Source of the DNA: Pseudomonadota bacterium
GTDB lineage: Bacteria; Bdellovibrionota; FAC87; UBA2466
Reading direction: 5' to 3'
DNA length: 64,000 nucleotides
Assembly (NCBI GenBank): GCA_043767805.1
Contig: JAYUGC010000014.1
Location: 21,050 to 85,049, forward strand
The translations under genes and the position numbers were made by a program. Positions 1 through 64,000 of the stretch are shown here, one piece after another. Each line of letters opens with the position of its first letter. Positions within the stretch are counted from its first letter, which is position 1. The notes under the pieces were generated by a model that did no database searches, had not been told where the DNA came from, and worked only from the letters and a program-made list of their open reading frames with translations.

Positions 1-215
1 ATCGCGATCCTGGCAGGCCGCGCAGGCAAAAGCCTGAGCGGAAACCAGAGTCGAGACCAGCGTTATGAGAGCCAAGCGAAACATCGTACTCAAAGAGAAG
101 TACAAGTCCCGGGCCAGATTCCCAGGCTCGCCGTTTCCGCCCAGATTGACGTTTCTTAGGGCGTATTCCCCCCGAATACCCTCGACCCAAGCCTGTACAC
201 CCCCTGTCCAACCCC

Positions 216-239
216 AAAAGGTGTCTGGATACTTTTAGC
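216..239. repeat. Single copy of the dyad-symmetric motif AAAAGGTGTCTGGATACTTTTAGC upstream of the DUF354 gene; same motif family as the 22449-22663 cluster
   Basis: Direct sequence match to the repeats at 22449-22474 and related copies. The ends CTAAAAG/CTTTTAG are reverse complements of each other. Confidence 0.7.
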
Positions 240-272
240 CATCGCGGCGGGACGGGGGGCGGGGAGAGGGTT

Positions 273-1286
273 ATGATTCGGGCCGTGCGGATTCTCATCG
301 ATATGGTTCACCCGGCGCATGTGCACTTTTTCAGGCCACTGCTGGCGCGTTTGAAGGAGCGGGGGCACGAGCTTTTCGTGACCTCGCGGGACAAGGACTG
401 CACCCTAGATCTTCTCGACGCGTTTCGCATTTCGCATTTGCCGCTCACCAGGGCGGCGAAATCGAAATGGGGACTTGCGCGTGAGATGGTCTTGCGGGAC
501 GCGCGGCTCATCGGCGCAATGAAACGTTTTAAGCCGGATCTCGTGCTGGGCAAAGAAGCGGCGTGTGCGCATCAAGCGGCCTGGCTGCTCGGCGTTCCGT
601 CCCTTGCGGTCGATGACACCGACGATGCGAGCTGGCAGCGAAGGTTGTCGCTTCCTTTCGCCACTCGCGTTGCCGCCGATCCTGCGGCTCGTGTCTCTCG
701 CTCGCACCTGCCCGTCCCCGGCGTGAGCGCGCTCACCTATCTGCATCCGCGGCGCTTCAGCCCTCCGACCGAAGTGAGCGATTCGATTTTGGTGCGGCTG
801 GTGCGGTGGGAATCGAGTCACGATTTGGGAGAGGGTGGCTTCGCAGAAAAAAGCCTGACCACGCTCGTGAAGGGGCTCTCCCGTTTTGGAATGGTAAAAA
901 TTTCTTCTGAAAGACGGCTTCCCGAAAAGCTTCGTCCTTATCTAATCGAGATCGCGCCGGAGCAATTGCATCAATGGATGGCGAGCTGCCGGCTCTACGT
1001 GGGAGAGAGCGCCACCATGGCCGCCGAATGCGCGGTATTGGGCGTGCCAGCGATTTACTGCAGCACGCGTGAGCTTTGGTACACGCGGCTTCTCGAACAG
1101 CGCGGACTTTTGAGCCACGTGCGCAGCACGAAGCTCGCTCTGAAGGCGGCGGCTATTTGGGCCGGCATGCCTCGCGCGGAGCTACGTTCGCGCCGGGACG
1201 CCTATCTGGCCGAAGTCGGAGATCCGGTCGAGCGCTGGGTCCAGATCATAGAGTCAAACCGCCGCTCCAAAGCTGGATCACATTGA
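273..1286 (+). CDS. DUF354 family protein (glycosyltransferase-like fold)
   Basis: N-terminus MVHPAHVHFFRPLLARLKERGHELFVTSRDKDCTLDLLDAF matches the HPAHVHFF signature of DUF354 as I recall it. 337-aa ORF; stop codon included in coordinates. Confidence 0.7.
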   Translation: MIRAVRILIDMVHPAHVHFFRPLLARLKERGHELFVTSRDKDCTLDLLDAFRISHLPLTRAAKSKWGLAREMVLRDARLIGAMKRFKPDLVLGKEAACAHQAAWLLGVPSLAVDDTDDASWQRRLSLPFATRVAADPAARVSRSHLPVPGVSALTYLHPRRFSPPTEVSDSILVRLVRWESSHDLGEGGFAEKSLTTLVKGLSRFGMVKISSERRLPEKLRPYLIEIAPEQLHQWMASCRLYVGESATMAAECAVLGVPAIYCSTRELWYTRLLEQRGLLSHVRSTKLALKAAAIWAGMPRAELRSRRDAYLAEVGDPVERWVQIIESNRRSKAGSH

Positions 1287-1333
1287 TCCAAATCCCATTG
1301 ATCCGGCACGCTCCCGCGTGGCATTTTAGTTAA

Positions 1334-2137
1334 ATGCTCCTCGAACTAAATGACTACCGCGTCTTCCTATCGGAAGAGCTGGCCCGCCGCACCAAGGCGC
1401 ACCCGCGGTACTCCCAGCGCGCCTTCGCCCGGGACTTGAGAATCAGCGCGGGGGAACTATCCGAAGTGCTTCAGAAAAAGCGTCGGCTCAGTGTGCGCTC
1501 GGCGTTGAAGGTCGCCCGCTACCTGTCTCTAAATACCACTGAAACGAAGCACCTTTTGTTCCTGGTTCAGCTGGACGGCGCCGCCGATTCCCGGGAAGCC
1601 CTCGAGCGCGGTCCCTGGCAATCCATGGCGCCGGACGCAAGCGCCGGGCTCGATCGGTTTCGCCTGGTCTCCGACTGGACCTGCTTTGCGATTTTGAACC
1701 TTTCCGAATGCGACAATTTTCGTCCTCTGGAAAGCTGGATGGCCAAGCGCCTCGGCATTTCCGCGTCCCAAACGAGAGTGGCCCTAGGCCGTCTCGAAAA
1801 AGTGGGCCTCGCGAAACGCGCCCAAGGACGCTGGCATTTTCCGAAAGGCGACATCGCCGCGCCTGAAGGCGTGCCTTCGGAATCCATCCGCGCTTATCAC
1901 GGACAAATCTTGGAGAGAGCGGCCCGTGCCTTGGAGCTGCAGCCTGTACACGAGAGAGAATTCGCGGGCGTCGGTTTCGCGGTGGATCCCAAACAGCTTC
2001 CCGCCATGAAGCGTGACGTAAGTCATTTTCTCGATGAGATGATCGCGAAATATGCGAAGGGCAAGAACCGCACGGAAGTATATCAATTGGAAATGGCTTT
2101 GTTTCGGCTGACCGAAGGAGACTCGAATGCGAACTAA
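1334..2137 (+). CDS. TIGR02147-family HTH-containing protein
   Basis: 267 aa. N-terminal pattern 'YR.FL.EEL.RR...P.YS.RAFARDL.IS...LS.VL..KR.LS' is typical of the TIGR02147 paralogous family found in Fibrobacter and Bdellovibrio-like genomes. Assignment from memory. Confidence 0.6.
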   Translation: MLLELNDYRVFLSEELARRTKAHPRYSQRAFARDLRISAGELSEVLQKKRRLSVRSALKVARYLSLNTTETKHLLFLVQLDGAADSREALERGPWQSMAPDASAGLDRFRLVSDWTCFAILNLSECDNFRPLESWMAKRLGISASQTRVALGRLEKVGLAKRAQGRWHFPKGDIAAPEGVPSESIRAYHGQILERAARALELQPVHEREFAGVGFAVDPKQLPAMKRDVSHFLDEMIAKYAKGKNRTEVYQLEMALFRLTEGDSNAN

Positions 2138-2141
2138 GGGA

Positions 2142-3461
2142 ATGTGGTTGTTAGCGTTGCTGATGTCCTGGAGTACGCTCGGGGCGACGAAGGTAGGTAA
2201 CGGCGATGACGGCGCGGATCTCGAAGCCGGCACGCCGGTCACCGAAGGGCCGATTCTCGAGGCGCGGGACGCGGCCGTGAAAAAGCTCGAGTCCTTGAAC
2301 GTACGCGGCATTCCAGGCCTCGGGCAACTCGCGCCCGAGGCGGCAAGCGCGAAGCTCGTCATGGCGAAAGAAGACGTTGAAGCGCGCGTGCAGGAAGACC
2401 AGGGTGCCTTTCACGTGAACTTTCAGGGCAAAGTCTACGCCCGCACTTTTGCGGAGACTCACGCGGCGACTCGCTTTTTCCCCGCCGCCTTGAAGCTCGA
2501 TAAAGAGCAGCTCACGGCGCTCCATATTCACGAAGCACTCCACCGCGCGTTGCCCGAGAGCGTGCGCGAAAACGAGAGCACCGTCGCGGCCATTACGCTT
2601 TCGATGACATCCCCCGAGGCAAATCACGACCGCGTTCGCCACACGGTTGCTTCCCTCGTGCCCGAAACGGTCATCGCCAAAGACGCGAAGCCCGTGGAAA
2701 TCGATCATTTCAAGACGCCCTCGCAAGTCGGCTATCGTTACACTTTGTTTCAGTCGGGAAACACGCCGTCGCAGTATCCGATTCAGTCGATGCACTCGGT
2801 GGTGAGCGAGCTTTATCCTTTTGGTGGCTTGAACGCGCCCTTCGGTATGGGCATCGAAGGCTCTCTGGTGAAAGACGCTAAGGGCAGTCACATGGGCCCG
2901 CTCGGGCTATCGGCGCGACTTAGAGCATGGACCGTGCGGGACTTCGCCGTGGGGTTCTGGGCCGAGGCGAGCCTTAATACGCTTTCCGCCGACGAGCTCA
3001 AAAATTCTCCTTTCGGACGCGATGTTTTCTCGGTGGGAATCTCGTTCAAAAAAGAGCTGACCCGCTTTTACGTCGAGAATCGGGTTGGTATCAGTTTCGC
3101 GGGCGCCGCCGCGCAAAACGTGGGGCTCGTGGCCTATAAGTATGACTACGGTCACGTATGGGATGTGAACCTACGCGCGGGAACGACCCTATGGAAAATC
3201 GACCTTGGAGCCTACGTCGATCTTAAATTGGCCGACCACTTGCGAGTGTCGGGTGGCGCCTTCAATTACGATAGCGGCCGGTACCGGATCCTTTCGGGAG
3301 GTCCGGAGATCGCTTTTCGCACCGAGGACGTGGTTTTCTCCGTCTTCGGCCGGTTTCTTCTCGATTCCACCAAGGGGGCGAGCTTCGATTACTTAGGCAA
3401 CCTCCTCGGCGCCGGCGTGGCTCAGGGTGGCGTAGGCGCGAGCCTGGGGGTCTTCTTCTAA
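2142..3461 (+). CDS. Secreted protein, probable outer-membrane beta-barrel (hypothetical)
   Basis: Signal-like N-terminus MWLLALLMSWSTLGA with RBS AAGGG 6 nt upstream. C-terminus ends ...GASLGVFF, the aromatic terminal residue typical of OM beta-barrels. Start at the internal ATG avoids overlap with the upstream gene. Confidence 0.5.
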   Translation: MWLLALLMSWSTLGATKVGNGDDGADLEAGTPVTEGPILEARDAAVKKLESLNVRGIPGLGQLAPEAASAKLVMAKEDVEARVQEDQGAFHVNFQGKVYARTFAETHAATRFFPAALKLDKEQLTALHIHEALHRALPESVRENESTVAAITLSMTSPEANHDRVRHTVASLVPETVIAKDAKPVEIDHFKTPSQVGYRYTLFQSGNTPSQYPIQSMHSVVSELYPFGGLNAPFGMGIEGSLVKDAKGSHMGPLGLSARLRAWTVRDFAVGFWAEASLNTLSADELKNSPFGRDVFSVGISFKKELTRFYVENRVGISFAGAAAQNVGLVAYKYDYGHVWDVNLRAGTTLWKIDLGAYVDLKLADHLRVSGGAFNYDSGRYRILSGGPEIAFRTEDVVFSVFGRFLLDSTKGASFDYLGNLLGAGVAQGGVGASLGVFF

Positions 3462-4108
3462 TGCGCGCTTTTCTCGCCTTGCCTCTGTTGGCACTTCTCT
3501 CCGGCTGCGGGTATCCGTACTTGGGAGGAACAACCGCTCCCTCCGTGTCCCAAACGTTTTCGCTCGACGCCGTGAAACAAATTTCTCCGGACATCGTCGG
3601 CGGAGACACGCCGTCCGCGTACGGACAAGCCGCTTATGACTTGGCGAGTGAAGCGCGGCTGCTTTTTCGCTACGAAAGTTTCAGTACGCACGTGAGCAAC
3701 GTGAATCTAGAAAATAACAAGCGGGTCCTCGTGCAGGTAACCGTGGAAAGCGACCCCTCCGAGGCGCGCACTCGCTTGAAGCTCTGTCCGCTCGTTTCGG
3801 ATTGGATGATGCTGGCGACTTGGACTCTCGCGCACCCGTTCGGACTCGGCGGGCAGTGGAAGAGCCCCGGAGCGGATTATGATGGCTCCGCCTGCGAGTC
3901 CGCTCAGCCCGTACCGGTCACTCCCGACCTGGATTACAAGCCCGAGCGGCTTTTCTTCGACATGACCCAGTGGTTTGTCGACTATGCGCGAGGACGCAAC
4001 GTGAATTACGGCTGGGTGCTCAAGGCGTCGGGCACCGTGCGTGTCGTGGGGGATACTTCGGCTAGTAACTCCCCGCGGGTCTACTTCGAAAAATACCTCA
4101 CTTATTAA
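3461..4108 (+). CDS. Lipoprotein, hypothetical
   Basis: N-terminus MRAFLALPLLALLSGCGYP contains a lipobox (LSGC). 215-aa ORF following the previous gene with TAATG overlap. Confidence 0.5.
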   Translation: MRAFLALPLLALLSGCGYPYLGGTTAPSVSQTFSLDAVKQISPDIVGGDTPSAYGQAAYDLASEARLLFRYESFSTHVSNVNLENNKRVLVQVTVESDPSEARTRLKLCPLVSDWMMLATWTLAHPFGLGGQWKSPGADYDGSACESAQPVPVTPDLDYKPERLFFDMTQWFVDYARGRNVNYGWVLKASGTVRVVGDTSASNSPRVYFEKYLTY

Positions 4109-4280
4109 GGGGTCTTAACCCGTCCGGGAAAGATCTGTTCCATTTCGGGCAATCGGGCTAGAGTTTCTCCTTTTCGCGAGGAGAAGCCAATGAGCCCTAA
4201 AACGTTTCGCTCCTCGAAATTTAATCACTGCCGTGGTGCGGCGGGCTCAAGCGAGAGCCCACTAGGAGCTAGTAAGCCAA

Positions 4281-5651
4281 GTGCAGTGGACGGAGTTTGA
4301 AACCGAACGCGAGCTGGGTCGAGGCGCCACCGCGCGGGTTTGGCTCGCGCGCCGGCTATCCGATGGCACGCCGCTCTGTCTCAAAGTCTTCCATCCCGGG
4401 CTCGGCGAAGCGGCGGAGCGCCGGATTTTGCGGGAAGCGGAATTCTCGGCAAGCCTCATTCATCCGAACATCGTGCGGGTGCTTGGCGCGGTGGCGGGCG
4501 GAGACACGGCGGTGCTCGCCTTGGAGCTTCTGGATGGAGGCAATCTAGAAGCCCACCAGGCGACTCTGCCCTACGTGCTTCCCGAAGTTTCCGTCGCCAT
4601 TGTTGCCGAAGTGTTGAAAGCGCTCGAGTTCGCGCATTCTCTCGGCGTCATTCATCGCGACCTCAAGCCCGGCAACGTGCTCTTGGATAAACTCGGGCGG
4701 GTCGCGGTAGCGGACTTTGGCCTTGCCCATGTGGTGGGTAACGAGATGACGGCGTCCATGGGACTTTTGGGATCAGTCGATTATCTTTCTCCCGAGCAGG
4801 TTTCCGGAGAAGCGGCTAGAGCCTCTTCCGATCTTTTTTCCGTCGCGGCCCTTCTCTATTTTCTCGTGACGGGAACCCGGCCGTTCACGCGTTTGAGCGC
4901 GGCGGCCACCATGGCGGCCATCCGTACCGAAGCCCCTGAACCGCCTCAAAAAAGAAATCCAAAGATCAGCCCCGAGCTTTCCCGGATTCTCTTGAAGGGT
5001 CTCGACAAAGATCCCGAGCGGCGTTTTAAAGATGCGGTCGAATTTAGGGGGGCGTTGCAGGGCTATCTCGGCGATTTGCGTTTGCTACCGTTCCCGCTGG
5101 CCGAGTGGCAGAAAGATCCGGCGGGCCGTACGATGGCGAGTCTCGAAGCCGCCGCGGAAGCGCTCATCCAGCGGGCCGAAGTCCAGCTGGTGCGCGCGGA
5201 GTGGGGCCCGTTTTTGGAGACCTTGAGCCATCTTTCGCTGAAGGCGCCCAGTACGCCGGCGCTCGCTCGGCTCACCGAGAGTTACCGCAAGGCGAAGCGG
5301 AGCCGCCGAAGGGCCGCGATCTTTTTCTGGACGGGATCGGTCGCGGGGCTGGCACTTCTCGTGTGGGGACTTTGGCCAGAGCGCAAGCTGCTCAAGCCCG
5401 TCCCTCCCGCGGCGGTGGCGGCGCCTGACGCGCTTCCCAAGGTCGCAAAGCCAAAGGTCGGACGCGTTCAGTTCAAAGTTCCGGATTCAGTGACGGTTTT
5501 CTGGGACGGTCACAAGATAGATCCGAAGCTAGGCCTTCTGGAAGAAAAACTAGGGGAGCACTGGCTTCTCATGGAAAGAGAAGGCTTTGCCCCCATTCGG
5601 AGCAAAGTACGGGTGAGGGCGGAAAAACCGACCGTCATCCAAGTCGATTGA
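4281..5651 (+). CDS. Serine/threonine protein kinase (Hanks-type) with C-terminal TM segment
   Basis: GTG start with AGGAG 13 nt upstream. Kinase motifs GRGATARVW (Gly-rich loop), HRDLKPGNVLL (catalytic loop), DFGLA, SPEQ. Hydrophobic stretch AAIFFWTGSVAGLALLVWGLW near the C-terminus. Confidence 0.85.
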   Translation: MQWTEFETERELGRGATARVWLARRLSDGTPLCLKVFHPGLGEAAERRILREAEFSASLIHPNIVRVLGAVAGGDTAVLALELLDGGNLEAHQATLPYVLPEVSVAIVAEVLKALEFAHSLGVIHRDLKPGNVLLDKLGRVAVADFGLAHVVGNEMTASMGLLGSVDYLSPEQVSGEAARASSDLFSVAALLYFLVTGTRPFTRLSAAATMAAIRTEAPEPPQKRNPKISPELSRILLKGLDKDPERRFKDAVEFRGALQGYLGDLRLLPFPLAEWQKDPAGRTMASLEAAAEALIQRAEVQLVRAEWGPFLETLSHLSLKAPSTPALARLTESYRKAKRSRRRAAIFFWTGSVAGLALLVWGLWPERKLLKPVPPAAVAAPDALPKVAKPKVGRVQFKVPDSVTVFWDGHKIDPKLGLLEEKLGEHWLLMEREGFAPIRSKVRVRAEKPTVIQVD

Positions 5652-5661
5652 AGGAAAGTGT

Positions 5662-7374
5662 ATGTGGCTTCATGTAAGCGGCGGCTCCGATGAGCGTTTA
5701 GATAAACCCGTGACGACCGTTGGGCTCGGGGTCGGTTGCGATCTCGATTTAGGCGCCGGGGAGCCCGCGGCGTGGTTCTCGCTTCGGCGGTCGGGCGAAA
5801 CTTTCGAAGTCCTTACCGGAGAGGAAGCGGTTCGGGTGAATGGAAAGCGCGTGTTCGGAAGCCGCCTCCTCGACGACGGCGATCGGCTCGAGTCGGGCAG
5901 CCGAAGTTTTATATTCTTGAAGCAGCTCGCGCGCGCGGTAAACGGCCGAGAGGTGCTGGCGAGTAAATGTTTGGAGCTACTTTCGTCTCTCGCCGCAAGT
6001 CTCGAGCGCGGTGCCGAGGTCGTTCTCGAAGATACGCTCGCGGCGCTCGTCGAGCTCGCCGGCGCTGAGTCGGGTCATTTAGTCGTCGAGAACGAGCGCA
6101 GCGGGGGCTGGGCCATTGCGGCCAGCGTCGGCGGGGAGGGAGCTGCCGGAAAAAAGGAGCTGCTTTCCAATACGGTTCTCAGAGAAGCGATCGCCTGCCG
6201 CAAGGCCGTGCACGTGGAGAGTCTCGTCGGCCATCCTTGGGCCGCCAATGCCTCGCTTCTCGGCGCGCGCATCTTTTCGCTCGCCTGCTTGCCGCTCTTC
6301 GTGTCGGGCCGGTGTTTCGGTTGCGTCTATCTCTACACGCGAACCCCGGGCCGCTCCATTCAGCGCGAGTGCCTGGACGATCTCGCGGTGCTTGCGACTC
6401 AAGCGGCTTTGTTGCTCGCGTCCGAGAGCCGCGCGGGACGTGCAAAAAGTAAAAGCCCCGCGGAACCTCGTTTGTCCTATTCGGAAGGCCCGATGCGGAT
6501 GCTCGAAGAGCGGCTTGCCAAGCTTGCCCCTTCCGAGCTCACTCTTCTCGTTCTGGGTGAGACCGGGACGGGCAAGGAGCTCGTGGCCTGCGCCATTCAT
6601 GGCAGAAGCCGCCGAGCGGCAGGACCTTTCGTGGCCGTCAACTGCGGCGCTTTGCCGCCGACCCTCATTGAATCGGTCCTGTTCGGTTACCAGAAAGGCG
6701 CTTTCACAGGTGCCGACCGCGACACGAAGGGCAAGTTCGCGGCAGCTGACGGAGGAACGCTTTTTCTAGACGAGATCGGGGACTTGCCGCTCGAGCTTCA
6801 GGTGAAGCTTTTGCGCGTGCTTCAAGAGCGGCAGATCGAGCCGCTCGGTGCGACGCGATCGGTTGCGGTGGACATACGCGTCGTCTCGGCGACTCATCGC
6901 GATTTGCAAGTGCTGGTGCGGGAAGGAAAGTTTCGCGAGGATCTCTTTTATCGATTGGGCGGAGCGACTCTCGAGCTTCCACCGCTACGGGAACGTCCGG
7001 GGGATATTTTGCCTCTCGCCCAAGCCTTTCTCGAGCGCACTCACTCGGGCCTCGCTTTGTCGGAAGCCGCTTGTGAAAGGCTTCTCGCTCACCGCTGGCC
7101 CGGAAACGTGCGCGAGCTAGAGCAAGTCGTTGCCCGGGCCGCGGCTCTTGCGTCCGGCACTCTCATTGCGGCTGACGACCTGGAGCTTCGCGATACCGAC
7201 GCTTCGGCTTCAGGGGAATTGCGAGAGGCAAGAGGCATCCACAGTTTTGAAATGGTGCAACGAGCGCTCGCTCGTCTCGGGGGGAGCCGCGCCAGAGCGG
7301 CCTCCGCCCTCGGCATCTCGGAACGAACGCTTTATCGCATCCTTGCTTCTGACGGGAGTGGCAGTGGCGTCTGA
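5662..7374 (+). CDS. Sigma-54-dependent transcriptional activator with N-terminal FHA and GAF domains
   Basis: Starts 11 nt after the kinase stop, with RBS AAGGAAAG. FHA-like N-terminus (TTVGLG..CDLDL..RRSGETFEV...NGKRV). AAA+ sigma-54 interaction motifs GETGTGKELVACAIHGRS, ESVLFGYQKGAFTGA, GGTLFLDEIGDL. C-terminal HTH. Confidence 0.85.
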   Translation: MWLHVSGGSDERLDKPVTTVGLGVGCDLDLGAGEPAAWFSLRRSGETFEVLTGEEAVRVNGKRVFGSRLLDDGDRLESGSRSFIFLKQLARAVNGREVLASKCLELLSSLAASLERGAEVVLEDTLAALVELAGAESGHLVVENERSGGWAIAASVGGEGAAGKKELLSNTVLREAIACRKAVHVESLVGHPWAANASLLGARIFSLACLPLFVSGRCFGCVYLYTRTPGRSIQRECLDDLAVLATQAALLLASESRAGRAKSKSPAEPRLSYSEGPMRMLEERLAKLAPSELTLLVLGETGTGKELVACAIHGRSRRAAGPFVAVNCGALPPTLIESVLFGYQKGAFTGADRDTKGKFAAADGGTLFLDEIGDLPLELQVKLLRVLQERQIEPLGATRSVAVDIRVVSATHRDLQVLVREGKFREDLFYRLGGATLELPPLRERPGDILPLAQAFLERTHSGLALSEAACERLLAHRWPGNVRELEQVVARAAALASGTLIAADDLELRDTDASASGELREARGIHSFEMVQRALARLGGSRARAASALGISERTLYRILASDGSGSGV

Positions 7375-7463
7375 CAAATTTGTCGGTCGCGGTGCTTCCC
7401 GCAAGGCTAATGCGCCCGGCACGGCTGTTGCACAAGGGGTCGGCAATCAAACGGAGGCTTTTC

Positions 7464-8366
7464 ATGCGATTGCTTAAAGCAAAACGCCGGCTTCCCTGGC
7501 CCGCCCTTATGGTTTTGTTCCTTTTGGGTGCGTTGGGAATGTCGGTCGCCGGCTACAGTGAAACTTATAATTTCTATTTCGAGAAAAAGAAGACCGAGGG
7601 CAAAGACGAGGAAGAGGCGGCCCCCGTCGTGCCACCACCCGCTCAAGTGCCGACTCCGATCGTCATCAACAATAACAATACGAACAACGTGGGCACTCCC
7701 GCCGCGGTGACGACGAATAACAACGCCGGCGTCGCCTCGGCGCCGGTCGGCGCTCCCGCGTCGCTGCCGACCCTGGTCTCGCCAGCGCCGGCCCCGGTGG
7801 GGGAAACGTCGATCGTGACGGCGGCTTTCTCTCGCCCGCCGGAGCGATCCCCTTGGCGAATGTCTCTAACCGGGATGGCATTTTTTCAGGAGTACCCCAA
7901 GTCCTATCTGTCCAATGGCGAAAAGAAGTCCTCTACGGCATTCGATCCGACGTGGGGTGGATTGCTCTCCGTGGGTTATAACTTCAGCCGATTCTTCGCC
8001 GTCAATCTCTATGGCGGTTTAAGAGTCGCTGATGTCGACACGAAAAGAGTCCACACCCATCTTGGCGCGGATCTCGAGTTCATGCCCTTCCGAATTCCGG
8101 TGTCCGAGCGCCACGATATCTTTGAGCTTGGTTTCCTCTTGGGAGGCAGTACCGCCTTGGCGGCTAAGAATAAGAATACGCTGACGACGTTCGACTCCGC
8201 TGGGAAATCGGTTCAGATTTCCTCGGGAGAGTCTGATAACTGGGGCAGGCTCCATGTGGGCGTGCGAGTGAACATCAACATCGTGCCGGAATTCGGCATC
8301 ACGACTTCGGCTCGCGGCAATTTAGGCTCCGTCCTCATTGAGGGCGGAATCGTCGCGCGGCTCTAA
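7464..8366 (+). CDS. Secreted Asn/Thr/Pro-rich protein with predicted C-terminal beta-barrel-like domain (hypothetical)
   Basis: ATG at 7464 with RBS ACGGAGG. Signal peptide LPWPALMVLFLLGALGMSVAGYS. Low-complexity VINNNNTNNVGTPAAVTTNNNAGV and PAPAPV tracts. C-terminal region with alternating hydrophobic residues. Confidence 0.5.
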   Translation: MRLLKAKRRLPWPALMVLFLLGALGMSVAGYSETYNFYFEKKKTEGKDEEEAAPVVPPPAQVPTPIVINNNNTNNVGTPAAVTTNNNAGVASAPVGAPASLPTLVSPAPAPVGETSIVTAAFSRPPERSPWRMSLTGMAFFQEYPKSYLSNGEKKSSTAFDPTWGGLLSVGYNFSRFFAVNLYGGLRVADVDTKRVHTHLGADLEFMPFRIPVSERHDIFELGFLLGGSTALAAKNKNTLTTFDSAGKSVQISSGESDNWGRLHVGVRVNINIVPEFGITTSARGNLGSVLIEGGIVARL

Positions 8367-8382
8367 AAAGGAAAGATTATCA

Positions 8383-9015
8383 ATGAAACACATTTCATTT
8401 TTGATGGCACTTTTGGCTCTTCTGATGCTCGGCGGATGCCGGTTCGATCCCGATGGACTTCTTGGTAACGATCCGGCGGTGAAAGAAACCGAAGTACTAA
8501 GTTCCTACGACCGCGAAGAGCTCTGCAAGCAAAAGAACGTTGGCTTCGTAGTGGCGAAGGAGGTCGAGAAGTGCGTCTCTCCTTCCGACCCGGCCTTGAT
8601 TGCGCGCTTCGATTCGTATGCACCAGATACGATCCGTATCGAGCTGGAAAAAATGTCGGACGGCACCTTTCCCAAGATTAACCGCCTTCAATACAAGAAA
8701 ACGATTCCCTGGGCCTCCTCGATCCCTTCGGAAAAGCCTCGGGACTTAACCTGCAAAATCGTCGAGTCACCCAGCGCGGTCCGGAACTATGATTGCCGGC
8801 TGGAAGGTCTAACCAAAAATTCGCATGGAAATGACTTCATTTTCGATTCGATGGAGCTCGGCCATGAGACCTGCGGCTCGACCGCGCTCTACAAGGCAAA
8901 TTTCCTGTTCGATTTTTGCGAAAGTCAGGTCGATATGTCCTATACGCGCGTCGAGGTCTTCTTCAAGAGGGAGAAGCTTCCCGAGATCGATCCCTACGAA
9001 GCGCCTAAGCCCTGA
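8383..9015 (+). CDS. Lipoprotein, hypothetical
   Basis: ATG at 8383 with RBS AAAGGAAAG. MKHISFLMALLALLMLGGCRF lipobox. Confidence 0.5.
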   Translation: MKHISFLMALLALLMLGGCRFDPDGLLGNDPAVKETEVLSSYDREELCKQKNVGFVVAKEVEKCVSPSDPALIARFDSYAPDTIRIELEKMSDGTFPKINRLQYKKTIPWASSIPSEKPRDLTCKIVESPSAVRNYDCRLEGLTKNSHGNDFIFDSMELGHETCGSTALYKANFLFDFCESQVDMSYTRVEVFFKREKLPEIDPYEAPKP

Positions 9016-9024
9016 AATTAAGCA

Positions 9025-9058
9025 GGGCCGGCCCTCGCGAGAGGACCGGCCCTTTAGA
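9025..9058. terminator. Bidirectional rho-independent terminator between convergent genes
   Basis: GGGCCGGCCCTC-GCGA-GAGGACCGGCCC hairpin (12-bp stem, one mismatch) followed by TTTAG. Confidence 0.5.
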
Positions 9059-9073
9059 TTGAGCTCGTTTGGC

Positions 9074-10177
9074 TTACTTAAGCTTCAGCTTGAGTTTCTT
9101 CTCGTTCGTGAGATCGCCCGAGTGGAACTTGCTGCCGGCGTAGCGAACCTTATACGTGATGATTAGGTTCTTCTTGGCCGGAACGCCAGTGACCAGGTCC
9201 ACGAAGCTGGTGACGCTGGAGTTTTTAGAGAGCGGCTTCTCGAAGCTGCCGAGATCGGTAACGGCATGGAACCAGCCGTTGTCGACGACGACCTTAACCG
9301 TCACGAACTTGTCTTCGACATTGGCGAGATCGGCGTCGAAGCCGGCGTCCGCGATGTTTACCGAGAGATTCGAGCCCGCGACCGAAGCCGTGAGGTTCAA
9401 GTCGTTGGTGGCGCGGACCTGCTTGCGGGTGCCCTGAAGCTCGATGACGGTGACGCCATTCTGCTCGGTTTTTCGCTGCGTGTACGCGTTGTAGTATGAG
9501 TTGACGTAGATCGTGTCGTCGACGCCGTCGAAAGAAATCGAGATGGATTCCTTTTCGTTGGCGAGAAGAGGAGCGTCCACGATGCGGACGTCGAACTGTC
9601 GGGTCTCGTTGTGGTGCAGCTGCTTCACCGGAACCGTGACCCAGCCCCAGACCGTCTTGTAGCCGCACTGGCCTTCGGTGAGGTAACCGAGGTTCGTCAT
9701 GTTCTCTTTCTTGAACGTGACCAAAACTTCGTAAGAGAAGCCGGTGTTGTAGCGATCGTCCGCGTCCTGGATGCGGCTCTTGAACTCGCTCCAAGAACGG
9801 GGCTTGTTCGAGAAGGTGCCGTCGTCGATGAGGCGCTTCGCCGTGGAGACTCCCACCCCTTTGATGGCGGCGGCGAGGCGAGAGGGCTTCTCGGCTTTCG
9901 GAACGTTGAAAAACTCTTTCCAATCCCCTTTCGTACCGTCGCCCTGTTGATCGCCTTCGCAATCCCAGACCTGCTCGGCCACGAATTTCTTTTCCGTGGT
10001 AATGCGGTAAATGGACGAAGTGAGGCCGAACGCCTGACGGGCTTCTCCCTTGAGATCCTTACCGGTGCGCTCCAAATGTTTCGTGACCGTGGTGCCTTCG
10101 AAGCTTGCGCCTAGCGCGAGACTGGAGACGAACGCCGTCACCGCCGTAAATCTGACTAACCAAGAAACGTTACGCAT
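9074..10177 (-). CDS. Secreted hypothetical protein
   Basis: 367-aa ORF. N-terminus MRNVSWLVRFTAVTAFVSSLALGAS is signal-like. RBS GGAGGA upstream on the minus strand. Confidence 0.5.
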   Translation of the reverse strand: MRNVSWLVRFTAVTAFVSSLALGASFEGTTVTKHLERTGKDLKGEARQAFGLTSSIYRITTEKKFVAEQVWDCEGDQQGDGTKGDWKEFFNVPKAEKPSRLAAAIKGVGVSTAKRLIDDGTFSNKPRSWSEFKSRIQDADDRYNTGFSYEVLVTFKKENMTNLGYLTEGQCGYKTVWGWVTVPVKQLHHNETRQFDVRIVDAPLLANEKESISISFDGVDDTIYVNSYYNAYTQRKTEQNGVTVIELQGTRKQVRATNDLNLTASVAGSNLSVNIADAGFDADLANVEDKFVTVKVVVDNGWFHAVTDLGSFEKPLSKNSSVTSFVDLVTGVPAKKNLIITYKVRYAGSKFHSGDLTNEKKLKLKLK

Positions 10178-10292
10178 GAAATCCTCCGCGTGATGAAAAC
10201 CAACTATTGGTGCGAGGAATATGCTCCGGCCTAAAATGACATGGCAAGGCGAATAGGTAAGAAGGTGATAACGGAGGGTAACTTTTGGAACA

Positions 10293-10335
10293 AAAAAAAG
10301 AGGCGAGCCCCGAAGGTCCCGCCTCTTTCTAAAGA
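10293..10335 (-). terminator. Rho-independent terminator downstream of slyD-like gene
   Basis: On the minus strand, an AGAGGCG...CGCCTCT hairpin is followed by a TTTTTTTT run (A8 on the plus strand at 10295-10302). Confidence 0.5.
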
Positions 10336-10342
10336 AAACTAA

Positions 10343-10765
10343 CTATTCGCCCGGAAGTTTCAGCAGCTCGATCTCGAAGTGGATCTTCTTGCCAGCGAGG
10401 GGGTGATTGCCGTCGATGGTGACTTTCTCGCCCATGGCGGTCACCCGGAACGGAATTTCCTCATCCATGGTCTTCATGACCACTTCGTCGCCCAGCTGAA
10501 TGCCCGGCTCGACCTGATTCTTCTCGATTTGAAACACGAGGCTTTCGTCGCGCACGCCGTACCCGTTGTCGGGCTCCAGCGAAACGTCGCGCTTCTCGCC
10601 GACTTTCATTCCCACCATGGCTTTTTCCACGCCCGGAATGATGCTGCCGTCGCCCAGCTCGAACTCGAGCGGGTCGCCGTCGTACGTCGAGACGAAAATA
10701 GTCTTATCTTCCAGTCGGCCGACCAAGTGGACTTCCACCTTCGAGCCGTCGGTTACAGTCTTCAT
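10343..10765 (-). CDS. slyD: FKBP-type peptidyl-prolyl cis-trans isomerase (SlyD/FkpB-like)
   Basis: 140 aa. GDGSIIPGVEKAMVGMKVGEKRDV... is the FKBP_C fold with an inserted flap (IF) domain, typical of SlyD. RBS GGGAGGGGG. Confidence 0.8.
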   Translation of the reverse strand: MKTVTDGSKVEVHLVGRLEDKTIFVSTYDGDPLEFELGDGSIIPGVEKAMVGMKVGEKRDVSLEPDNGYGVRDESLVFQIEKNQVEPGIQLGDEVVMKTMDEEIPFRVTAMGEKVTIDGNHPLAGKKIHFEIELLKLPGE

Positions 10766-10825
10766 GGGTCCCCCTCCCGATTTGACTATGCCAAACTTAA
10801 ATTTTGCCGAAAAACTTGTAAACTT

Positions 10826-11074
10826 TTAGGCCGGGCGCGCGAATCCCGGTTTATTGAGGCGCTCGCGGCTCAAGATCAGGCCGTGGGTCAGGTCGTAAGG
10901 CGACATGCCGATGGTGACCTTATCGCCGACGATGATGCTGATCCGAAATTTCCGAAGCCGTCCCGAAAGCTTGGCGAGCACTTCTTTGCCGTTGCCTAGC
11001 TTGATGGCGAAGAGCCCGCCCGACTTGATGTCGGACACTACACCGGGAAGCTGAATTAGATCCTCTCGGCTCAT
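10826..11074 (-). CDS. infA: Translation initiation factor IF-1
   Basis: Internal ATG (cat at 11072-11074). LSGRLRKFRISIIVGDKVTIGMSPYDLTHGLI aligns with E. coli IF-1 [32 protein letters not shown]. Carries a short C-terminal extension. Confidence 0.8.
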   Translation of the reverse strand: MSREDLIQLPGVVSDIKSGGLFAIKLGNGKEVLAKLSGRLRKFRISIIVGDKVTIGMSPYDLTHGLILSRERLNKPGFARPA

Positions 11075-11253
11075 AGGCCTCTCCTCACCAAAAATAAAAC
11101 CGGCCCACCGGAATAAGGTCCTCGGTAGACCGTACTTCTTTTCATTCGCAGAAAACGTCTTTGGAACCAAAAAAGACTCTAGCAGAAGGCATGCCAAAAT
11201 GGGACCTAAAAACGCCACATTACGGGAAACCGGGGATAGGAGGAAGGGCGGCC

Positions 11254-12060
11254 TCAGGCAGCCTGGGAGGGGCTCTGGCCGGGGCGCTCGATCGATGAAT
11301 CCGGGTAAAAAATCGCATTCGTATCGGGGGTTTCGGTCCGCATCCAGCGATCCCAGAACGTGAAATAGAGGCCGTAGTTTCCGCGAAAGCGGGCGTGGTG
11401 GAGGCTGTGGTGGGTGGCATTGATGATCTGCCGCCCGAAGGAAGAGGTCTCAAATCGCCTCGGGTACATCTCATACCCCAAGTGATTGATGACCCCGAGG
11501 ACGGTCATCCCCATGAGGAAAACGAGCAGAACGGCGAGGTGGGTCGGCACGAGCCAGACCAGCCCGGGGAGGACGATTGCCTGAATGAGGGCTTCCCACG
11601 GATGAAAAGAGAACGCGGCCCAAGGGGTGGGGTTGTGCGATTCGTGGTGAACGAGATGCACGCGCCGAAATAGCGCCGGGTGATGGATCCAGCGGTGAGT
11701 CCAATAAAAATACGTTTCGTGAAGGAGCATTAGACACGGAAGACTCAAGAGGAGCCACGCCCAGCCGTACTCGTCCGGTTTCAAGTAGATCCGCAAATAA
11801 CCTAAGTTCCAGGCGTGGAGAAGGACCGCGCCCGACACCGCGAAAATCGCGGAGGTCACGAGTGACCACCCGATCTCTTTTTGCATCCTTTCCTTCGGCG
11901 CGTTTTGCGCGCGCAGCTTTCTCGCCGAGGGAACCCCGCGCTTATAGAAGAGCCAGTAGAAGGCGCCCGCGAAGCAAAAATAGCGAGCCGTCAGGATGGT
12001 GAAAAGCACCATCGTGGTCTCCAGAAAGCCGGGCAGCTCGAATGGCAAAGGCGAAGGCAT
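11254..12060 (-). CDS. Fatty acid hydroxylase / sterol desaturase superfamily membrane protein
   Basis: Histidine boxes HRWIHH, HLVHHESH, HHSLHH. Multiple TM segments. Confidence 0.75.
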   Translation of the reverse strand: MPSPLPFELPGFLETTMVLFTILTARYFCFAGAFYWLFYKRGVPSARKLRAQNAPKERMQKEIGWSLVTSAIFAVSGAVLLHAWNLGYLRIYLKPDEYGWAWLLLSLPCLMLLHETYFYWTHRWIHHPALFRRVHLVHHESHNPTPWAAFSFHPWEALIQAIVLPGLVWLVPTHLAVLLVFLMGMTVLGVINHLGYEMYPRRFETSSFGRQIINATHHSLHHARFRGNYGLYFTFWDRWMRTETPDTNAIFYPDSSIERPGQSPSQAA

Positions 12061-12117
12061 ACGTTTTACTTATCGGCATAAAAGCCCGGCGAGTGCAGCG
12101 GGGGCAACGCGAGGCGT

Positions 12118-13413
12118 CTATTTTGCGAGGTACCCTTTGAGCTGAACGTAGACCCGGCTTCCCGCTTGAAAAGCCCCGAACTGACTGCGCGCCCCTCCGA
12201 GGAGCAAGTCGGTACCGAACATGAGCTCGAACTGCTGGGAGGTCGGAATGGTGTACTGCAAACGCGAAAGCGTACTGCCGTCGTGTATCGCCCAGCTCAC
12301 AATCGCGTCCAAGCTTTGTTCGCGGTAAATCGGCGCTTTCACATTGGCCGAGAGGAGCTCGCGGTTTTTCGGTGTCGTGGAGGCCGCGTTCCAATGCGGA
12401 ATGCCTTGGTAGGCGAACTGAATCGCCACGCGCCAGGGAAGCCAGCCCGTGTACTCCGCTTCGGAGGCGACGGTGACTTCGTCTCCCGTGTAAAAGGAGA
12501 GGCCCGTCGAATCGAACTTCTGAAACGCCTTGCCTTTCGTAAATAGGCTCTCCCAGCGCACCAGCCAGCTCGAATAATCCTTGGTGAAGGTGAGCCCGAG
12601 GGAGCCCACTCGACTATGGCTCGCGATGAGATCGAGCCCCGCCGGGCCGGGCGCGGAAGTGTAAACGGGCTGCCTGTCGAAATAAGTGAAGAAGAAGAAG
12701 CCGAGATCGTACCCCTGAAGTAGGGTCGTCATCCTTACGCCCACCTCTCCATCCCCAATGGAGAATTTGCCTTGGGGATTATCGATGAGCCGGACAGGCG
12801 TGGTCGGGAAGAGATTTTTCCAGGGCGAAAAATCCCCGTCCACTCCCGGAACGAGATTGAAGAACGGCTTCGGCGCGAAAAGAAATTGGATGGACGCGCC
12901 TTTGAGAAAAAACACCGTGTTCAGCATCGGCATCATGAGCCGCTGAGCGGTGAGATCTCTCAAGCCGAAGTCGCGCAGGTCTTTGGGATTGATTAGGTCG
13001 GCGTAATAAAAACCGAAGGCCTCGCCCCAGACCACTTGCTGATTGCCCAGTTTGACGAGGAGCCGCCGGGTTTTCGCCTGAAGATAAAAATCGCGGAGTC
13101 TCAGCTCCGCGGACTCGTCGTGACGGACTTGCGGGCCGTAGCGGTTGTCATTGACGGCGAACGCCCCTTCGGCGTAAGCGCGAAGGCCAACCACCGCCAT
13201 CCAGTCGGGATCGAACGTGAGTGTCTGCTCGGCATCGAGAATGTGGCGGTGAGAGGCGAGATCCCGCGGCGCTTTCGCGTGATAGGCAAGGCGTGACTCG
13301 GCCGTGATCTTGTAGCTCGTCGAAAAGCCCCATCTTGCCTGGGCCGAGGCCGAAGCCAGGGCGGCGGCGAGCGAGAGACTACGGCAGAGATTCTTTGTTG
13401 AAGAAGCTGTCAT
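12118..13413 (-). CDS. Secreted protein, probable outer-membrane protein (hypothetical; DUF1302-like is a guess)
   Basis: Signal peptide MTASSTKNLCRSLSLAAALASASAQA from the internal ATG at 13413. 430-aa mature region rich in alternating aromatic residues. Start choice is uncertain; the ORF extends to 13476. Confidence 0.45.
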   Translation of the reverse strand: MTASSTKNLCRSLSLAAALASASAQARWGFSTSYKITAESRLAYHAKAPRDLASHRHILDAEQTLTFDPDWMAVVGLRAYAEGAFAVNDNRYGPQVRHDESAELRLRDFYLQAKTRRLLVKLGNQQVVWGEAFGFYYADLINPKDLRDFGLRDLTAQRLMMPMLNTVFFLKGASIQFLFAPKPFFNLVPGVDGDFSPWKNLFPTTPVRLIDNPQGKFSIGDGEVGVRMTTLLQGYDLGFFFFTYFDRQPVYTSAPGPAGLDLIASHSRVGSLGLTFTKDYSSWLVRWESLFTKGKAFQKFDSTGLSFYTGDEVTVASEAEYTGWLPWRVAIQFAYQGIPHWNAASTTPKNRELLSANVKAPIYREQSLDAIVSWAIHDGSTLSRLQYTIPTSQQFELMFGTDLLLGGARSQFGAFQAGSRVYVQLKGYLAK

Positions 13414-14110
13414 CCAGCTTCTCCCGCTGGTAGTTGCTGTATCTGAGGTTGGAGCCCCGGCTCGTCTGCACTGCATCCTTGATCACCACGCGCGAGAGAA
13501 TTTCCCGATCGAGCGCCTTCATGGGCATCGAGAACTCACCGGTCTTGAGAAGCTTGCCCGAGAGCGCGAAGAAGCCCGCGCGGAAAGGGCGATAGGTCGC
13601 CGGATCTACGAGCAGCTCGATGCGGCGGTAGGTGACATCGGGACGTTTCGCCGCGAGATTCAGTTTCAGGTAGCTCTTCCCGTCGACCGTCGCCATGCCT
13701 TTTTTCGAAGCTTTGTAGTCGACGTGGAAGCGGACGCGGGCGATGTCGCCGTTACTGACTTCGCCGGTCAAGCGCTGCTGAAAGCTCACGCGGGTCGGGC
13801 GCTTGATGCTGGGAAGATAGAGCCAAAGATCGTTGTCCCGCATGAGGAGCTTTCTGCCTTTTAAGCGCTCGGGCGCGGTGGTCTCGATGCGGGCCAGGTG
13901 ATCGCCCTTGGCGAAAACCCGGTACTCGGTCTCGCGCACGACAGATTTGTCCTCCACGTCTTCGACGGTGACCGTGAAGGAGAAGTCGCCGCCCGGCGTG
14001 CGCATATCGTCCACCCGGCGGAGGATTTCATCCGCGTCCGGCCTCGCGGTGGGCGGTTTAGCGGCAAATGAAGTTGATGCGACGAGACAAAGCGCGAGAA
14101 TCCATTTCAT
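13379..14110 (-). CDS. LolA-like outer-membrane lipoprotein-sorting/carrier family protein
   Basis: Signal peptide MKWILALCLVASTSFAA. About 240 aa. Resembles LolA-like proteins (PF17131-type) commonly encoded beside FtsX/ABC exporters. Family assignment from memory. Confidence 0.55.
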   Translation of the reverse strand: MKWILALCLVASTSFAAKPPTARPDADEILRRVDDMRTPGGDFSFTVTVEDVEDKSVVRETEYRVFAKGDHLARIETTAPERLKGRKLLMRDNDLWLYLPSIKRPTRVSFQQRLTGEVSNGDIARVRFHVDYKASKKGMATVDGKSYLKLNLAAKRPDVTYRRIELLVDPATYRPFRAGFFALSGKLLKTGEFSMPMKALDREILSRVVIKDAVQTSRGSNLRYSNYQREKLDDSFFNKESLP

Positions 14111-14164
14111 CCAGATAGTTTAACCGTACCTTTACGGAGCGCTAACCGCGCTCCGTCATACGCT

Positions 14165-14761
14165 TTAGAACCACGCGGAGAGGGGCGGGAGGTCCGGCTT
14201 GTGGACCATGAGGAAGAAGATGATCAAGAGGGGTGCGAAGCCCAGGAAGTTGATGATCATCCGCCGCCACAGGAGCTTCTTCAGCTCCGCCGGTAAGACT
14301 TCGCTCCCTTTGGGCATCTCCGCGAAGAGGCGCTTCACCTTATGCTGATTGGGAATGTCCGCCACGATCCACACGAGCCCCGAGAGCAGGAAGAGGAGAA
14401 ACGCCAGAGAAAGCCAGCCCATGCTCCAGACGCCTCCCAGAATAGTGCCAAGCATGATGCCCGACATCACCGAAAAGATGATGAGCGGCGCTGTGAAGAC
14501 GGCGTCGAGCCAAAGTACGGTGCGGTAAGTGTGCTCGACGATAATCGGGTTATCAGAGGTGAGACTTCTCAGCTCCCAGAGGGTGCCGATGACGGTGTTC
14601 GCAAAGAAAAGCGTCACGCACAAGATGTGAACGAACTTCACGTGCAAGTAGAGCTCGGGCCGCTCCAGCATGGACGTAAACGCGCGGGGGAAAAGAAGGC
14701 CGGCGAGCAGTAAGAACGCCATCAAACCGACATTAAAAATGAGAATCCGGCTCGTCTTCAT
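14165..14761 (-). CDS. DUF2269-family integral membrane protein
   Basis: 198 aa with 4-5 TM helices. Pattern RPELYLHVKFVHILCVTLFFANTVIGTLWE resembles DUF2269. Confidence 0.5.
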   Translation of the reverse strand: MKTSRILIFNVGLMAFLLLAGLLFPRAFTSMLERPELYLHVKFVHILCVTLFFANTVIGTLWELRSLTSDNPIIVEHTYRTVLWLDAVFTAPLIIFSVMSGIMLGTILGGVWSMGWLSLAFLLFLLSGLVWIVADIPNQHKVKRLFAEMPKGSEVLPAELKKLLWRRMIINFLGFAPLLIIFFLMVHKPDLPPLSAWF

Positions 14762-15525
14762 CGGTTCAAGGCATCCACCAGATACGCGATATCGCCGCGG
14801 TGATAGTAAACCTTATCGGGGGCGCGGCTAAAGAACGGTCCCTTTACGCGGACGTCTTTCAAGGCCGACCCTTCGATGGCGTGAAATCTCGCCGAGGTAA
14901 AACGGCTGTTGGTATTCACGAGATCGAAGGTTTTTCCTTCATTGAAGAAGGAGATGTCGTTGAAAGCGAGATAGTCGTCGGAAAGCCGAATCGTCGCCGT
15001 CATATCACTCAAGGGCTGATTGAGGGTAAAGCCCTCAAAGGCGATCTCGAGCTTGTCGCGGCCAAGCTCATACTTCAGCGGTACGAGCTTTCCGCACCCA
15101 TAAATGAAAATCACCATCCGCTCGGCCATTTCACAGATTCGCCCGACGAGGCTCGGCTTTTCGTCCAAGGACACCAAGGGTGAGCCACTGAAAACGAGAA
15201 TGCCTTTTCGGCCTTTCGGATCGGTCACGAAGGTATTTATCTCGCACCGGGCGCGGCGGATGTGAGCGAGCTCGGACTTCGGGTACTTGATGAGGTACAG
15301 GTTGTAGCTCACCCAAAACTCCGGAACGCAATCCTCGTCGGTAAAACGGACTTTTTGGGGCATGAAGCCAGGGGGCAAGCACTCGCGAACGGCGTCCGCC
15401 TCCTCGGGAGAGAGCTTGAAGTTCACGAAGAGGGGATCGGTCGTCTCCAGGGCGAAAAACGTCTTGAGCCCCAGGCCGAGCTCCATGAACTTGAAGATGA
15501 GACGTTTCAAGAAAAACATCTTCAT
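14758..15525 (-). CDS. Hypothetical protein (operon member)
   Basis: 255-aa ORF with stop/start overlaps to both neighbours. No family recognised. Confidence 0.5.
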   Translation of the reverse strand: MKMFFLKRLIFKFMELGLGLKTFFALETTDPLFVNFKLSPEEADAVRECLPPGFMPQKVRFTDEDCVPEFWVSYNLYLIKYPKSELAHIRRARCEINTFVTDPKGRKGILVFSGSPLVSLDEKPSLVGRICEMAERMVIFIYGCGKLVPLKYELGRDKLEIAFEGFTLNQPLSDMTATIRLSDDYLAFNDISFFNEGKTFDLVNTNSRFTSARFHAIEGSALKDVRVKGPFFSRAPDKVYYHRGDIAYLVDALNR

Positions 15526-15965
15526 CCCATCTTGAGGGCGAGCTTATATAGCCGGCCGAAGAGCGGAATCACCCCGATGGACTCCATGGGGTCGTAGTAC
15601 TCGCGCTGGTAGATGACTTTTCCGTTCTCGACCTGGGCGTGCACGAGGCCATGGATGGTCATCTCGAACCAGGTGAAACGGATCTTCAGGCTAATGGTCC
15701 ATTTCCAGACGACGAGCTCCGGCGAGTCGACGAGGAGAGCGAAGTGAAACTTGTCGTTGGCGGCGCGCGGCACGTACTTCGCGAGCATCTTCAAGACTTC
15801 CGCCCGGCCATGCCTCTCGTGCACGGGGTCCACGTAATGGACGTCGTCGGCCAGCACTTCGCCCATCAACGCGACGTACTCGTCGAAACGGCGCGCGGGC
15901 AGAAGGACTTTGGAAACGTACTCGACCCGCTTGCCTACGGTATCGACATGGTGCGGAAAACTCAT
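15522..15965 (-). CDS. NTF2-like / SnoaL-like (ketosteroid-isomerase fold) protein
   Basis: 147 aa. Typical NTF2-like length and pattern (VDTVGKRVEYV...DDVHYVDP...NGKVIYQREYYDP). Confidence 0.5.
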   Translation of the reverse strand: MSFPHHVDTVGKRVEYVSKVLLPARRFDEYVALMGEVLADDVHYVDPVHERHGRAEVLKMLAKYVPRAANDKFHFALLVDSPELVVWKWTISLKIRFTWFEMTIHGLVHAQVENGKVIYQREYYDPMESIGVIPLFGRLYKLALKMG

Positions 15966-15974
15966 CCGCCCAAC

Positions 15975-17201
15975 TTAGACGACATTTCTCCGGAGGGCAT
16001 CCGAGATTTCGAGCCGGGCGGCTCGCCAGGCGGAAATCAGGGCCGCGGCGGTCGCCGCGAAGAGGGACAGAGCCGTAGCGCCCAGGAAAGCGGCCAGAAA
16101 GAGGTCCACGTGCACGACGATGAAAGTCGTCGCCCCCGGCATGACGATCTTTATCCCCAAGGCGTTCAAGGTCGCGGCGAGGGCCGCGCCGAAGACGAGC
16201 CCAATCAGAGAGCCGAGAGCGCCCAGGATGAAGCCTTCCCGCAAGAATTGCCGGATGACGCTGCCTTGGGTTTCTCCCAAGGCGCGGATCGTTCCGATTT
16301 CGCCCGTGCGCTCGAAGACCGACATGCCGATGGTATTTGAGATCGCGCAAAGGGTGAGCACGCCGATGATGAGCGCGATGAGCAAGTTCTGCACGCGCAA
16401 GAAACCGGAAATCTGATTGTAGAGTTTCGCGACGTCGGTCCAGAGCTTCAGCTGCACGCCCGGATGTTCGGCCGCGAGCTTCGCCTGGAAGGCCCCGCCG
16501 ATGGAGGCGGTAAGCGGGGTCGCGTGGAGGCCGACCAAGATTTGCTCGACGTCCGTGGTGTCTAGAAGCGCCTGGGTCGAGGACAGCGGCAAGTGAAACG
16601 TGAGATCGTCCACTTCGGCGATGCCCGTCTGGAAGAGCCCCGCCACTTCGACGTCTTGGGCGTTGATGACGCCGTCAAACGTGTTGGCGATGAGGGTCAG
16701 AGAATCTCCGGTCTTTGCGCCGATGCGCTTCGCGAGTCCCTTCCCCAGAATAACCTGGAAGGGGGCGTCGACGGTGAGGCCGTGGCCTTCGGTGAAAATC
16801 AGGCCGTCCTGGCGATCCTTTTCAAGCGCCGGATCGAAGCTGATGCCGCGCGCGCTCACCGACTGATCCTTCGTGCTCACCAAACCGTAGAAGGAGAGCC
16901 GTCCCGCCGCATATTTCACCCCGGGAGTTGCGTTCAAGTCCGCGAGGATTTTCGGATAATCCTTCAAGAGGCCTTCTTTCGGCTTCTTGACTTCGCTTTC
17001 CCAAAATTTCGCGTTGGCGATTTGGAGATGCGACGTCTGGGTGCGGATGGTCGTTTCTCTTAAAGAATCGACGAGGTTTCTGGTAAAGCCCTCAAAAATG
17101 AGAATGGAAGTGACGCCGGAGGCGATCATGAAGAGGTTCAGGGCCGTGCGCCGGCGGTTTCTGAAAATATTGCGGAACGCGAGACTCCAAAGCAACTTCA
17201 T
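15975..17201 (-). CDS. ABC transporter permease, FtsX/LolCE/MacB-like
   Basis: 408 aa. N-terminal TM (FRNIFRNRRRTALNLFMIASGV), large periplasmic domain, then three C-terminal TM helices of the FtsX-like fold. Confidence 0.8.
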   Translation of the reverse strand: MKLLWSLAFRNIFRNRRRTALNLFMIASGVTSILIFEGFTRNLVDSLRETTIRTQTSHLQIANAKFWESEVKKPKEGLLKDYPKILADLNATPGVKYAAGRLSFYGLVSTKDQSVSARGISFDPALEKDRQDGLIFTEGHGLTVDAPFQVILGKGLAKRIGAKTGDSLTLIANTFDGVINAQDVEVAGLFQTGIAEVDDLTFHLPLSSTQALLDTTDVEQILVGLHATPLTASIGGAFQAKLAAEHPGVQLKLWTDVAKLYNQISGFLRVQNLLIALIIGVLTLCAISNTIGMSVFERTGEIGTIRALGETQGSVIRQFLREGFILGALGSLIGLVFGAALAATLNALGIKIVMPGATTFIVVHVDLFLAAFLGATALSLFAATAAALISAWRAARLEISDALRRNVV

Positions 17202-17920
17202 GCGGCCTGCCTTTCGAGAGCGGAGGTTACGGAGCCGTCACAGAGACGGACGCCGTCGGTCGCGCGGGCGAGCACCAGGGGATCGTGGCTCGCGATGACG
17301 ATGGTGAGGTTCTCGTGGGTGCGCAGGCCGTCTAAAAGCGTGAGAATCTCTTTGGTCGTCGCTTGGTCGAGGTTCGCGGTGGGCTCGTCGGCCAATATCA
17401 CGCTCGGCTTTTTCACGAGCGCGCGCGCGATGGCGACTCGCTGGCGCTGTCCCCCGCTCATGTCGCCTGGCTTATGAGGCCCGAACTTTTCGAGGCCGAC
17501 TTTGGTCAGCGCTTCCTGAGCGCGCGCCCGGCGTTCCGCGGCTCCCACACCCAAGAGAAGGAGCGGGTACTCCACGTTTTCCAGCGCGGTCAGCACCGGA
17601 AGCAAATTGAAAGTCTGAAAGATGAATCCGATGCGCTCGGCCCGAAGGCGGGCTTGGTCGCGCTGGTTGAGGGTGCCCAGCTCCTGACCGCCAATGAGCA
17701 CGCGCCCCGAGGTGGGCCGATCGATGCCGCCCATCAGATTGAGCAGCGTACTCTTGCCGCTGCCGGAGCTTCCGGCGAGCGCGTAGAAGGACCCCGTGGT
17801 CACCGAGAGTGACACGTTCTTCACAGCGGTCACGGTCATCTTGTTTAAACGGTACTCTCGGCAAACGCCCTCGACACTAATCGGAGTGTTGCCCGGAAAC
17901 GGAAGAATTTTGGCAGTCAT
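17198..17920 (-). CDS. ABC transporter ATP-binding protein (LolD/MacB-NBD-like)
   Basis: Walker A GSSGSGKST, ABC signature LSGGQRQRVAIARAL, Walker B ILADEPT. Start taken at the internal ATG (cat at 17918-17920, MTAKILPF...) because the 5' extension is Pro/Arg-rich and overlaps the upstream gene. Confidence 0.8.
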   Translation of the reverse strand: MTAKILPFPGNTPISVEGVCREYRLNKMTVTAVKNVSLSVTTGSFYALAGSSGSGKSTLLNLMGGIDRPTSGRVLIGGQELGTLNQRDQARLRAERIGFIFQTFNLLPVLTALENVEYPLLLLGVGAAERRARAQEALTKVGLEKFGPHKPGDMSGGQRQRVAIARALVKKPSVILADEPTANLDQATTKEILTLLDGLRTHENLTIVIASHDPLVLARATDGVRLCDGSVTSALERQAA

Positions 17921-17973
17921 ACGCCTTACTTTTCGGCCGTTTGGCCGGAAAAGCTGAGGGAAAGAACGCTGTG

Positions 17974-19197
17974 TCAGAAGAAGCAGTGGCCGAGGCCGCG
18001 GTAGGTGGGGGCGCGGCCCACGAGAGTCCCGTTTCTGAGGAGGAGATAGTCGGGGAAACGCTCTGCAATTTCCCCGGCTTTGGCGGGGCGGCAAAACACG
18101 GGATCGCCGAGCGCGAGGCCATCTGCCGCCGGGCCTCGCAGCGGTGTTTGCACTTCACCGAAGCCTTCGAGCGAAAGGGGGGCGAGCTCCCCGGGGAGAA
18201 AGACGGACGGCTGTTTCTCGGGGCCCAACGCGCCGCTCGCGATGAAGCCGCCGCTCTGACAGGTAACGACGCCAGGCTCGGGACGGCGAGCGACCGGGAG
18301 CGCGAAGGCAAAGGCCGGCGTGGAGGCATTGCCTTCGAAGTAGTCGAAGATTTGCGACTGTAAAATCCCGGAGCCCACGGTGACTTCCGTCAAAACGGTT
18401 TCTTCGAGCGCGCCTTGAAAGGAGCCGGAGCCTCCGCCGTTAAAAAAATCTAGAACGGTTCCGCGGCTTTTGAGAAACGTGGCGATTTCCGCCCGCCGCC
18501 TTCGAATGCCTCTCCGAGAAAGAACTTTCATCGCCCGGCGAGCGAGATTGGAGACGGCCGCGCCCGGAACCCTATCGGGCACGCCGGCGACCTGCGCTTC
18601 GTACGCCATCACGCCGGTCAAGCGCACGCGGTCGCTCGCCAGAATCCGGTCGTGCAGGCGCGTGAAGCCCGCGAGATCCCGCACGGGAGAACGTTGCACG
18701 CCGATATGAAGCGAGCCAAACGCACGGAACGAAACATCGGCTTCGATACAGACGTTCAGGCGAGCGCCTTTCGAAACGGCTTGCAGCACCGTCTCGATTC
18801 TCTCAACGTGCTCCACCGAGTCGATGACGAGGCTCACTTTTCGTCCGCGAAGAGAAAGACTGTGAAGGGCCTCGATATCGACCGCTTGGGCGGAAGGGTA
18901 AGCGACCATCAAATCGTCGAAGCCGAGATCTCCAAGGAACGCGGCTTCTCGGGCCGAGTAACACATCAGGCCCTGAAACGTGGGCGAGCCCGCGGCCAGA
19001 ATCACTCGCAAGAGATCCGGCACTCGCACGGATTTCGTGGCGAGCCGCACTTTCTTTCCGGCTTTCTGCGCCCAGTCCGCGAATCGTCGCGTATTGGCCT
19101 CGACCAGATCCAGGTCGACCACCATCGCGGGCAGTGGCTCGTCTTTAAGGAGGGCCTTCAGCCGACCGTAATCCCAGGCCTTGGGCTCATTCGCCAT
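17974..19197 (-). CDS. Fold-type III PLP enzyme, alanine-racemase-N-domain / D-serine-deaminase-like (DSD1 family)
   Basis: 407 aa. Alr N-terminal-like TIM-barrel pattern with conserved Lys (RLATKSVRVPDL). Resembles low-specificity D-threonine aldolase / D-Ser dehydratase-like proteins. Confidence 0.55.
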   Translation of the reverse strand: MANEPKAWDYGRLKALLKDEPLPAMVVDLDLVEANTRRFADWAQKAGKKVRLATKSVRVPDLLRVILAAGSPTFQGLMCYSAREAAFLGDLGFDDLMVAYPSAQAVDIEALHSLSLRGRKVSLVIDSVEHVERIETVLQAVSKGARLNVCIEADVSFRAFGSLHIGVQRSPVRDLAGFTRLHDRILASDRVRLTGVMAYEAQVAGVPDRVPGAAVSNLARRAMKVLSRRGIRRRRAEIATFLKSRGTVLDFFNGGGSGSFQGALEETVLTEVTVGSGILQSQIFDYFEGNASTPAFAFALPVARRPEPGVVTCQSGGFIASGALGPEKQPSVFLPGELAPLSLEGFGEVQTPLRGPAADGLALGDPVFCRPAKAGEIAERFPDYLLLRNGTLVGRAPTYRGLGHCFF

Positions 19198-20677
19198 GAT
19201 CGCTCCCGCATTTTTGCCCGTGAGAATCGAGCCGGAACGCTATCGGTAAGAGACTTAGGAAACGGCCCGGCCCTTCTTGAAAGAGGGCGAGGGTCAGCTC
19301 GCGAAAGAGCCGGTACTTTTCTCGCGTGTAAGGAAACCAATTCGCCTCGAACTTGCGATGGCTTTTGTCGAACAAAACGGATTTCTGATTGGTCATCTCT
19401 CGCAAGCCCGCCGCGCCTTTAGTGCGCCCGAAGCCGCTTGAGCCCACGCCGCCAAAGGGAAGGGCCGGATTGCCCTCGGTGAGCATGACGTTATTGACGG
19501 AGACGTTGCCCACTTTAAGGGCGGCGACCAGGCGATTCGCCCGCTTTGAATCTTTCGTCCAAACGCTCGCCGACAAGCCAAAGGGCGAGTCGTTCGCGAG
19601 GCCGACGACTTCCGCTTCTTTATCGAACGGGACGAGAGGCAGCACGGGACCGAACGTCTCCTGACGCAGCAGAGCACAGTCGTTCGGAACGTTTTCCAAA
19701 ATCAAAGGCGGGATCGCTTTCGAGACCCCATCCCAGCTTTCTCCGGTGAGAAGGCGCGCCCCGCGAGCCTTGGCCTCGTCGATGTGCTTTTTGACGGTGG
19801 CGACTTGAAAATCGGTCGTCATGCGGCCGAGATCCACCGCGGTATCGCGGCCCGGTTTTTGGACGAGCTTCGCCGCCCGAGTCAGCAGGCGCTTCTTGAA
19901 CTCCTCGAAGGCCGGGCGCTCCACGTACAGTCTCTCCACCGAAGTGCACGATTGACCGAGATTCGTGAGGCCTCCCCACAGGGCTCCCGCCGCGGCTCGA
20001 TCGAGATCCGCGTCGGCGAAAACGATCATGGCGTCTTTGCCTCCAAGCTCGAGGGTCACCGGAATCAAAAGAGGCGCGGCCTGGGCCAGCACCTTTTTAC
20101 CGGTGGCGACGCTGCCCGTAAAAACGATGCGTTCCGGCGCCGAGGCAATGAGGTGCGAGGCGGTCTGCCCGTCACCGTAGATAATCTGAATCCAGTTTGA
20201 GGCGATACCCGCTTGCACGAAGAGGCCTTCGAGAAGCCCTTCGAGCGGAGTCCATTCGGAGGGCTTGAAGACGACGCTATTGCCCGCGAGAAAAGCCGAC
20301 ATCATGGGTACGAGGCCCAGGTAGAAGGGATAGTTCCACGGAGAAATCACTAGGACGGTGCCGAGCGGATCGTAGCGAAGGCGCGAGCGCTTGCCGAAAA
20401 GCGCGATGGGAGTCCGGATCTTTTCCTCAGCGAGGATCTTCGGGCCTTCCCCTTCCAGAAAATGCAGATAGTCGAGTGTCGAGAAGATTTCCGAGACGAG
20501 AGCGTCGGTGCGCGGCTTTCCGGTGTCGTTTGAAATGCGCTCCACGATTTCATCGAGCCGGCCCAGAATGGCGCGCTTGAGATTGCCACAGCGTTGCGCT
20601 CGAGCCGCGAGCGTGAGGCCCGCAACTTCGGCTGCTGCACCCCGCGCGCGCTCTCGGATGTCTTGCGTGGGCGTCAT
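19187..20677 (-). CDS. Aldehyde dehydrogenase family protein
   Basis: ISPWNYPF, catalytic Glu box LELGGKD, catalytic Cys GQSCTSVERLYV. Confidence 0.85.
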   Translation of the reverse strand: MTPTQDIRERARGAAAEVAGLTLAARAQRCGNLKRAILGRLDEIVERISNDTGKPRTDALVSEIFSTLDYLHFLEGEGPKILAEEKIRTPIALFGKRSRLRYDPLGTVLVISPWNYPFYLGLVPMMSAFLAGNSVVFKPSEWTPLEGLLEGLFVQAGIASNWIQIIYGDGQTASHLIASAPERIVFTGSVATGKKVLAQAAPLLIPVTLELGGKDAMIVFADADLDRAAAGALWGGLTNLGQSCTSVERLYVERPAFEEFKKRLLTRAAKLVQKPGRDTAVDLGRMTTDFQVATVKKHIDEAKARGARLLTGESWDGVSKAIPPLILENVPNDCALLRQETFGPVLPLVPFDKEAEVVGLANDSPFGLSASVWTKDSKRANRLVAALKVGNVSVNNVMLTEGNPALPFGGVGSSGFGRTKGAAGLREMTNQKSVLFDKSHRKFEANWFPYTREKYRLFRELTLALFQEGPGRFLSLLPIAFRLDSHGQKCGSDHGE

Positions 20678-21051
20678 GGAGCGGTCTCCCGTTGAATGTG
20701 CGTGTCCCAGCCGAGGCGCTTGCGAATGGCTGGGTCAGAGTAATAAAGCGTGTAGAGAAACCCCTTCACACCCAGATCGAGCTGTCTGAGGAGCGAGCCC
20801 ACGGGATCGGGAAAGCGAGAGGCGTGGCCCGCGAGCCAAAAGAGCGCCGCGATGGCCCAACTGGGCAGCCAAGCAAAAAGCTCGGCGAGATCGACGAGCT
20901 TTTTGCGATCGCCCCCGGGTAAATAGGCGAGCATGCGATCGACTTCTCGAATGAGACCGCTTTGCGAGAAAGACGGAAGTCCTTCCGTTCCCGGCACGAG
21001 AAGATCGCCGGCTTTCTCCATTCCGCGTGTCGCTTTGGGAGTGAGGATCAT
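20674..21051 (-). CDS. Small hypothetical protein (putative accessory subunit of the GMC oxidoreductase)
   Basis: 125 aa from the internal ATG that overlaps the GMC stop as ATGA. The longer ORF upstream would overlap the GMC gene. Confidence 0.45.
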   Translation of the reverse strand: MILTPKATRGMEKAGDLLVPGTEGLPSFSQSGLIREVDRMLAYLPGGDRKKLVDLAELFAWLPSWAIAALFWLAGHASRFPDPVGSLLRQLDLGVKGFLYTLYYSDPAIRKRLGWDTHIQRETAP

Positions 21052-22430
21052 TTGATTACCTCCGCGGCGGCCCGAAGGGACAAAGCTAAAATGGTGAGGG
21101 ATGGGTTTAAGCCAGGGGCACTCGGAAAGACGGAGGAATCGGCGGAGTAGACGTGCTTTTCGCCGTGGAGTCTGAAGTCGGCGCCGACCACAGACGTTTT
21201 CGGATCTCTCCCCAGCGCGCATCCACCCATCAGATGAAGCCCGATGGTTACGCGGCCGGGGAGAATCTGCCGGGCGCCGGTCGACCGAAAAATGCGGGAG
21301 ATGGCGTTCATGCCGGCGGCTCGCCTGCGCAAATCTTCCGCGTTCCAGTTTTTATCGACGACCGTAGCGCCTCCCGGGCCAACTCGAATCTGACCGGCGT
21401 TCGTGTCTCGCACGGCCACTTCGATGCACGCGAAATGGCGAAGGCGAGTCATCATCGTCTGATGGGCTTTGCCAGCTTGGGGCAAGAGCATCGCGAGGCC
21501 CACGGGCGGCGCGAAAACATTTTCGAGTTTGAAGCCTTGGCGGCGAAACCCCGGGTCATCGGATTTCATCGTCTGAAAAGATCCCCGAAAGGCATCGACG
21601 GGCTCGTCGTAGAGCGCGAGCACCATCTCTTGCGGGTGGGTGTAGAAGCCCGTGCCGGTCGCGGGAAGTTTATCCGCGTACCCCGACTGCAAGAGCAACT
21701 TGCTATTGCCGATGGCGCCGCCCGCAAGAATGAGTCTCCGGCCCGAAAAGTGGGCGAGCGTCCCGTCTTTCAAGCGGACGTGCACTTCGGCGCCGTCGTC
21801 ATCGGAGCGCACGCCAAGCACTTCGGTTTCCGCGTAGAGCTCTAGTCCTGCTTCGAGCGCGTGCTTGAGCGTCGTGACGGGGGTGCTTTGCTTGCTGTCC
21901 AGCGGACAGCCTTGCAGGCACTCGATGCAATCGTTGCCTTCCTCGTTCTTACAATCCTTCTGAGCGCGGCGGAGGGCGGCCGCTTGATACCCGTTCCTGC
22001 GGAATCCCTCGTCGAAAATGCGCGCGTTCCGGTTTCGCTTTGAGCTTGGGATCGTTTGGAGCGAAAGCTGGGCTTCCGCTTTCTCGTACCAGGGGGCCAT
22101 TTCGCGCGGAGAAAAGAGAGAGGTGCCAGAAAGAGCTTCCCACTCATCCAAAGCGAGAGCATCGAAGCGATCGGCCAGCGCCTGGTTGACGATGGTGCCG
22201 CCGCCGACGGCTTTGGGCCGGAGGAGACCGAGGTCGGCCCGCCGGTTCAACTCGATTCCGCCCGCCCAATAGAGCTGGCTACTCGCGTCGATTTCCTCGC
22301 GGGGGTAGGTGGCCGCGGTGAAATGCTTGCCCGCTTCAAACAGCGCGCATTTGAGGCCCGCGCGACAAAGCTCTTGAGCAAAGGCGGAGCCCGAAACCCC
22401 GGACCCCACGATAAGGGCATCATAGCGCAC
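21048..22430 (-). CDS. GMC-family FAD-dependent oxidoreductase (choline/cholesterol-oxidase-like)
   Basis: N-terminal Rossmann YDALIVGSGVSGSAFAQELCRAGLKCALFEAG. About 460 aa. Typical GMC C-terminal domain. Confidence 0.8.
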   Translation of the reverse strand: MRYDALIVGSGVSGSAFAQELCRAGLKCALFEAGKHFTAATYPREEIDASSQLYWAGGIELNRRADLGLLRPKAVGGGTIVNQALADRFDALALDEWEALSGTSLFSPREMAPWYEKAEAQLSLQTIPSSKRNRNARIFDEGFRRNGYQAAALRRAQKDCKNEEGNDCIECLQGCPLDSKQSTPVTTLKHALEAGLELYAETEVLGVRSDDDGAEVHVRLKDGTLAHFSGRRLILAGGAIGNSKLLLQSGYADKLPATGTGFYTHPQEMVLALYDEPVDAFRGSFQTMKSDDPGFRRQGFKLENVFAPPVGLAMLLPQAGKAHQTMMTRLRHFACIEVAVRDTNAGQIRVGPGGATVVDKNWNAEDLRRRAAGMNAISRIFRSTGARQILPGRVTIGLHLMGGCALGRDPKTSVVGADFRLHGEKHVYSADSSVFPSAPGLNPSLTILALSLRAAAEVIK

Positions 22431-22448
22431 GCGCCTATTCTAACGCGC

Positions 22449-22663
22449 TAAAAGGTGTGTGGATACTTTTAGCTAGGCAATTGCCTTTTGGAAATCAAGA
22501 GCCAATAGGGCGCACGCGCCGTTATTTTGGCTAAAAGTATCCACACACCTTTTAGCCCCCCAAAAGGGCCCTGGATACTTTTAGCCAGCGCGGGCATGCC
22601 GCTTGCCCGTCTAAAAGTGTCCACACACTTTTTAGACGCTTAATGTGTCCAGACACCTTTTAG
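22449..22663. repeat. Five copies (both orientations) of a 24-26 bp dyad-symmetric motif CTAAAAGGTGTGTGGATACTTTTAGC in a 229-bp intergenic region
   Basis: Copies at 22449-22474 (+), 22530-22556 (inverted), 22561-22586 (+, degenerate), 22611-22635 (inverted) and 22645-22663 (inverted, partial). Also a GGCAATTGCC palindrome at 22477-22486. Confidence 0.8.
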
Positions 22664-23928
22664 AAGTCGGCGAGGGTGATGTTGGCGAGATTGATCTTGT
22701 TGGCGAAGACGGAATAGCAGAGGTAGGCCGCGAGGCACTTGCGGTTCTCGAGCCACGGCGGTTCGTACAGCGGATTTTTGATGAAGCCAGTCGCGAAGAA
22801 CGGCTCGAGCTGAACGATGTCGGCGAGAGTGAATCGCCCGGCGAAGAGATGCTCGGCGTAGTGAAACTTATTGGCTTGAATCGCCTTGCGCAAAAACGTG
22901 TGGGTGAAGATGAGGCCGCGCAGGTAGACGCAGTCCTTTGTAAACACCACGCCGCCCTTGGGATTGCCGCCGCGAAAAATGCGCGCGGCCGACTGGAAAC
23001 TTTCGGTATCTTCCTGTCCCGCCGCGAGAAAGTACTTAAACACTTCGATGAAGTCGGCGCCGTCCAAAGCCATCTGAATCCCGTGAATGCGCAAGGCAAT
23101 GCGCTCCAGACGGTTCAGGTCGATGGAAGAGGTGAAAAGCTCGGCGAAGGTGGCGATGCCTTCTTGAGTCGCCGTGGTGCGGGGCGATCCGAGCCCGAGA
23201 CTTGGCAAATTTTCCTGCGCCATCCCGTTCAAGGCGGTCAGCATGTGGACGTAGCCTTCATGATGGACGAGCTGGGGCAAATCATGCGCGGAAAAGCAGG
23301 TCGCGTCTCTAAGGCGCACCCGCTTCGGGCCCGCCGCGGCTTTGGAGGCGAGCTTCGGATCGACGATAATCTCGATCTTGTGATGCTTAAAGAAGGGAAC
23401 GAGCTCTTTTCTGAGAGTCTCCGCCGCTTGCTCCGCGGGGATGCAATATTCCCCGTCGTTTATCTTGTAGGCCGAGACAAAATCGCGCGTGCTCTCGATG
23501 AAGTAGTCGGCGGCTTGCAAGCTCGAGAGCTGATTGAGGCCGATGGCGTCGCTCGGTTTTCCGTAGAGCTCGATGGAGAGCTCGGTGAAAAGAGGCGTGC
23601 CCACGGCTCCGATGAGGCGCGCCGCCGTTACGTACGACTCGGCCGTCTGATAAATGTAGTTTCCGATGGGGTGGCGTTGATCCGCCTCCGCCATGATCGC
23701 TTTCAGCTCTTTGATGTTTTCCCGGTGATCGGGCGGGGTGTACTCCACCCGCGGAATCCTGGGCTTTCCGGCGCGCCAGGATTTCACGAAAGCGGTGCTG
23801 CGCTCCTCGTCCCACGAGAGCGTCGTCAGAATCTTGATGGGCTTTGCGGCCGCCACCAATTTGCGATCGAGCTCGGTGAAGCGGGCGAGTTGCTTGGCGG
23901 CTTTTTCTTTGGGAAGGGCGGAAGTCAC
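22660..23928 (-). CDS. DUF1704-domain protein (QEGLA-motif family, putative Tyr/Phe-carboxypeptidase-like)
   Basis: 422 aa. Contains TTATQEGIATFAE, matching the QEG[LI]A signature of TIGR02421/DUF1704. Confidence 0.6.
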   Translation of the reverse strand: MTSALPKEKAAKQLARFTELDRKLVAAAKPIKILTTLSWDEERSTAFVKSWRAGKPRIPRVEYTPPDHRENIKELKAIMAEADQRHPIGNYIYQTAESYVTAARLIGAVGTPLFTELSIELYGKPSDAIGLNQLSSLQAADYFIESTRDFVSAYKINDGEYCIPAEQAAETLRKELVPFFKHHKIEIIVDPKLASKAAAGPKRVRLRDATCFSAHDLPQLVHHEGYVHMLTALNGMAQENLPSLGLGSPRTTATQEGIATFAELFTSSIDLNRLERIALRIHGIQMALDGADFIEVFKYFLAAGQEDTESFQSAARIFRGGNPKGGVVFTKDCVYLRGLIFTHTFLRKAIQANKFHYAEHLFAGRFTLADIVQLEPFFATGFIKNPLYEPPWLENRKCLAAYLCYSVFANKINLANITLADF

Positions 23929-23977
23929 TGTCTGCTCATTTTACGGGGCGCCGCCCCGCTTGGGACGTCAATGCGCG

Positions 23978-24244
23978 TCAGAGAGGGGCGGCGTTCGGCG
24001 GAACGTCTCCGCTTCCCTCATCGCCTTCGTCAAAAACTTCGGGCGGAATGGTCTCCATGTCCTCTCCCACGTCGGACGGGTACGTGACGGACGGCGCGGC
24101 CTCGAGCGGCTGACCCCAAGCGGGGAAAATCACGTGGAGGAAAACGCCTCCAAAAATGAGAATCACCGCGATTAACACTCCGATGAGCGTGTTGCGCTGC
24201 TGCTTAGAAAGTTTGGAAGCCGGGGGCGATTTGCCGTCGATCAT
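23978..24244 (-). CDS. Small membrane protein with acidic/Pro-rich C-terminal tail (hypothetical)
   Basis: 88 aa from internal ATG (MIDGK...). One TM helix LIGVLIAVILIFGGVFLHVIF. The 5' two-thirds of the 343-aa track ORF is antisense to the hutG-like gene and rejected. Confidence 0.35.
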   Translation of the reverse strand: MIDGKSPPASKLSKQQRNTLIGVLIAVILIFGGVFLHVIFPAWGQPLEAAPSVTYPSDVGEDMETIPPEVFDEGDEGSGDVPPNAAPL

Positions 24245-24307
24245 GAAGGGGACAGCGTAGCCGAAGGGTCGGCGCTTGGAAAGTTCCCATCCCCGGGGGT
24301 AAACTCT

Positions 24308-25135
24308 TTGGCTGTGGCAACCAACGATCCCTTTTTCGTATCCCAGCCCGTCTCGGGCATTCCCATCCTGCTGAGCGTCCCTCATTGCGGGGTGGAGTTT
24401 CCCCCTGAAGTCGCGGCGAAGATTCGCCCGCGCTACGTGGAAAATCCCGAGGACACCGACTGGTTCGTGCACGACCTCTACAATTTCGCCACAGACATGG
24501 GAATTACCACGTTGCACGCCCGTTATAGCCGGTACGTGGTGGACCTGAACCGGGACCCGGAAGGGCAACCGCTCTATAAGGATGGTCGGCAAGAGACCGA
24601 GCTGATGCCCACCCGATCGTTCGCGGGCGAGCCGCTCTACGACGGCGCGGCACCGGACGCGGCCGAGCAGAAGCGGAGAGTCGCCGCTTACTATCGCCCC
24701 TACCATGACAAGCTCCGCGGGCTTCTCGCCGAGATGAAAAAGAAGTTCGGCGTGGTACTTTTGTACGACGCTCATTCCATCGTGCGTTTCGTGCCGACGA
24801 TCCGGCCGACTCCGTTTCCGGATCTCATTTTGGGAGATCAGAGGGGCCGCACCGCGGACGCCCGGATCATTCAGACGGCGGTGGATAGCCTTCAAGCGGG
24901 CGGCCGCTATGAGCTTTCTCACAACGATCCCTTTCAGGGTGGCTACATCACGCGCCACTACGGCCAGCCTTTCGCGGGCGTGCATGCGTTGCAGCTCGAG
25001 ATGTCTCAAGATGTTTACATGGAAGGCGGCAAGCTCGATACCAAGAAAGCGGAGCCGCTCCGCGCGGTGCTCAAGACGACGCTGGAGCGCCTCGCCGAAG
25101 GTATCCAGGGCTTTGGATCGAGGCGTGCGCGATGA
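24308..25135 (+). CDS. hutG: N-formylglutamate amidohydrolase family protein
   Basis: 275 aa. ILLSVPHCGVEFPPEV resembles the PHsG motif of the FGase family (PF05013). Confidence 0.65.
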   Translation: MAVATNDPFFVSQPVSGIPILLSVPHCGVEFPPEVAAKIRPRYVENPEDTDWFVHDLYNFATDMGITTLHARYSRYVVDLNRDPEGQPLYKDGRQETELMPTRSFAGEPLYDGAAPDAAEQKRRVAAYYRPYHDKLRGLLAEMKKKFGVVLLYDAHSIVRFVPTIRPTPFPDLILGDQRGRTADARIIQTAVDSLQAGGRYELSHNDPFQGGYITRHYGQPFAGVHALQLEMSQDVYMEGGKLDTKKAEPLRAVLKTTLERLAEGIQGFGSRRAR

Positions 25136-26493
25136 AGCGTTTTCATTTCGAGGCCCTTTGGCAGGAGACGGGGTGGCTCGAGAAGGCCGTCGTTTCCGTC
25201 GACGAGCGCGGCAAGATCGCGAAGGTAGAGAGCGGGACGCCCGAGGGAGCGGAGAGTATCGCGGGCTGGGCCTTGCCCGGAATTCCCAACGCGCACTCGC
25301 ACGCGTTTCAGTTTGCTCTCGCCGGCATGGCGGAGCACGTGCCGGAGGGCCGCAAGGACGATGATTTTTGGAGCTGGCGCCAGGTCATGTACGAGCTCGC
25401 GCTTTCCGTCGAGCCCGAGGGCGTGCAAGCCATTGCCGCTTATGCTTACAGTGAAATGGTGGCGCGGGGCTTTACCTCGGTGGCGGAATTTCACTATCTG
25501 CATCACCAGCCCGACGGACTTCCCTATGCGGATCCGACGGTGATGGCCGAAGCTCTGTGCCGGGCGGCCAATCAAGCGGGCATCAAGCTGACCCTCGTTC
25601 CCGTGCACTATCACTTCGGAGATTTTGGAAAACCGGCTTCGCCTCGTCAGCGCCGTTTTCTTTTTGAGAGTGCGGACGCTTATCTGAAGTTCGCCACCCT
25701 CTGCGCCGCGGTCGCGAAAAAGCACGGACAGACTAGCGGAGGCGGCGTTCATTCCTTGCGCGCGAGCTCGCCCGAGGAAACGAAAGCCATCTTCAAGGCG
25801 CTTCCCAAAGAGTGGCCCCGGCATTTGCATCTCGCCGAGCAAAAGAAGGAAGTCGACGCTTGCGTCGCCTCCCTCGGAAAGCGCCCCGTGACCTGGGCCT
25901 TGGAAAATTTGAGTCTCGACGAGCGTTTTCATCTCGTGCACGCGACTCACTCAGATGAGCGAGAGACGCGCGCGCTCGCGAAAAGCGGCGCGAACGTCGT
26001 GCTCTGCCCGACCACCGAGGGCAACCTCGGAGACGGCATTTTTCCGCTCGCGCTCTACCAACAGTGCGGAGGCCGCTTCTCCCTCGGCACGGACAGCCAC
26101 GTAGGCATCGACCCGTGGGAAGAGTTACGTCTGCTGGAGTACGGGCAGCGCTTGACACTGCAGAAGAGAAATCCGCTTTGCCGGCCCGGCGAATCAAGCG
26201 GGGAAGGGCTGCTTAAAGCAGTCGTCGCTTCGGGCGCGCGCGCGATGGGCCGCGCCGGCAAAAAAGGTTTTGTCGTTGGCGACGCTTTCGATGCAGTGGT
26301 GATCGACGCTTCCGATCCGCTCAATGCGGCGCTGAGACCTAAGTTTCGGATCGACACCCGCGTTTTCGCGGGTGGGTCGGGCCCGCTCCTAGGCACGTTA
26401 ATCGACGGTATATGGGTCGCTCGCGCCGGCCGCCATTTGCAGCGCGAAGCGCTCGCGACGGCGGCTCGTCTCGCGCTCGGCCACCGCCGCTAA
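25132..26493 (+). CDS. hutF: Formimidoylglutamate deiminase-like amidohydrolase
   Basis: 453 aa. Metal-binding HSH (PGIPNAHSHAFQ). Amidohydrolase-1 fold. ATGA overlap with the hutG-like gene. Confidence 0.65.
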   Translation: MKRFHFEALWQETGWLEKAVVSVDERGKIAKVESGTPEGAESIAGWALPGIPNAHSHAFQFALAGMAEHVPEGRKDDDFWSWRQVMYELALSVEPEGVQAIAAYAYSEMVARGFTSVAEFHYLHHQPDGLPYADPTVMAEALCRAANQAGIKLTLVPVHYHFGDFGKPASPRQRRFLFESADAYLKFATLCAAVAKKHGQTSGGGVHSLRASSPEETKAIFKALPKEWPRHLHLAEQKKEVDACVASLGKRPVTWALENLSLDERFHLVHATHSDERETRALAKSGANVVLCPTTEGNLGDGIFPLALYQQCGGRFSLGTDSHVGIDPWEELRLLEYGQRLTLQKRNPLCRPGESSGEGLLKAVVASGARAMGRAGKKGFVVGDAFDAVVIDASDPLNAALRPKFRIDTRVFAGGSGPLLGTLIDGIWVARAGRHLQREALATAARLALGHRR

Positions 26494-26770
26494 ATCAAAC
26501 CCCAACCAAGTTGAGCTCGCTTGCGCGGGCAATGCCGCGCCACGCCTTCCAGAAGAGCTTGTCATGTAGTTAACCTAACTTAAGTTATACGACCATTTGT
26601 ATTTCCCGACACCCGCGCCGAGTGTTCCAAACCACACAAAGGTACTCTCTTTAAAAAAACCCGAATTGACGATGCCAACTCGCGAGCCTACTTTTCTCCT
26701 CGTCACCCAGGGCTCGAGCGAATCTTGAGCGCTTAAATGACACGGAAACTTTTTTCCAAGGAGGCACTTC

Positions 26771-27988
26771 ATGCGAACCCAGATCAGAGTAGGGCTGTTG
26801 GCCCTGTTTATTTCGGTATCAGCTTTTGCCGTCGACGCGCGCGTCGCGGGCGAGGCCAGTAACCAATTCGGCGTTCAACTTTTTAAATCGACCACGAAGC
26901 GGACGGCGAAGGGAAATAAATTTCTTTCGCCGCTCTCGGCGTACTTAGCGCTCTCGATGGCCTACAACGGCACCGAGGGAACTACCCAAGCCGAGATGGA
27001 AAAAGCGCTCGCGCTCACGGGCATGACCCGCGATGAAGCGAACGATGCCAATCGTCAGCTCATCGCCGCGCTCACCACGGGCCGCGACTTTGACTTGAGC
27101 GTCGCCAACTCCCTCTGGGCTCGTAACCAGTTCGTGATGAAGGACACCTTCTTGAATCCCGTGCGCACGAACTACGGCGCTCGCCTCGAGATGCTGGACT
27201 TCGATTTGCCCACCGCCTCGAAAACGATCAACGACTGGGTTAAGACCGCGACCCATAGCAAGATCGACTCCATCGTTCCGGACAAGCTCGATCCGCAGCT
27301 TCGCCTGGTGCTCATCAACGCGACCTACTTCGAAGCGAAGTGGACGGCCCCGTTTCAAAACTCGGGCACGTACAATGAGCCCTTCAAACGCCCTGACGGC
27401 ACGCGCGTGATTGTCCCCACCATGCACAAAGCCATGGTGGGTAAGCACCTGAAGGCCAGAGAGTATGAGGCCATCGAGCTCCCGTACGGCAAATCGGCGG
27501 AAGCCTCGATGATCGTCGTGGTCCCCACGGACCTCGCGGCTTTCGAGACCGCGCTCTCGGCCAATCAATGGAAATACATCGCTACTCAGCTCACCGCCGC
27601 GCCGGCCGAGCTCGGAACGCTTGCGCTTCCGAAAGTGGAGATCACCTACGAGTCGAGCCTCGTCGATTCGCTCAAGCAACTCGGCATGGTTCGGGCCTTC
27701 GATCTGAAGAACGCTGAGTTTAAGCCGTTGAGCGACGAACAAGTCGGCATCTCCGATGTGCTTCAGAAAACCTACGTAAAGGTATTCGAAGAAGGCACCA
27801 TCGCCGCGGCCGTCACGAGCGTCAGCGTCGGTGCGGCTTCGATTCCGCAGTACAAATTCCAAATGAAGGTGGATCGCCCGTATCTCTTCGGCATCCAGGA
27901 CAAGAAAACCGGCACGCTCCTTTTCATGGGAACCGTGCAGGAGCCCGAAGGCGGCAAGCTTCCGCCTCCGCCGAAGCCTCGCCCTTAG
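26771..27988 (+). CDS. Secreted serpin-family protease inhibitor
   Basis: Signal peptide MRTQIRVGLLALFISVSAFA. Hinge/RCL EEGTIAAAVTSVSVGAAS. Serpin signature FQMKVDRPYLFGI (cf. F.[VA]D[HR]PF[LIVMF][FY][LIVMFY]I). Pro-rich C-terminal tail. Confidence 0.85.
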   Translation: MRTQIRVGLLALFISVSAFAVDARVAGEASNQFGVQLFKSTTKRTAKGNKFLSPLSAYLALSMAYNGTEGTTQAEMEKALALTGMTRDEANDANRQLIAALTTGRDFDLSVANSLWARNQFVMKDTFLNPVRTNYGARLEMLDFDLPTASKTINDWVKTATHSKIDSIVPDKLDPQLRLVLINATYFEAKWTAPFQNSGTYNEPFKRPDGTRVIVPTMHKAMVGKHLKAREYEAIELPYGKSAEASMIVVVPTDLAAFETALSANQWKYIATQLTAAPAELGTLALPKVEITYESSLVDSLKQLGMVRAFDLKNAEFKPLSDEQVGISDVLQKTYVKVFEEGTIAAAVTSVSVGAASIPQYKFQMKVDRPYLFGIQDKKTGTLLFMGTVQEPEGGKLPPPPKPRP

Positions 27989-28004
27989 TGGGTTAGCGTT
28001 CTCC

Positions 28005-28087
28005 AAGAGACCCCGGCGGGCGCCATTCAACGTTCAAGCTTAGCTTGAACGTTGAATGGGTACGGCCTGCCGGGGTCTCTTTTTTTG
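28005..28087 (+). terminator. Rho-independent terminator (long nested hairpin plus T7)
   Basis: Inner arm CATTCAACGTTCAAGC-TTA-GCTTGAACGTTGAATG and outer arm AGAGACCCCGGC/GCCGGGGTCTCT, followed by TTTTTTT. Confidence 0.75.
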
Positions 28088-28132
28088 GGCGAGACAACTC
28101 GGATAAAACCGGCTAAAAAGTCGGGTAGTTAC

Positions 28133-28204
28133 TGGGGCGTAGAAAAGCGGTAATTCACTGGATTTTGATTCCAGCATTCCCAGGTTCGAATCCTGGCGCC
28201 CCAA
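28133..28204 (+). tRNA. tRNA-Gln (anticodon UUG)
   Basis: Cloverleaf: acceptor TGGGGCG/CGCCCCA, anticodon stem CTGGA/TCCAG with loop TTTTGAT, T-arm CCAGGTTCGAATCCTGG. Closely matches E. coli tRNA-Gln(UUG). Confidence 0.9.
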
Positions 28205-28260
28205 TTTTTTAGTCACTCATGGTTCACGGCTCAACCTCCCGAAATTCCTGGAGATCGACC

Positions 28261-29109
28261 TCAGCGCTTTTGAAAGAAGAGCGAGTGGAAGTCCGATACG
28301 AGCCGAAGCCAAGTCAACGCCCGGGACACCGCGCTTTTCGAAATCTTCAGCTTGAAGGTTTCCACGGGCTTCGTCGGTTTCAATGTCTCGTGAGTCACGA
28401 GACCGTCTCTGGTTGTGAGAGTGAGAAGCGCGCTCTGTTTGCAGGGAAGCGAAAGCACCGTCGGCGTCAGCCCGCCCGACCAAACGCGGTTCACCCGCAC
28501 TTGAGTGCCGGAAGGCGTGGTTTCGAGCTCCACCAAGCAGCGAGGCCCGGAGCCCGGCACTTGATATACGGGAAAACCTTTTCCGTTGGTTTGTTGCGGC
28601 CGCGCGGTGGCGGGTTTCGACAAGGGGCTTAGGTACGAGTGAAACGCCGTCATCCAAGCGCCGCCCAAAAATCCCAAGACGATCAAAACATAGAAGCTGC
28701 GAGAGACGGGCTGGCGGTCGGGCGCTGAAACGCGGGGACGGCGGAAGGAACGCGCTTTGAAAGGCTTGGTGATGAGCACCCGTTCGCCTGTTTCCCGTCG
28801 CTCGGGCTCGGGAGTCGGCATCGCCTTCGGTTCCCACGACGGCTCACGGCGCGCGGGTGGCTGATGGCGCCCGCTGTCGGGGCTCTCGTCGATGGGAACG
28901 AGGTCGTGTTCCTTGGTATCGATCGCGAGGTTGTTTTTTTTGGGCTTTTTGGTCAAGAAAGCAGATCCTCCGACGCGGGGTTTCCCAATGACGTTTCGGC
29001 TTAAGGCCGCGCTTTCTTGAACTAAATTTATACGTCGTGTCGAATGCTTGACGGCGCCACCGCTTGCGAGTTTGATCGGCGCAGTTCCATGCAACTCTCT
29101 CCCTTTCAT
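28261..29109 (-). CDS. Membrane-anchored protein with C-terminal PEGA-like domain (hypothetical)
   Basis: TM segment FYVLIVLGFLGGAWMTAF. C-terminal SGTQVRVNRVWSGGLTPTVLSLP resembles PEGA repeats. Start uncertain. Confidence 0.4.
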   Translation of the reverse strand: MKGRELHGTAPIKLASGGAVKHSTRRINLVQESAALSRNVIGKPRVGGSAFLTKKPKKNNLAIDTKEHDLVPIDESPDSGRHQPPARREPSWEPKAMPTPEPERRETGERVLITKPFKARSFRRPRVSAPDRQPVSRSFYVLIVLGFLGGAWMTAFHSYLSPLSKPATARPQQTNGKGFPVYQVPGSGPRCLVELETTPSGTQVRVNRVWSGGLTPTVLSLPCKQSALLTLTTRDGLVTHETLKPTKPVETFKLKISKSAVSRALTWLRLVSDFHSLFFQKR

Positions 29110-29511
29110 ATCCTGGGCCTCTCGCTTCCGACTTTGGTGATGCTTTTTGCGTTATCCGTGCCTTCGCTCGGCGGACCGCGCGTGCACCGCGAAGTGTACG
29201 GAGATGGCCACATGGAGTTCGAAGCGCGGTTTGATACCAATCCGGATGGTTTCCTGCGCCGCCGCGATCCGGCCGGAGTGAAGTTCGCGGGCTTTTTCCG
29301 CGAAGCCGCTCGCAGTGTCGAAGTCGAAGGCGTCCGCTTTCTGAAACAGGGAAAGCCCCTCTATCGTTTCAAGGGCGAGGGCGGATCGGGAGAGGGCGAG
29401 CTGTCCGCCGGCCGGGGCGGATGCCCGGGCGAGCTGCACGTGCGTTGGCAAGAAGCGGGAACGAGCTCGCGCGAAGGCGTCTTGCCTTCGGGCCCGTGCC
29501 ACGCCTTTTAA
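29089..29511 (+). CDS. Small secreted hypothetical protein
   Basis: Internal ATG giving the signal-like MQLSPFHILGLSLPTLVMLFALSVPSLGG. Weak support; partly overlaps the divergent gene start. Confidence 0.3.
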   Translation: MQLSPFHILGLSLPTLVMLFALSVPSLGGPRVHREVYGDGHMEFEARFDTNPDGFLRRRDPAGVKFAGFFREAARSVEVEGVRFLKQGKPLYRFKGEGGSGEGELSAGRGGCPGELHVRWQEAGTSSREGVLPSGPCHAF

Positions 29512-30986
29512 TCTTCCAAGTCCACCGTTCTGAAATCCCAGTTGCCCAAAATATCCCGGGAGAGATTGGAAACTCGTTCGGCCACGAGCGATTGCCGGCG
29601 AATGCCGAGCAGAGGGAGCACCATCGCCTGAGTCTGCACCAGATCTTTTTCCACGTTCTGCAAGGTCAGATTCTTTTCCTCGAGCGTCGGCGACCAGTCC
29701 GCGTCGGCGAGTTTTTCTTCGAGGGCGCGCACGCGGTTGTGTCCCCAACGCTCGCCGTAGAGAGTGAGCCAACGTTTCAGATCCGTTTCGGGATGCAGGG
29801 GATTCCACGTCGCTTCGACGATGAGGCCCGGGGCGACCGAAGAGCTCGGGCTCAAGCCGAGGCGTTTCCCCCATTGAGCTTGGAGATTCGCCGCAAGCTC
29901 CGCGGGGGTCGCGGACTCGGTGCCGTGAACCGTATGCAAAAGAGGAGCGTGGCGGTCGGGGAGTGCGCTCAAATGTTTCGCGGCGCTCTCGGGCGCGAAG
30001 GCGATGGCCCAGCTCGGGACGGGCGCTTCCGCCGGGGCGGCAATGAGGCGGGTGATGCGGTAATGAGGCCAGTGCAAGAGCGGCAAAATCTCCGCGGGAT
30101 CGACTGCCTGGATGAGCGAGCGCCGCCCGATCTCGTCAAAGCCACCGGGAGGTAAGACGAGAAACCAACCGGTTGGCACCGCGAAGGATTTTAGCCGGGG
30201 GTCGCCGGCCAAGGCCGCCGTGGTGGACTCGCTCAAGCCATCGACCGCGTCGGACTCCCTGGCGAAGAAACTTTGAACACGATGCGTTGCGTTCTTCATG
30301 CCCGGCATCAGCTCAATGCCGTCCAGGGGAGTGGCGCTGCCAAAATAAAAAGGATTTCGTTCGAAGCGGTCCGCCGTCTCGCCGGGCCGGAAAGGGCCGA
30401 GCCCCAAGCCCGCGTGAAAGGGCCAGGCCGCCGGCGAGGCGAGCCACATGGGAAAATCGGGGGCCGGCCCGGTGAGCCAGACACGAAAGTGGCGTGCGTC
30501 CTCGATTTTGATGCCCACCCGACTAAAAGGGGCCCGGCCGTGACAGAAAGCGCGCGCCGCTTCGATGCGGCCGAAGGTTTCCATGGCCGCGGGATAAGCG
30601 CGGCACCGGGAAATCACCTGTTTCCAGGACTCGATCACGTCCGCCGCGGTGAAACTCGTGCCGTCGCTCCACTTCAGGCCGTCGCGGAGCTCGATTCGCC
30701 AGGAGCTCGGTGTCACCGCTTTCAAACTTTGCGCAAGTGCCGGCGCCGCGATCCATTGTCCCGAGGTCCAGCTTGCTCGCACCAGTCCTTCTTGAGTCAG
30801 GCAAGCGGGAGCGGAGAGAAAAGGATGCCGCTTCATCTCGCTCGCCGGACAAAGATCCTGGGCGTCGCCCGACCAACGAAGCCACTTTGCTTTTATCGTC
30901 GATAAACTGGGCGCGGGCGCTTTCGAACAGGCAGCGAGAAGGCCCAAAAGAAAAAGAGAAAAAAGAATTCTGCTTGACACCCGCAT
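29508..30986 (-). CDS. ABC-type solute-binding protein, family 5 (oligopeptide/nickel-like), orphan
   Basis: Lipoprotein signal MRVSSRILFSLFLLGLLAACS. W.DG..FTA.DV..SW pattern typical of SBP_bac_5. No permease or ATPase genes adjacent. Confidence 0.55.
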   Translation of the reverse strand: MRVSSRILFSLFLLGLLAACSKAPAPSLSTIKAKWLRWSGDAQDLCPASEMKRHPFLSAPACLTQEGLVRASWTSGQWIAAPALAQSLKAVTPSSWRIELRDGLKWSDGTSFTAADVIESWKQVISRCRAYPAAMETFGRIEAARAFCHGRAPFSRVGIKIEDARHFRVWLTGPAPDFPMWLASPAAWPFHAGLGLGPFRPGETADRFERNPFYFGSATPLDGIELMPGMKNATHRVQSFFARESDAVDGLSESTTAALAGDPRLKSFAVPTGWFLVLPPGGFDEIGRRSLIQAVDPAEILPLLHWPHYRITRLIAAPAEAPVPSWAIAFAPESAAKHLSALPDRHAPLLHTVHGTESATPAELAANLQAQWGKRLGLSPSSSVAPGLIVEATWNPLHPETDLKRWLTLYGERWGHNRVRALEEKLADADWSPTLEEKNLTLQNVEKDLVQTQAMVLPLLGIRRQSLVAERVSNLSRDILGNWDFRTVDLED

Positions 30987-31108
30987 TTGAAACTCATTGT
31001 AACCTCGGATCGCTTGAAGATCGCTGGGGAAATTATTTGACCGCCTTTTTACGAATTGCTAAATCCTCTGTTCGACACGCTTTTCAGACATGGGGAGGAA
31101 TCACTAAA

Positions 31109-31381
31109 ATGAATAAGGCTCAGCTTGTGGAGCATCTCGCCTCGGAAGTCCAGCTTACGAAAGCCGACTGCGAACGCATTCTCGATAACGCTCTCGACAC
31201 GATCCGTAAGACCGTGAAGAAGGGCGATGACGTGACGCTCGTTGGTTTCGGCACGTTCACGCGCACGAAGCGAAAGGCTCGCAAAGGCCGTAACCCGCAA
31301 ACCGGCGAAGCGATCAAGGTTCCCGCTCGCACCGTTCCGAAGTTTCGCCCTGGAAAGGGTTTCAGAGACTTCCTGAACTAA
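31109..31381 (+). CDS. hup: HU-family DNA-binding protein
   Basis: 90 aa. MNKAQLVEHLA...GFGTF..R.R.ARKGRNPQTGE.I.VPA. RBS GGGGAGG. Confidence 0.9.
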   Translation: MNKAQLVEHLASEVQLTKADCERILDNALDTIRKTVKKGDDVTLVGFGTFTRTKRKARKGRNPQTGEAIKVPARTVPKFRPGKGFRDFLN

Positions 31382-31396
31382 TTTTTTGGAACTTCA

Positions 31397-31436
31397 AAGG
31401 CCCCCGGTGCATTTTTGTGCCGGGGGCCTTTTTTTT
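31397..31436 (+). terminator. Rho-independent terminator after HU gene
   Basis: AAAGGCCCCCGGTGC-ATTTTTG-TGCCGGGGGCC followed by TTTTTTTT. Confidence 0.8.
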
Positions 31437-31498
31437 AGAGGTCAAAAGCCCCGTCCGAGTTAAGATTTATAGTGAATCCAGAAAAAAAGGGGGCCTTG

Positions 31499-31864
31499 AT
31501 GACCGTGACGGAACTGATCGTGGATGCGTACGGCTGTACTGCGGATCTCAGTGACACCGACCGTCTCATGGAAGTTGCCCGGCAAGCGGCCCGATCCGTA
31601 GGCGCGACTATCGCGGAAGAGTCCTGCCATCGTTTTCAACCCCATGGCATCACGCTCTGTCTGATTCTGAAGGAGTCCCATCTCATACTGAGCACCTGGC
31701 CCGAGCACGGTCTGGTCATTGTAAACGTGTTTCTGTGCCATCCTCAGATGAACACGCACACCGTTTGGGAAACGATCTCCAAGTTCTTAAGGCCCACGCG
31801 TACCACGTTCCATTCCGTGGACCACAAGATCGGCAAGCAGGTAAAAGCCATCAGTGCGGCTTGA
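31499..31864 (+). CDS. speH: S-adenosylmethionine decarboxylase proenzyme (pyruvoyl-dependent, SpeH type)
   Basis: ATG at 31499 with RBS AAGGGGG. DAYGC...KESHLILSTWPEHGL aligns with B. subtilis SpeH (AEFYGC...SESHLTIHTWPEYGY). The ES|H cleavage site is present. Confidence 0.8.
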   Translation: MTVTELIVDAYGCTADLSDTDRLMEVARQAARSVGATIAEESCHRFQPHGITLCLILKESHLILSTWPEHGLVIVNVFLCHPQMNTHTVWETISKFLRPTRTTFHSVDHKIGKQVKAISAA

Positions 31865-31893
31865 GTCCTCGGCTGAACCAAGGCCGAAAAAGC

Positions 31894-32988
31894 TTAGAGC
31901 ATCTCGAGCGTTTCGGTGTCGCCGCGTTTTCCGTCCACGCCGACCTGGAACGACTGCACGAACTCGCCAGGCCCGTCTTCTCGCTCGTAGCTCACTTCGA
32001 CGCTGAGTCTTTCGGGGATCGTCGCGAGCTCCAGCGTCATGAGGCCGTCTGAAGAAAGGGTGGCGGCTCCCAAGTCGCGCTCAGTGCCATCGAACTCGCG
32101 CTGGAATAGATGGGCCGAGACCGGCTTCAATAGAATCCATTCGCCGCGCTCGACCTGGTTGTAGATGAAGTCATCTTTGCCGAGCTTACCGATAGCAATC
32201 GCCGGGCCGGGTTTCGGGGCAACGATGCCTTTCAGTACGAAGCCACCCTCGGGCTTGCGTTCACCGGTCCAAATCCGAGTCTGATAGAAGCGATGGGTTT
32301 GCGGCATGGCGAGATACGCGTTCGAAAGAGACGCGTAAATCCCGGGAGAAGACTCCCATGGGGTGAGTCGCCCCTTCGGCTCGGTGAGACGCTTCACGAC
32401 CGGGCGATAAGCCTCGGAATCTTGCGAAAAAAACTCGAGCGCTTGATCCTCGGAGAGGAGAGTCACTTCTCCTCCTTCACGCACGTTGGGGTGGAACACG
32501 ATGAACTTGTCCTCACAATCGCGGAACGCCTTCGGGACGAGGGCATCCAACCGCGCGTTCGCGCCGAGTAATCTTTCCGCGGTGGACTTATTGCCTTCCT
32601 GCACGGAGATATATTTTCCTTCTTCTCCGCGCACTCTTTGGTAAACGATCCGGCCTTTTCCTTCCATGCGAAAGACCACGACCGATTCGCACTTCATGCG
32701 GAAAGACAGATGCTCATCGGGAGCGATGGAAAGGGAAGCGGACCAGCCCCATTGCGCGAAGTCGCGGTCTTCGGCGAGGATCTGCGCGCGGCCGGGGCCG
32801 AGGAAAATGATCTGAGAGTAAGCTTTGCCCTGCTGCGCTTCGATGAGAGAGGGCGCGGTGACGTAATTGCCTCGCCACCCCAAAGGCGGCTTTCGGCTCA
32901 TCACGGAAATGCGGTTGTTGTTGGAACAACCCCACAAGGCCAGAGACAGAACTCCGATAAGGAAAGCTCGCGCCAAAGTAACCTCCAA
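31894..32988 (-). CDS. Lipoprotein, hypothetical
   Basis: MEVTLARAFLIGVLSLALWGCSNNN lipobox. 364 aa. Confidence 0.5.
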   Translation of the reverse strand: MEVTLARAFLIGVLSLALWGCSNNNRISVMSRKPPLGWRGNYVTAPSLIEAQQGKAYSQIIFLGPGRAQILAEDRDFAQWGWSASLSIAPDEHLSFRMKCESVVVFRMEGKGRIVYQRVRGEEGKYISVQEGNKSTAERLLGANARLDALVPKAFRDCEDKFIVFHPNVREGGEVTLLSEDQALEFFSQDSEAYRPVVKRLTEPKGRLTPWESSPGIYASLSNAYLAMPQTHRFYQTRIWTGERKPEGGFVLKGIVAPKPGPAIAIGKLGKDDFIYNQVERGEWILLKPVSAHLFQREFDGTERDLGAATLSSDGLMTLELATIPERLSVEVSYEREDGPGEFVQSFQVGVDGKRGDTETLEML

Positions 32989-33090
32989 GTGACGAAATCG
33001 AAAAGGACGAGCAGTTTAGCTAAAGGCGCAGTCCCGCCGCGAGGACAAAGAATGTCACCGGCTTAAGTGCTTGAAATGGGGAACGAAGGC

Positions 33091-34953
33091 CTACTTGGCC
33101 CAGAGTCTAAAGGGCCACAAAATCACGTGCCCGTTCTTCGGGTTCACCTTGATGTTCAGCTGCTCCTGCGGCTGCAGATAGAAGAGGAAACCCATGAACA
33201 TCTCATCCTGAGTGCGCTCTCCGTTGATGGGAGCGATCTTATGGTTGGGGTTGTAGGTGTTCATGTCGGAGTTATCGTACAGCGCATGAAAAGTGAGTGG
33301 CGTGTTCTTACGCAGAATCATCGAGCCAGGTGTAAGCAGGTAAGCCATCTGCCAGGAGAAGCTATAAGCCGGCACTTCGGCGACTTTCTTCTCATTCGCG
33401 CCGTAACCTTGAGTGAGCCACATGGCTTTCCCGCGCAAATGCATGTGGGGATAGAAGCCCACGAGATCCATGTCCTCAGGCGCTAACTTCGGCACGGTCA
33501 AGCGGACGTCGCCATCGCCCGCGGGAATATTGAAATTCCCGTGCTCGCTGATGGAGAACATCATGCTCTTGAGCCGCTTGGTGATGGGGCCGCGGGCGTA
33601 ACGGATGCCTACTCTGATGTTGGCAACCTCATCTCGTCCGGAGGCGACGAAATGGATTTGAAAGCCGAGGACCGAGAGCGCGGGAATCACCACGCCGATG
33701 CCTTGGCCGAGCTTCTTCGTTTCCAAAGGCGTCGCGCCGGGTACATAGCCCGCGAGGAAAGTATTCGCCGAAGCGCCTTCGCCGGTACGGATGCGCTCCT
33801 GGACGTTCCAGAAAATTAAGTTCGCGTGGTGAGTGACGGTTTTATTGGTGGGAAGAATCTCGATGGACTCAATCCAAGTGTCTCTCGCGAAGGCCGTGGG
33901 CAAGACGGCGTTGACGTATTTTTCGTCGGCGCTTGCCTTCACGATGAAATCGGTGCGGAAGGTCAAAATCTTGTCCGGAGTGCCGATCTTCCATTCGGAA
34001 GTATTCTTAGGCGGGAGGACCTTTGCTTCCGACGGGCTTCCTTCGCGCTCGCCGCCCCGGATCCAGGACTCGAGAGTGAGCTTGTCGGTTTCCGTCATCT
34101 CTCGGTGATTGAGAAAGCGATACACTTTCTTTTGAGAGAACGCCGGCGGCATGATCTCCGCTTTCACGAAGCTCAGGATCGTCGAGTCGTGGTCTTTCAC
34201 GTCCTCGTAAGAGACGAGCGGGAAGGGGGCTTCTCCGCCGTCCCGATGGCAATCCCAGCAATTGCGGCTGAGGATCGGCTGAATGTCTTTATAGAAGGAA
34301 ATGTCGTGGCTATCGGGAAGCACGGGCTTGTCGTAATCCATGACGCAGCCTTCGGAAGGCGTCTCCGAAATCTCAGGCGTTCTGGCGACCAATAAGCGCA
34401 GCGCGCGGTGGAGCTCTCCTTCGAGGATGTTGGCGGCGGGCTTACTGCCCGCGTGTCCCACGCGGCCGTCGATGCGGCCGCGATAAATCATCCGCCCGCC
34501 TTTTTGAATCACGACGACTTGAGGCGAGCGCTTGACCCCCAGAATCTGTCCCGCGAAGACTTCGTTCTCGGGGTTGGAAATGTCGGGCTCGGGCAAATCT
34601 TTTCCCATGAGAAAGGGAATGTTCATGTCCACGCGGTAGGTGGCCGTATCCAAAATGGATTGGTTCGGGCGGCCGTAGAGGCCGACGAACTCGACGCCTT
34701 GCGCGCGAAACTCCTTATAGAGCGCGGCGAGGGTCGGGGCCTGGCGCTTCGCCAAGGGGCAATCGAGAAGGCCGAAGACTAAGACGTAAGCTTCGCGCGT
34801 GGGGAGATCCGAGTAATGGCGGCGGACTTTGTCCGTATCGAGGAAGCTGAAGTTAGGCACGATCTCGCCGGGGTTCACGGTTTTGGGAGGAGCTCCAAAG
34901 GCGACCGAGGTCACTAAGCTCAAAGGACCGAGAAGTGTGGCGAAACGGACCAT
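33091..34953 (-). CDS. Secreted multidomain protein: thioredoxin-fold domain + PSCyt1-like cytochrome-c (CXXCH) domain + type-II copper monooxygenase (PHM/DBH-like) domain
   Basis: Signal peptide. Redoxin-like region (..VLVFGLLDCPLAKRQAP..GVEFVGLYGRP). CWDCH...MPP motif typical of planctomycete cytochrome C domain. Cu sites HHANLIF (H-H), HMHLRGKAM (H-x-H), downstream Met (DEMFMGF). Confidence 0.6.
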   Translation of the reverse strand: MVRFATLLGPLSLVTSVAFGAPPKTVNPGEIVPNFSFLDTDKVRRHYSDLPTREAYVLVFGLLDCPLAKRQAPTLAALYKEFRAQGVEFVGLYGRPNQSILDTATYRVDMNIPFLMGKDLPEPDISNPENEVFAGQILGVKRSPQVVVIQKGGRMIYRGRIDGRVGHAGSKPAANILEGELHRALRLLVARTPEISETPSEGCVMDYDKPVLPDSHDISFYKDIQPILSRNCWDCHRDGGEAPFPLVSYEDVKDHDSTILSFVKAEIMPPAFSQKKVYRFLNHREMTETDKLTLESWIRGGEREGSPSEAKVLPPKNTSEWKIGTPDKILTFRTDFIVKASADEKYVNAVLPTAFARDTWIESIEILPTNKTVTHHANLIFWNVQERIRTGEGASANTFLAGYVPGATPLETKKLGQGIGVVIPALSVLGFQIHFVASGRDEVANIRVGIRYARGPITKRLKSMMFSISEHGNFNIPAGDGDVRLTVPKLAPEDMDLVGFYPHMHLRGKAMWLTQGYGANEKKVAEVPAYSFSWQMAYLLTPGSMILRKNTPLTFHALYDNSDMNTYNPNHKIAPINGERTQDEMFMGFLFYLQPQEQLNIKVNPKNGHVILWPFRLWAK

Positions 34954-35137
34954 GGGCGCTCCCTTGGAAAATAGGATTGATGCGATGTGTTACCATTCTC
35001 CGCGGTTCGGGGTCAACGGAGAGGGTGGTTAATAAATCCTTTAATTCCGACAATTTTTGTCACCTCGCTTTCTGCTTGGCTTGGAATAACTCGGTGCAGT
35101 AAATTCACCCGTCAATTTCTAAAAGTGAGGTTCTCGC

Positions 35138-36574
35138 GTGAAGGGTTCTCTACTCTTGGTTTCGTTGTGGCTCTCGGCGCTGGCGTTCGCCGCGCCCGGC
35201 TTCTTTGGCGAAAAAGGCGACGGCTATCGCCCGCGCTGCTTAACGAATCCCGCGTCCCGGACGCATCTATTTTTCACCTGGAAAGAATCTGAAAAGACCG
35301 AGCGCAAAATTTGGGCGCGCGTGCGCCGCTTGTCTTGCGGGCAGTGGCGCTCGGCCGGCTCCTGGCTCGCGGTACATTCCTGGACGGAAGTCGCTCCCAA
35401 TCAAGACGTCGTTCTCGGCTACCGTCTCGATGCGGCCACGCGCGAAGCGCTTCGCCAAGTTCGTTATGGGGCGAGTGAGCTGCGCGCGGAGCCCAAAGCC
35501 GCCGACTGGATCCGCGCCCACCCTATCGGGAAGTACACCCACGAGGTGAACGTCGCGCTCACCCAACGTTTCGGCATGGGCTTCTCGGGCGACGTCTATC
35601 AGGCATGGATCGAGCTTCGTCCCGAAAATCATTCGGTGAGAGATCGGTATCGCTACTGGTTCAATGAAGTGCGCAAAGACGCGTCTCGCACGGACTCGCT
35701 CCGCCAAAGAATGAAGGGCCGCAAGGTGCTCATCTCTCTCGGCATGGGCTGGGATCCCAAATCGGCTTCCGTTGGCAGCGAAGTGGATACGTTCGCGCGC
35801 GAGATCGGCGCGATGGGCGCCGACGTCACCATCTTGAAGAACTATCCGTTCGACGACATTCAAAGCAACGTGGGCATTCTCTGGGAGCAGTTGAACGGCG
35901 AGCTCAATAAAGGAAGCGACGTCATTTTAATCGGCATGTGCAAGGGCTCGGTCGAGCTCATGGCCGCGTACTCACTCGCGACTCGTCAGTACCTCGACGC
36001 GCAAAAATCGCAAAACTCGAGAGCCCCGGGCCGTGGCCGGGTCGTTGCTTACTTAAATCTCTCCGGCATGATCGGGGGCACGTTCTTGGGCGATGTCCTA
36101 AACCGCGTGCCTTTTCACGAAACGATCAGCGCTTACCTCCATGACGATTTCAAGGGCACCAAGCACGAGATCGGCCAGGCGCTACTTCAGTTAGAAACCA
36201 TGGGCACGGCAGAGATCAGAAAATTCACGGCCAGCACTTGGGGCAAGGGCGTCCCCGCGGACACCGTCTATTTTAACGTCGTCGGCGTTCCGCCGGAATC
36301 CGGGATCGCGCCTTACGAAACGGGTCTGCTAAAGAGCCTGCGCGCCGGAATCCGGCGCTACCAGCTCTCGAATGCGGCGAGCGATGCTTACATCGAGTAC
36401 CCGTTGAACGAGCTTCCCGCGGGCCTTGGCAAAACTCAGTACACGCTCGTGTTGCCCGGCTCTCATATGTTGTGGGACGGCGTCTATCAGGGTGAAGTTA
36501 TGAGCAAGACGGAAAATCGTCAGGCCCTGACAATGGCGATGTTTCACACACTGCTCGACGTGATCCCGGACTAA
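35138..36574 (+). CDS. Secreted hypothetical protein (possible alpha/beta-hydrolase-like with G-x-C-x-G elbow)
   Basis: GTG start with RBS AAGTGAGG. Signal MKGSLLLVSLWLSALAFAA. Motif VILIGMCKGSVEL. Confidence 0.45.
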   Translation: MKGSLLLVSLWLSALAFAAPGFFGEKGDGYRPRCLTNPASRTHLFFTWKESEKTERKIWARVRRLSCGQWRSAGSWLAVHSWTEVAPNQDVVLGYRLDAATREALRQVRYGASELRAEPKAADWIRAHPIGKYTHEVNVALTQRFGMGFSGDVYQAWIELRPENHSVRDRYRYWFNEVRKDASRTDSLRQRMKGRKVLISLGMGWDPKSASVGSEVDTFAREIGAMGADVTILKNYPFDDIQSNVGILWEQLNGELNKGSDVILIGMCKGSVELMAAYSLATRQYLDAQKSQNSRAPGRGRVVAYLNLSGMIGGTFLGDVLNRVPFHETISAYLHDDFKGTKHEIGQALLQLETMGTAEIRKFTASTWGKGVPADTVYFNVVGVPPESGIAPYETGLLKSLRAGIRRYQLSNAASDAYIEYPLNELPAGLGKTQYTLVLPGSHMLWDGVYQGEVMSKTENRQALTMAMFHTLLDVIPD

Positions 36575-37446
36575 TAGCGGCCAGAGTCGTGTATGAGCTG
36601 CGCGAACTTCGCCTGTCCGTTCGGGCCGAGGTGATAGCAGTCGACGCTGAAGTACTCTGCGAGAAAATCGGTACTCAGCGCGCCCAGCATGATTTCAAAC
36701 GAGTTGAACTTGGAGCGGTGATTCCATTTGTCCACGAGCACGGACATCGCGAGGTCCAAAGCTTCCGAGCGCGGCTTGACGAACTCTTCCAAGGTTCCGT
36801 CTTTGGCCTTGCGCGCAAAGCCCATGCAGTAGGGAAAGAACTTGTTCCAGGAATCCTCGCAGCGGTACTCCGTTTTGCCGTGGTACCAGACGTGGCCCTT
36901 TAAGGTCGCGAACACTTTATCCACGCGGGCCATCGGAATGAGAATGGCGCGCGAGCCGGAATGGGTCGCGTCCCATTTGGAGAGCGCGCGATCGAAGCCC
37001 TGAATGATTCCCGCGACGAGATCCTCCACGGCGGCGGGGTTGTCGCAAAGATCGTTGTGACCGGAGAAGAAGAAGGCGAGGGCGCCTGAGCCCTGCTCCA
37101 CGAGCTGGGATTTCAGGTCTCCCGCCTTCGACGCGGTCACCGCATGATTCTCAACTTCCACGACTGAGCCATCACGGCGCAAGATATCCGCGAGCTGATT
37201 GGGCCAAGCGCGTTTCTTGTCTTCGTGGGCCGCGATGTAGTGACCCTCACCGGTGAGCCGAAACATCGCGCCGTCCGACATGATTTTCCCGATGTCCTTC
37301 AGAGAAGGCGGGTTCATCAGACTCAAGTGGCTCAGGAAACCGGCGGTGAGAGAGTCGCCGTAGGTCTCCAGGCGATAACCCGACGAGGCGAGCGCAACCG
37401 TGCTCAAAAAAAAGGAGAGATAAGTCCAGGCGCGGAACGGTGGCAT
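36571..37446 (-). CDS. SGNH/GDSL-family hydrolase (secreted esterase/lipase-like)
   Basis: Block I YGDSLTAG, block III GHNDL, block V DCYHL (Asp/His of the catalytic triad). Signal peptide. Confidence 0.75.
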   Translation of the reverse strand: MPPFRAWTYLSFFLSTVALASSGYRLETYGDSLTAGFLSHLSLMNPPSLKDIGKIMSDGAMFRLTGEGHYIAAHEDKKRAWPNQLADILRRDGSVVEVENHAVTASKAGDLKSQLVEQGSGALAFFFSGHNDLCDNPAAVEDLVAGIIQGFDRALSKWDATHSGSRAILIPMARVDKVFATLKGHVWYHGKTEYRCEDSWNKFFPYCMGFARKAKDGTLEEFVKPRSEALDLAMSVLVDKWNHRSKFNSFEIMLGALSTDFLAEYFSVDCYHLGPNGQAKFAQLIHDSGRY

Positions 37447-37596
37447 GTGAGACCCCTCAAAAACCTAACTTTGACTTACCGCGACGAAGGAGGCCCGGGA
37501 AGAAAAAAGTCTCCGCGCTGGGGAATCTTTTTCCGCCTAGCGGAACTGTTTTCCCCTATCAGCGTATCGGTTTTCAGGGATTTCAGCGAGTTAAAG

Positions 37597-37612
37597 TGGC
37601 ATCGGGGTTGCA
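37597..37612 (+). promoter_or_regulatory. Candidate sigma-54 (-24/-12) promoter upstream of flgF
   Basis: TGGCAT-CGGGG-TTGCA vs consensus TGGCAC-N5-TTGCW: GG/GC spacing correct, one mismatch. Sits 65 nt upstream of the flgF ATG. Confidence 0.6.
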
Positions 37613-37676
37613 GGAGAGAAGAGACGCACCCCTTCGTCTTCTTATCGGTTTTTTTCCCCCAGTACTTGAGAGGCAA

Positions 37677-38522
37677 ATGGATAAAGGAATCTATACGGCG
37701 CTTTCGGGCGGCATCGCTCGGGGCCACGAAGTCGAGATCCTCGCCAACAACTTGGCGAACGTGAACACGCCTGGCTTCAAGCGCGATCAGGGGACGTTCA
37801 ACGAGTATCTCACCGAGCTTCGGCGTCCGGACTCGGTGGAAGGCTTGAAGCGGGAGATCGTCAACGCCGCTTCGCCGGACGGCCGTCCAGCGGGCGATAA
37901 AAGTTTCGTCGAGATGGACGGGGTCTATACGGATTATCGCCAAGGCGCGCTTCAAAAGACCAACCGCGATCTAGACGTCGCCATCGACGGCAAAGGTTTC
38001 TTCGAAGTGCTCACGCCGGCGGGCATTCGTTACTCACGCCAGGGAAATTTCACCTTGGACGGAGAGGGCCGCCTCGTAAACGGCGCGGGCCATCTCGTGC
38101 TCGCCCGCGATCCTCGTTTGACGCAAACCCTGCCAGCGGGAGCTCGCTTCGAGCCCACCGCGCCTGAATCGCGCGTCATTCAGATGGGCCGTATCGGCCG
38201 TCCTGAAATGACGCCCGACGGCCGCGTGATGCAGAACGGCGCGGAAGTTGCGAGTCTTTCTATCGTCGAGTTTCATGAGTCTCAGTGGCTCGAGAAGATG
38301 GGCAACGGCTTGTACCGCAACACGCACGAGAACAATTTAAAGCACGCGGCGCCGGAAAGCTCCATTCATCAAGGCTTCATCGAAGGCTCCAACGTAAACC
38401 CCGTCCAAGAAATGACCCGCCTCATCGAGGCCACTCGCGCCTATGAGTCCCAGCTGCAAACCATCAAATCCTACGGCGAGATCGATTCGCGTTCCGTGAA
38501 CGACATCGCCCGTCAACGTTAA
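37677..38522 (+). CDS. flgF: Flagellar basal-body rod protein FlgF
   Basis: MDKGIYTALSGGIARGHEVEILANNLANVNTPGFKRD is the flagellar rod N-terminal signature. 281 aa. C-terminal rod motif. Confidence 0.8.
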   Translation: MDKGIYTALSGGIARGHEVEILANNLANVNTPGFKRDQGTFNEYLTELRRPDSVEGLKREIVNAASPDGRPAGDKSFVEMDGVYTDYRQGALQKTNRDLDVAIDGKGFFEVLTPAGIRYSRQGNFTLDGEGRLVNGAGHLVLARDPRLTQTLPAGARFEPTAPESRVIQMGRIGRPEMTPDGRVMQNGAEVASLSIVEFHESQWLEKMGNGLYRNTHENNLKHAAPESSIHQGFIEGSNVNPVQEMTRLIEATRAYESQLQTIKSYGEIDSRSVNDIARQR

Positions 38523-38552
38523 CCCTCTGCTCAACTTTTTGGAGAAGAACCC

Positions 38553-39335
38553 ATGGTAAACGCTCTGCACTCCGCCGCTTCCGGCATGGAAGCTCAAATG
38601 GAGCAAATCGAAAACATCGCCAACAACCTGGCCAATGTGAACACCACGGGCTTCAAGCGCTCCCGCGCCGAGTTTCAGGATCTTTTGTACGAGACCTTGC
38701 AGGAGCCCGGAGCGAATACCTCCGCGCAGACTCAAGCGCCGGTCGGCATTCAGCGCGGCATGGGCGTTACCGTCTCGGGAACCCAGCGTAATTTCGAGCA
38801 GGGCTCTCCCCAGAGCACGAACCGCGATCTCGACGTCATGATCAAAGGCGACGGCTTCTTCGTGGTCCAGCTTCCCAATGGCGAACCGGGCTTCCGCCGG
38901 GACGGCTCCTTCTTTAAGAGCGCGAACGGCCGCATCGAGACCAACGACGGCTATCCGCTGCAGCCGGAAATCGTCGTGCCTCAGGGCGCGCGGAAAATCG
39001 AAATCTCGGAAGAGGGGGAAGTGCGCGCGGTCTTCAACGAGAACGAGAAAACCCAGATCGGGCAAATTCAGCTCGCTACTTTCGTCAATAACGGCGGCTT
39101 GAAAACCATGGGTAAGAACATTTACCTCGCGACCGAAGCGAGCGGCCCGGCCAATCTCGCCACTCCGGGTGACGGGCTCGCGGGCGGTCTTCTGCAGCAG
39201 CATTTGGAAGCGTCCAATGTCGACATCGTGCGCGAGATGACGAATATGATTTCCGCCCAGCGCGCCTTCGAGCTCAACTCGAAGGTGGTCCAGTCCGTCG
39301 ATCAAATTCTCCAACACACGGTGAGCATCCGATGA
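38553..39335 (+). CDS. flgG: Flagellar basal-body rod protein FlgG
   Basis: MVNALHSAASGMEAQMEQIENIANNLANVNTTGFKR. 260 aa, typical of FlgG. Confidence 0.85.
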   Translation: MVNALHSAASGMEAQMEQIENIANNLANVNTTGFKRSRAEFQDLLYETLQEPGANTSAQTQAPVGIQRGMGVTVSGTQRNFEQGSPQSTNRDLDVMIKGDGFFVVQLPNGEPGFRRDGSFFKSANGRIETNDGYPLQPEIVVPQGARKIEISEEGEVRAVFNENEKTQIGQIQLATFVNNGGLKTMGKNIYLATEASGPANLATPGDGLAGGLLQQHLEASNVDIVREMTNMISAQRAFELNSKVVQSVDQILQHTVSIR

Positions 39336-39955
39336 AAAAATGGCTGATTCTGCTTCTCGCCGCTAGCGCTTACGGCGCCAGCACGCCCGAAGCGGCTCTC
39401 GAAAAAGCGGTACGTAAATCATTGGGTCATCCCGCCACCGTCGAGGTTCATAAGGTGAGCCTCAATCTTCCGTGGCCGGGAAACGCCGAAGTGCGTCTCT
39501 TGAATCCCGATCACCCCTATGGCCTGGTGGCCTTCGAAGGGGGAGGGGTGAACGGAACCGCGGAAGTGCGGGCGGTGGCGAGCGTCGTCGTTGCTTCCAT
39601 GCCTATCTACGACGGTGATTCGTTCACGTCGAGCAACACCCGATTAGAAGAGCGCGAGCTTACGCGAGTAGCGGCCGGCGGGTACCACACTGATTTAAAG
39701 ACGCTCGCTCCCATGCGCGCGCGCGGGCGGGTGATGGCTGGCTCGGTCATCGGCATTCGACAGACTCAGGCCCCGGTGCTGGTACAGCCCGGCCAGCTGG
39801 TCGATCTCGTCATCGATCGCAACGGCATGAAGGTGAAAGCCCGGGTCGAAGCGCTGCAGAGAGGCCGCGACCAGGAGTGGATCCGCGTGCGCAATCCCAG
39901 CACCAAAAAAGTGCTCCAGGCGAAAGTGGTCGAAGAGGGCACGGTTACCCTCTAG
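39332..39955 (+). CDS. flgA: Flagellar basal-body P-ring formation chaperone FlgA
   Basis: Signal peptide. C-terminal SAF-like domain. Position between flgG and flgH. Confidence 0.65.
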   Translation: MKKWLILLLAASAYGASTPEAALEKAVRKSLGHPATVEVHKVSLNLPWPGNAEVRLLNPDHPYGLVAFEGGGVNGTAEVRAVASVVVASMPIYDGDSFTSSNTRLEERELTRVAAGGYHTDLKTLAPMRARGRVMAGSVIGIRQTQAPVLVQPGQLVDLVIDRNGMKVKARVEALQRGRDQEWIRVRNPSTKKVLQAKVVEEGTVTL

Positions 39956-39965
39956 AGGAGAAGTT

Positions 39966-40598
39966 ATGCGTTGGATTTCCTTTTTTCTGTTTAGCGTCCT
40001 GGCGGTAGCGGCTCTTGGGGGCTGTGCCACGGCGGACTTGCGTCCCATAGTCGATAACAAAAAGCCCAAGCCGGTCGTCGTTGCGCCCCGCAAGGAATGC
40101 CCGAAAGAACTGGGCTCCATTTGGTGTGAGAACTCCGACTGGAACGACATCTATTCGGAAGCGCCCAATCGTTTCCCGGGCGATACCATTTTGGTCAAGC
40201 TCACGCCTCGCTTTAGACAGCAGATGCTCCGCCGCCTGAAGCACGACTACCCCATCCGCGTGAAAACTAAGGTCGAGGGGGTCGACAAGCTGAAGCCCAA
40301 GGTCGTCGCCAAGATCGAAAATACCAGCAATGCTTTGGCGGACGACGATACCCAGCAGATTTACGTGACCATCACCGAAGTGCTCCCGCGCTATCTCTAC
40401 AAAGTGAAAGCGCAGGAGACCGTTCGTCTCGGATCCCGCGAGCCTATCATCACCCTTGAGGGCGAGATTCGTAACCGCGACATCCAGGGCGACGAAAGCG
40501 TCAGCTCGGACAACATCATGAATAGCGCCTTCGACGTGAAGCCGTACGGCGGCGATCGCCAGATCGCCTCGGAAGAAGCAGCTGAGGAAAACTCATGA
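39966..40598 (+). CDS. flgH: Flagellar L-ring lipoprotein FlgH
   Basis: Lipobox LGGCA. About 210 aa. Position before flgI. Confidence 0.7.
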   Translation: MRWISFFLFSVLAVAALGGCATADLRPIVDNKKPKPVVVAPRKECPKELGSIWCENSDWNDIYSEAPNRFPGDTILVKLTPRFRQQMLRRLKHDYPIRVKTKVEGVDKLKPKVVAKIENTSNALADDDTQQIYVTITEVLPRYLYKVKAQETVRLGSREPIITLEGEIRNRDIQGDESVSSDNIMNSAFDVKPYGGDRQIASEEAAEENS

Positions 40599-41638
40599 AA
40601 ACCCTTTTACTGGCCCTCTCTCTGTGCGCGGGTTCGGCTCACGCGACCCGCATCAAGGATCTCGCTCAGATCCGGGGCGCGCGCACCAATCAGCTTTCGG
40701 GCTACGGCTTGGTCGTCGGTCTCTCCAATACCGGCGATAAGAGCTTCGCGCTCACCGATAGCTCGCTGGCTCTCATCGTCAAAGGGCTTGGCGTCGAGCA
40801 AAAGCCCAACGGCAAATCGGAAAGCCGAAACGCCGCGGCGGTCATGGTCACGACGGTCCTCCCGGCGTTCAGCCGGGTAGGCTCCCAGCTTGACGTCACC
40901 GTATCGTCTATCGGCACCGCCACGTCTCTCGATGGCGGCACGCTCATGATGACGGCGTTAAAAGGCGCGGACGGCAAAATTTACTCCATGGCGCAAGGCA
41001 AGCTCGTGACCACGAAGCGCAATGAGCGCATTCGCGGCGGTCCCACGGGACAGAGCATGGTGACGGCGGGTATTCCCGGCGGCGGTCTCGTCGAAAAAGA
41101 AGTGCAGTTCGACATGACCCAGCAGCACGAGATCGAGTACCAGCTGCTCGCGGCGGATTTTACGACTTCCGCTCGGATCGCGCGCGCCATTAACGAGGAG
41201 CTCGGCGGCAAGTACGCCACCCCTCAAGACGCCGGCGCGGTGCACGTGATTTTTCCTTACTCCCACACGGGCACGCCGGTGGATCTCATCGCGCAGATCG
41301 AGAACATCGAAGTCGAAGCCGACAGACGCGCGAAGATCGTCATCAACCAGCGTACCGGCACCATCGTGCTCGGCTCGCAGGTGAAAATTTTGCCCGTCGC
41401 CATCGCTCACAACAACTTGTCCGTCGAAGTGCGCGAGCCCGCGTCCATTTCGGCGAGCGGCCTGGGTCTTGAAGCCCCCGCGAAGCCCCGTCGCGTGATG
41501 ATGATGGAAAGAGGCGCCACCATGGCGGACCTCGTTTCCGGATTAAACGAAATGGGAGCGTCCGCCGACGATCTTGTCGCACTGGTTCAATCGTTAAAAG
41601 TCTCTGGGGCGCTTGTGGCCGAGGTGGTGATACAATGA
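40595..41638 (+). CDS. flgI: Flagellar P-ring protein FlgI
   Basis: Signal peptide, then RIKDLAQIRGARTNQLSGYGLVVGLSNTGD, the conserved FlgI N-terminus. 347 aa. Confidence 0.85.
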   Translation: MKTLLLALSLCAGSAHATRIKDLAQIRGARTNQLSGYGLVVGLSNTGDKSFALTDSSLALIVKGLGVEQKPNGKSESRNAAAVMVTTVLPAFSRVGSQLDVTVSSIGTATSLDGGTLMMTALKGADGKIYSMAQGKLVTTKRNERIRGGPTGQSMVTAGIPGGGLVEKEVQFDMTQQHEIEYQLLAADFTTSARIARAINEELGGKYATPQDAGAVHVIFPYSHTGTPVDLIAQIENIEVEADRRAKIVINQRTGTIVLGSQVKILPVAIAHNNLSVEVREPASISASGLGLEAPAKPRRVMMMERGATMADLVSGLNEMGASADDLVALVQSLKVSGALVAEVVIQ

Positions 41639-41931
41639 AAATAGCCCCACCCGCATCATCGCCCATGGCCCAAGCTCCCCAAGACGCTCAGAACGCCCAA
41701 GACGAAAAGCTCATGGCCGTTTCCAAGCAGTTCGAGGGGATCTTCGTGAACCAAATGGTTTCGGCCATGCGTAAAACGGTAGTGCGTCAGGGTATCGTGC
41801 CTGAGAGTCACGCTGAGCGCGTCTATCAGGGCATGCTGGACCAAGAGCATGCGCAGCACATCACGGAAAGCGGCGAGCTCGGCCTCGCCAACTTGGTGTA
41901 CCAGCATTTGAAGACTCAATCGTCTCGGTGA
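41635..41931 (+). CDS. flgJ: Flagellar rod-binding protein (FlgJ N-terminal domain only; no muramidase domain)
   Basis: 98 aa. QFEGIFVNQMVSAMRK matches the rod-binding domain of FlgJ. ATGA overlap with flgI. Confidence 0.65.
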   Translation: MKIAPPASSPMAQAPQDAQNAQDEKLMAVSKQFEGIFVNQMVSAMRKTVVRQGIVPESHAERVYQGMLDQEHAQHITESGELGLANLVYQHLKTQSSR

Positions 41932-41962
41932 TACACTAGAGACGTAGACCAAAGGAGACGCC

Positions 41963-42289
41963 ATGAAGGTCACTAATAATCCGTCCGCCAATACGCAGCT
42001 CATCGACTCGACGCGTGCTGCTTCAACCACCAAAGGGACGGAAAAAGCCATCGAAAGCGGCCGCAAGGCGGCGTCGGCGGCGGGCTCTCAAGTGACGATT
42101 TCTGAACGGGCTCAGCTGATGAACCAGGCTTCGGAAGTCGCTCACAATGCTCCCGACGTTCGCCGGGAAAAAGTGGACGCGCTGAAAGCTCAGATTCTGG
42201 GCGGCACCTACAAGATCGACAGCGAGACCATCGCCGAGAAGCTCCTCCAGAGCCACGTCGATTCCGATTTCGGCAAAAATAATCTGTAA
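41963..42289 (+). CDS. flgM: Anti-sigma-28 factor FlgM
   Basis: 108 aa. C-terminal VRREKVDALKAQILGGTYKIDSETIAEKLL is the FlgM sigma-28-binding helix pattern. Confidence 0.75.
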   Translation: MKVTNNPSANTQLIDSTRAASTTKGTEKAIESGRKAASAAGSQVTISERAQLMNQASEVAHNAPDVRREKVDALKAQILGGTYKIDSETIAEKLLQSHVDSDFGKNNL

Positions 42290-42361
42290 GCAATCGACCT
42301 CCTGAAAGATAAGGACGATTGTCCTGAGCCGTAGGCGAAGGATCCTCTCCTTAAATTGACC

Positions 42362-42841
42362 ATGGAACAGGCACACGCGCACGTCTTCGACCTCCACGAG
42401 GAGTGTATTCGGCTCTGTGCGGAGCTACGTCTTTGCCTGGGCCGGGAGCGGGCATTTCTGGTCGAGCTGAAGGTCTCCGAAATTCCTCACGTGACGCTCC
42501 AGAAGGAAAGCCTCGTGCTTTCCCTGACGAGAAAGCGCCGGGAGCTCAAAGAGTACATCCTGCATTGTTACGGCTACGAGAAAGTCTCCTTGTTCGCGGA
42601 GAAGCTCGAAGGCGACGATCGCGCGCGCTGGATCGAACGCGAGACGCGCTGGCGGATGGAATGGACCGAACTTCGCCAGGCCGTTCGCAGCAACCAAGAT
42701 TTTTTGAAGCATTCCCTCAAAATGTTCTCGACCCTCGCCGACAGCCTCAAGCGCTGTCTGGGCGAGCCGTCTCTGTACTCGGCCAAGGGCGCGCGGGTAG
42801 AGACTCAAGTCGAAGGCAAAGTCGTCGCTGGCAGTTACTAA
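42362..42841 (+). CDS. flgN: FlgN-like flagellar export chaperone
   Basis: About 160-aa helical protein between flgM and flgK, as in Bacillus/Campylobacter-type loci. Weak direct similarity. Start at ATG 42362. Confidence 0.5.
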   Translation: MEQAHAHVFDLHEECIRLCAELRLCLGRERAFLVELKVSEIPHVTLQKESLVLSLTRKRRELKEYILHCYGYEKVSLFAEKLEGDDRARWIERETRWRMEWTELRQAVRSNQDFLKHSLKMFSTLADSLKRCLGEPSLYSAKGARVETQVEGKVVAGSY

Positions 42842-42859
42842 TTCCCCGAAGAGGAGCGC

Positions 42860-44308
42860 ATGGCGATTTCAGAAATCCTCGATATCGGTAAATCGGGCAT
42901 GGCGGCCAACCGCCAGGCGATGAATACGGCTTCGAACAACATCGCCAACGCCAATACCCCCGGTTACTCCCGCCAGCGCGCCGTTTTTACTCCTACCGAG
43001 CAGACTTTCATCAACGGCGTGCGCATCGGCCGCGGCGTGCAGGTCAAAGAAGCGCTTCGCATTCACGACGTTTTCGTCGAAAAGCAGCTCATCGAAGAAG
43101 GTAAATCTTTTGGCTCGGCGAAGGCGCGCTCGGAAGTCTTGAAGCGGGTGGAAGGCTCGCTCGCAACCGACTCCAACCGCGTGACCGATCTGATGAACAA
43201 TTTCTTCAACGACGTGCGCGAGCTTTCGGTGAACCCGGAACAGGTCGCGCTCCGCTCGTCGGTGCTGATGTCGGCAAAGAACGCGGCCGGCGGCTTTCGC
43301 GAGCTGGGCGATTCGCTGCGAGGCATTCGCGAGAACCTAGACACGCAAATCGAGGTCGACGTCGTTCAGGTCAACTCGCTCGCCAAAGAGCTTGCGGGAC
43401 TAAACGTGAACATCGCTTCCGCCGCGGCTCGCGGCGTGGAAGCCCCTCACGAGCTTGAAGATCGCCGCCAGCAGGTCATGCAGGAGCTATCCGAAAAGAT
43501 GGGCGTCGACAGCACCACCGATCAGTTCGGCCGCAAGGTCGTGCAAATCGGCGGCATCGGCGTCCTGGTCAACGGCGATCAGGTGAACGAGCTCATTACC
43601 ATGCGGACTCCGCCGTCGGAAGGTAAGGCGGCCGGCTCCGTCGACATTTTCATCAAGGACGGCAATGGGCTGTCGAAAGTCACTTCCCGCATCGACCAGG
43701 GAAGCATCGGTGGCAGCATCCACGTCCGCGACAACCTCATTACGAAATCCTTGGGCGATCTCGATCGCTCGGCGTTTCAGTTCGCCTCTCGCGTGAACGA
43801 AATCCACCGCGAGGGGGTGGGCGCCGACGGACAGACGGGCAGAAATCTCCTCACCCAGCCCGACGGCGAGCACGACGCGAGCCAGTTCTTGAAATTATCA
43901 GCCGACCTCGAAGGCAATCCGGATGGCTTGGCGCTGGGCTACACGCCCAACGCGCCTTCCGATAACCGAGTGGCTTTGGAGCTGACTAAGCTCCAGGAAG
44001 AGAAAATCGTCCCGTCCCGGAGGCAAGGCGAGGGCACGCTCTCCCAAGGCGGCGGCCAGACTTTGAACGAGTCTCTTACGACTCTCGTAGGTGAAATTGG
44101 CCTGCAGACCCGCAACGAAGAGCAGGCATTTCAGCGCCAAGACAGCATCATGAAGCAGCTGAACAACTACCGCGAGTCCGTATCGGGCGTGAACCTCGAG
44201 GAAGAGGCGATGAACCTCATGCAGTATCAGACGGTTTACAATGCTTCCGCCAAGGCCATGAAGGTCGGCGCGGAGCTCTTTGATACCTTACTTCATATCG
44301 TCGATTGA
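42860..44308 (+). CDS. flgK: Flagellar hook-associated protein 1 FlgK
   Basis: ILDIGKSGMAANRQAMNTASNNIANANTPGYSRQ N-terminal signature. 482 aa. Confidence 0.85.
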   Translation: MAISEILDIGKSGMAANRQAMNTASNNIANANTPGYSRQRAVFTPTEQTFINGVRIGRGVQVKEALRIHDVFVEKQLIEEGKSFGSAKARSEVLKRVEGSLATDSNRVTDLMNNFFNDVRELSVNPEQVALRSSVLMSAKNAAGGFRELGDSLRGIRENLDTQIEVDVVQVNSLAKELAGLNVNIASAAARGVEAPHELEDRRQQVMQELSEKMGVDSTTDQFGRKVVQIGGIGVLVNGDQVNELITMRTPPSEGKAAGSVDIFIKDGNGLSKVTSRIDQGSIGGSIHVRDNLITKSLGDLDRSAFQFASRVNEIHREGVGADGQTGRNLLTQPDGEHDASQFLKLSADLEGNPDGLALGYTPNAPSDNRVALELTKLQEEKIVPSRRQGEGTLSQGGGQTLNESLTTLVGEIGLQTRNEEQAFQRQDSIMKQLNNYRESVSGVNLEEEAMNLMQYQTVYNASAKAMKVGAELFDTLLHIVD

Positions 44309-44310
44309 TT

Positions 44311-45216
44311 ATGTCTACCAGCCGCGTATCCACAGGCCAGATGTACACCAACGCTCAACAGCACGTGGCCTCGGCCCGTGACAAAGAGCAGCTCTCGGCT
44401 GAGAAAACGTCGACTAATAAACAGATCAATCGCCCCAGCGAAGACCCCGCCGGCTGGATGCTCGCCAACACTTTGAAAGACGATCTCAGCGTGCGCGAAA
44501 CGCTGACCAAGAACGCTCAGGTCGCCAATCACGTATTGACCGCGACCGAGACTATTTTCGATCAGGCGCAACAGTACGTGAACCGCGCTTATGAGCTGGC
44601 CATCGGTAACTCCGGCACCGCCCTCGGCGGTCCCGTCGCTCGGCAGGGAGCGCTGACCGAAGTGCAGGGCATTTACGAAGGCTTGCTCCAGGCGCTCAAT
44701 TTTCGGTACGGAAGCCGCACGCTCATGGCCGGTCATCACAGCCAGGGACCGGCGTTCGATGCGAACGGAAATTTCGTGGGCGATAGCGGCGTGCTCGCCA
44801 TCGACATCGACAAGGAAACGCAAGTTCCGCTTACCATGTCCGCCGAGCGCCACATCCTCGGCATGGGCGAGAAAGGCGGCGTCAATATCGTTCAGACCTT
44901 TCACCGGCTGATGGACGGGCTAGGCACCGATGACTCCCAGATGATTCAGAGCACCTTGGAAGACATGAAGCGCGGGATCGAGCAGCTCTCCGCCGCGCGC
45001 GCCGAAGTGGGCACGCGCATGCAGAACATCGACCGTGCCTTGGGCCGCCACGCTTCCCATCTCATCAGCACGGCGGAGCAGGTTTCCAAGATCGAGGACG
45101 CGGATGCCATCAAGGCGTTCTCCGATCTCTCCCGCGATCAGACCATTCTCAAAGCCGCGATCTCCACCAGCGAGAAAATCCTCTCGCAAGACGCGGCCAG
45201 TATCTTCTTCAAGTAG
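44311..45216 (+). CDS. flgL: Flagellar hook-associated protein 3 FlgL
   Basis: Flagellin-like N-terminal (MSTSRVSTGQMYTNAQQH...) and C-terminal helices. Follows flgK with overlap. Confidence 0.75.
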   Translation: MSTSRVSTGQMYTNAQQHVASARDKEQLSAEKTSTNKQINRPSEDPAGWMLANTLKDDLSVRETLTKNAQVANHVLTATETIFDQAQQYVNRAYELAIGNSGTALGGPVARQGALTEVQGIYEGLLQALNFRYGSRTLMAGHHSQGPAFDANGNFVGDSGVLAIDIDKETQVPLTMSAERHILGMGEKGGVNIVQTFHRLMDGLGTDDSQMIQSTLEDMKRGIEQLSAARAEVGTRMQNIDRALGRHASHLISTAEQVSKIEDADAIKAFSDLSRDQTILKAAISTSEKILSQDAASIFFK

Positions 45217-45222
45217 GAACCC

Positions 45223-45417
45223 GCGCGTCCCGCGCGTTTCGATCCGGGCAGTCACTGGTTGCTGGATGCTGGACCGAGGTAGGCTATTTTGATCTTAGCC
45301 TCCCGCACTTCTCAAAGCGCGGTACTGGCGTTCACGGGCAGTCCGCAAGGGAGAGATCTACTAATGGATTACCTCGGTCCAGCAACCAGTGACCGGGCTG
45401 GATCGAACGCGCGGGTA
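45223..45417. repeat. About 195-bp imperfect palindromic element (about 45-bp inverted arms around an 88-nt core) between flgL and csrA
   Basis: Left arm CCCGCGCGTTTCGATCCGGGCAGTCACTGGTTGCTGGA[TGCTGGA]CCGAGGTA. The reverse complement of the right arm (45371-45417) is CCGCGCGTTCGATCCAGCCCGGTCACTGGTTGCTGGACCGAGGTA. Several GGA motifs in the core. Confidence 0.7.
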
Positions 45418-45537
45418 GCGCGGGGGCTCGATTCACGGCGGGGGATGTCATAAAAGATACTGAAACGGATGAAGATTTGCTTAAGTCCCAGGCGCTAGCT
45501 GCCGAGAAGATTGGTGAGCCAAGTGACGGCTTACCCC

Positions 45538-45768
45538 ATGCTTGTACTTACCCGCAAATTAGGTGAAACCATCGCAATCGACGACGATATCAAAATCGTC
45601 GTCGTTCAGATCAAAGGACGCCAAGTCCGATTAGGTATCGACGCCCCTCGTCATACTAAGATCCACCGCGAAGAGATTTACCTCGAGATTCAGGAGCAGA
45701 ACAAATCTGCCGCTGAGTCCCAACCCACCCAGCCAAAAAAAGTTGCTAAGCAAGTACGTGCCAGCTAA
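45538..45768 (+). CDS. csrA: Carbon storage regulator / translational repressor CsrA
   Basis: MLVLTRKLGETIAIDDDIKIVVVQIKGRQVRLGIDAPRHTKIHREEIY is the canonical CsrA sequence. Start at the internal ATG. Confidence 0.9.
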   Translation: MLVLTRKLGETIAIDDDIKIVVVQIKGRQVRLGIDAPRHTKIHREEIYLEIQEQNKSAAESQPTQPKKVAKQVRAS

Positions 45769-45810
45769 CATTCAAGCTGGATTTCCCAAATAAAATCAGG
45801 AGAGCTGGGG

Positions 45811-46356
45811 ATGCAAATCGAAACCACGCGTTTCGGGACAGTGACTGTTGAAGATACCGACGTCATCACGTTTCCCGAAGGGATGCTGGGCTTCTCGAAG
45901 ATCCACGAGTACGTGCTGATAGAGCGCACGGACGACTCGCTTTTTGTTTGGCTACAAGCCTTAAAAAAGCCGAGCGTGGCCTTCCCGCTCCTCGAGCCGC
46001 AAATTTTCGAAATGAACTTCCGGGTCGACATGGAAGAAGCGGATCGCAAGATCCTGAAACTCGATAAGCTGAAGTTCGCGAAGGTCTTCTCCATCGTGAC
46101 GATCCCCTCGGATCCCTCGAAGATGACGGCGAACCTGAAAGCTCCCATCGTCATCAATTTGAAAAAACGCTTGGCTCATCAAGTCATCCTGCATCAGCAG
46201 GAGTACCCGATCCGGCGTGCGATTTACGCCGAGCTGCAAAAGCATTGCGCGGCTTCCCACCGTTCGGTTTTCCCGGACGTGGACGCCCAGCCGGCGTACC
46301 AAGCCATCCACATCAGCGAACAGATGCCCAGCGAAGGCGTCGAGCTGCACCGCTAA
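45811..46356 (+). CDS. fliW: Flagellar assembly factor FliW (CsrA antagonist)
   Basis: MQIETTRFGTVTVEDTDVITFPEGMLGF is the FliW N-terminal signature. RBS AGGAGAG. About 30-aa C-terminal extension relative to typical FliW. Confidence 0.8.
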   Translation: MQIETTRFGTVTVEDTDVITFPEGMLGFSKIHEYVLIERTDDSLFVWLQALKKPSVAFPLLEPQIFEMNFRVDMEEADRKILKLDKLKFAKVFSIVTIPSDPSKMTANLKAPIVINLKKRLAHQVILHQQEYPIRRAIYAELQKHCAASHRSVFPDVDAQPAYQAIHISEQMPSEGVELHR

Positions 46357-46395
46357 ACGGCGCGGGCTCTTCTGCACCGCTAGAACGGCGGCCGC

Positions 46396-46851
46396 TCAGT
46401 TTCGCTTTTGTTTGAGCTCTTCGTAGAGAGCGAGAACGCGCTTTACGTACTCGCGTGTCTCTCGGAAGGGCGGAATGCCGCCGTAACGGGCGACGTTGCC
46501 GGGGCCCGCGTTGTAGGCGGCCAGCGCAAGCTTCAAATTGCCTCGGTAGCGGTTGATGAGCGATCGCAGATACTCGCAGGCGCCCATCAAATTGTTCACC
46601 GTGTGATAGGGCGCGTGGATGCCGGAAGCGTCCGCCGTTTTCGGCATGACCTGCATGAGGCCCATGGCGCCCTTGGGAGACGTGAGCGGCTTGAAATTGG
46701 ACTCCTGCTTCACTATCGCGGTGACGAGCTTCGGGTCGACGGAAGCTCGCAGGGCGGCGTCTTTAATCTTCTGCTGAAGATCCGCCGAAGCCCAGCCGGT
46801 CAAAAGAAAGCACGCCGCCGCGAGGGCGGCGCTTCTAGAGAGAAACGCCAT
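46396..46851 (-). CDS. Lytic transglycosylase (SLT domain), secreted
   Basis: Signal peptide MAFLSRSAALAAACFLLTGWASA. Catalytic-Glu region VKQESNF. GLMQVMP and AYNAGPGNV motifs of SLT family 1. Confidence 0.75.
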   Translation of the reverse strand: MAFLSRSAALAAACFLLTGWASADLQQKIKDAALRASVDPKLVTAIVKQESNFKPLTSPKGAMGLMQVMPKTADASGIHAPYHTVNNLMGACEYLRSLINRYRGNLKLALAAYNAGPGNVARYGGIPPFRETREYVKRVLALYEELKQKRN

Positions 46852-48058
46852 AGGAGAAGCCGTAGCTGCCCAAGAGGATGCTGCCCGCGCCCATGTAGAA
46901 TTTGAGCCCGCCACGGAGATTCGCACCGAGCAAGGGGACGGTGACGGTGATGCCGGGCCCGAAGAGGAACCCGCCCGATAATTTCGCAAAGTCGACACCT
47001 ATATTGTCGGAAGCCTGGAAGAGAACCATCCCAAAACCAAGGGATGCGTCCAAAAACACGTACTTACCCGATAACGGCAGTTGGTACTTTGTGTCAAGAG
47101 AGAGGAGCCCGTAGGTGAAGATGTCCAAACCGGCTTCCACCGTCCAACGTTGCGCGACCCGATAGCCCGCGAACGCGCCCAGATCGACGACGCTATTGGT
47201 GGTGCCCGCATCGGCGTAGCGAGCCATGCCGAGGTTCGCGCCGAGATAAAAGGGCGTATCGGAAAGAGCGGCGAGTTCGCGGAAAAGATGGCCCGCTTCG
47301 GAAGCTTTGCGACGGGCGAGATCCGCTTCGTCGGAGCTGGCGTAGTTCTCGTTGCCCTTTTCGCTCCCCGCGCCGGGAAGGTATTGGAACTTTCCCGCCT
47401 TGTATTGAGCGAAGGCCTCGTTGAAAGTTTTGCGGAGCTTGTCCTCGAGAATGGGCGTAGTCAGCTGGGATTGTCCGGGGTCGAGAAGCGGATTGACGGC
47501 GACGATGAACTCGCCGGGTTTCAGCGTATCGAACATGAAAACGGAAATGCGCTCGCGATCCAGATAAGACAGGGCGATGAGCTCCGTCTTTAAAGTCGTG
47601 TGCGCTTTTTTCGTCTCCTCGGAAGTAAACGCGCCGAGGGTGTAGGCCGCGAGCTCGACGTCAAAACCCTCGATCGTTTTAAAGAGCTGACCGATCGCAA
47701 ATTGGAGAGCGGAGCCCAGGTTGTAACCGGACGTATCGCTGCCCGTAAGAATGGTGACGCTCCGATGGCCTTTGGTCGCCGGGCGAGGAGCCGCCGCTTG
47801 AGCCGCTGCCGCCGGAGGAACTTCCGCGGGAGCGGCTGCTTGGGCCTCGGGCTGCGCGGCGGTTTCGGGCGCGGCCGCAGGGGCAGCCTCGGGCTGCGCG
47901 GCTGCTTGAGCCTCGGGCTGCGCGGCGGTTTCGGGCGCGGCCGCGGGGGCAGCCTCGGGCTGCGCGGTCACCGCTTGCGCCGGGTCCGCGGGAGGAGCCG
48001 TTTCAGCCAGAGCCGCTAGAGCAATGCCAAGCCAAGCTATGAGTAGGGTGCGTCGCAT
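46835..48058 (-). CDS. Secreted protein with Pro/Ala/Glu-rich tandem repeats and C-terminal beta-barrel-like domain (hypothetical OMP)
   Basis: Signal peptide. 2 x 22-aa repeat AQPEAAPAAAPETAAQPEAQAA. Aromatic-rich C-terminal half ending GSYGFSYGVSL. Confidence 0.5.
   Translation of the reverse strand: MRRTLLIAWLGIALAALAETAPPADPAQAVTAQPEAAPAAAPETAAQPEAQAAAQPEAAPAAAPETAAQPEAQAAAPAEVPPAAAAQAAAPRPATKGHRSVTILTGSDTSGYNLGSALQFAIGQLFKTIEGFDVELAAYTLGAFTSEETKKAHTTLKTELIALSYLDRERISVFMFDTLKPGEFIVAVNPLLDPGQSQLTTPILEDKLRKTFNEAFAQYKAGKFQYLPGAGSEKGNENYASSDEADLARRKASEAGHLFRELAALSDTPFYLGANLGMARYADAGTTNSVVDLGAFAGYRVAQRWTVEAGLDIFTYGLLSLDTKYQLPLSGKYVFLDASLGFGMVLFQASDNIGVDFAKLSGGFLFGPGITVTVPLLGANLRGGLKFYMGAGSILLGSYGFSYGVSL
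47836..47967. repeat. 2 x 66-bp tandem direct repeat (coding; gives the Pro/Ala repeat)
   Basis: GCTGCTTG(G/A)GCCTCGGGCTGCGCGGCGGTTTCGGGCGCGGCCGC(A/G)GGGGCAGCCTCGGGCTGCGCG repeated twice. Confidence 0.8.
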
Positions 48059-48140
48059 AAGGTAAGGGAGAGTAGCTTTTATTTTAGCACGGAAGGCGCC
48101 ACTTTGAGGCCGTCCGCTCTAAAGGAAGAACTGGTAAGTT

Positions 48141-50270
48141 TTACGCGGCGAGACGCGTTTTAACTTTCTTGCGGGAGAAGTAGTAGTTCGACGCGCGCTT
48201 GTGAGCGCTGGTCAAAGGCACGCAGTTGAGGGCGAGGCCCACGGGCGCTTTCGAGAAGACTTTGCAGGTCTGGATGGCTTCCAGAATGTCCTTCGGCCGG
48301 GTCACGTACATGCGGGCGACCAGCACGATGAGGTCCGCCATGCCCGACCATTGGTGCGCGAGGTTCGAGGCAAAGAGCGGCGGCGTATCGATGAGTATCA
48401 AATCGTACTCGGTGCGGAGCTGCTTCACCATCGCTTCGATGGATTTAAGATTGTGGTGGAGCTGAGTCGGATCGACGCGCTCACCGCGCGGCATGTACGA
48501 CACGCCTTCGATGGTGGTGTGCACGATGAGATCTTTCGGGTTCGGCATCACGTCGGAATAGAGAACCGACTTCAAACCCGGTGTCTGGTCTTCCTGGATG
48601 TTGGCGAACTTGTACGGCCTGAGCGTCAGCATGTCGCCGTCGATAAGGAGCGTTTTTCTCGTCGGGCTTTGCGAGGTGATGGCAAGGCTGTGCACGACGG
48701 TGCTCTTTCCTTCGCGGGCGTTGGGCGAGCTCACTACCACCACCGGGCAGGGGACGTCTTTCGTCTCCCGCAAGATGCGATAGTGCATGATCTTCAAGTG
48801 CTCGAGGCCGAACGAGGGAATGTCTTCGACGGAGCGGCCCGTCTGGCGCATGGACGGAATCTTGCCGATGACCGGGAGGTTCAGGCGATTCACTTCGGCC
48901 TCGCTATCCAGGCGAGGCACGAGGGCGAGCAGCAAGATGACCGTGACGGCGATGGCGAAAATGGAAAGCGAAAGGGCGCGGTAGAGGAAGTTGGAGAGAA
49001 ACGGCGCGACTCGCTTGTCGTTGCGGGAAGGCTCGCGCAGGCGGAAGATTTCCGCTTGCCCCGCCGATAGCTCGATCTCGGTGCGTTGTTCGCGCTTATA
49101 GAGGTTGTCGAGCATGGTCTTATGATGCCGCAGCTCTCCGGTGAGCCGGTCGTACTGGAGAAAGAGCGACTGGAACTTGCGGATCTTGCGGTTCGCGTCC
49201 TCGAGATCGGCCTCGGCGCGCTTAAGGCCCGTGAGCTTGACGCGGAAATCGAACTCGAGCTTCGCAATCTGCGCGCGGGCGTCGTCGGCCTTGATGGGCG
49301 TCTTCAGATAGAGGTCCATCTCCTTCTCGTTCAGAGTGGAGAGCCGGGCGGAGGATTGGGCGATCTCCTCGTTGAGGGAATCGAGGCGCTCTTTCTTGCC
49401 GGGGTCGGTGGACTGCTCGGTGAGCTGGAGCTCGTTGGTCAGATCGCCCACTTGCTTGGTCAGCTGGTCAATCGCCAGGCGGAGGGAAGTGTGCTCGCCG
49501 CGCTTGGCCGACGGGACGTTGAGCAGGAGATTACGCAAGGAGCGGTTGTCCTCGATCTCGTTCTTCAGCTTGCGGACGGCCTCGCGCAAGAGACGGGGTA
49601 ATTTTTCCTTGCCGCCTTCCGACATGAAATCGATGAACTCCGGGTTGTCCTTCTGGAACTCGTTGAGGCTATTCTCGCGCTCGCCGATTTCGCGCGTCTC
49701 GCTGGAAATCTGGCGAGAGAGGAACTCGCGCTTCATCATGTCCTCGCGCTGCCCGATCTCCGGGTAGTAGTCGTGGATCGTGTTCATGTAGACGAGGCAA
49801 AGCGCGTGAGCCGCGTCGGGATTGGGGCCAGTACAGCCAATGTTGTAAATGTCGCTCTTCGAGTCCCAGTTCAGGTTGATGAACTGACGGAAATGGTTCG
49901 GCGGATAGCCGCCCTCGGGAAAGAGCATGCGCAGGTACTTCGGCCGGCCTTCTTCGTTGTAGTAATCAGTGAGGGCGGTCTTCAAGCGCTGAAAGACTTC
50001 GTGGGAGTTCAACAAGTGAACGAGGTTTCGTTTCTTGTCCTCGTTGCGGGTGTTGCCCAGCATGTACGTGCGATACATCCGGCCCTTGGAGTTATCGATG
50101 AGAAGAGAAGCGTCGGAGGCGTAAACAGGAGGCGTTTGCGAGTACGTGAAAATATTGTACCCGTAGATCAAAAGCGCTTCGGCGAGCAGAAGCCACCAAT
50201 GGGTTTTTAGATAACCCAAGGCTTTCAGAATGACCTGAAGCTCTGTATTTGATTGTTGGGCAGCTCGCAT
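48141..50270 (-). CDS. Polysaccharide co-polymerase / tyrosine autokinase (Wzc/BY-kinase family)
   Basis: 709 aa. N-terminal TM, periplasmic coiled-coil, second TM, C-terminal P-loop ATPase (Walker A NAREGKSTV, Walker B DLILIDTPP). Confidence 0.75.
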   Translation of the reverse strand: MRAAQQSNTELQVILKALGYLKTHWWLLLAEALLIYGYNIFTYSQTPPVYASDASLLIDNSKGRMYRTYMLGNTRNEDKKRNLVHLLNSHEVFQRLKTALTDYYNEEGRPKYLRMLFPEGGYPPNHFRQFINLNWDSKSDIYNIGCTGPNPDAAHALCLVYMNTIHDYYPEIGQREDMMKREFLSRQISSETREIGERENSLNEFQKDNPEFIDFMSEGGKEKLPRLLREAVRKLKNEIEDNRSLRNLLLNVPSAKRGEHTSLRLAIDQLTKQVGDLTNELQLTEQSTDPGKKERLDSLNEEIAQSSARLSTLNEKEMDLYLKTPIKADDARAQIAKLEFDFRVKLTGLKRAEADLEDANRKIRKFQSLFLQYDRLTGELRHHKTMLDNLYKREQRTEIELSAGQAEIFRLREPSRNDKRVAPFLSNFLYRALSLSIFAIAVTVILLLALVPRLDSEAEVNRLNLPVIGKIPSMRQTGRSVEDIPSFGLEHLKIMHYRILRETKDVPCPVVVVSSPNAREGKSTVVHSLAITSQSPTRKTLLIDGDMLTLRPYKFANIQEDQTPGLKSVLYSDVMPNPKDLIVHTTIEGVSYMPRGERVDPTQLHHNLKSIEAMVKQLRTEYDLILIDTPPLFASNLAHQWSGMADLIVLVARMYVTRPKDILEAIQTCKVFSKAPVGLALNCVPLTSAHKRASNYYFSRKKVKTRLAA

Positions 50271-50531
50271 AATTAAGTCACTTCGGACGTCTCCGAATAG
50301 ACTCCTACAGAGTCCTTAACGGTTAGATTCCCCTGGAAATTGAGGGTAAACGTGCGCAATTGCCTAACGAATTTTGGTCTGTCCGCAATGCTCCGCGGCG
50401 AGCGATCCCCGACGCGCTGAAAAAAAACCGGCCCGGAAAGCTCTTCCCAAGATTTCGCCATCTTGACGCAAAGCATTTGTCTCCCATTCCGAACCGTCGA
50501 CAAGCCTGAGTCCATCGCCTTCAATGAAGCG

Positions 50532-51059
50532 GTGAGAATTTTGACTTTGTCCGGAAGTCTTCGTTTGGCGTCCTCTAATGTTAAGCTGCTCCGCGCCATA
50601 AAGGACTTTTGTCCCGTGGGGGTGGAGGCCGAGGCGTTTGAGGGGTTGGCGGGTTTACCGGCGTTCAATCCCGATCTAGATGGAGAGTCGCCGCCGGAGC
50701 CCGTACGCCAGTGGCGAGCGAGTCTTGCCAGGGCTGATGCGGTCGTAATCTCGAGCCCTGAGTACGTGCACGGCGTGCCGGGGGCCTTGAAGAACGCGCT
50801 CGATTGGATTGTTTCCAGCGGGGAAATTTCCTCCAAGCGGGTCGGGCTCATCAATGCCTCGGCGGGAAGCGGTGAGTTCGCCGAAGCTCAGTTGAAGGAA
50901 ACGCTTACCGTAATGGAGGCGCGAGTTCTCTTTTCGATTTCCTTGCCCGGCCCGCTCGTACGCCGGGGTTTCGACGAGAGCGGAAAGCCCGTGGAGGCGG
51001 AAATCATCACGGCGTTAACGGCTTGCGTGGATACCCTTATCGCTTCTTGCCTGATGTAA
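50532..51059 (+). CDS. NAD(P)H-dependent FMN reductase family protein
   Basis: VRILTLSGSLR...VISSPEYVHGVPGALKNALDW matches the FMN_red family. GTG start at 50532 is tentative; the ORF extends to a TTG at 50463. Confidence 0.6.
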   Translation: MRILTLSGSLRLASSNVKLLRAIKDFCPVGVEAEAFEGLAGLPAFNPDLDGESPPEPVRQWRASLARADAVVISSPEYVHGVPGALKNALDWIVSSGEISSKRVGLINASAGSGEFAEAQLKETLTVMEARVLFSISLPGPLVRRGFDESGKPVEAEIITALTACVDTLIASCLM

Positions 51060-51108
51060 ATCGGGCCGAGTACGATGCGGCCATTGTTTCGAAGGATGAA
51101 AAAAATAC

Positions 51109-51804
51109 ATGAATAAACTAATCAAGAACGCGACGGAAGCCGTAGCCGATGTCTTCGACGGCGCGACGCTAGCCCTGGGCGGTTTCGGTCTATGCGGCAT
51201 CCCCGAGAATTGCATCGCGGCCCTCGTCGAAAAGGGCGTGAAAAATCTCACCTGCATTTCCAATAATGCGGGCGTCGATGATTTTGGCATCGGCCTCATG
51301 CTGCAAAAGCGGCAGGTCAAAAAAATGATCTCGAGCTACGTCGGCGAGAACAAATTATTCGAGCAGCTCGTCCTTTCCGGCGAGATGGAGCTGGAGCTCA
51401 CGCCTCAGGGAACGCTCGCTGAAAAATTGCGTGCGGGGGGCGCGGGTATACCGGCCTTTTTCACGGCGACCGGCTATGGCACTCAGATCGCCGAAGGTAA
51501 GGAAGTGCGCGAGTTCAAAGGCCGCAAGTACATTTTGGAACAGTCCTACTTCGCCGACTTCGCTTTGGTGAAAGCATGGAAGGGCGACACCATGGGCAAC
51601 CTGGTCTTTCGCGGAACGAGCCGCAACTTCAATCCCATGGTCGCCACTTGCAGCTATAAGACCATCGCGGAAGTCGAAGAGCTCGTGCCCGCGGGCGAGC
51701 TCGATCCCGACAATATTCACGTGCCCGGCATTTACGTGAAACGGATTTTCCAGGGCAAGCACTACGAAAAGCGCATCGAGAAGCGCACCACGAGGCAGGC
51801 ATAA
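51109..51804 (+). CDS. scoA: 3-oxoacid CoA-transferase subunit A
   Basis: [39 protein letters not shown] is the CoA-transferase family I alpha-subunit signature. Confidence 0.85.
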
Positions 51805-51805
51805 T

Positions 51806-52465
51806 ATGGCTCTGACCAGAGAACAGATCGCTCAGCGGATTGCTTTGGAGCTAAAGGACGGCGACTACGTCAACCTCGGCATCGGCATTCCCACTTTGGT
51901 GGCCAATTACGTGCCGAAGGGCATTACCGTCGTGCTGCAAAGCGAGAATGGGCTCCTTGGCGTCGGGCCTTATCCCAAGGAAAGCGAAGTCGATCCGGAT
52001 TACATCAACGCCGGCAAAGAAACGGTGACGACGCTCCCCGGGTCCGCCATTTTTTCGAGCTCCGATTCCTTCGCGATGATCCGAGGCGGGCATGTGGATC
52101 TCACCGTCATGGGCGCCATGGAAGTCGACGAGACCGGCAGCATCGCCAACTGGATCATTCCCGGTAAGATGGTCAAAGGCATGGGAGGCGCCATGGATCT
52201 CGTCGCCTCGGGAAGTCGCCTCATCGTGGCCATGCAGCACGTATCGAAAAACGGCGAGAGCAAAATTTTGCCGAAGTGTCAGCTGCCGCTCACCGGCGTG
52301 AACGTGGTGAAAAAGATCGTCACCGAGCTCGCCGTCATCGACGTGACCCGGGAAGGGCTCGTGCTGAGGGAACGCGCGCCCGGCGTGACCACGGAAGACA
52401 TTCGTAAAGCGACCGCGGCGAAGCTCACTATCCCGGCGGACGTGCCGGAAATCCGCCTCCGATGA
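51806..52465 (+). CDS. scoB: 3-oxoacid CoA-transferase subunit B
   Basis: Follows scoA by 2 nt. [10 protein letters not shown] and the beta-subunit catalytic Glu region (GAMEVDE/SENG). Confidence 0.85.
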
Positions 52466-53685
52466 CTGGGAAGGCCTCTTCGAAGCTGCTCTCGCCTCTG
52501 GTTTTGGTGGGAGCGCTCGGCTATTTCGTCGATATCTACGATCTGGTTTTGTTTAGCATCTTGCGAACGGCGTCTCTCAAGGGACTGGGCGTACCGGAGT
52601 CCGAGCTCTTGGATAAAGGGGTGCTTCTGCTCAACTGGCAGATGTCGGGTCTGCTTTTGGGCGGCATTCTCTGGGGAATTCTCGGCGATAAGCGCGGGCG
52701 GCTCAGCGTGCTCTTTGGCTCCATCCTCCTCTATTCGGCCGCCAATATCTGTAACGCTTTCGTGCAGACGGTGAACCAGTACGCCGCACTCAGATTCATC
52801 GCGGGCATTGGCCTTGCGGGCGAGCTCGGCGCCGCCATTACCTTGGTCTCGGAGAGTCTCCCGAAAGAAGTGCGTGGCTACGGCACGGCTATCGTGGCCG
52901 GCGTGGGGCTTTCGGGTGCGGTCTTCGCGGGCCTCGTCGCCGATTTTCTCGACTGGAAGTCCGCCTATTTTACGGGCGGTGCCCTCGGCCTTTCCCTGTT
53001 ATTCGCGCGCGTGCGGCTTGCCGAGTCCGGAATGTTTCGCGAAGTGCGCGCGAGCGCGGTACGACGCGGGGATTTGACTTTGCTTTTCGCTAATGGAAAA
53101 CGCGCATGGCGCTATCTCTGCTGCATTTTGATCGGCGTGCCCATTTGGTATGTCGTTGGTATTCTGGTCACCTTTTCGCCCGAGATCACGAAATCTCTGG
53201 GCGCGGTCGAGCCAATTTCGGCGGGCCGGGGCATATTATTTTGTTACGCAGGTGTCGCGATCGGAGATTTGGCGACGGGAGTCATCAGCCAGTGGATCGG
53301 AAGCCGCAAGAAGGTGGTCGCCGTGGCGTTGGCCATTGAAGCCGCTCTAGTGGTGGCGTTACTCACGTCGCATGGCTTCACGGCCGCCTATTTCTACGGG
53401 TTTTGCGTGTTGATGGGCCTTGCCACCGGCTATTGGGCGGTCTTCGTGACCATGGCGAGCGAGCAGTTCGGGACGAACTTACGAGCTACCGTCACAACCA
53501 CGGTGCCGAACTTCGTACGGGGCTCGGTCGTGCTTCTGACGCTTGCCTTTAGAAAGTATCAGACGGATTTGGGGCTCGCCGGCAGCGCGCTCGCGCTCTT
53601 TGCGGTCGTGGGCCTTCTCGCGGTCGTAGCCCTTTTGTCTCTGGACGAGACGCATTCGCGAGACCTCAATTATCTTGAAGCCTGA
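52462..53685 (+). CDS. MFS transporter
   Basis: 12 predicted TM segments. MFS signature-like [13 protein letters not shown] overlap with scoB. Confidence 0.7.
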
Positions 53686-53879
53686 CTAATCTTTCGTGCG
53701 AGGACTGATCGGCGTTTCCTGGAGGACGGCCAGCAAAAGAATAAAAACGATTTTAGTCCATTTGGTTTGTTGTATGTAAATGGATCCTGAAAGGGCCCGA
53801 CCTGACGTCACACGGCGTGCCGAAAAACGTCACCGCGAAACAAGACAACCGGACCGGCTCGTGGTGTGATTGAGGGGTC

Positions 53880-54212
53880 ATGGCGAAACTCACTCTCAAT
53901 GAAAACGATCTCGTGATCGAGCACCTGAAAGGGAGCGGCCCCGGGGGCCAGAATAAGAACAAGCGGCAAACGGGAATTCGCATTACCCATTTGCCGACGG
54001 GCCTCATCGGCTTTGCCACTGAATGGCGGACTCAATCGGATAATTTGCGCGTTGCGAAGGAGCGTCTCGAGGAACGAATCGCCGCGCATTTCTACCGGCC
54101 CCCCAAGCGGCGGCCCACCAAGAAAACCAAGGGGTCCAAGGAACGCCGCCTCCAAGGAAAGAAGCTGCACAGTGCGGTGAAAAAGGCCCGAAATCCCAAA
54201 GGGTGGGAATAA
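53880..54212 (+). CDS. arfB: Alternative ribosome-rescue factor ArfB (peptidyl-tRNA hydrolase, GGQ domain)
   Basis: GSGPGGQNKNK GGQ motif. C-terminal basic tail RPPKRRPTKKTKGSKERRLQGKKLHSAVKKAR matches E. coli ArfB/YaeJ tail ([28 protein letters not shown]). Confidence 0.75.
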   Translation: MAKLTLNENDLVIEHLKGSGPGGQNKNKRQTGIRITHLPTGLIGFATEWRTQSDNLRVAKERLEERIAAHFYRPPKRRPTKKTKGSKERRLQGKKLHSAVKKARNPKGWE

Positions 54213-54248
54213 TGAAAGCTGCCGCCGAGCGCGGTATAATGAAAAGCG

Positions 54249-54887
54249 ATGAACTCCTTCTTCGGCGTGCTCCAGGGCTCCTACGCATATCTGCTTATTT
54301 TTCAGATCGTGATCGTCACGACCTTGTTGCTCTTTCTTCTCTGGCTCATCGCGAGACGGCTACGGGAGACGGGAGTACCGGAAACCGGGGGTGGCGGTGG
54401 CACCACCGTGGTGCAGGACCAGACCATCGTGAAACTTTCCCGGGAACAGGCTCAAAAGATCGAGGCGCTCGAGCGCCAGGTCGCAGAGCTCGATCAGGGC
54501 AGCGCGAACCTCGTGCAGGCCACCGAAAAGAGCAAGGCCTCCGAGGACAAGGTGAAGTACCTCGAACAAAAGCTACTCGAGTACGAAATCCTGCAAGAAG
54601 AGATCAGCACGCTGAGCGTACTGAAAATCGAGAATGAAAAGCTAAAGGCCCAGGTCATCGAGTTAGGGGCAACGCCGAACTTGAGAGGGGGGTCTTCCCC
54701 GCCCACGCACGCGACCGCGCCGCAAAAGGCTTCGGCTTCGCCGTTGACCAGTGACGCCTCGACGACGGGCTTAAAGCCGTTCGAGGACCTCTCCGACGAT
54801 AAACCGGCTTCTTCCACGGGCGCGCTCGAGCAGAGCGAGATCGACGGATTGATCGCAAAGATCGACTCGTTGTCGTCGAAGAAGTAG
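54249..54887 (+). CDS. Membrane-anchored coiled-coil protein (hypothetical)
   Basis: N-terminal TM helix IFQIVIVTTLLLFLLWLIA, Gly-rich linker, heptad-like coiled coil (EALERQVAELDQ...KLKAQVIEL). TATAAT box 11 nt upstream of the ATG. Confidence 0.5.
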   Translation: MNSFFGVLQGSYAYLLIFQIVIVTTLLLFLLWLIARRLRETGVPETGGGGGTTVVQDQTIVKLSREQAQKIEALERQVAELDQGSANLVQATEKSKASEDKVKYLEQKLLEYEILQEEISTLSVLKIENEKLKAQVIELGATPNLRGGSSPPTHATAPQKASASPLTSDASTTGLKPFEDLSDDKPASSTGALEQSEIDGLIAKIDSLSSKK

Positions 54888-54913
54888 CAGCGCAGCTCCA
54901 ACCGCGCCGAGCG

Positions 54914-55399
54914 CTACCGCTCGGCCGGCTGTTTGTTCATCGTCTTGTCCATCTTCAGAAGATGCTCCATCCGATAGAGCAAGACCTGCTCTTCGATGCC
55001 GTCTGAATAGTACGGCGTCCAGCCCGTATAAAAGTCCTGAAATCTCTCCAAATTCTTCACGACGCGAACCCGGGTCAGCGGCCGTTTGTCGTCGCCCTGA
55101 AGCTTTGCGAAATTAAAATCCATGGAATACCGGTACCGCTCGGGAAGCTCGATTTTCTCGGGATACTGAAACAGCAAATCGTTGTACGGCCCGTTGACGA
55201 CCTCCGTCGTAATGCGGCCCGTATCCTTGTTGCTGAGCTTCAGCGGGTAATCGGCCAAAGCCTTGAGGCTCGACGCCCAAAGCTCGTCGTAAGAACCGTC
55301 GTAAATGCGGGTATGAAACGGCTTGCGCGAAGGCGGCGTGGAACAGCCGGCGAAAACCACCGAAAAAAACAGAACCAAGAAGCCTAATCGAAGGTGCAT
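54914..55399 (-). CDS. Lipoprotein, hypothetical
   Basis: Internal ATG gives MHLRLGFLVLFFSVVFAGCS lipobox. 161 aa. Confidence 0.5.
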   Translation of the reverse strand: MHLRLGFLVLFFSVVFAGCSTPPSRKPFHTRIYDGSYDELWASSLKALADYPLKLSNKDTGRITTEVVNGPYNDLLFQYPEKIELPERYRYSMDFNFAKLQGDDKRPLTRVRVVKNLERFQDFYTGWTPYYSDGIEEQVLLYRMEHLLKMDKTMNKQPAER

Positions 55400-55710
55400 T
55401 ACGGAAAACGGTACCAGAAACCGGTGAAAAAAGGACCAAAGCCGTCGAGAAAACAACCGGCACTTCGTGTCATCCGGTCATGCAATGTGAGAGCGGCTTT
55501 CCGAGGTATTTGCGATCCTTGTTTCGAATTCGACGAAAATAGGGCGCCCAAACCCGCCGTAACCCCGTAAATCGACGATAAACGAACCTAAGAGCAACCT
55601 GCTGAAAATCTCCGAAAACTGAAAAGCCCGCCAAACGAACGCGCCCGCGAGCGTTCGATAAAACCGAGAAATGAGAAAAACCGACCATAAAAACAGGTTC
55701 CGAAGTCCGA

Positions 55711-55750
55711 TTTATTAGTTATAATTTTAGTTATCACTAATAAAAATAGG
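55711..55750. other. AT-rich segment with 8-bp inverted repeat (TTATTAGT...ACTAATAA) and TATAAT box, immediately upstream of the recombinase gene
   Basis: TTTATTAGTTATAATTTTAGTTATCACTAATAAAAATAGG in an otherwise 60% GC region. Confidence 0.5.
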
Positions 55751-55759
55751 CAATAAACG

Positions 55760-57013
55760 ATGGAACACACCTTCTTCAGCCTGAATCGTTTCTTTCGGTT
55801 TTTAGGGTTCGTTTCGCTTTTCGAGCGAGTCGCGTACCGAGTCACGCTCAAGCTGTCGGGCTGGCTACAGCGCAACGCGCAACACCGGTGGCTTTTAATC
55901 GTGGCTTTGCGCGAGGGGCAGTCCACCATGGCTATTTCGCCTTTTATCGGCGAGGCCAACGGTATTAGTGGAGAATCAAAAGGCTCGTATAACTTCGAAT
56001 ACGAGAAGGCATTGAAAACGCCTTTGCAGCTGCAGAGACACACCGACACGTCGCACGAAAATGCGGCGCTCGTTTCTTTGCCGTCCTGGGCGAGAGAGAT
56101 TCAGCCGTTTTTACAGAATCAGTTGAGCGAGCACACGCGTCGGGCTTACGAGACCGACCTGCGTCAGTTCTTTTTGTTCCTGGAAGGCCGTCTCGACCCT
56201 CACAAGCTCGATACTTTGCGGCCCGAGCATCTCATTTTGTTCCGGAAATCCCTCGAGGAGGGGCGGGTGACCGGAAAACCCATGGCGAAGTCCTCCATCA
56301 ATCGAAAGCTCGCCGTGGTGAAGAGCTTTTTGAACTGGCTGCGCTTAAACCGGGTGATTCAGGAGAATCCGGGCCAGCTGGTCAAAGGCTATCCCCAGAC
56401 TCAAGAATCGGGCTTGAACGGGCTCTCCGATCTGGAGGCCCGTCGCATTCTGGATCTTCCCGATCGCCACTCCAAGTCAGGCGCTTTGCACCAAGCCATT
56501 CTCCACGTTCTACTCTATCTTGGGCTTCGCAAGGGCGAGCTCATTGGTTTGAAGGTGGGAGACTGGGATACGGAGCGTGGAACCGCGGTATTCAAGGTGC
56601 GGGGGAAGGGCCATCGCGTTCGCATCTTGCCGCTCACCGCCTCCGTGCGCGCGGCGCTCGATCATTATTTCTGGGTCTGTGGCCGTAGCCACAGCGAGAA
56701 AGAGGCGCCTCTCTTCATGCCGACGAAAAACCCGCGCTCAGGAAAGCTCGAGAAGCCGCTCAATCCGAACTCGATTACCTATCTCGTCGCTCGCTACGCG
56801 AAGAAGGCAGGCGTCTTGAAGAAGGTCTCCCCGCACTCTTGCCGCGCCACCTGCATCTCCAATGCGCTCGACAGGAAAGCCACTCAGCGAAGCGTGCAGC
56901 ATCTGGCGGGATGGTCCACGCCTCTCATGATTCAACGCTACGACAAGCGCCGCGAGGATTTGAAGAACTCCGCCGCCTTCCTCGTCGACTACCAAGAAAC
57001 CCACGCCTCCTAG
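55760..57013 (+). CDS. Tyrosine-type site-specific recombinase/integrase (phage-integrase family)
   Basis: Core-binding domain (TRRAYETDLRQFFLFL). Catalytic domain residues LGLRKGEL (Arg), HSCRATCISNA (H-x-x-R), LAGWSTPLMIQRYDK (catalytic Tyr). Confidence 0.8.
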   Translation: MEHTFFSLNRFFRFLGFVSLFERVAYRVTLKLSGWLQRNAQHRWLLIVALREGQSTMAISPFIGEANGISGESKGSYNFEYEKALKTPLQLQRHTDTSHENAALVSLPSWAREIQPFLQNQLSEHTRRAYETDLRQFFLFLEGRLDPHKLDTLRPEHLILFRKSLEEGRVTGKPMAKSSINRKLAVVKSFLNWLRLNRVIQENPGQLVKGYPQTQESGLNGLSDLEARRILDLPDRHSKSGALHQAILHVLLYLGLRKGELIGLKVGDWDTERGTAVFKVRGKGHRVRILPLTASVRAALDHYFWVCGRSHSEKEAPLFMPTKNPRSGKLEKPLNPNSITYLVARYAKKAGVLKKVSPHSCRATCISNALDRKATQRSVQHLAGWSTPLMIQRYDKRREDLKNSAAFLVDYQETHAS

Positions 57014-57247
57014 GACAGAGTCGTCAAGGCCAGGCTCCGGGCTGTAAAGGCGGCCAGCCCTGGCCCTGAGAAATCCGAGTCCCCAAAGGGACTTAGCGCC
57101 GTGGCTTCCCCCCAATCCCGAGCTGTTCAAGAGCTAAGCGAGAGTTACCTATATATTTCAATAGCTTATGCGTTTGAGCTGGCCGGGCCGTAAGAAGCTT
57201 GGGCATCCGAATAGGCTCTAGGCAGCTGACTTCAGACTGCGCGGTCG

Positions 57248-57263
57248 TGGCACGGAACTGGCT
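57248..57263 (+). promoter_or_regulatory. Candidate sigma-54 promoter upstream of the CXXCH/Calx-beta cluster
   Basis: TGGCACG-GAAC-TGGC: GG and GC correctly spaced. -12 box TGGC vs consensus TTGC. 40 nt upstream of the TTG start, with GGAG RBS in between. Confidence 0.4.
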
Positions 57264-57302
57264 TAACTAATTAGTGCCGTCCTTAGTTTTCGGAGTCTAC
57301 GT

Positions 57303-58523
57303 TTGAATCGCCCTTTATCAGAACGTTTGTTCTTCCTTTTATCGTTCGCGTTGCTCCTTGGCTGGAGCGCGCCGGCGCACGCGCAGGCTCGCGAGCTCGC
57401 TTCCCGCATGTTTCAGCGTCTTACCGGCTACTCGCTTCCTTTGACCGATCCCCGACGAGCTCAAATGGAGGCCGCGATCACGGCTTTGAATTTCACGGGC
57501 GCCGCCGCCATCGCCACGGCCGATCCGAAGTTCATCAATGTAACCGTGCGCCAGTTCGCCGCGCCCATGTCCAATCTCGAAGAAAGCCGCCGCGTGAGGT
57601 TGAACGACTTCATCGCCATGGTGATGGGTTTCACCCGGGACAATCTCGATGCCCGCGCGCTACTCACGGACAATAAGCAATACGTCGTGGACGTCGCCAA
57701 TCCGGAAATTGCCTCCAATACTATTTTAAAACCGTGGGACCCGCTTTTTCCGACCGTTCACTATGTGTCGGTCGATCAGGCAGTCATAGACGTGCAAAGA
57801 TATTTGATCGTGCGCCCTCAAGAGATGGGCGCCACCGACGGCGCGACACCGCCCAACGTCGTCATCACACCGCTCGGCACGAACGCTTCGGGCTTGCTCA
57901 CGAGCCATGCCTGGACCTTGTCCCATCTGGTCGCGGGCACCAATCGCCGCGCCATCTCCTACGCCTTCAGAGAATTTCTCTGCACGCCCATTGAGTCACT
58001 TTCCGATACGTCGGCGCTGGATAACCGGGTTCGAAGAGACGTGGACCGCTCGCCTGGCGGCGTCCCCGCTACTTATCAGAACACCTGCCGGGGCTGTCAT
58101 GCGGGGCTCGATGCTTTGGCGGGCGCATACGCGCATTACGACTACGGCAATCGCCTCGTCGTAACGGCCGCCATTCGCCCAAAATATAGCCAAAACGCTA
58201 CTTTCAGCCCGACCTACATCACCACTGACGATTCCTGGATGAACTTGTGGACGCAGAATCAAAACGCGGCGCTCGGCTGGAGCGCTACCGCGGGTCTCTC
58301 CGGAAACGGAGTAAAGGCCTTGGGCAACATGCTCGCCAATTCGGATGCTTTTGCCAACTGCATGGCGACGCGAGCGTTTCGGGAAGTGTGCGGCGTTCGC
58401 ACCATGACGCCCGCGTTGCAGACGGTAATTACGTCGCTGAAAAATGATTTTAAGACGAACGGCTACAAGTTAAAGCGCCTGTTCGAGCGCACCGCCGCGC
58501 ACGAAAGCTGTTTGGGTAGGTAA
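57303..58523 (+). CDS. Secreted CXXCH-motif protein (planctomycete-type DUF158x-like; family uncertain)
   Basis: TTG start. Signal peptide LFFLLSFALLLGWSAPAHA. Single heme-binding-like motif NTCRGCHAG. 406 aa. Confidence 0.55.
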   Translation: MNRPLSERLFFLLSFALLLGWSAPAHAQARELASRMFQRLTGYSLPLTDPRRAQMEAAITALNFTGAAAIATADPKFINVTVRQFAAPMSNLEESRRVRLNDFIAMVMGFTRDNLDARALLTDNKQYVVDVANPEIASNTILKPWDPLFPTVHYVSVDQAVIDVQRYLIVRPQEMGATDGATPPNVVITPLGTNASGLLTSHAWTLSHLVAGTNRRAISYAFREFLCTPIESLSDTSALDNRVRRDVDRSPGGVPATYQNTCRGCHAGLDALAGAYAHYDYGNRLVVTAAIRPKYSQNATFSPTYITTDDSWMNLWTQNQNAALGWSATAGLSGNGVKALGNMLANSDAFANCMATRAFREVCGVRTMTPALQTVITSLKNDFKTNGYKLKRLFERTAAHESCLGR

Positions 58524-58526
58524 TCG

Positions 58527-61500
58527 ATGAAATCACGTTTGAAACATTTGAATCGATTCTTGCTCGCACTGACCTTGAGCTTCGTCGTGTCCGCTTGCGG
58601 ACTGAAAAACGGCAAAGACGCGACCGATCGAAAGGACGGTTCAGTCACCGGCGGCGGCTCCTTGGCACTCCGCCGAGAGGCCTTCCGGACCACGCTCTAT
58701 CCCATCGTGAAGCGAGACTGCACGGAATGCCACGTAGCCTCGCAAGCGCCGACGTTTGCCGCTTCTGACGTAGGTGTCGCTTTTAACGCCGTTATGCCCA
58801 CGGTGAACTGGGAGAGCCTCTCTTCGTCAAAGCTCGTCGCGAGAAGCACCGACTCTCATTGCGGCCGTCCGAGCTGTGCGACGGATGGCTCGCTCTTTCT
58901 GAGCGCCGTTAAGGCCATGGACGACCAGTGGAAGCAGGGAACGGCCGGCTCGATCTTGGTGAAGTGGGATGCCGCGGTGGATTCCGGCACGGAAGAAGCT
59001 TTGGTCACGACCCGGAAGGAAGCTTCCTTCACGCTTTCGCGCGCGGTCGATCGCGAGCTGACTATTTCGTATCAGGTTTCCGGAACCGCCACGCTCGGCG
59101 TCGATCATGAGCTCGCGGCCACGGGTGAGGTGGTCATTCCGGCTTTGGAAAAGACCGGCAAAATTGCTATCCCCGTGCTCGACGACGCTCTCTTTGAGCC
59201 GGATGAAACGATCGTCCTGAAGCTCCTTCCGGCCGAAGGCATTGAAATTTCCGGTTCCGACACGTTCACGCTCACGGTTCAAAATGACGCCGATCCCGCG
59301 CCGAGCGTACAGTGGAAGCTCACCTCGTCGAGCGTCAACGAAGGCGCGAGCGCGACCCTCGAGGCCGAGCTTAGCGGCGCTTGCAGCGTCGACGTCTCGG
59401 TCCCGGTCACGGTTGCCGTCCCGGCCGGAGTCGCGGCCGCCGACATGCAGTTATCCAATGCTACCCTTCGCATTCCCGCGGGCATGCTCACGGGCTCCGT
59501 TACTCTCTCCCGGGTGCAGAACACTCTGGACGAAGTGGACGCGGTAGTAACGGTCGGTTTAGGAAATCCCACCAACGCCACGCTCGGCGCTAATACCACG
59601 CACTCTTTGACCGTTGCCGACGACGATGCGGCTCCCGCGGTGCAGTGGGCTCTGGCCTCTAGCTCCGTGAACGAGACGGTGGGCATGGCGACTTTTAACG
59701 CGACGTTGAGCGCCGTGAGCACGAAGACCGTCACGGTCTCCTATCAAATCAGTGGTGCCGTGGACGCGGCGCAAAGAGGCTTTTCGAATGGTTCGGTGAC
59801 GATCGCCCCGGGGCAGAGCTCGGGCTCGTTCCAGGTCGCGGTTACCAACGATCTGACTTTCGAAGGCCCCGAATCGATCATTATGACGCTTTCGTCGCCC
59901 GTGAATGCGTCTCTCGGCGCTCGCACGACCCATACCGTAGCGCTCGTCGACGATGAAACGGCGCCTCTCGCCGATTGGTCTCTGACCTCGTCTTCCGCGA
60001 GTGAGTCCGCGGGAACGGTTAATATTACGGCGAGGCTCAGTCGCGCGAGCCAGGCTAACGTCACTCTGAATTATACGGTCGCGGGCACGAGCACGAGCGC
60101 GGACCACGCTCTTGCCGCTGGTTCTTTCACCATTGCGGCGGGAGATACCACCGATATGCTTAGTTTCAATCTGACCAACGACGTTTTGGATGAGACGGAT
60201 GAGACCGTGGTGGTCACGCTCGCTAGTGTTACGGGCGCGTCGCTTGGCACGAACCTGATTCATACCCTTACGATTACGGATGACGATGCCTCTCCGGATT
60301 TGAATTTTGTTTCCGCGGCGCAGACCGTGGGCGAGAACGCCGGCACCGTGACGGCGACCGTCAGTCTCAGCGCGGCTAGTGGAGGAGCGGTAAGCGTTCC
60401 TTATACCGTCTCTGGAACGGCGACCAATCCCGCCGATCACAATCTCGCGGCGGGAACTCTGAGCTTCCCGGCGGGGACGACTTCCAAGACGATCTCTTTC
60501 AGCGTGGCCCAGGATTCCACGCCCGAAGCCGACCAGACGGTGATTATCACGCTCGGTACGCCGACCGCGGCTACGCTCGGCACCGGGCAAGTGCATACCG
60601 TCACGATTACCGAAAACACGCTCATTCCGATCGTGCAGTGGGGCCAGGCCACGCGGACGGTAGCCGAGGGCGTTGGTTCCGTGGTGATCCCGGTAACCTT
60701 GTCTTCTCAGTCTTCGAGCGCCATTACGGTGCCGGTTGCCGTGAGCGGCACGGCGACTGCCGCCGATTTTACTTTGTCGTCGGCGACTCTCTCCGTTCCG
60801 GCCAATTCGGCCACGGGAAGCGTCACCCTCACCGTCACTCAAGATACGATGGATGAGAACGACGAAACGGTCATTCTAACTCTGGGCACTCCCACGAACG
60901 CGTCTCTCGGCGCGACCTCGGTGCAAACGATAACTCTTACCGACGACGATAATGCTCCGAACGTGCACTTCAATGCCGCGACTCAAACCGTGGTGGAAGG
61001 CGCGACCGGCGCGGTTACGGTTACCGCGGCACTTTCCGCGGCGAGCGGCAAGGCGGTTAGCGTGCCCTTCACGGTCAGCGGCACGGCGAGCCGCCCCGGA
61101 GACCACAATCTCGTCAACGGAACCTTTAACTTCGCGGCCGGCGCTACCGCTGCCATGGTCTTGTTCAACCAGGCCGACGACACCATCTTTGAAGGCAATG
61201 AAACGATTATCCTGACTTTGGGCACGGCCACCAATGCGACGGTGAACACGCCGTCGGTCCTTACGCTGACTATTACGGACAATGAAGCCATGCCGGCCGT
61301 GCAATGGGCGATTGCCTCGCAAACGAAGCTGGAAAACGCGGGAACAGTACAGATTGCCGCGAACCTCAATCGCGCGAGCACCGCCGCCATCAGCGTGCCT
61401 TACGTGATTACCGGTACGGCGACGAGCACCGATCACAACTTGGCGGACGGTACCTTGCAGTTTCCCGCGGGCTCGCTTTCTGCGAGCGTCGTGCTCACCC

Positions 61501-62462
61501 TCTTAAACGACACCGTCGACGAGGATGCCGAGACGGTGATTTTGACTTTGGGCGCACCCACGGGCGCCACTAAAGGGGCGACGGTCACCCATACGTTGAC
61601 GATTACCGACGATGATCCTCTACCGGTGGTCACTTTTTCGGCGGCCGCGCAAACGGTGGCCGAGTCTTCGACCGCCACCCTTACGACGAACGTTCGCCTC
61701 AATACGGTGAGCGGCCGTGACGTGACGATTCCCATCGCGGTCAGCGGCTCGGCCTCGCAGCCTAGCGATCATAATTTGACGGTGACCAGCGTCGTCATTC
61801 CGAAGGGCACCTTGAGCGTGCCAATTAGCTTTAGAGTCTTTCAGGACACCGTTTACGAAGGTACGGAGTCGATTGTCATTAAGCTTGGTGCTCCCATGAA
61901 CGCCGCGGCCACTCTCGGAACGCCGGCGGAGCACATTGTCAGCATCGCGGACGACGATGCGCCTCCCGTGCTTCTGGTGGGAGGCAACTTAGCGCTGCAG
62001 TCGTTCAAGCAGTACGAGGAAAAGCTCACCAATCTTTTCGATTCCCCAATCGCGGTCAATAACGGCGTGGTCTACAACGCCGCCCTTCAAGTCGTTTCCG
62101 ATGACGGCGACCCGGGCGAGTTCAGCGATCCGATGGCCTCGGCCTATGTCGCCGCCGCCCACGCTCACTGCCGGGCGTTTGTCGTTGCCGAGGGGGCCCT
62201 GGCGCAAGCCGCCCGCACAATCAACGCGGGCGCGGACTTATCGGTTTACGCCAATAACACGGAAGCGACGAAGCGTACCGTGATTCGCCGGTACGTACAG
62301 GCGCTTTGGACCCGGGACCCGCTAGCGACAGAAGAAACGATCCTGCTCCAACTGATGGACGCGACCGCCGCCACGGTACTGCCCACCGGCAGTCCCTCCT
62401 TTAAGGCACACGTCAGCGTGTGCACGGCCGTCGCCGGAAGTCCCGAAGGAATTCGTAATTGA
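58527..62462 (+). CDS. Giant lipoprotein with N-terminal CXXCH domain, about nine tandem Calx-beta-like repeats and a distinct C-terminal domain
   Basis: Lipobox LSFVVSACG. DCTECHV motif. Nine roughly 110-aa repeats, each ending in an acidic ...T(I/V)TDDD(A/P)P... boundary and containing DE.DETVILTLG...NA.LG, typical of Calx-beta. 1311 aa. Confidence 0.7.
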   Translation: MKSRLKHLNRFLLALTLSFVVSACGLKNGKDATDRKDGSVTGGGSLALRREAFRTTLYPIVKRDCTECHVASQAPTFAASDVGVAFNAVMPTVNWESLSSSKLVARSTDSHCGRPSCATDGSLFLSAVKAMDDQWKQGTAGSILVKWDAAVDSGTEEALVTTRKEASFTLSRAVDRELTISYQVSGTATLGVDHELAATGEVVIPALEKTGKIAIPVLDDALFEPDETIVLKLLPAEGIEISGSDTFTLTVQNDADPAPSVQWKLTSSSVNEGASATLEAELSGACSVDVSVPVTVAVPAGVAAADMQLSNATLRIPAGMLTGSVTLSRVQNTLDEVDAVVTVGLGNPTNATLGANTTHSLTVADDDAAPAVQWALASSSVNETVGMATFNATLSAVSTKTVTVSYQISGAVDAAQRGFSNGSVTIAPGQSSGSFQVAVTNDLTFEGPESIIMTLSSPVNASLGARTTHTVALVDDETAPLADWSLTSSSASESAGTVNITARLSRASQANVTLNYTVAGTSTSADHALAAGSFTIAAGDTTDMLSFNLTNDVLDETDETVVVTLASVTGASLGTNLIHTLTITDDDASPDLNFVSAAQTVGENAGTVTATVSLSAASGGAVSVPYTVSGTATNPADHNLAAGTLSFPAGTTSKTISFSVAQDSTPEADQTVIITLGTPTAATLGTGQVHTVTITENTLIPIVQWGQATRTVAEGVGSVVIPVTLSSQSSSAITVPVAVSGTATAADFTLSSATLSVPANSATGSVTLTVTQDTMDENDETVILTLGTPTNASLGATSVQTITLTDDDNAPNVHFNAATQTVVEGATGAVTVTAALSAASGKAVSVPFTVSGTASRPGDHNLVNGTFNFAAGATAAMVLFNQADDTIFEGNETIILTLGTATNATVNTPSVLTLTITDNEAMPAVQWAIASQTKLENAGTVQIAANLNRASTAAISVPYVITGTATSTDHNLADGTLQFPAGSLSASVVLTLLNDTVDEDAETVILTLGAPTGATKGATVTHTLTITDDDPLPVVTFSAAAQTVAESSTATLTTNVRLNTVSGRDVTIPIAVSGSASQPSDHNLTVTSVVIPKGTLSVPISFRVFQDTVYEGTESIVIKLGAPMNAAATLGTPAEHIVSIADDDAPPVLLVGGNLALQSFKQYEEKLTNLFDSPIAVNNGVVYNAALQVVSDDGDPGEFSDPMASAYVAAAHAHCRAFVVAEGALAQAARTINAGADLSVYANNTEATKRTVIRRYVQALWTRDPLATEETILLQLMDATAATVLPTGSPSFKAHVSVCTAVAGSPEGIRN

Positions 62463-62490
62463 ACGTGAGCCTTCCCGAAAGGGGTAACCC

Positions 62491-63918
62491 ATGAAGAAAA
62501 GAAACCGAGAAAAATTCGTTGGGATGCGGCACCAGGATCACCCGAGACCGGCGACCCGGCGCGAGTTTCTCGCCCAAGGCATGGTGCAGGCCAGCAGCTT
62601 CCTCATGATGCCCGCTATCTTAAAAGGGATGTTTGGGTCCGAGATAGCTCAAGCCGTGTGCCCGAGCTCGGGAAACCTCCCGGGCCTTTTGCCGCTCATC
62701 ATTTTGGACATGGCGGGTGGGGCGGGCTTACATGGTAATTTCATCGCGGGTAAGGAAGGCGGCGCTCAGGACTATTTGAGCAGCTATATGACCATGGGCG
62801 TGCCCTTTAATCCGGGAAGTACCCCGGGCTCCGTCGATACGAGATTTGGCGCTCCCATGTGGACGACGGTCAGCAATATCCGTAAAGGGATGCTCGGGAA
62901 AATGAGCACGCAGGCGATGGCTAACACCAGCATCATGACGGTGTGCCATACATCGGCCGATGATTCGAAGGGCAACCGGCACTCTCCGTTGATCCTCGCT
63001 TCGAAAGCGGGCGCGGCGGGCACTGTACTGAGAACCGGCGTTGGCTTGGGAGGAAACTCCTCGTCGCCTATCGTCGACCAAAGTCTCATTCCGTTTCAAA
63101 TGCGGTCGCCGACTTCGCTGCGCGATTTGTTCGGCTATGGTTCGGTGTCGGTGCTCGATACCGATCCCGCGAAGCAGGCTTTTTCGGCGGCTATTCACAA
63201 GCTCGGTCAGGCGCAGGCGCCGCTGCTTCAGCCGCTCGCTAATGCCGCCGGGCTAAATAACGCGTTTGAGTGCGCGCACCTCGCCCAAGGGGCGTTGGTC
63301 GGAAATCTTGCCGCGCTCGATGCGCGCCTCGATCCGGCGGTGCAGGCGGTCTACGGAGTGACGGCGACTTCCACCGATACGACTTCGGTGCGCGCCGCGG
63401 TCGCTTACCACGTGCTTCAGGGGCATACGGGCCCCGGTGTCATCCAAATCGGCGGTTGCGACTATCACACTTCGGATCGGACCACGGGAAATACCAAAGA
63501 CGAAGAGATCGGCGTCGAGCTCGGTAGAATTTTGGAGCTCGCTCGTCGCCTGGGAAAGGGCGTCGTTGTCGTCGGTATTTCTGACGGCAGCGTCTACTCG
63601 AGCCAGACCGTTCTCGATCCGGTCACCCAGGAATTGGCCTGGATCGGCGACGCGGGCTCAAAAGGCATGAGCTTTCTCGCCTGCTACAAGACGACCGGAA
63701 AACCTACGGTCCAGAAATCTCAAATCGGACATTTTCTAAATACCAGTAATCCGGGCGCCGACCGCAGTACGTTCTTCGGCTCGAACCCGGCGATGGTGGC
63801 CAATATCTTATTCGCCAACTATCTCAATCTGAGTGGCAAGCTTAGTCTCTTCGACTCAGTCGTCGCGGCCGCGGCCTTTCCGCGCGCGGAGATGACCGGT
63901 ATCCTCGGTCTCGGCTAA
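62491..63918 (+). CDS. Tat-signal secreted protein (DUF1552/DUF1501-like partner protein; family uncertain)
   Basis: Twin-arginine motif TRREFLAQG followed by hydrophobic h-region. 475 aa. RBS AAAGGGG. Confidence 0.5.
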   Translation: MKKRNREKFVGMRHQDHPRPATRREFLAQGMVQASSFLMMPAILKGMFGSEIAQAVCPSSGNLPGLLPLIILDMAGGAGLHGNFIAGKEGGAQDYLSSYMTMGVPFNPGSTPGSVDTRFGAPMWTTVSNIRKGMLGKMSTQAMANTSIMTVCHTSADDSKGNRHSPLILASKAGAAGTVLRTGVGLGGNSSSPIVDQSLIPFQMRSPTSLRDLFGYGSVSVLDTDPAKQAFSAAIHKLGQAQAPLLQPLANAAGLNNAFECAHLAQGALVGNLAALDARLDPAVQAVYGVTATSTDTTSVRAAVAYHVLQGHTGPGVIQIGGCDYHTSDRTTGNTKDEEIGVELGRILELARRLGKGVVVVGISDGSVYSSQTVLDPVTQELAWIGDAGSKGMSFLACYKTTGKPTVQKSQIGHFLNTSNPGADRSTFFGSNPAMVANILFANYLNLSGKLSLFDSVVAAAAFPRAEMTGILGLG

Positions 63919-64000
63919 TCAAGAAGAGGAAGGCCTATTTACTTTTCAAAATGAGAGGGGGCTTCGGGAAACCGCCCAGGAGGAAAACGGCCACCTTGGT

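Follow-up and report, generated by a model that had tools for sequence, protein, structure and literature searches.

A Gene for a Secreted Three-Domain Protein

The window, by which we mean the whole 64-kb stretch of DNA that was analysed, carries on its minus strand an ORF for a protein of 620 amino acids, which exactly matched the ORF described in the initial annotation. The gene and the features at its 5′ end are as follows.

33091..34953, minus strand: whole gene, encoding the 620-aa secreted three-domain protein (ORF list, ATG start)
34959..34965, minus strand: Shine-Dalgarno-like AAGGGAG, 5 nt upstream of the ATG (direct sequence reading)
34894..34953, minus strand: Sec-type signal peptide, residues 1-20, MVRFATLLGPLSLVTSVAFG followed by A (direct sequence reading)

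A database protein (P0001) was 100% identical to the window protein, no paralogue was found in the 64-kb window, and neither a sigma-70-like promoter nor a convincing terminator was found near the gene. The AlphaFold2 model of the 620-aa protein had a pLDDT of 88 and a pTM of 0.86, with residues 1-18 below a pLDDT of 50. Covalent attachment of haem c requires export, and the gene product is best explained as a soluble periplasmic enzyme, a reading that we hold, together with the mechanism proposed below as a whole, to be somewhat probable. The three-domain anatomy put forward in the initial annotation, with a redoxin-like domain, a c-type cytochrome and a domain resembling peptidylglycine α-hydroxylating monooxygenase (PHM) that has both copper sites (HH...H and HxH...M), was borne out by Pfam, by profile comparisons and by AlphaFold2. 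By count, the protein has exactly four cysteines (residues 65, 203, 232 and 235), all of which are accounted for by the pairs 65/203 and 232/235. Conservation is given below for 150 family representatives that are less than 50% identical pairwise, and for the 23 first relatives, which include six without a thioredoxin domain (P0018-P0023).

The N-Terminal Domain Is a PRX_like1-Type Thioredoxin Fold

The features of the first domain are the following.

34336..34869, minus strand: thioredoxin-fold domain of the PRX_like1 type, residues 29-206 (Pfam, profile, Foldseek)
34750..34761, minus strand: C65-P-L-A68 with a lone cysteine (aligned to ResA and to 3u5r/2ywi/2cvb)
34345..34347, minus strand: Cys203 (GC motif) where the thioredoxin and cytochrome domains meet (conservation, structure alignment)

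Pfam assigned residues 29-119 of the window protein to AhpC-TSA (E 3.2e-7, above the gathering score), and AhpC-TSA and Redoxin were its sole Pfam matches above or near threshold. To this extent the redoxin-like domain of the initial annotation stood, but it has no CxxC and reads C65-P-L-A, with Cys203 as its other cysteine. The N-terminal family profile matched the structures 3u5r (E 5e-31), 2ywi (4e-30) and 2cvb (3e-29) over the entire domain (profile positions 4-176, the C-terminal GC included), and Foldseek searches with the AlphaFold2 model gave target-normalised TM-scores of 0.73-0.77 for the same three structures. In common with the domain, the PRX_like1 proteins (cd02969; 2CVB/2YWO from Thermus, 2YWI from Geobacillus and 3U5R from Sinorhizobium) have C-P-x-x following their first strand, a YRG(R)xDD motif and G-C at the C-terminal end; the window protein also agrees with the Prx_like1 motif listed as LLVMFICQHCPFVK (PMC3514251). 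Assignment to PRX_like1 is based on full-length similarity and on the alignment of C65 and C203 with the cysteines of the structures, as obtained by comparing the profile with the structures. The PRX_like1 structures are stand-alone proteins of ~190 aa without an assigned function, whereas in the window protein a cytochrome and a copper enzyme follow in the same chain, and an additional Cys that lies three residues upstream in 2CVB and 2YWI (CNHC) is missing.

Cys65 aligns with the leading Cys of the CxxC in ResA/thioredoxin, and Ala68 takes the place of the second. In the family this latter position is A, S or V, with Cys in just 6 of the 150 representatives, while Cys65 itself is kept in 142/150. 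Cys203, which is kept in 143/150 and has its counterpart in the C-terminal GC of 3u5r, 2ywi and 2cvb in the profile alignment, is the presumed partner of Cys65; both cysteines are present in 140/150 representatives and both absent in 5/150. P0011 is a full-length relative without Cys65 and Cys203, and P0011, P0060, P0153, P0162 and P0164, all full-length, have lost the cysteines and retained the haem and copper ligands. In 2ywi the C-terminal Cys has been treated as a resolving cysteine (PMC3091736).

Two familiar classes were considered for this domain and rejected. ResA/TlpA-type proteins are its closest characterised sequence relatives, but a CxxC oxidoreductase of the ResA/TlpA/CcmG type does not fit, as the C-x-x-C of ResA aligns to C65-P-L-A68; the NCBIfam ResA model scored the window protein at 21.6 bits against a cut-off of 170. 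Direct reading likewise speaks against a peroxiredoxin, since PxxxTxxC is absent and the stretch L58-V-F-G-L62-L-D-C65 lacks both the Pro at -7 and the Thr/Ser at -3.

A PSCyt1-Related Cytochrome c Precedes the Copper Domain

The central domain has the following features.

34039..34311, minus strand: class-I c-type cytochrome domain, residues ~215-305, PSCyt1-related (helices, hhalign)
34246..34260, minus strand: CWDCH, residues 232-236, predicted haem c attachment cysteines and proximal His (motif conservation)
34144..34152, minus strand: M268-P-P270, presumed distal Met haem ligand (conservation, alignment to the PSCyt1 MPP)

The elements that mark a class I c-type cytochrome, namely a helix, CxxCH, a distal Met and a C-terminal helix, were all found in the sequence and the AlphaFold2 model, where predicted helices at 220-231, 249-265 and 288-299 flank the haem motifs. 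CxxCH is invariant in 23/23 first relatives and 150/150 representatives, and in M268-P-P270 the Met is kept in 150/150 and the two Pro in 150/150 and 149/150, respectively. The more specific label given in the initial annotation, PSCyt1, held in a profile-to-profile comparison but not with the curated model. When the domain was compared by hhalign with three domains that themselves score 38-60 bits on PF07635, the probability was 97.2% (E 3e-11) with CxxCH and MPP aligned, whereas the Pfam model PSCyt1 (PF07635) gave no match at E <= 1 with the whole protein and none at E <= 10 with the isolated domain. PSCyt1 was also not among the 25 families most matched by the 23 relatives (E <= 0.01), of which 10/23 matched Cytochrome_CBB3 and 8/23 Haem_bd in Pfam. 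The PSCyt1 domains of planctomycete DUF1549/DUF1553-type proteins have the same motif order, (F/Y)xxDIxPIL..C..CH ... MPP ... L(S/T)xxE...L..WI..G, but differ in the stretch between CH and MPP and in the partner domains downstream.

The C-Terminal Region Is a Distant Relative of PHM and DBH

Features of the copper domain are listed with the family motif, the PHM motif and the conservation among representatives.

33589..33996, minus strand: PHM-like N-terminal β-sandwich (CuH subdomain), residues ~320-455 (strands, profile, Foldseek)
33154..33576, minus strand: PHM-like C-terminal β-sandwich (CuM subdomain), residues ~460-600 (Pfam, profile)
33826..33831, minus strand: H375-H376, aligned with PHM CuH ligands H107/H108 (family 'vvHHanl', PHM 'TVHHMLL'; 149/150 each)
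33652..33654, minus strand: H434, aligned with PHM CuH ligand H172 (family 'lqiHy', PHM 'LQVHY'; 149/150)
33439..33447, minus strand: H503-M-H505, aligned with PHM CuM ligands H242/H244 (family 'pHmHlrGk', PHM 'VHTHHLGK'; 150/150 and 149/150)
33199..33201, minus strand: M585, aligned with PHM CuM ligand M314 (family 'dEMm', PHM 'DEMC'; 149/150)
33349..33351, minus strand: Q535, aligned with PHM Q272 (family 'WQ', PHM 'PQ'; 149/150)
33433..33435, minus strand: R507, two residues past the CuM His (146/150; Leu in PHM)

The AlphaFold2 model has β strands at 328-452 and 462-593, and in this model and by Foldseek the region consists of two consecutive β-sandwich subdomains of the PHM/DBH fold. The best matches among solved structures were human dopamine β-hydroxylase (DBH; 4zel, E 4.6e-11, 323 columns) followed by ~30 PHM entries, with E values for DBH/PHM from 5e-11 to 2e-9 over ~290-330 aligned columns. 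The C-terminal family profile matched rat PHM at E 1.4e-12 across both subdomains and DBH at E 2.2e-11, so that a non-copper family, which would have spoken against the earlier reading, was not what the searches returned. In the profile alignment all six PHM copper ligands (H107, H108, H172, H242, H244 and M314) and Q272 were in register with the family, in line with the assignment to CuH and CuM; PDB entries 8dsl and 8dsn are Q272 mutants of PHM. Recognition by the curated Pfam families anticipated for this region was partial. Cu2_monoox_C (PF03712) covered residues 490-597 of the window protein at E 6.9e-4 and 19.6 bits, below its threshold of 23, and was matched by 9/23 relatives at E <= 0.01 (best E 2.8e-8), but the N-terminal copper domain Cu2_monooxygen (PF01082) gave no match with the window protein and was not reported for the relatives. 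As its scores stay below the curated thresholds, the protein is to be regarded as a distant branch of the PHM/DBH copper monooxygenases and not as a member of the curated models.

PHM, the catalytic core of PAM (PDB 1PHM, 1SDW, 3MLL), has in common with the window protein the two β-sandwiches, the HH...H of CuH and the HxH...M of CuM, at a sequence identity of ~14-16% and a Foldseek E of ~1e-10 over ~290 columns. In contrast, PHM is eukaryotic, is fed by ascorbate and has no fused cytochrome or thioredoxin domain; its core cysteines are missing from the window protein, in which all four Cys lie in the thioredoxin and cytochrome domains, and the family has invariant motifs of its own (HxHxRG, W-Q-x-x-Y and D-N-S-x-x-N). 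DBH (4ZEL) and its relatives (tyramine β-monooxygenase, MOXD1/2) have the same copper ligand set and likewise an additional domain N-terminal to the catalytic core, but in DBH this domain is DOMON and the reductant ascorbate, whereas a haem c cytochrome occupies the place in the window protein. No DOMON match was found by Pfam in the window protein or the 23 relatives, and the dimerisation domain of DBH is not present in the window protein.

A peptide-amidating PHM orthologue was rejected because the anchors R240 and N316, which together with Y318 hold the carboxylate and backbone of the PHM substrate, are not conserved. The position of R240 is Y501 in the window protein and F/M/L/A/T/S in the family, that of N316 is M587 and I/F/N/V/L/Y, and that of Y318 is F589 and Y/F/W. 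Since the carboxylate anchor of PHM is missing, the sequence argues that the substrate would not be a glycine-extended peptide, and the family-specific R507 is a candidate substrate-binding residue.

The Cytochrome-Copper Core Is Conserved in a Large Bacterial Family

A profile built from a nine-sequence alignment found at least 594 matching stretches in species-representative genomes, mostly of Planctomycetota, and thousands of 50% clusters match the family (~7,000 at E <= 1e-30), whose members carry the automatic names "peroxiredoxin" (JGI) or "hypothetical". The window protein is a member of a very large bacterial family already present in sequence databases under uninformative names. Cultured strains with an orthologue include Gemmata algarum JC673 (L031) and Lacipirellula limnantheis I41 (NZ_CP036339, L079). 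The earlier statement that no characterised bacterial example was known agrees with the literature, in which no characterised family member, bacterial PHM/DBH homologue or description of this architecture was found (most subscription journals lay outside the coverage); the family, however, is not rare.

Haem and copper ligands are retained in 149-150 of the 150 representatives, so these metal sites are under selection and the notion that the motifs arose by chance was rejected. In all 23 first relatives CxxCH, MPP, HH, H and HxH are invariant, with M585 kept in at least 90%, and the distance from CxxCH to HH is 139-147 residues in the window protein and in each of the six relatives P0018-P0023. 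The unit conserved across the family is the cytochrome-copper core.

Electron Supply and Alternative Readings

From N- to C-terminus the architecture is a PRX_like1 domain, a c-type cytochrome and a predicted non-coupled two-copper part of the PHM/DBH type, the last being the putative catalytic part (CuH with His3, CuM with His2Met). On this basis the protein is rather likely to be a periplasmic copper monooxygenase that does without ascorbate and draws on its own haem c, with the built-in cytochrome probably replacing vitamin C as the electron source. The His/Met-ligated haem c would take single electrons from a periplasmic donor, e.g., a soluble cytochrome, and pass them to CuH in place of the ascorbate used by the animal enzymes; by analogy with PHM, CuH would reduce CuM, and, as in PHM and DBH, CuM would activate O2 for the hydroxylation of a substrate C-H bond. 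Some family loci (L022, L044 and L069) come from MAGs labelled as anammox lineages, labels which, if correct, fit poorly with an O2-dependent enzyme. The same principle, in which a haem domain feeds a copper site and no small-molecule reductant is needed, operates in the cytochrome c-fused copper nitrite reductase of Ralstonia pickettii and in electron transfer from the cytochrome of cellobiose dehydrogenase to LPMOs, although their copper folds and chemistry are unrelated (a cupredoxin nitrite reductase and a histidine-brace LPMO) and no homology is claimed.

Both the cytochrome and the thiol domain had been proposed in the initial annotation as electron suppliers to the coppers, and overall that interpretation is partly supported. 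The cytochrome remains a plausible donor, with its invariant haem ligands, the 139-147 spacing and the pTM of 0.86, and the case for the thiol domain was weakened. A thiol-driven monooxygenase, a fuller form of the earlier proposal in which electrons would enter at the thioredoxin-like domain, a membrane reductant system such as CcdA/DsbD would reduce a Cys65-Cys203 disulfide and two electrons would pass through the haem to the coppers, has in its favour that the cysteine pair is strongly conserved (142/150 and 143/150) and lost together, that Cys203 lies just 29 residues before the haem-binding motif, and that one dithiol would yield the two electrons needed per turnover. We nevertheless consider it unlikely, given the missing CxxC, the relatives P0018-P0023 without any thioredoxin domain, and the cysteine-less P0011, P0060, P0153, P0162 and P0164 with intact haem and copper ligands; direct flavin-free transfer from a thiol to haem c is also unusual, and no CcdA/DsbD-like gene was present among the neighbours scanned. 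The existence of the cytochrome-copper core without the thioredoxin domain, the lack of CxxC and the joint loss of both cysteines in some members indicate that thiol chemistry is accessory, and Cys65/Cys203 may form a thiol/disulfide couple for peroxide handling, redox gating or repair rather than the main electron supply. One such accessory role, copper handling, either as Sco/TlpA-like Cu(I) loading through Cys65/Cys203 or by keeping the CuM Met reduced, would concern the thioredoxin-like domain only and is compatible with the haem-fed monooxygenase. Sco and TlpA, relatives with a thioredoxin fold, supply copper or reduce residues at copper sites, ResA/TlpA-type proteins are the nearest characterised relatives in sequence, and in five related loci MsrA is the convergent downstream neighbour; but there is no conserved His/Met beside the two cysteines in the domain, and the MsrA neighbour is limited to a few related genomes and lies on the opposite strand, and we judge this role quite improbable.

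The remaining readings would change the function of the whole protein. That it serves chiefly in antioxidant defence, as a thiol peroxidase or a thiol-disulfide oxidoreductase to which the cytochrome and PHM-like parts add binding or structural modules, is what the JGI name 'peroxiredoxin' for its relatives, the restriction of Pfam matches above or near threshold to AhpC-TSA and Redoxin, and the resolving role given to the 2ywi-type C-terminal Cys (PMC3091736) would suggest. This is very unlikely: PxxxTxxC is absent, with L58 and L62 standing in for the required Pro and Thr, conservation in the family is highest at the haem and copper ligands and not at the cysteines, and the thioredoxin domain is the dispensable part. 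Electrons could also run in reverse, with the copper domain acting as an oxidase or dehydrogenase and haem c exporting electrons to the respiratory chain. Tethered cytochromes of periplasmic dehydrogenases are usually electron exits, and the sequence itself does not show which way the electrons move; but all characterised enzymes with His3 and His2Met sites (PHM, DBH and tyramine β-monooxygenase) are O2-activating monooxygenases that consume two external electrons, and both the Met of CuM and the Gln that aligns with Q272 of PHM are retained here, which leaves reverse flow a poor prospect.

Substrate, Significance and Genomic Neighbourhood

Among 19 long family members scanned, carbohydrate-related or ester-handling modules occurred in 7/19, comprising CBM48, CBM_4_9, a 3-keto-disaccharide hydrolase, two GDSL/SGNH, MBOAT and an esterase, and TPR repeats in 5/19; the TPR repeats and the EF-hands also seen are uninformative on substrate. 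From these fusions, of which the carbohydrate-related ones make up a minority of the long members scanned, comes a weak hint of a glycan, or of some component of the envelope, as the substrate.

Animal PHM and DBH make amidated hormones and noradrenaline, and it is still a matter of debate how electrons get to CuH and from there across ~11 Å of solvent to CuM. A recent review covers open and closed conformers (PMC12164859), and a 2022 paper described PHM as widespread in eukaryotes, in contrast to bacterial PNGase F (PMC8812541). Tentatively, with a probability that we put a little short of even, the family would constitute a prokaryotic, mostly planctomycete and self-sufficient branch of PHM/DBH, in which a tethered cytochrome c connects CuH/CuM with the pool of periplasmic electrons, a Prx-like pair of cysteines deals with peroxide or gates the enzyme, and the substrate is non-peptide, possibly envelope or environmental glycans. 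The significance drawn from this as a whole derives from sequence and predicted structure. If true, PHM/DBH chemistry would be widespread in bacteria, and there would be a second copper polysaccharide monooxygenase fold, unrelated to LPMOs. The family would offer a soluble, bacterially expressible system in which one could set off electron delivery and monitor it optically via the haem, and would be a starting point for finding a new class of substrates in Planctomycetota, a group with a little-explored repertoire of secreted oxidative enzymes. Thousands of 'peroxiredoxin' and 'hypothetical' annotations would also be corrected.

The genomic neighbourhood was surveyed by four look-ups and by crude gene calling and clustering on 83 related loci and the window. 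Among relatives of FlgG, the named matches come from 'Deltaproteobacteria' and 'Pseudomonadota' MAGs at 68-71% identity. No conserved operon partner pointing to a substrate or an electron donor was found among the neighbours in this set, which belong to common planctomycete families (kinases, DUF1501, PSCyt1/DUF1553 and sulfatases). A DHOR-like di-haem gene adjoins P0005 only, and the divergent neighbour of the window gene, of 478 aa, recurs only at the close relative P0004.

Architecture of the 620-aa protein

The open reading frame was borne out at the position and size given in the initial annotation:

33091-34953 (minus): target gene, 620 aa, ATG start
5 nt upstream of the ATG (minus): AAGGGAG motif, by sequence reading

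The product carries a predicted Sec signal peptide, read directly as MVRFATLLGPLSLVTSVAFG/A, has exactly four cysteines (65, 203, 232 and 235), and is 100% identical to P0001, its entry in the public collection. The three-domain anatomy first proposed holds, with a thioredoxin fold at residues 29-206, a class-I c-type cytochrome domain at ~215-305 and a PHM/DBH-type double beta-sandwich at ~320-600. An AlphaFold2 model built on 23 sequences reached a pLDDT of 88 and a pTM of 0.86.

The C-terminal domain matches PHM and DBH

On the query alone, Pfam Cu2_monoox_C scored 19.6 bits, below its cut-off of 23. A profile built from 19 C-terminal halves (A4) matched rat PHM (E 1.4e-12) and human DBH (E 2.2e-11) over both subdomains, and Foldseek returned DBH (4zel; E 4.6e-11, 323 columns) as the top solved-structure match of the model, with ~30 PHM entries also among the top matches (E ~1e-10, ~290 columns). 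The question whether this half belongs to a non-copper family was answered by these matches in favor of copper. All six ligands of the two copper sites claimed for it (HH...H and HxH...M) were in register with PHM in the A4 alignment, with H375/H376 and H434 at H107/H108 and H172 of CuH, and H503/H505 and M585 at H242/H244 and M314 of CuM; Q535 corresponded to PHM Q272.

Table. Residues retained among the best 150 family representatives
C232, C235, H236 (haem): 150/150
M268: 150/150
H375, H376, H434: 149/150 each
H503: 150/150
H505: 149/150
M585: 149/150
Q535: 149/150
R507: 146/150
D560, N561, S562: 147, 149 and 146 of 150

Around CuM the family has invariant residues of its own, namely R507 in HxHxRG, W534-Q535, Y538 and D560-N561-S562. 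The PHM R240 position is hydrophobic or small, that of N316 is variable, and at Y318 aromatic character alone is retained. Judged from these alignments, peptidyl-glycine would be ruled out as a substrate, since the PHM anchors R240 and N316 are not retained. The query family thus differs from PHM in these anchors, and the query differs from DBH in lacking a DOMON domain. Together, profile and model indicate a distant PHM/DBH branch, lying under Pfam thresholds, that would work in a PHM/DBH-like manner.

PHM has been portrayed as widespread in eukaryotes (PMC8812541), and PHM/DBH-type copper monooxygenases have been reviewed (PMC12164859). The literature searched yielded no description of a bacterial PHM/DBH homologue or of such an architecture, in agreement with the earlier statement that no characterised bacterial example was known; likewise, no bacterial PHM-like entry was among the 50 best solved-structure matches listed for the model.

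A thioredoxin-fold domain with a dispensable cysteine pair

The N-terminal domain matched Pfam AhpC-TSA over threshold (E 3.2e-7), and Redoxin scored slightly under threshold. ResA was the top single-sequence PDB match, its C-x-x-C pairing with C65-P-L-A68, so that the first cysteine alone is retained. A profile of this domain (A5) pointed to a more specific group than ResA (3u5r, E 5e-31; 2ywi, 4e-30; 2cvb/2ywo, 3e-29), with matches spanning the whole domain and a C-terminal G-C pairing with G202-C203; Foldseek concurred (target-normalised TM-score 0.73-0.77). By these profile matches the domain is assigned to PRX_like1 (CDD cd02969), whose listed motif (PMC3514251) also fits. The C-terminal Cys of 2ywi is regarded as a resolving cysteine (PMC3091736). 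The peroxiredoxin PxxxTxxC motif was not present on direct reading of the query.

Both Cys65 and Cys203 were present in 140/150 of the best family representatives and both were missing in 5/150, all three-domain members; equivalents of both are likewise missing from the relative P0011. Members that have lost the pair still retain the haem and copper ligands, and the two cysteines therefore behave as a coupled yet dispensable pair. Cys203 lies at the domain junction, 29 residues ahead of the haem motif, where a disulfide could staple or gate the domain arrangement.

The cytochrome-copper unit as core and putative electron relay

In the model, helix 220-231 runs into CWDCH (232-236), M268-P-P comes after helices at 249-265, and a further helix spans 288-299. 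The cytochrome had been labelled planctomycete-type (PSCyt1). This label stands as homology: in profile-profile comparison with three PSCyt1 domains, verified at 38-60 bits on Pfam PSCyt1, both CxxCH and MPP lined up, at a probability of 97.2% (E 3e-11). It does not stand as membership by the Pfam model, which matched neither the whole query nor the isolated domain; among relatives, Pfam found Cytochrome_CBB3 in 10/23 and Haem_bd in 8/23.

The thioredoxin domain is missing from six relatives (P0018-P0023), in which the cytochrome comes directly after the signal peptide and other modules are appended, e.g., TPR repeats or a T9SS sorting domain. All retain CxxCH, MPP, HH, H and HxH, at a CxxCH-to-HH spacing of 139-147 residues versus 143 in the query. 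Because these relatives keep motifs and spacing and the ligands outlast loss of the cysteines, the cytochrome-copper unit is, on sequence evidence, the conserved machine of the family. The proposal that the thiol domain supplies electrons is thus doubtful, given the dispensable pair and the six thioredoxin-less relatives.

To our knowledge, every characterised protein with a His3/His2Met pair is an O2-activating monooxygenase drawing two external electrons per turnover. Ascorbate supplies these in the animal enzymes and is not expected as a periplasmic reductant. An invariant His/Met haem c sits directly ahead of the CuH subdomain at near-constant spacing, and the whole-chain model has a pTM of 0.86; on these grounds a tethered relay from haem c to copper is the simplest reading, and the cytochrome first suggested as a built-in donor is retained as its likely component. 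Sequence and model show the identity of the domains, the retained and in-register ligands, the export signal and the division into core and accessory parts. From these we infer that metals occupy the sites, and also which way and by which route electrons run and what reaction follows: a periplasmic donor would reduce haem c, electrons would pass to CuH and on to CuM, and O2 activation would be followed by C-H hydroxylation.

Family size, distribution and fusions

The protein is not rare but belongs to a large family already in sequence databases, of which we found no study. Exhaustive HMMER against 50%-identity cluster representatives gave 67,707 proteins at E <= 1e-3, 25,615 at <= 1e-10 and 7,065 at <= 1e-30, the looser counts surely taking in thioredoxin-fold-only proteins. 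Nearly all of the best 150 span three domains, a few being truncated or matching in two stretches. In one relative of 1251 aa (P0024), two stretches match the three-domain profile, a pattern resembling a tandem whole-module duplication in one polypeptide. Public names are 'peroxiredoxin' and 'hypothetical protein', with one thioredoxin-less relative called 'monooxygenase'.

With each species represented by a single genome, a scan gave at least 594 matching stretches. The best 80 carry mostly Planctomycetota/planctomycete labels (Pirellulales, Gemmatales, Planctomycetales, Isosphaeraceae), match from the N-terminal domain onward in 78/80, and are only 31-36% identical to the query; Gemmata algarum JC673 and Lacipirellula limnantheis I41, both cultured strains, are among them. 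Three closer, metagenomic relatives (76, 59 and 61% identity) form with it a small divergent subclade. The relatives of the window's FlgG that carry names are MAGs labelled 'Deltaproteobacteria' and 'Pseudomonadota' (68-71% identity), whereas the target family is mostly planctomycete; this makes a planctomycete host improbable and raises the possibility of horizontal transfer. Contigs of MAGs labelled Candidatus Kuenenia or Brocadiaceae (L022, L044, L069) also encode members; these lineages are anammox anaerobes, an odd setting for an O2-dependent enzyme if binning and labels are right.

In a Pfam scan of 19 unusually long members, modules related to carbohydrates or to ester handling turned up in seven:

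CBM48 with an M56 anchor
CBM_4_9 with a fatty-acid-hydroxylase domain
3-keto-disaccharide-hydrolase domain
GDSL/SGNH domain (two members, P0048 and P0056)
MBOAT
alpha/beta esterase

Five others have TPR repeats; EF-hands, a PQQ beta-propeller and a zinc ribbon occur once each; and four have no added Pfam domain. Together with the GDSL-like gene near the target (listed below), these fusions give a weak Rosetta-stone hint at glycans or envelope polymers as the substrate, a reading of rather low probability.

Genomic neighborhood

No conserved operon partner emerged when the neighbors of the target and related loci were compared. Nearby and elsewhere in the window are:

26771-27988 (plus): bacterial serpin, Pfam Serpin E 5.6e-97
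30710-31381 (plus): HU-type DNA-binding protein
31894-32988 (minus): 364-aa lipoprotein-like ORF, LALWGC near the N-terminus
35138-36574 (plus): 478-aa secreted protein
36571-37446 (minus): GDSL-like lipase/acylhydrolase, two genes off the target; E 7.8e-5, barely under Pfam threshold
37440-44308 (plus): flagellar rod/hook cluster
37440-38522 and 38553-39335 (plus): FlgF/FlgG-type rod genes, the second encoding FlgG
42860-44308 (plus): FlgK
58527-62462 (plus): 1311-aa protein bearing four Calx-beta domains

The 364-aa ORF follows the target on the same strand at a distance of 102 bp. It had no family match, nor a homologue among the related loci compared save L001, which is the same sequence as the window. 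The 478-aa gene is divergent to the target and its product has no Pfam/NCBIfam match. A 57% identical orthologue (locus L087, 907-2340, minus) is likewise divergent beside P0004, the 61% relative, so the two genes may be linked within the small subclade. A DHOR-like (di-haem oxidoreductase) gene (L002 6445-7980 / L003 11-1714) ends 20 bp upstream of another relative, P0005, on the same strand, and its product had no tblastn match in other related loci. As called, the HU-type ORF starts at GTG, ~130 residues ahead of its HU domain (134-223), and its true start may be further downstream. In five related loci the family member is followed by a convergent gene for the methionine sulfoxide reductase MsrA:

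L069 5188-5988 (minus): MsrA
L081 8325-9608 (minus): MsrA
L083 6849-7739 (minus): MsrA
L084 3803-4567 (minus): MsrA
L085 8346-8699 (minus): MsrA

This adjacency could be plain synteny or a tie to repair of the CuM methionine.

Follow-up and report, generated by a model that had tools for sequence, protein, structure and literature searches.

Does the long palindrome that separates flgL from csrA take part in the control of csrA, or is it an insertion that came to rest between the two genes? The element lies in a stretch of 64,000 nt (the window, to which all coordinates below refer unless a contig is named), where Pfam places FlgM, FlgN, FlgK and FlgL upstream of it and CsrA and FliW downstream. 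The initial annotation described a palindromic element with two arms of roughly 45 bp, one of them carrying a 7-bp TGCTGGA duplication, around an 88-nt core, and offered three readings, namely a structured leader controlling csrA/fliW, a small RNA with CsrA-binding GGA motifs, and a MITE. The reading favoured here, with a confidence that is about even, is that of a lineage-restricted, non-coding foldback insertion, most likely a MITE-like non-autonomous insertion or its relic, and not a conserved regulator of csrA.

Geometry, fold and independent assembly of the palindrome

Positions 45220-45424 form a 205-bp quasi-palindrome, which is the top-ranking local inverted repeat of the window. The inverted-repeat element of the initial annotation is real; its limits are slightly wider than the 45223-45417 first given, and its arms, core and internal duplication are refined as listed here, together with the neighbouring genes and signals.

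44311-45216, + strand: flgL, hook-filament junction protein (Pfam Flagellin_N/Flagellin_C on the ORF 44305-45216; 301-aa product from the ATG at 44311 in Logan contig L007)
45220-45281, no strand: left arm, 62 nt (repeat search and arm alignment)
45260-45273, no strand: 7-bp tandem duplication TGCTGGA TGCTGGA, in the left arm only (sequence, and a 7-nt gap in the arm alignment)
45282-45368, no strand: core, 87 nt (folding and alignment)
45369-45424, no strand: right arm, 56 nt (repeat search and arm alignment)
45481-45508, + strand: sigma-28 (FliA)-type promoter-like motif TTAAGT-N14-GCCGAGAA, upstream of csrA and downstream of the element (motif and conservation)
45513-45535, + strand: csrA leader hairpin GGTGAGCC-N7-GGCTTACC, 8 bp, ending 2 nt before the csrA ATG
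45538-45768, + strand: csrA (Pfam CsrA, 7e-26)
45811-46356, + strand: fliW, CsrA antagonist (Pfam FliW, 9e-37)

The element begins 3 nt beyond the flgL stop codon TAG; its left arm opens with the tandem 9-mer CCCGCGCGT CCCGCGCGT, and its right arm is followed by GGCTCGATTCACGG. In the gapped alignment of the left half with the reverse complement of the right half, the two arms share 49 matching positions and differ by three indels, the largest of which is the TGCTGGA duplication. About half of the core is palindromic as well (25 of 49 aligned columns); the stem thereby extends to an apex near 45328-45334, and the full 205 bp form a single hairpin of 79 pairs. As RNA, the + strand folds at -133.7 kcal/mol (z = -9.4) and the - strand at -119.9 kcal/mol (z = -9.1), and none of 200 shuffles folds as well as the element; the hairpin contains five G:U pairs on the + strand and four on the - strand. 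These nearly equal counts, together with the stable fold of either strand, suggest that the symmetry belongs to the DNA and not to an RNA made from one strand. The only internal ORF, of 54 aa, has no Pfam match.

The possibility of an assembly artefact was ruled out, both halves of the element being present at 100% identity in an independent assembly and the palindrome being imperfect. In particular, the Logan assembly of run SRR23617225 contains two contigs, 100% identical to the window, that together carry both halves: L007 ends at 45280 and L001 starts at 45273, with an overlap of only 8 nt. The 31-mers spanning 45272-45281 are all missing from this assembly, so that the independent confirmation covers the sequence on either side of this junction; one possible cause of the break inside the element is low coverage at a strong hairpin, another a heterogeneous population.

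The flgL-csrA junction in related lineages and the search for further copies

Loci related to this one were fetched from other assemblies by way of their FliW homologues; those homologues that come with source names (65-69% identity) are labelled Deltaproteobacteria, Bdellovibrionales or Proteobacteria bacterium. The junctions are as follows, in order of decreasing FliW identity.

Window: flgL-csrA spacer of 321 bp, the 205-bp element included
L002/L104 (FliW identity 95%): unrelated insertion of 2.57 kb, encoding an alpha/beta-hydrolase and an HNH endonuclease
JGI contig (90%): spacer of 74 bp (gene coordinates only, no DNA)
L003 (83%): spacer of 61 bp
L004-L006 (78%): spacer of 122 bp
L103 (75%): unknown ORF and a HiPIP gene in the junction
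L099-L102 (70%): spacer of 105 bp

The element is absent from all six related lineages, four of them with spacers of 61-122 bp and two with unrelated gene insertions, and this absence holds at the distance of the closest relative, about 80% identical in DNA, or beyond; within an unsampled species or genus the element could be old and conserved. The relatives' loci show no similarity to it in blastn and nhmmer searches, and Rfam gives no match on L002-L004. The homology of L002 to the window ends at 45217 and restarts at 45470. The insertion in L002 (positions 1089-3658, corresponding to 7089-9658 of L104) consists of the alpha/beta-hydrolase gene, a non-coding stretch of about 650 nt in which TTTCCTTGAGGAAATCG motifs recur, and the gene for the 279-aa HNH endonuclease, while that of L103 (1136-2010) comprises an unknown ORF of 173 aa and the HiPIP gene. 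The idea that the element is a deletion derivative of the 2.57-kb island was discarded, there being no similarity between the two.

The presence of unrelated insertions in relatives indicates that the junction after the flgL stop codon repeatedly gains DNA, the palindrome being one such gain. Where no genes have been inserted, reading of the sequence after flgL reveals a GC hairpin followed by a T-run in L099 and a small hairpin in L004; the element thereby appears to occupy the place of what would be, in relatives, an ordinary end-of-operon signal.

Further copies were sought at several scales. Within the 64-kb window, blastn (word size 7) and nhmmer return only the self-match and the inverted self-match, and there is likewise no copy in 20.5 kb of the 28.8-kb contig of the closest relative. 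The exact 20-mer of the right arm has no match in the species-representative GTDB genomes (596 Gb, scanned with two patterns) nor in the JGI metagenomes (also scanned with two patterns). The degenerate patterns that cover both arms gave 2 matches in Dehalococcoidia, 11 in metagenomes and 77 in viruses, none of which extends past the pattern; these were set aside as chance. No copy was found in the IMG/VR viral contigs, and blastn against plasmids and phages gave nothing apart from one 22-nt chance match. Finally, all six reading frames of the element were joined into a pseudo-protein, so that diverged copies annotated as spurious ORFs would be caught; among 5.8 billion predicted proteins it has no match at E <= 10.

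Other repeats do occur in the window. The hairpin motif CTAAAAG-N11-CTTTTAG, with the core TGGATACTTTTAGC, is repeated at 197-247 and 22431-22663 in four exact and two near copies, one of them 34 nt before the ORF 273-1286 (DUF354) and five in the divergent intergenic region between 21048-22430 (- strand) and 22645-24087 (+ strand); allowing up to three mismatches, it is matched 11 times against 2.6 expected. It may be the binding site of a regulator or a small repeat family; it was rejected as a canonical sigma-54 promoter, for which the spacing GG-N9-GC does not fit. Downstream of fliW, the ORF 46835-48058 (- strand) encodes a 407-aa protein without Pfam match, in which tandem 42/66-nt repeats at 47790-47963 encode an Ala/Pro/Glu-rich N-terminal region.

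Predicted transcription signals between the element and csrA

The FliA/sigma-28 consensus is TAAA-N15-GCCGATAA. The motif of this type that precedes csrA aligns with a counterpart in L002, L003, L004 and L098; a pattern scan recovers the full -35/-10 motif in L002, L003 and L004, while on reading a -10-like box is seen in L098, L099 and L103, its sequence at the matching place being GCCGATAA in L099 and ACCGATGA in L103. There is only one other sigma-28-type match in the window, at 42717, just upstream of flgK. The hairpin that follows the motif is kept in L002 and L098 as GGTGAGCC/GGCTCACC, with a G:C pair in place of the G:U pair and with different loops. The corresponding interval is 45481-45535 in the window, 3670-3725 in L002, 2390-2445 in L003, 3675-3727 in L004 and 1-44 in L098; the leader hairpin of the window, L002 and L098 is not accompanied by a visible Shine-Dalgarno sequence. 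To judge from these alignments, csrA-fliW would have its own sigma-28-type promoter motif across related lineages, to which the closer ones add the leader hairpin, and this hairpin may control the translation of csrA or the stability of its message.

Since the promoter-like motif lies downstream of the element, the latter falls outside the csrA leader that would be made from it; the element is therefore placed, on the grounds of motif and conservation and not of mapped transcripts, upstream of the putative csrA promoter. A transcript reading through from flgL would still include it. A simple scan of 44900-45900 calls neither a terminator-like site nor a + strand promoter; its one sigma-70-like match, against 0.5 expected, is a weak one on the - strand within the core (TTGAGA-18-CAAAAT, from 45315 to 45286).

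The GGA triplets on which the small-RNA reading had been built are not enriched: the element has five, against 4.1 +/- 1.7 in shuffles (p = 0.4) and a window average of 3.7 per 212 nt. In the minimum-energy structure both G's of all five are paired in the long stem, and none lies in a hairpin loop. By way of comparison, the sequence of the fliW ribosome-binding site (45795-45813) is AUCAGGAGAG, where an A(N)GGA-type motif overlaps the Shine-Dalgarno sequence; as a candidate CsrA site it is more conventional than any part of the palindrome. Rfam searches of the whole window at gathering thresholds return only a tRNA elsewhere, and the interval 45100-45600 gives chance-level matches only at E <= 10 (best E = 0.19). 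This tRNA, the only one of the window (28133-28204), follows a bacterial serpin gene (26771-28204 region; Pfam Serpin, 6e-97) and, after it, a perfect 18-bp palindrome at 28023-28059.

Two of the three readings of the initial annotation are not borne out by these observations. A structured 5' leader of csrA/fliW is at odds with the promoter-like motif and leader hairpin that stand between the element and the csrA ATG, and with the absence of the element from the six related lineages; a CsrA-binding small RNA is at odds with GGA triplets that are at background frequency and paired, and with the lack of a + strand promoter, a terminator, an Rfam match and conservation in the searches described above. 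The lack of conservation in relatives had been named beforehand as an outcome that would speak against these readings, and it is what was found for both.

Origin of the palindrome and its likeness to known systems

The MITE reading may hold. The element has long terminal inverted repeats (45220-45281 and 45369-45424, 49 matches), is small (205 bp) and non-coding, and is absent from the junction of its relatives; on the other hand, its ends show no visible target-site duplication, the searches returned no second copy, and membership of a MITE family is unproven. Its flanks, GTAGGAA and GGCTCGA, share no common direct repeat, with the qualification that the CG-rich, self-complementary ends could hide a short one. 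Among the 55 ORFs of the window, Pfam identifies neither a transposase nor a related insertion sequence; the only recombinase is a tyrosine recombinase encoded at 55760-57013, which carries a Phage_integrase domain and a SAM-like N-terminal domain. Its gene is followed by that of a 1311-aa protein with Calx-beta repeats (58527-62462).

In the foldback-insertion reading, the element would have entered the variable junction between the flgL stop codon and the sigma-28-type promoter of csrA-fliW. With its start 3 nt beyond the flgL stop codon, the element would form the 3' end of the flgK-flgL transcript, and there, in the 3' untranslated region, the hairpin of 79 pairs would have a passive effect: it might halt 3' exonucleases, be a target for RNase III, or slow read-through into csrA-fliW, which would keep its own predicted promoter. 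The poorly paired 87-nt centre would allow so long a palindrome to persist in the DNA. Seen in this way, the element is another palindromic insertion in a variable intergenic junction; in itself it matters little, and its context is more useful. If the hairpin does alter read-through or message stability, it offers a natural experiment in the rewiring of the coupling between flgKL and csrA-fliW.

A tentative alternative, of limited but appreciable probability, is that the palindrome is non-mobile and was formed on the spot, when a template switch or an inverted duplication acted on the intergenic DNA already there, its centre and arms having since decayed. Long palindromes are unstable in bacteria, in an SbcCD-dependent manner, and the palindromy of the element fades towards the centre, as it does in the palindromes that survive in bacteria; the element is moreover a single copy in everything searched, has no target-site duplication, and bears two marks of tandem slippage, CCCGCGCGT and TGCTGGA, each present twice. 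Against this origin, the arms have no detectable homology to the intergenic DNA of relatives, which is a weak test, the spacers being hardly alignable at about 80% identity or less. A resemblance of the right flank GGGCTCGATTCACGGCGGGGG to the right arm (15 of 21 by eye) is not above chance and was dropped. The evidence is in fact divided between the two origins: the long arms and the pattern of presence and absence fit a MITE-like one, whereas formation on the spot suits an element that is found once, lacks a target-site duplication and bears marks of slippage.

It is doubtful, and less probable, that the element is a functional structure of the flgKL 3' untranslated region specific to this lineage, whether it stabilises the message, is processed by RNase III, gives rise to a 3'-UTR small RNA, or acts as a hairpin-only terminator in place of the ordinary one of the relatives. 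It does lie at the same position as the GC hairpin and T-run of L099 and the small hairpin of L004, and its + strand folds 14 kcal/mol better than its - strand; yet it has no U-tract, the second component, beside a GC-rich stem, of an intrinsic terminator, and no terminator was called in the scan. The structure is not conserved and provides no covariation to examine, the G:U counts of the two strands are nearly equal, and Rfam has no match.

A more ambitious proposal, which we regard as improbable, is that of a lineage-specific module uncoupling csrA-fliW from flgKL, either through a segment flipped by a recombinase or through a 3'-UTR hairpin cleaved by RNase III; if true, such a module would be a new way to tune the CsrA-FliW-flagellin checkpoint in an uncultured lineage. 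The first of these forms, an invertible phase-variable switch in which a recombinase flips the core and reorients a promoter towards csrA-fliW, as in the flagellar switch of Clostridioides difficile, is very unlikely on the grounds of geometry and of the lack of a linked recombinase. Inverted repeats around a short core beside flagellar genes would suit it, as would a weak sigma-70-like site in the core that faces away from csrA in the present orientation, the tyrosine recombinase gene at 55760-57013, and the break of the Logan assembly close to the inner end of the 15-bp exact repeat TGCTGGACCGAGGTA. Nevertheless, arms of 56-62 nt are very long, and a core of 87 nt, partly palindromic besides, is short; the recombinase gene lies at a distance of 10 kb with no specific link to the element, and the promoter match is at the level of chance; as to the assembly, the contigs end at 45280 and 45273 where a branch due to inversion would be expected, by reasoning, at 45281 and 45267, and random breaks at low coverage explain them equally well.

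That the element acts as a small RNA sequestering CsrA, or as a csrA leader under CsrA control, is scarcely credible: it adjoins csrA and holds five GGA triplets, but these occur at background frequency and have both their G's paired within the stem, the scan gives neither + strand promoter nor terminator, the csrA promoter motif lies downstream, all the relatives lack the element, and in organisms with FliW, CsrA is antagonised through the FliW protein (PMC4894983; PMC4054197). GGA triplets near csrA do not make a Csr RNA.

With the sponge RNAs of the CsrB/RsmZ family the element has in common only the proximity of csrA and some GGA triplets; unlike theirs, its triplets are neither enriched nor in loops, and promoter, terminator, Rfam match and conservation are missing. 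With invertible promoter switches, among them the C. difficile flagellar switch and fimS, it shares inverted repeats that flank a short segment in a flagellar gene cluster, but its repeats are much longer and its segment much shorter than in the known switches, and no recombinase adjoins it. Like intrinsic terminators and REP-type 3'-UTR hairpins it stands directly after a stop codon, where L099 has a hairpin and T-run; it differs from them in having no U-tract, a stem about ten times the length of a terminator stem, and no repetition. Bacterial MITEs and foldback repeats include the Correia elements of Neisseria and ERIC of enterobacteria. The element differs from such repeats in that no second copy, visible target-site duplication or partner insertion sequence with matching ends was found, and its arms (56-62 nt) exceed most MITE terminal repeats; with no visible duplication, and a single copy in the DNA searched, it is not filed as a proven member. 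It resembles them in being about 200 bp long, non-coding and intergenic, in having long terminal inverted repeats, which together fold as a single hairpin, in being present or absent between related genomes, and in that it would be co-transcribed with a neighbouring gene as a stable stem; of all the systems compared, it is the bacterial MITE or foldback repeat that it most resembles.

Follow-up and report, generated by a model that had tools for sequence, protein, structure and literature searches.

A secreted protein with one CXXCH motif, a giant lipoprotein with a long array of Calx-beta repeats and a Tat-exported protein are encoded one after another close to the end of a 64,000-nucleotide stretch of Bdellovibrionota DNA (referred to here as the window). 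Do these three proteins belong together, and how did the lipoprotein acquire its size?

Gene layout and transcription

An open reading frame check returned three plus-strand genes, A, B and C, exactly as they had been described in an earlier reading of the DNA made without database searches (the sequence-only reading). The coordinates, lengths and strands of that compact three-gene cluster were all borne out (Table 1). The intergenic gaps are 3 nt (A-B) and 28 nt (B-C), and a single operon of three genes is the best explanation of the locus. The window ends 82 nt past the end of C, and a further gene downstream of C is possible; a potential ATG start is located at 63951.

Table 1. Positions of the genes and features of the A-B-C locus within the window
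Feature	Coordinates	Strand	Description	Basis
Sigma-54-type -24/-12 promoter-like element	57248..57263	+	TGGCACGgaacTGGCT	11/12 specified positions of TGGCACG-N4-TTGCW
Gene A	57303..58523	+	406 aa, TTG start, secreted, mostly helical, invariant CXXCH, remote PSCyt3/PSD2 relative	
Sec signal peptide of A	57303..57383	+	aa 1-27, MNRPLSERLFFLLSFALLLGWSAPAHA followed by Q (AHA/Q)	from translation
CRGCH of A	58086..58100	+	aa 262-266, presumed heme c attachment site	C262, C265 and H266 invariant in homologues
PSD2 (DUF1585)-like C-terminal region of A	58299..58484	+	aa 333-394	PF07624, below cut-off
Gene B	58527..62462	+	1311-aa lipoprotein: D-type CXXCH domain, nine Calx-beta repeats, B-core	
Lipoprotein signal peptide of B	58527..58598	+	aa 1-24, lipobox VVSAC24 (VSAC), Gly at +2	from translation
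CXXCH domain of B	58662..58943	+	aa ~46-139, CTECH 65-69, HCG..C 110-116	homologous to the N-terminal domain of D
Nine tandem Calx-beta repeats of B	58941..61955	+	aa 139-1143	PF03160 and self-built repeat HMM
B-core	61980..62444	+	C-terminal domain of B, aa 1152-1306 (~155 aa), two invariant Cys	HMM of short B proteins
Gene C	62491..63918	+	475 aa, Tat-exported, alkaline-phosphatase-superfamily fold	
Twin-arginine signal of C	62491..62658	+	aa 1-56, DHPRPATRREFL, RR at aa 23-24, AQA/VC	conservation

A putative sigma-54 promoter had been claimed for the cluster. The site on which this claim was based lies 40 nt upstream of the start of A and keeps the GG-N10-GC spacing. The relaxed sigma-54 pattern occurs once in the window, compared with 0.02 occurrences expected from shuffled sequences. 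When one mismatch is allowed there are three such sites in the window against 1.35 expected, so the site is suggestive rather than proven. That part of the claim which concerns the presence of the element thus stands, but the element is not shared by relatives: in 25 related loci the DNA preceding A has no site with 10/12 or more matching positions. The window also has a gene for a sigma-54 activator of the GAF-AAA+-HTH type at 5662-7374, 50 kb from the locus, and no link between the two was seen. The element is best described as a putative promoter, at which transcription of A-B-C may begin.

A search of 56900-64000 for sigma-70-like promoters was negative, as was one of 54000-64000 for Rfam RNAs. 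Terminator-like sites around the locus occur at chance level. It is unlikely that the locus is part of a genomic island tied to the upstream tyrosine recombinase, since there is no shift in G+C content across 54-64 kb and the only tRNA gene of the window is situated far away, at 28133-28204. An anti-phage defence system was ruled out by the lack of PADLOC hits. A tblastn comparison of C and A with plasmids gave no match.

Anatomy of the three proteins

Protein A has both the Sec signal and the single CRGCH motif that had been attributed to it. Its TTG start is preceded by GGAG at a distance of 7 nt, and homologues align over 96-100% of the protein when it is counted from this start. The public gene call (P0032) begins at an internal Met, is 352 aa long and lacks the signal. 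Residues C262, C265, H266 and D270 are invariant in sets of 70 and of 121 homologues, and four further Cys are also invariant in the family. Judging from these sequences, A presumably bears one c-type heme.

With PSD2 (PF07624), for which the gathering cut-off is 25.8, the C-terminal region of the window's A reaches 20.3 bits. PSD2 is matched at E<=1 in 53 of the 70 homologues (best E 1.9e-9), and many A homologues have a precomputed PF07624 hit. PSCyt3 (PF07627) is not matched at E<=1 by the window's A and is matched weakly in 31/70 homologues (best E 7.4e-4); other weak matches in the family are to PSCyt2 (9/70), DUF1800 (2/70) and PSD1 (1/70). The structure of A is predicted with confidence and has no solved structural relative. 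It does not match a cytochrome fold, and the A-family profile finds only chance-level matches among the PDB sequences.

Protein B is, as had been proposed, a giant lipoprotein with a CTECH motif close to its N-terminus. NCBIfam and Pfam give weak matches of the lipoprotein-signal type to its signal peptide. No Pfam model matches the CXXCH domain that follows, and a homologue search seeded with this domain gave no candidates. Nevertheless, the domain could be identified with the help of protein D, a CXXCH protein encoded after C in most related loci: an HMM of the D family matches aa 11-139 of B with E=1.8e-24 (9e-23 in a second run).

The middle of B consists of nine Calx-beta modules, in agreement with the sequence-only reading. 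PF03160 matches B in eight stretches with a score of 199.3 bits, far above the cut-off of 27 (E=2e-59), and TIGR00845 matches at its model positions 490-616, which belong to the NCX1 region. Nine units of ~112 aa, each with E<=1e-38, are resolved by a repeat HMM derived from B itself, at aa 139-254, 254-366, 365-476, 475-586, 585-697, 696-807, 806-919, 918-1029 and 1028-1143. Ig-like alternatives (I-set, LapA) reach just E 0.02-0.07. Upon alignment of the repeats, most of the nine units were found to keep the acidic ND..DE.DET and T(I/V)xDDD motifs, which are predicted to be clusters of Ca2+ ligands.

The C-terminus of B is a domain in its own right, as had been supposed. It is matched (E=7e-20) by an HMM made from the short B proteins, 171-229 aa in length, of other loci. 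The two Cys of this B-core are invariant among 26 sequences, none of which matches a Pfam family. Identity with PSD5/DUF1595 was rejected, with matches in 0/26.

The twin-arginine signal claimed for C is canonical. It contains the motif TRREFL, with R23 and R24 invariant in sets of 30 and of 40 homologues and with H17, P20 and T22 each at least 90% conserved. The model of C shares the core alpha/beta fold of the alkaline-phosphatase superfamily with solved members, at 7-13% sequence identity, and it is the fold alone that is established for C. Comparison of the C-family profile with PDB sequences gave chance-level matches only. The conserved residues D73, S128, D158, D324, H326, D365 and D387 are situated at strand ends and helix starts of the predicted secondary structure; D73 is replaced by Asn in one subclade and S128 by Gly in a few members. 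From their places in the fold, D73 (where strand 1 ends), S128 (where a helix begins), D324/H326, D365 and D387 are candidate active-site residues.

No match at E<=1 to the HMMs of DUF1552 (PF07586) or DUF1501 (PF07394) was obtained for C and 39 diverse members of its family. NCBIfam gave no match of C to either, and there is no DUF1501 or DUF1552 seed sequence among the Tat-motif ORFs of the related loci.

Conservation of the module and origin of the giant B

The module is kept together across dozens of genomes, mostly of Bdellovibrionota. In the synteny sample, which consisted of non-redundant related loci for which 2.5 kb or more of upstream DNA was available, 33 of 35 loci have a homologue of A before C, in the same orientation, with a B-core gene either in the interval or joined to A. 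The sequence-only reading had named failure of the genes to occur together elsewhere, and generic repeats flanked by well-characterised families, as grounds for its own rejection, and neither of these refutes it. B-core is present as a short protein in 22 loci, as part of a long protein in 8 and fused to A in 4. A typical B elsewhere has ~190 aa and lacks Calx-beta repeats. On these comparisons the module is ancestrally four-part, comprising A, B-core, C and D.

The D domain and the separate D gene show a complementary distribution. All eight long B proteins, among them the window's, contain the N-terminal CXXCH domain of D, which none of the 31 short or fused ones has. In 23 of the 31 loci with short or fused B the gene directly after C is a separate D, compared with none of the eight long-B loci. 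The CXXCH motif is present in all aligned D domains and in the N-terminal domain of the window's B. The presence of the D domain in long B, its absence from short or fused B and the missing D gene indicate that the giant B is composed of a D domain, a Calx-beta array and B-core, that is, it is a fusion that took in the CXXCH domain of D. Fusions of A with B and of B with D occur among the loci. D matches PSCyt1 weakly (E 4.5e-4) and also Cytochrome_CBB3 weakly; the C-terminal domain of D from locus L005 scores 27.4 bits against the Cytochrome_CBB3 cut-off of 27.

Among the loci examined, Calx-beta repeats are limited to the window and to the clade of L001 and L034. The Calx-beta block is, from its distribution among orthologous sequences, a lineage-specific insertion; that it is an insertion had been surmised in the sequence-only reading. 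The heme-motif domain adjoins the anchor in the window's B and is distant from it in L001, which argues against a simple rigid-spacer role of the array. Other lineages have Laminin-G (L006) or extra D domains, or genes for RCC1 propellers beside the module.

Relation to known systems and possible function

The locus had been likened, loosely, to the DUF1592-family plus DUF1552 pairs of planctomycetes and Bdellovibrio. One part of this likeness holds, namely the remote homology of the A family to PSD2 and, weakly, to PSCyt3. C has a Tat signal and lies next to a CXXCH/PSD-type protein, but it gave no HMM match to DUF1552 or DUF1501. As C lacks HMM similarity to these families and B-core lacks a Pfam family, homology to the PVC (Planctomycetes/Verrucomicrobia) systems rests on A, weakly on D, and on the shared architecture. 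We take the module to be a divergent counterpart, mostly from Bdellovibrionota, of the planctomycete PSCyt/PSD modules with DUF1501 or DUF1552.

As in the PVC PSCyt3-PSD proteins of the DUF1592 family (DUF1588/PSCyt3, DUF1585/PSD2) with their DUF1552 partners, a secreted CXXCH protein ends in a PSD2-like domain, a conserved partner gene adjoins it, carbohydrate- or protein-binding inserts are optional and no function has been assigned (PMC5615132). Here, in contrast, the equivalent functions are split over the small proteins A, B-core and D, the window's A remains below Pfam thresholds and the module occurs mainly in Bdellovibrionota. PSD3, PSD4 and PSD5 (DUF1587/1592/1595) gave no match at E<=1 in A, B, B-core or D. 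The PVC modules of DUF1501 with PSCyt1, PSCyt2 and PSD1 likewise have a twin-arginine partner enzyme beside CXXCH proteins, Laminin_G_3-type inserts in the CXXCH protein and clusters of up to four genes (PMC3542564); for Tat partners and Laminin-G insertions in analogous modules see also PMC5615132. The DUF1501 modules differ from the present one in the family of the partner and in the PSCyt2 and PSD1 domains, of which the A family has few matches, and neither a Calx-beta insertion nor a B-core scaffold is reported for them in the passages of PMC3542564 on these modules.

C was also compared with other members of the alkaline-phosphatase superfamily: NPP/ENPP phosphodiesterases, S1 sulfatases, PhoK/PafA phosphatases and EptC/MCR-1 phosphoethanolamine transferases. 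C has no sequence-level match to these enzymes and no sulfatase C/S-x-P-x-R signature, and it has a Tat signal, a conserved DHPRP pre-motif and a constant pairing with CXXCH proteins. The repeats of B resemble the Calx-beta domains of the Na+/Ca2+ exchanger (CBD1/CBD2) and of bacterial surface arrays in their strong PF03160 match and their acidic motifs. They differ in being an insertion in a lipoprotein, with a CXXCH domain on one side and a scaffold domain on the other, and in being absent from most orthologues.

We propose that the locus is an operon for a conserved four-part cell-envelope module, found mainly in Bdellovibrionota, in which the D domain and the Calx-beta array have been built into B; we judge the chances of this reading to be about even. 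B-core usually has a predicted lipoprotein or Sec signal. B would be a lipid-anchored scaffold that binds A, as suggested by the A-B fusions, and that carries the heme domain of D, as suggested by the B-D fusions. C would fold in the cytoplasm, where it would probably be loaded with metal, before export by the Tat system, and may be the catalytic subunit, acting on a substrate of the phospho- or sulfo-ester type. The heme-motif domains could take part in a redox or oxidative step or sense a ligand. The Calx-beta array, an optional and lineage-specific accessory, may form a long stalk, probably stiffened by Ca2+, or a binding surface. Cell-surface adhesion or a redox function of the locus may be entertained as hypotheses.

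The locus might instead be a true but diverged PVC pair with the same function, either of the DUF1592 family (PSCyt3/PSD) with DUF1552 or of PSCyt1/2-PSD1 with DUF1501. This is a possibility, though an unlikely one. The PSD2 and PSCyt3 matches of the A family, the PSCyt1 match of D, the Tat-signal partner adjoining A and the Laminin-G inserts of L006, which have a parallel in the PVC modules (PMC3542564), are all consistent with it. It agrees less well with the scores of the window's own A (PSD2 below cut-off, PSCyt3 unreported at E<=1), with the lack of PSD3, PSD4 and PSD5, and with a C family and a B-core that match none of the expected models. The proposal made by Kamneva et al. (2012) for PVC modules, electron transfer to proteins or sugars (PMC3542564), would lead to a periplasmic or extracellular electron-transfer chain, with A and the D domain as cytochromes, an external acceptor and C as a non-catalytic or accessory protein. 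Invariance of the CXXCH motifs is in line with such a chain. We nevertheless regard it as improbable: each protein has no more than one or two heme motifs, in folds that are not cytochrome-like, A has no cytochrome fold match, neither a membrane quinol dehydrogenase nor a multiheme conduit is conserved nearby, and the acidic and His residues conserved in C make up a candidate active site of the kind seen in the alkaline-phosphatase superfamily.

On another reading, the CXXCH motifs would be disulfide or metal sites and the module a secreted hydrolase, C, with structural partners, scavenging phosphate or sulfate esters and comparable to the widespread pairs of DUF1800 with DUF1501. The fold and Tat signal of C, the weak DUF1800 matches and the four further invariant Cys in A would be accounted for in this way. 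However, each of the 121 A homologues and every aligned D domain retains the complete CXXCH motif with its His, so that heme c attachment fits better than a disulfide, and the Cytochrome_CBB3 score of the L005 protein points in the same direction; we consider the hydrolase without heme very improbable. Calx-beta arrays are typical of large bacterial adhesins, and with its nine repeats and lipoprotein signal B might be a stand-alone, Ca2+-dependent surface adhesin, with A and C as unrelated neighbours and the triad no functional unit. There is hardly any likelihood of this, and it is disfavoured by synteny. What is conserved in B is the C-terminal core. It is nearly always encoded between A and C, in most loci no Calx-beta repeats accompany it, these being restricted as described above, and B has been fused to A and to D.

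The four-part module may be taken further. On a more speculative view, which we think doubtful, A, B, C and D would form an undescribed envelope enzyme complex, in which a catalytic subunit with the alkaline-phosphatase fold needs dedicated heme proteins of new fold for the redox-coupled processing of ester-linked envelope or polymer substrates. Such a complex would have arisen for the most part in predatory Bdellovibrionota and might serve to modify or harvest components of the prey envelope, with Calx-beta, Laminin-G and RCC1 as target-binding modules.

In planctomycete and verrucomicrobial genomes there are many CXXCH/PSD proteins with a Tat-exported DUF1501 or DUF1552 protein as partner, as has been noted since 2004-2012. 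To our knowledge, no function is known for any such pair. The proteins described here are annotated merely as hypothetical, because no Pfam or NCBIfam model matches A as a whole, B-core or C above threshold. The module would represent a streamlined, split version of the PVC design in another phylum. Its parts, A, a ~190-aa B-core, C and D, are separate small genes and thus offer an experimental handle, and the natural A-B and B-D fusions suggest which parts work together. The alkaline-phosphatase-superfamily fold of C and the confident model of A are further handles. The module may thus serve as a tractable minimal system, with concrete hypotheses for the whole class of modules.

Gene layout and promoter-like site

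The cluster consists of three adjacent genes encoding a secreted CXXCH protein (A), a giant lipoprotein (B) and a Tat-exported protein (C). All three open reading frames of the sequence-only reading were recovered on the forward strand, with gaps of 3 nt between A and B and 28 nt between B and C. A opens with a Sec-type signal (AHA/Q after residue 27) and has one CRGCH motif (residues 262-266), in agreement with the secreted 406-aa protein proposed. In the public annotation, gene A (P0032) is called as 352 aa, from an internal Met, and so lacks the signal peptide (57303-57464 affected). More evidence favours the TTG at 57303 as the start: a GGAG precedes it by 7 nt, the signal peptide is retained, and alignments with homologues cover 96-100% of the query when translation begins there.

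Coordinates of features in the window and of RCC1-repeat genes in related loci
Feature	Position	Strand	Description
A	57303-58523	+	406 aa, TTG start (ORF translation)
B	58527-62462	+	1311 aa (ORF translation)
C	62491-63918	+	475 aa (ORF translation)
Sigma-54-like element TGGCACGgaacTGGCT	57248-57263	+	11 of 12 specified positions of TGGCACG-N4-TTGCW
GAF-AAA+-HTH sigma-54 enhancer-binding protein	5662-7374	+	Sigma54_activat E=1e-66, GAFTGA motif
Second near-consensus sigma-54 site CGGCACGGCTGTTGCA	7417-7432	+	43 nt past activator gene's stop
Third sigma-54-like site TGGCATCGGGGTTGCA	37597-37612	+	one mismatch
FlgI	40595-41638		flagellar
FlgK	42860-44308		flagellar
Flagellin-family (FlgL-like)	44305-45216		flagellar
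Xer-like tyrosine recombinase	55760-57013	+	Phage_integrase and N-terminal SAM-like domain; directly upstream of operon
Secreted RCC1-repeat genes	L009 15-1079; L012 5673-6968; L015 2928-4667; L017 472-1329		directly before A or after D
Secreted RCC1-repeat genes	L024 6916-8271; L029 2678-3808; L021 12612-14276; L027 1857-3011		directly before A or after D

The element TGGCACGgaacTGGCT lies 40 nt upstream of the TTG start. It is the single occurrence of a relaxed sigma-54 pattern in 64 kb, against 0.02 expected; if one mismatch is permitted, the count rises to three, where 1.35 would be expected. The sigma-54 activator encoded in the window indicates that the organism uses sigma-54, making a promoter upstream of A plausible. 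From its match to the consensus, TGGCACGgaacTGGCT is a plausible sigma-54 promoter of A-B-C, as had been proposed, but 25 related loci show no conservation of such a site ahead of A. Between 56900 and 64000 no sigma-70-like promoter was detected, and terminator-like sites occur at chance level. Of the other two sites, CGGCACGGCTGTTGCA sits at the start of a 328-aa ORF without a Pfam match and TGGCATCGGGGTTGCA precedes the next listed ORF (39966-40598) by about 2.4 kb, and the flagellar genes come after that ORF.

A possible new ORF, MRGGFGKPPRRKTATL..., begins with an ATG at 63951 (+), 33 nt past the stop of C, and meets the window end at 64000. On the contig of the closest relative (P0002), a 236-aa gene without a Pfam match lies 44 nt downstream of C. 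The recombinase ORF as called has about 115 residues ahead of its first domain. There is no sign of a mobile island or integrated element, with neither a G+C shift nor a tRNA gene near the locus. The window also encodes flagellar genes, CoA-transferase genes and an MFS transporter, as well as a 110-aa ORF (53880-54212, +) with the GGQ motif GSGPGGQNKNK, resembling a small peptidyl-tRNA-hydrolase or release-factor-like domain protein.

Gene B and the composition of the module

The N terminus of B is a lipoprotein signal with the lipobox VSAC24, followed by CTECH at residues 65-69. Pfam matches Calx-beta (PF03160) in eight stretches with 199 bits against a cut-off of 27, whereas Ig-like alternatives reach no better than E 0.02-0.07; the NCBIfam match falls in the NCX1 region (model positions 490-616). 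With a repeat HMM built from B itself, residues 139-1143 divide into nine tandem units, all at E<=1e-38 and most with the acidic motifs kept. The count of about nine Calx-beta repeats was therefore correct, as was the description of a lipoprotein with a CTECH motif and a distinct C-terminal domain. This last domain, the B-core, matches no Pfam family and has two invariant cysteines.

Loci around C homologues were collected from exact-protein look-ups, a genome-collection scan (26 loci) and a metagenome scan (19 loci), and their ORFs were classified by HMMs built in this analysis. The loci contain 47 non-redundant C genes. Upstream sequence of 2.5 kb or more is available for 35 of them, and in 33 of the 35 an A homologue precedes C on the same strand. 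The gene bearing the B-core is placed between A and C. In 22 loci it encodes a short protein (171-229 aa) that has either a lipoprotein or a Sec signal, in 8 it encodes a long protein, and in 4 the B-core is fused to the C terminus of A. A separate CXXCH protein, D, is encoded directly downstream of C in 23 of 31 loci with short or fused B; in the others the contig ends or D lies elsewhere in the locus. D is about 260-425 aa long and has a signal or lipobox; it contains one or two CXXCH motifs and weakly matches Cytochrome_CBB3 and PSCyt1.

In window B, residues 11-139 match the CXXCH domain found at the N terminus of D (E=1.8e-24), whose pattern is AF..TV.P.....C..CH...P.FA..D...AY....F...S......HCG..C. 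All eight long B proteins contain this domain and none of their loci has a separate D after C, whereas it is absent from all 31 short or fused B proteins. The D domain is thus found either inside long B or as a separate D, a strictly complementary pattern. Together with the match of an HMM from short B proteins to window B residues 1152-1306 (E=7e-20), this identifies the 1311-aa B as a fusion protein, its order, as read from the sequence, being lipid anchor, D-type CXXCH domain, nine Calx-beta repeats and B-core. The three-gene arrangement is co-conserved and represents a four-part module in condensed form.

Among the loci examined, Calx-beta is confined to the window and the L001/L002/L034 clade of related loci, and it does not define the module. 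In that clade the A-B-C triad is duplicated in tandem (L001/L002 3328-17684; L034 1-10596); the two B proteins (1801 and 916 aa) each have Calx-beta, and the CXXCH domain is placed after the repeats. An opposite-strand FKBP gene lies between the two copies. Long B proteins of other loci have Laminin_G_3 (L006) or additional D domains (L025, L028, L048, L051). RCC1-type beta-propeller genes adjoin the module in eight genome-collection loci (within L007-L032) and in the P0011 and P0012 contexts, and the propeller is a possible fifth component, which would be optional. Four loci have an adjacent gene for a pentapeptide-repeat protein of about 510-780 aa (L013 12527-15625, L018 3558-7100, L016 12968-13467, L011 5712-8060). 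A CARME-family (PF07942) methyltransferase gene adjoins the triad in two otherwise different loci (L001 1979-3262, L006 13192-14460).

By their labels, 19 of the 26 genome-collection loci belong to Bdellovibrionia, Bdellovibrionales, Bacteriovoracia or Oligoflexia, all within the phylum Bdellovibrionota; the remainder are labelled Pseudomonadota, Steroidobacteraceae or unclassified.

Families A and C and described gene modules

A word-indexed search gave 125 relatives of A at E<=0.001. The CXXCH motif is kept in 121 of 121 A sequences. Also invariant or almost invariant are C227, C353, C363, C403, the AGTNR motif and DVxRxPGG. Window A scores 20.3 bits against PSD2 (DUF1585), below the Pfam cut-off of 25.8. 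Among 70 homologues, PSD2 is matched by 53 (best 1.9e-9), PSCyt3/DUF1588 by 31 (best 7.4e-4), PSCyt2 by 9 and DUF1800 by 2. On these matches and the sub-threshold score, A is distantly related to the planctomycete PSCyt3-PSD2 unit; by Pfam's criteria it is not a member.

C has the expected 475 aa and twin-arginine motif TRREFL; the RR is invariant in the family and the preceding DHPRP motif nearly so. Residues 1-58 (62491-62665) include a conserved Cys about two residues past the predicted AxA cleavage site, without a lipobox fit. C matches nothing in Pfam, NCBIfam or PDB sequences, and none of 31 relatives from a word-indexed search has a Pfam domain. An exhaustive profile search gave 1368 50%-identity clusters at E<=1e-3, with 605 at E<=1e-30. 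C has an alkaline-phosphatase-superfamily fold (AlphaFold model from 30 sequences, pLDDT 81, pTM 0.81). D73, S128 (>=90%), D158, N162, D324/Y325/H326, D365 and D387 are conserved family-wide and fall at strand ends or helix starts in the model's secondary structure, in positions where this superfamily puts its metal ligands and nucleophile; they are candidate sites for these roles.

The closest described systems are two modules of Planctomycetes and Verrucomicrobia. Passages of Kamneva et al. 2012 (PMC3542564) describe a DUF1501 plus PSCyt1/PSCyt2/PSD1 module with a twin-arginine partner, Laminin-G insertions and clusters of up to four genes, whose function they call unclear. PSCyt3-type genes adjoin a second unknown family, of whose functions, according to a passage of He et al. 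2017 (PMC5615132), nothing is known. Full-text literature searches under the DUF names turned up no functional characterisation. The A-B-C-D module resembles both in architecture, but it fails the Pfam tests for PSCyt3, DUF1552 and DUF1501, with PSD2 a borderline case. The suggested likeness to DUF1592-family plus DUF1552 pairs holds for architecture and the weak PSD2/PSCyt3 matches, but not, by HMM, for the Tat partner: among 40 diverse C family members, none matches DUF1501 or DUF1552 even at E<=1. Apart from this, the fusion and the sigma-54 site, the earlier interpretation was largely right.

Proposed working of the module

The four secreted parts are co-inherited, A-B and B-D gene fusions occur, the CXXCH motifs are invariant and binding-type insertions are optional. 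A, B, C and D would together form one envelope complex, with B as a lipid-anchored scaffold. Under the sorting rule of E. coli, its Gly at +2 would direct B to the outer membrane. The B-core would bind A, with the D domain on B or beside it. C would be folded in the cytoplasm, probably loaded with metal there, and act as the catalytic subunit for an ester-type substrate. The heme-motif domains may sense a ligand or supply a redox or oxidative step.

The Calx-beta array may be a Ca2+-stiffened extension or a binding surface. A Calx-beta unit is about 4 nm long and nine units about 35-40 nm, which, if fully extended, exceeds the width of the periplasm and hints at surface exposure. A purely rigid spacer is doubtful, since the position of the heme domain relative to the array differs between the window and L001.

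The anatomical and evolutionary account of the module is very probably right. The specific biochemical model is tentative and rather unlikely to hold in detail, and the explanation as a whole has about an even chance of being correct. Three unannotated families make up one strictly conserved module, in which A has a confident predicted model and no solved structural relative. The split architecture makes it a minimal system for a class of gene modules that has long gone unsolved.
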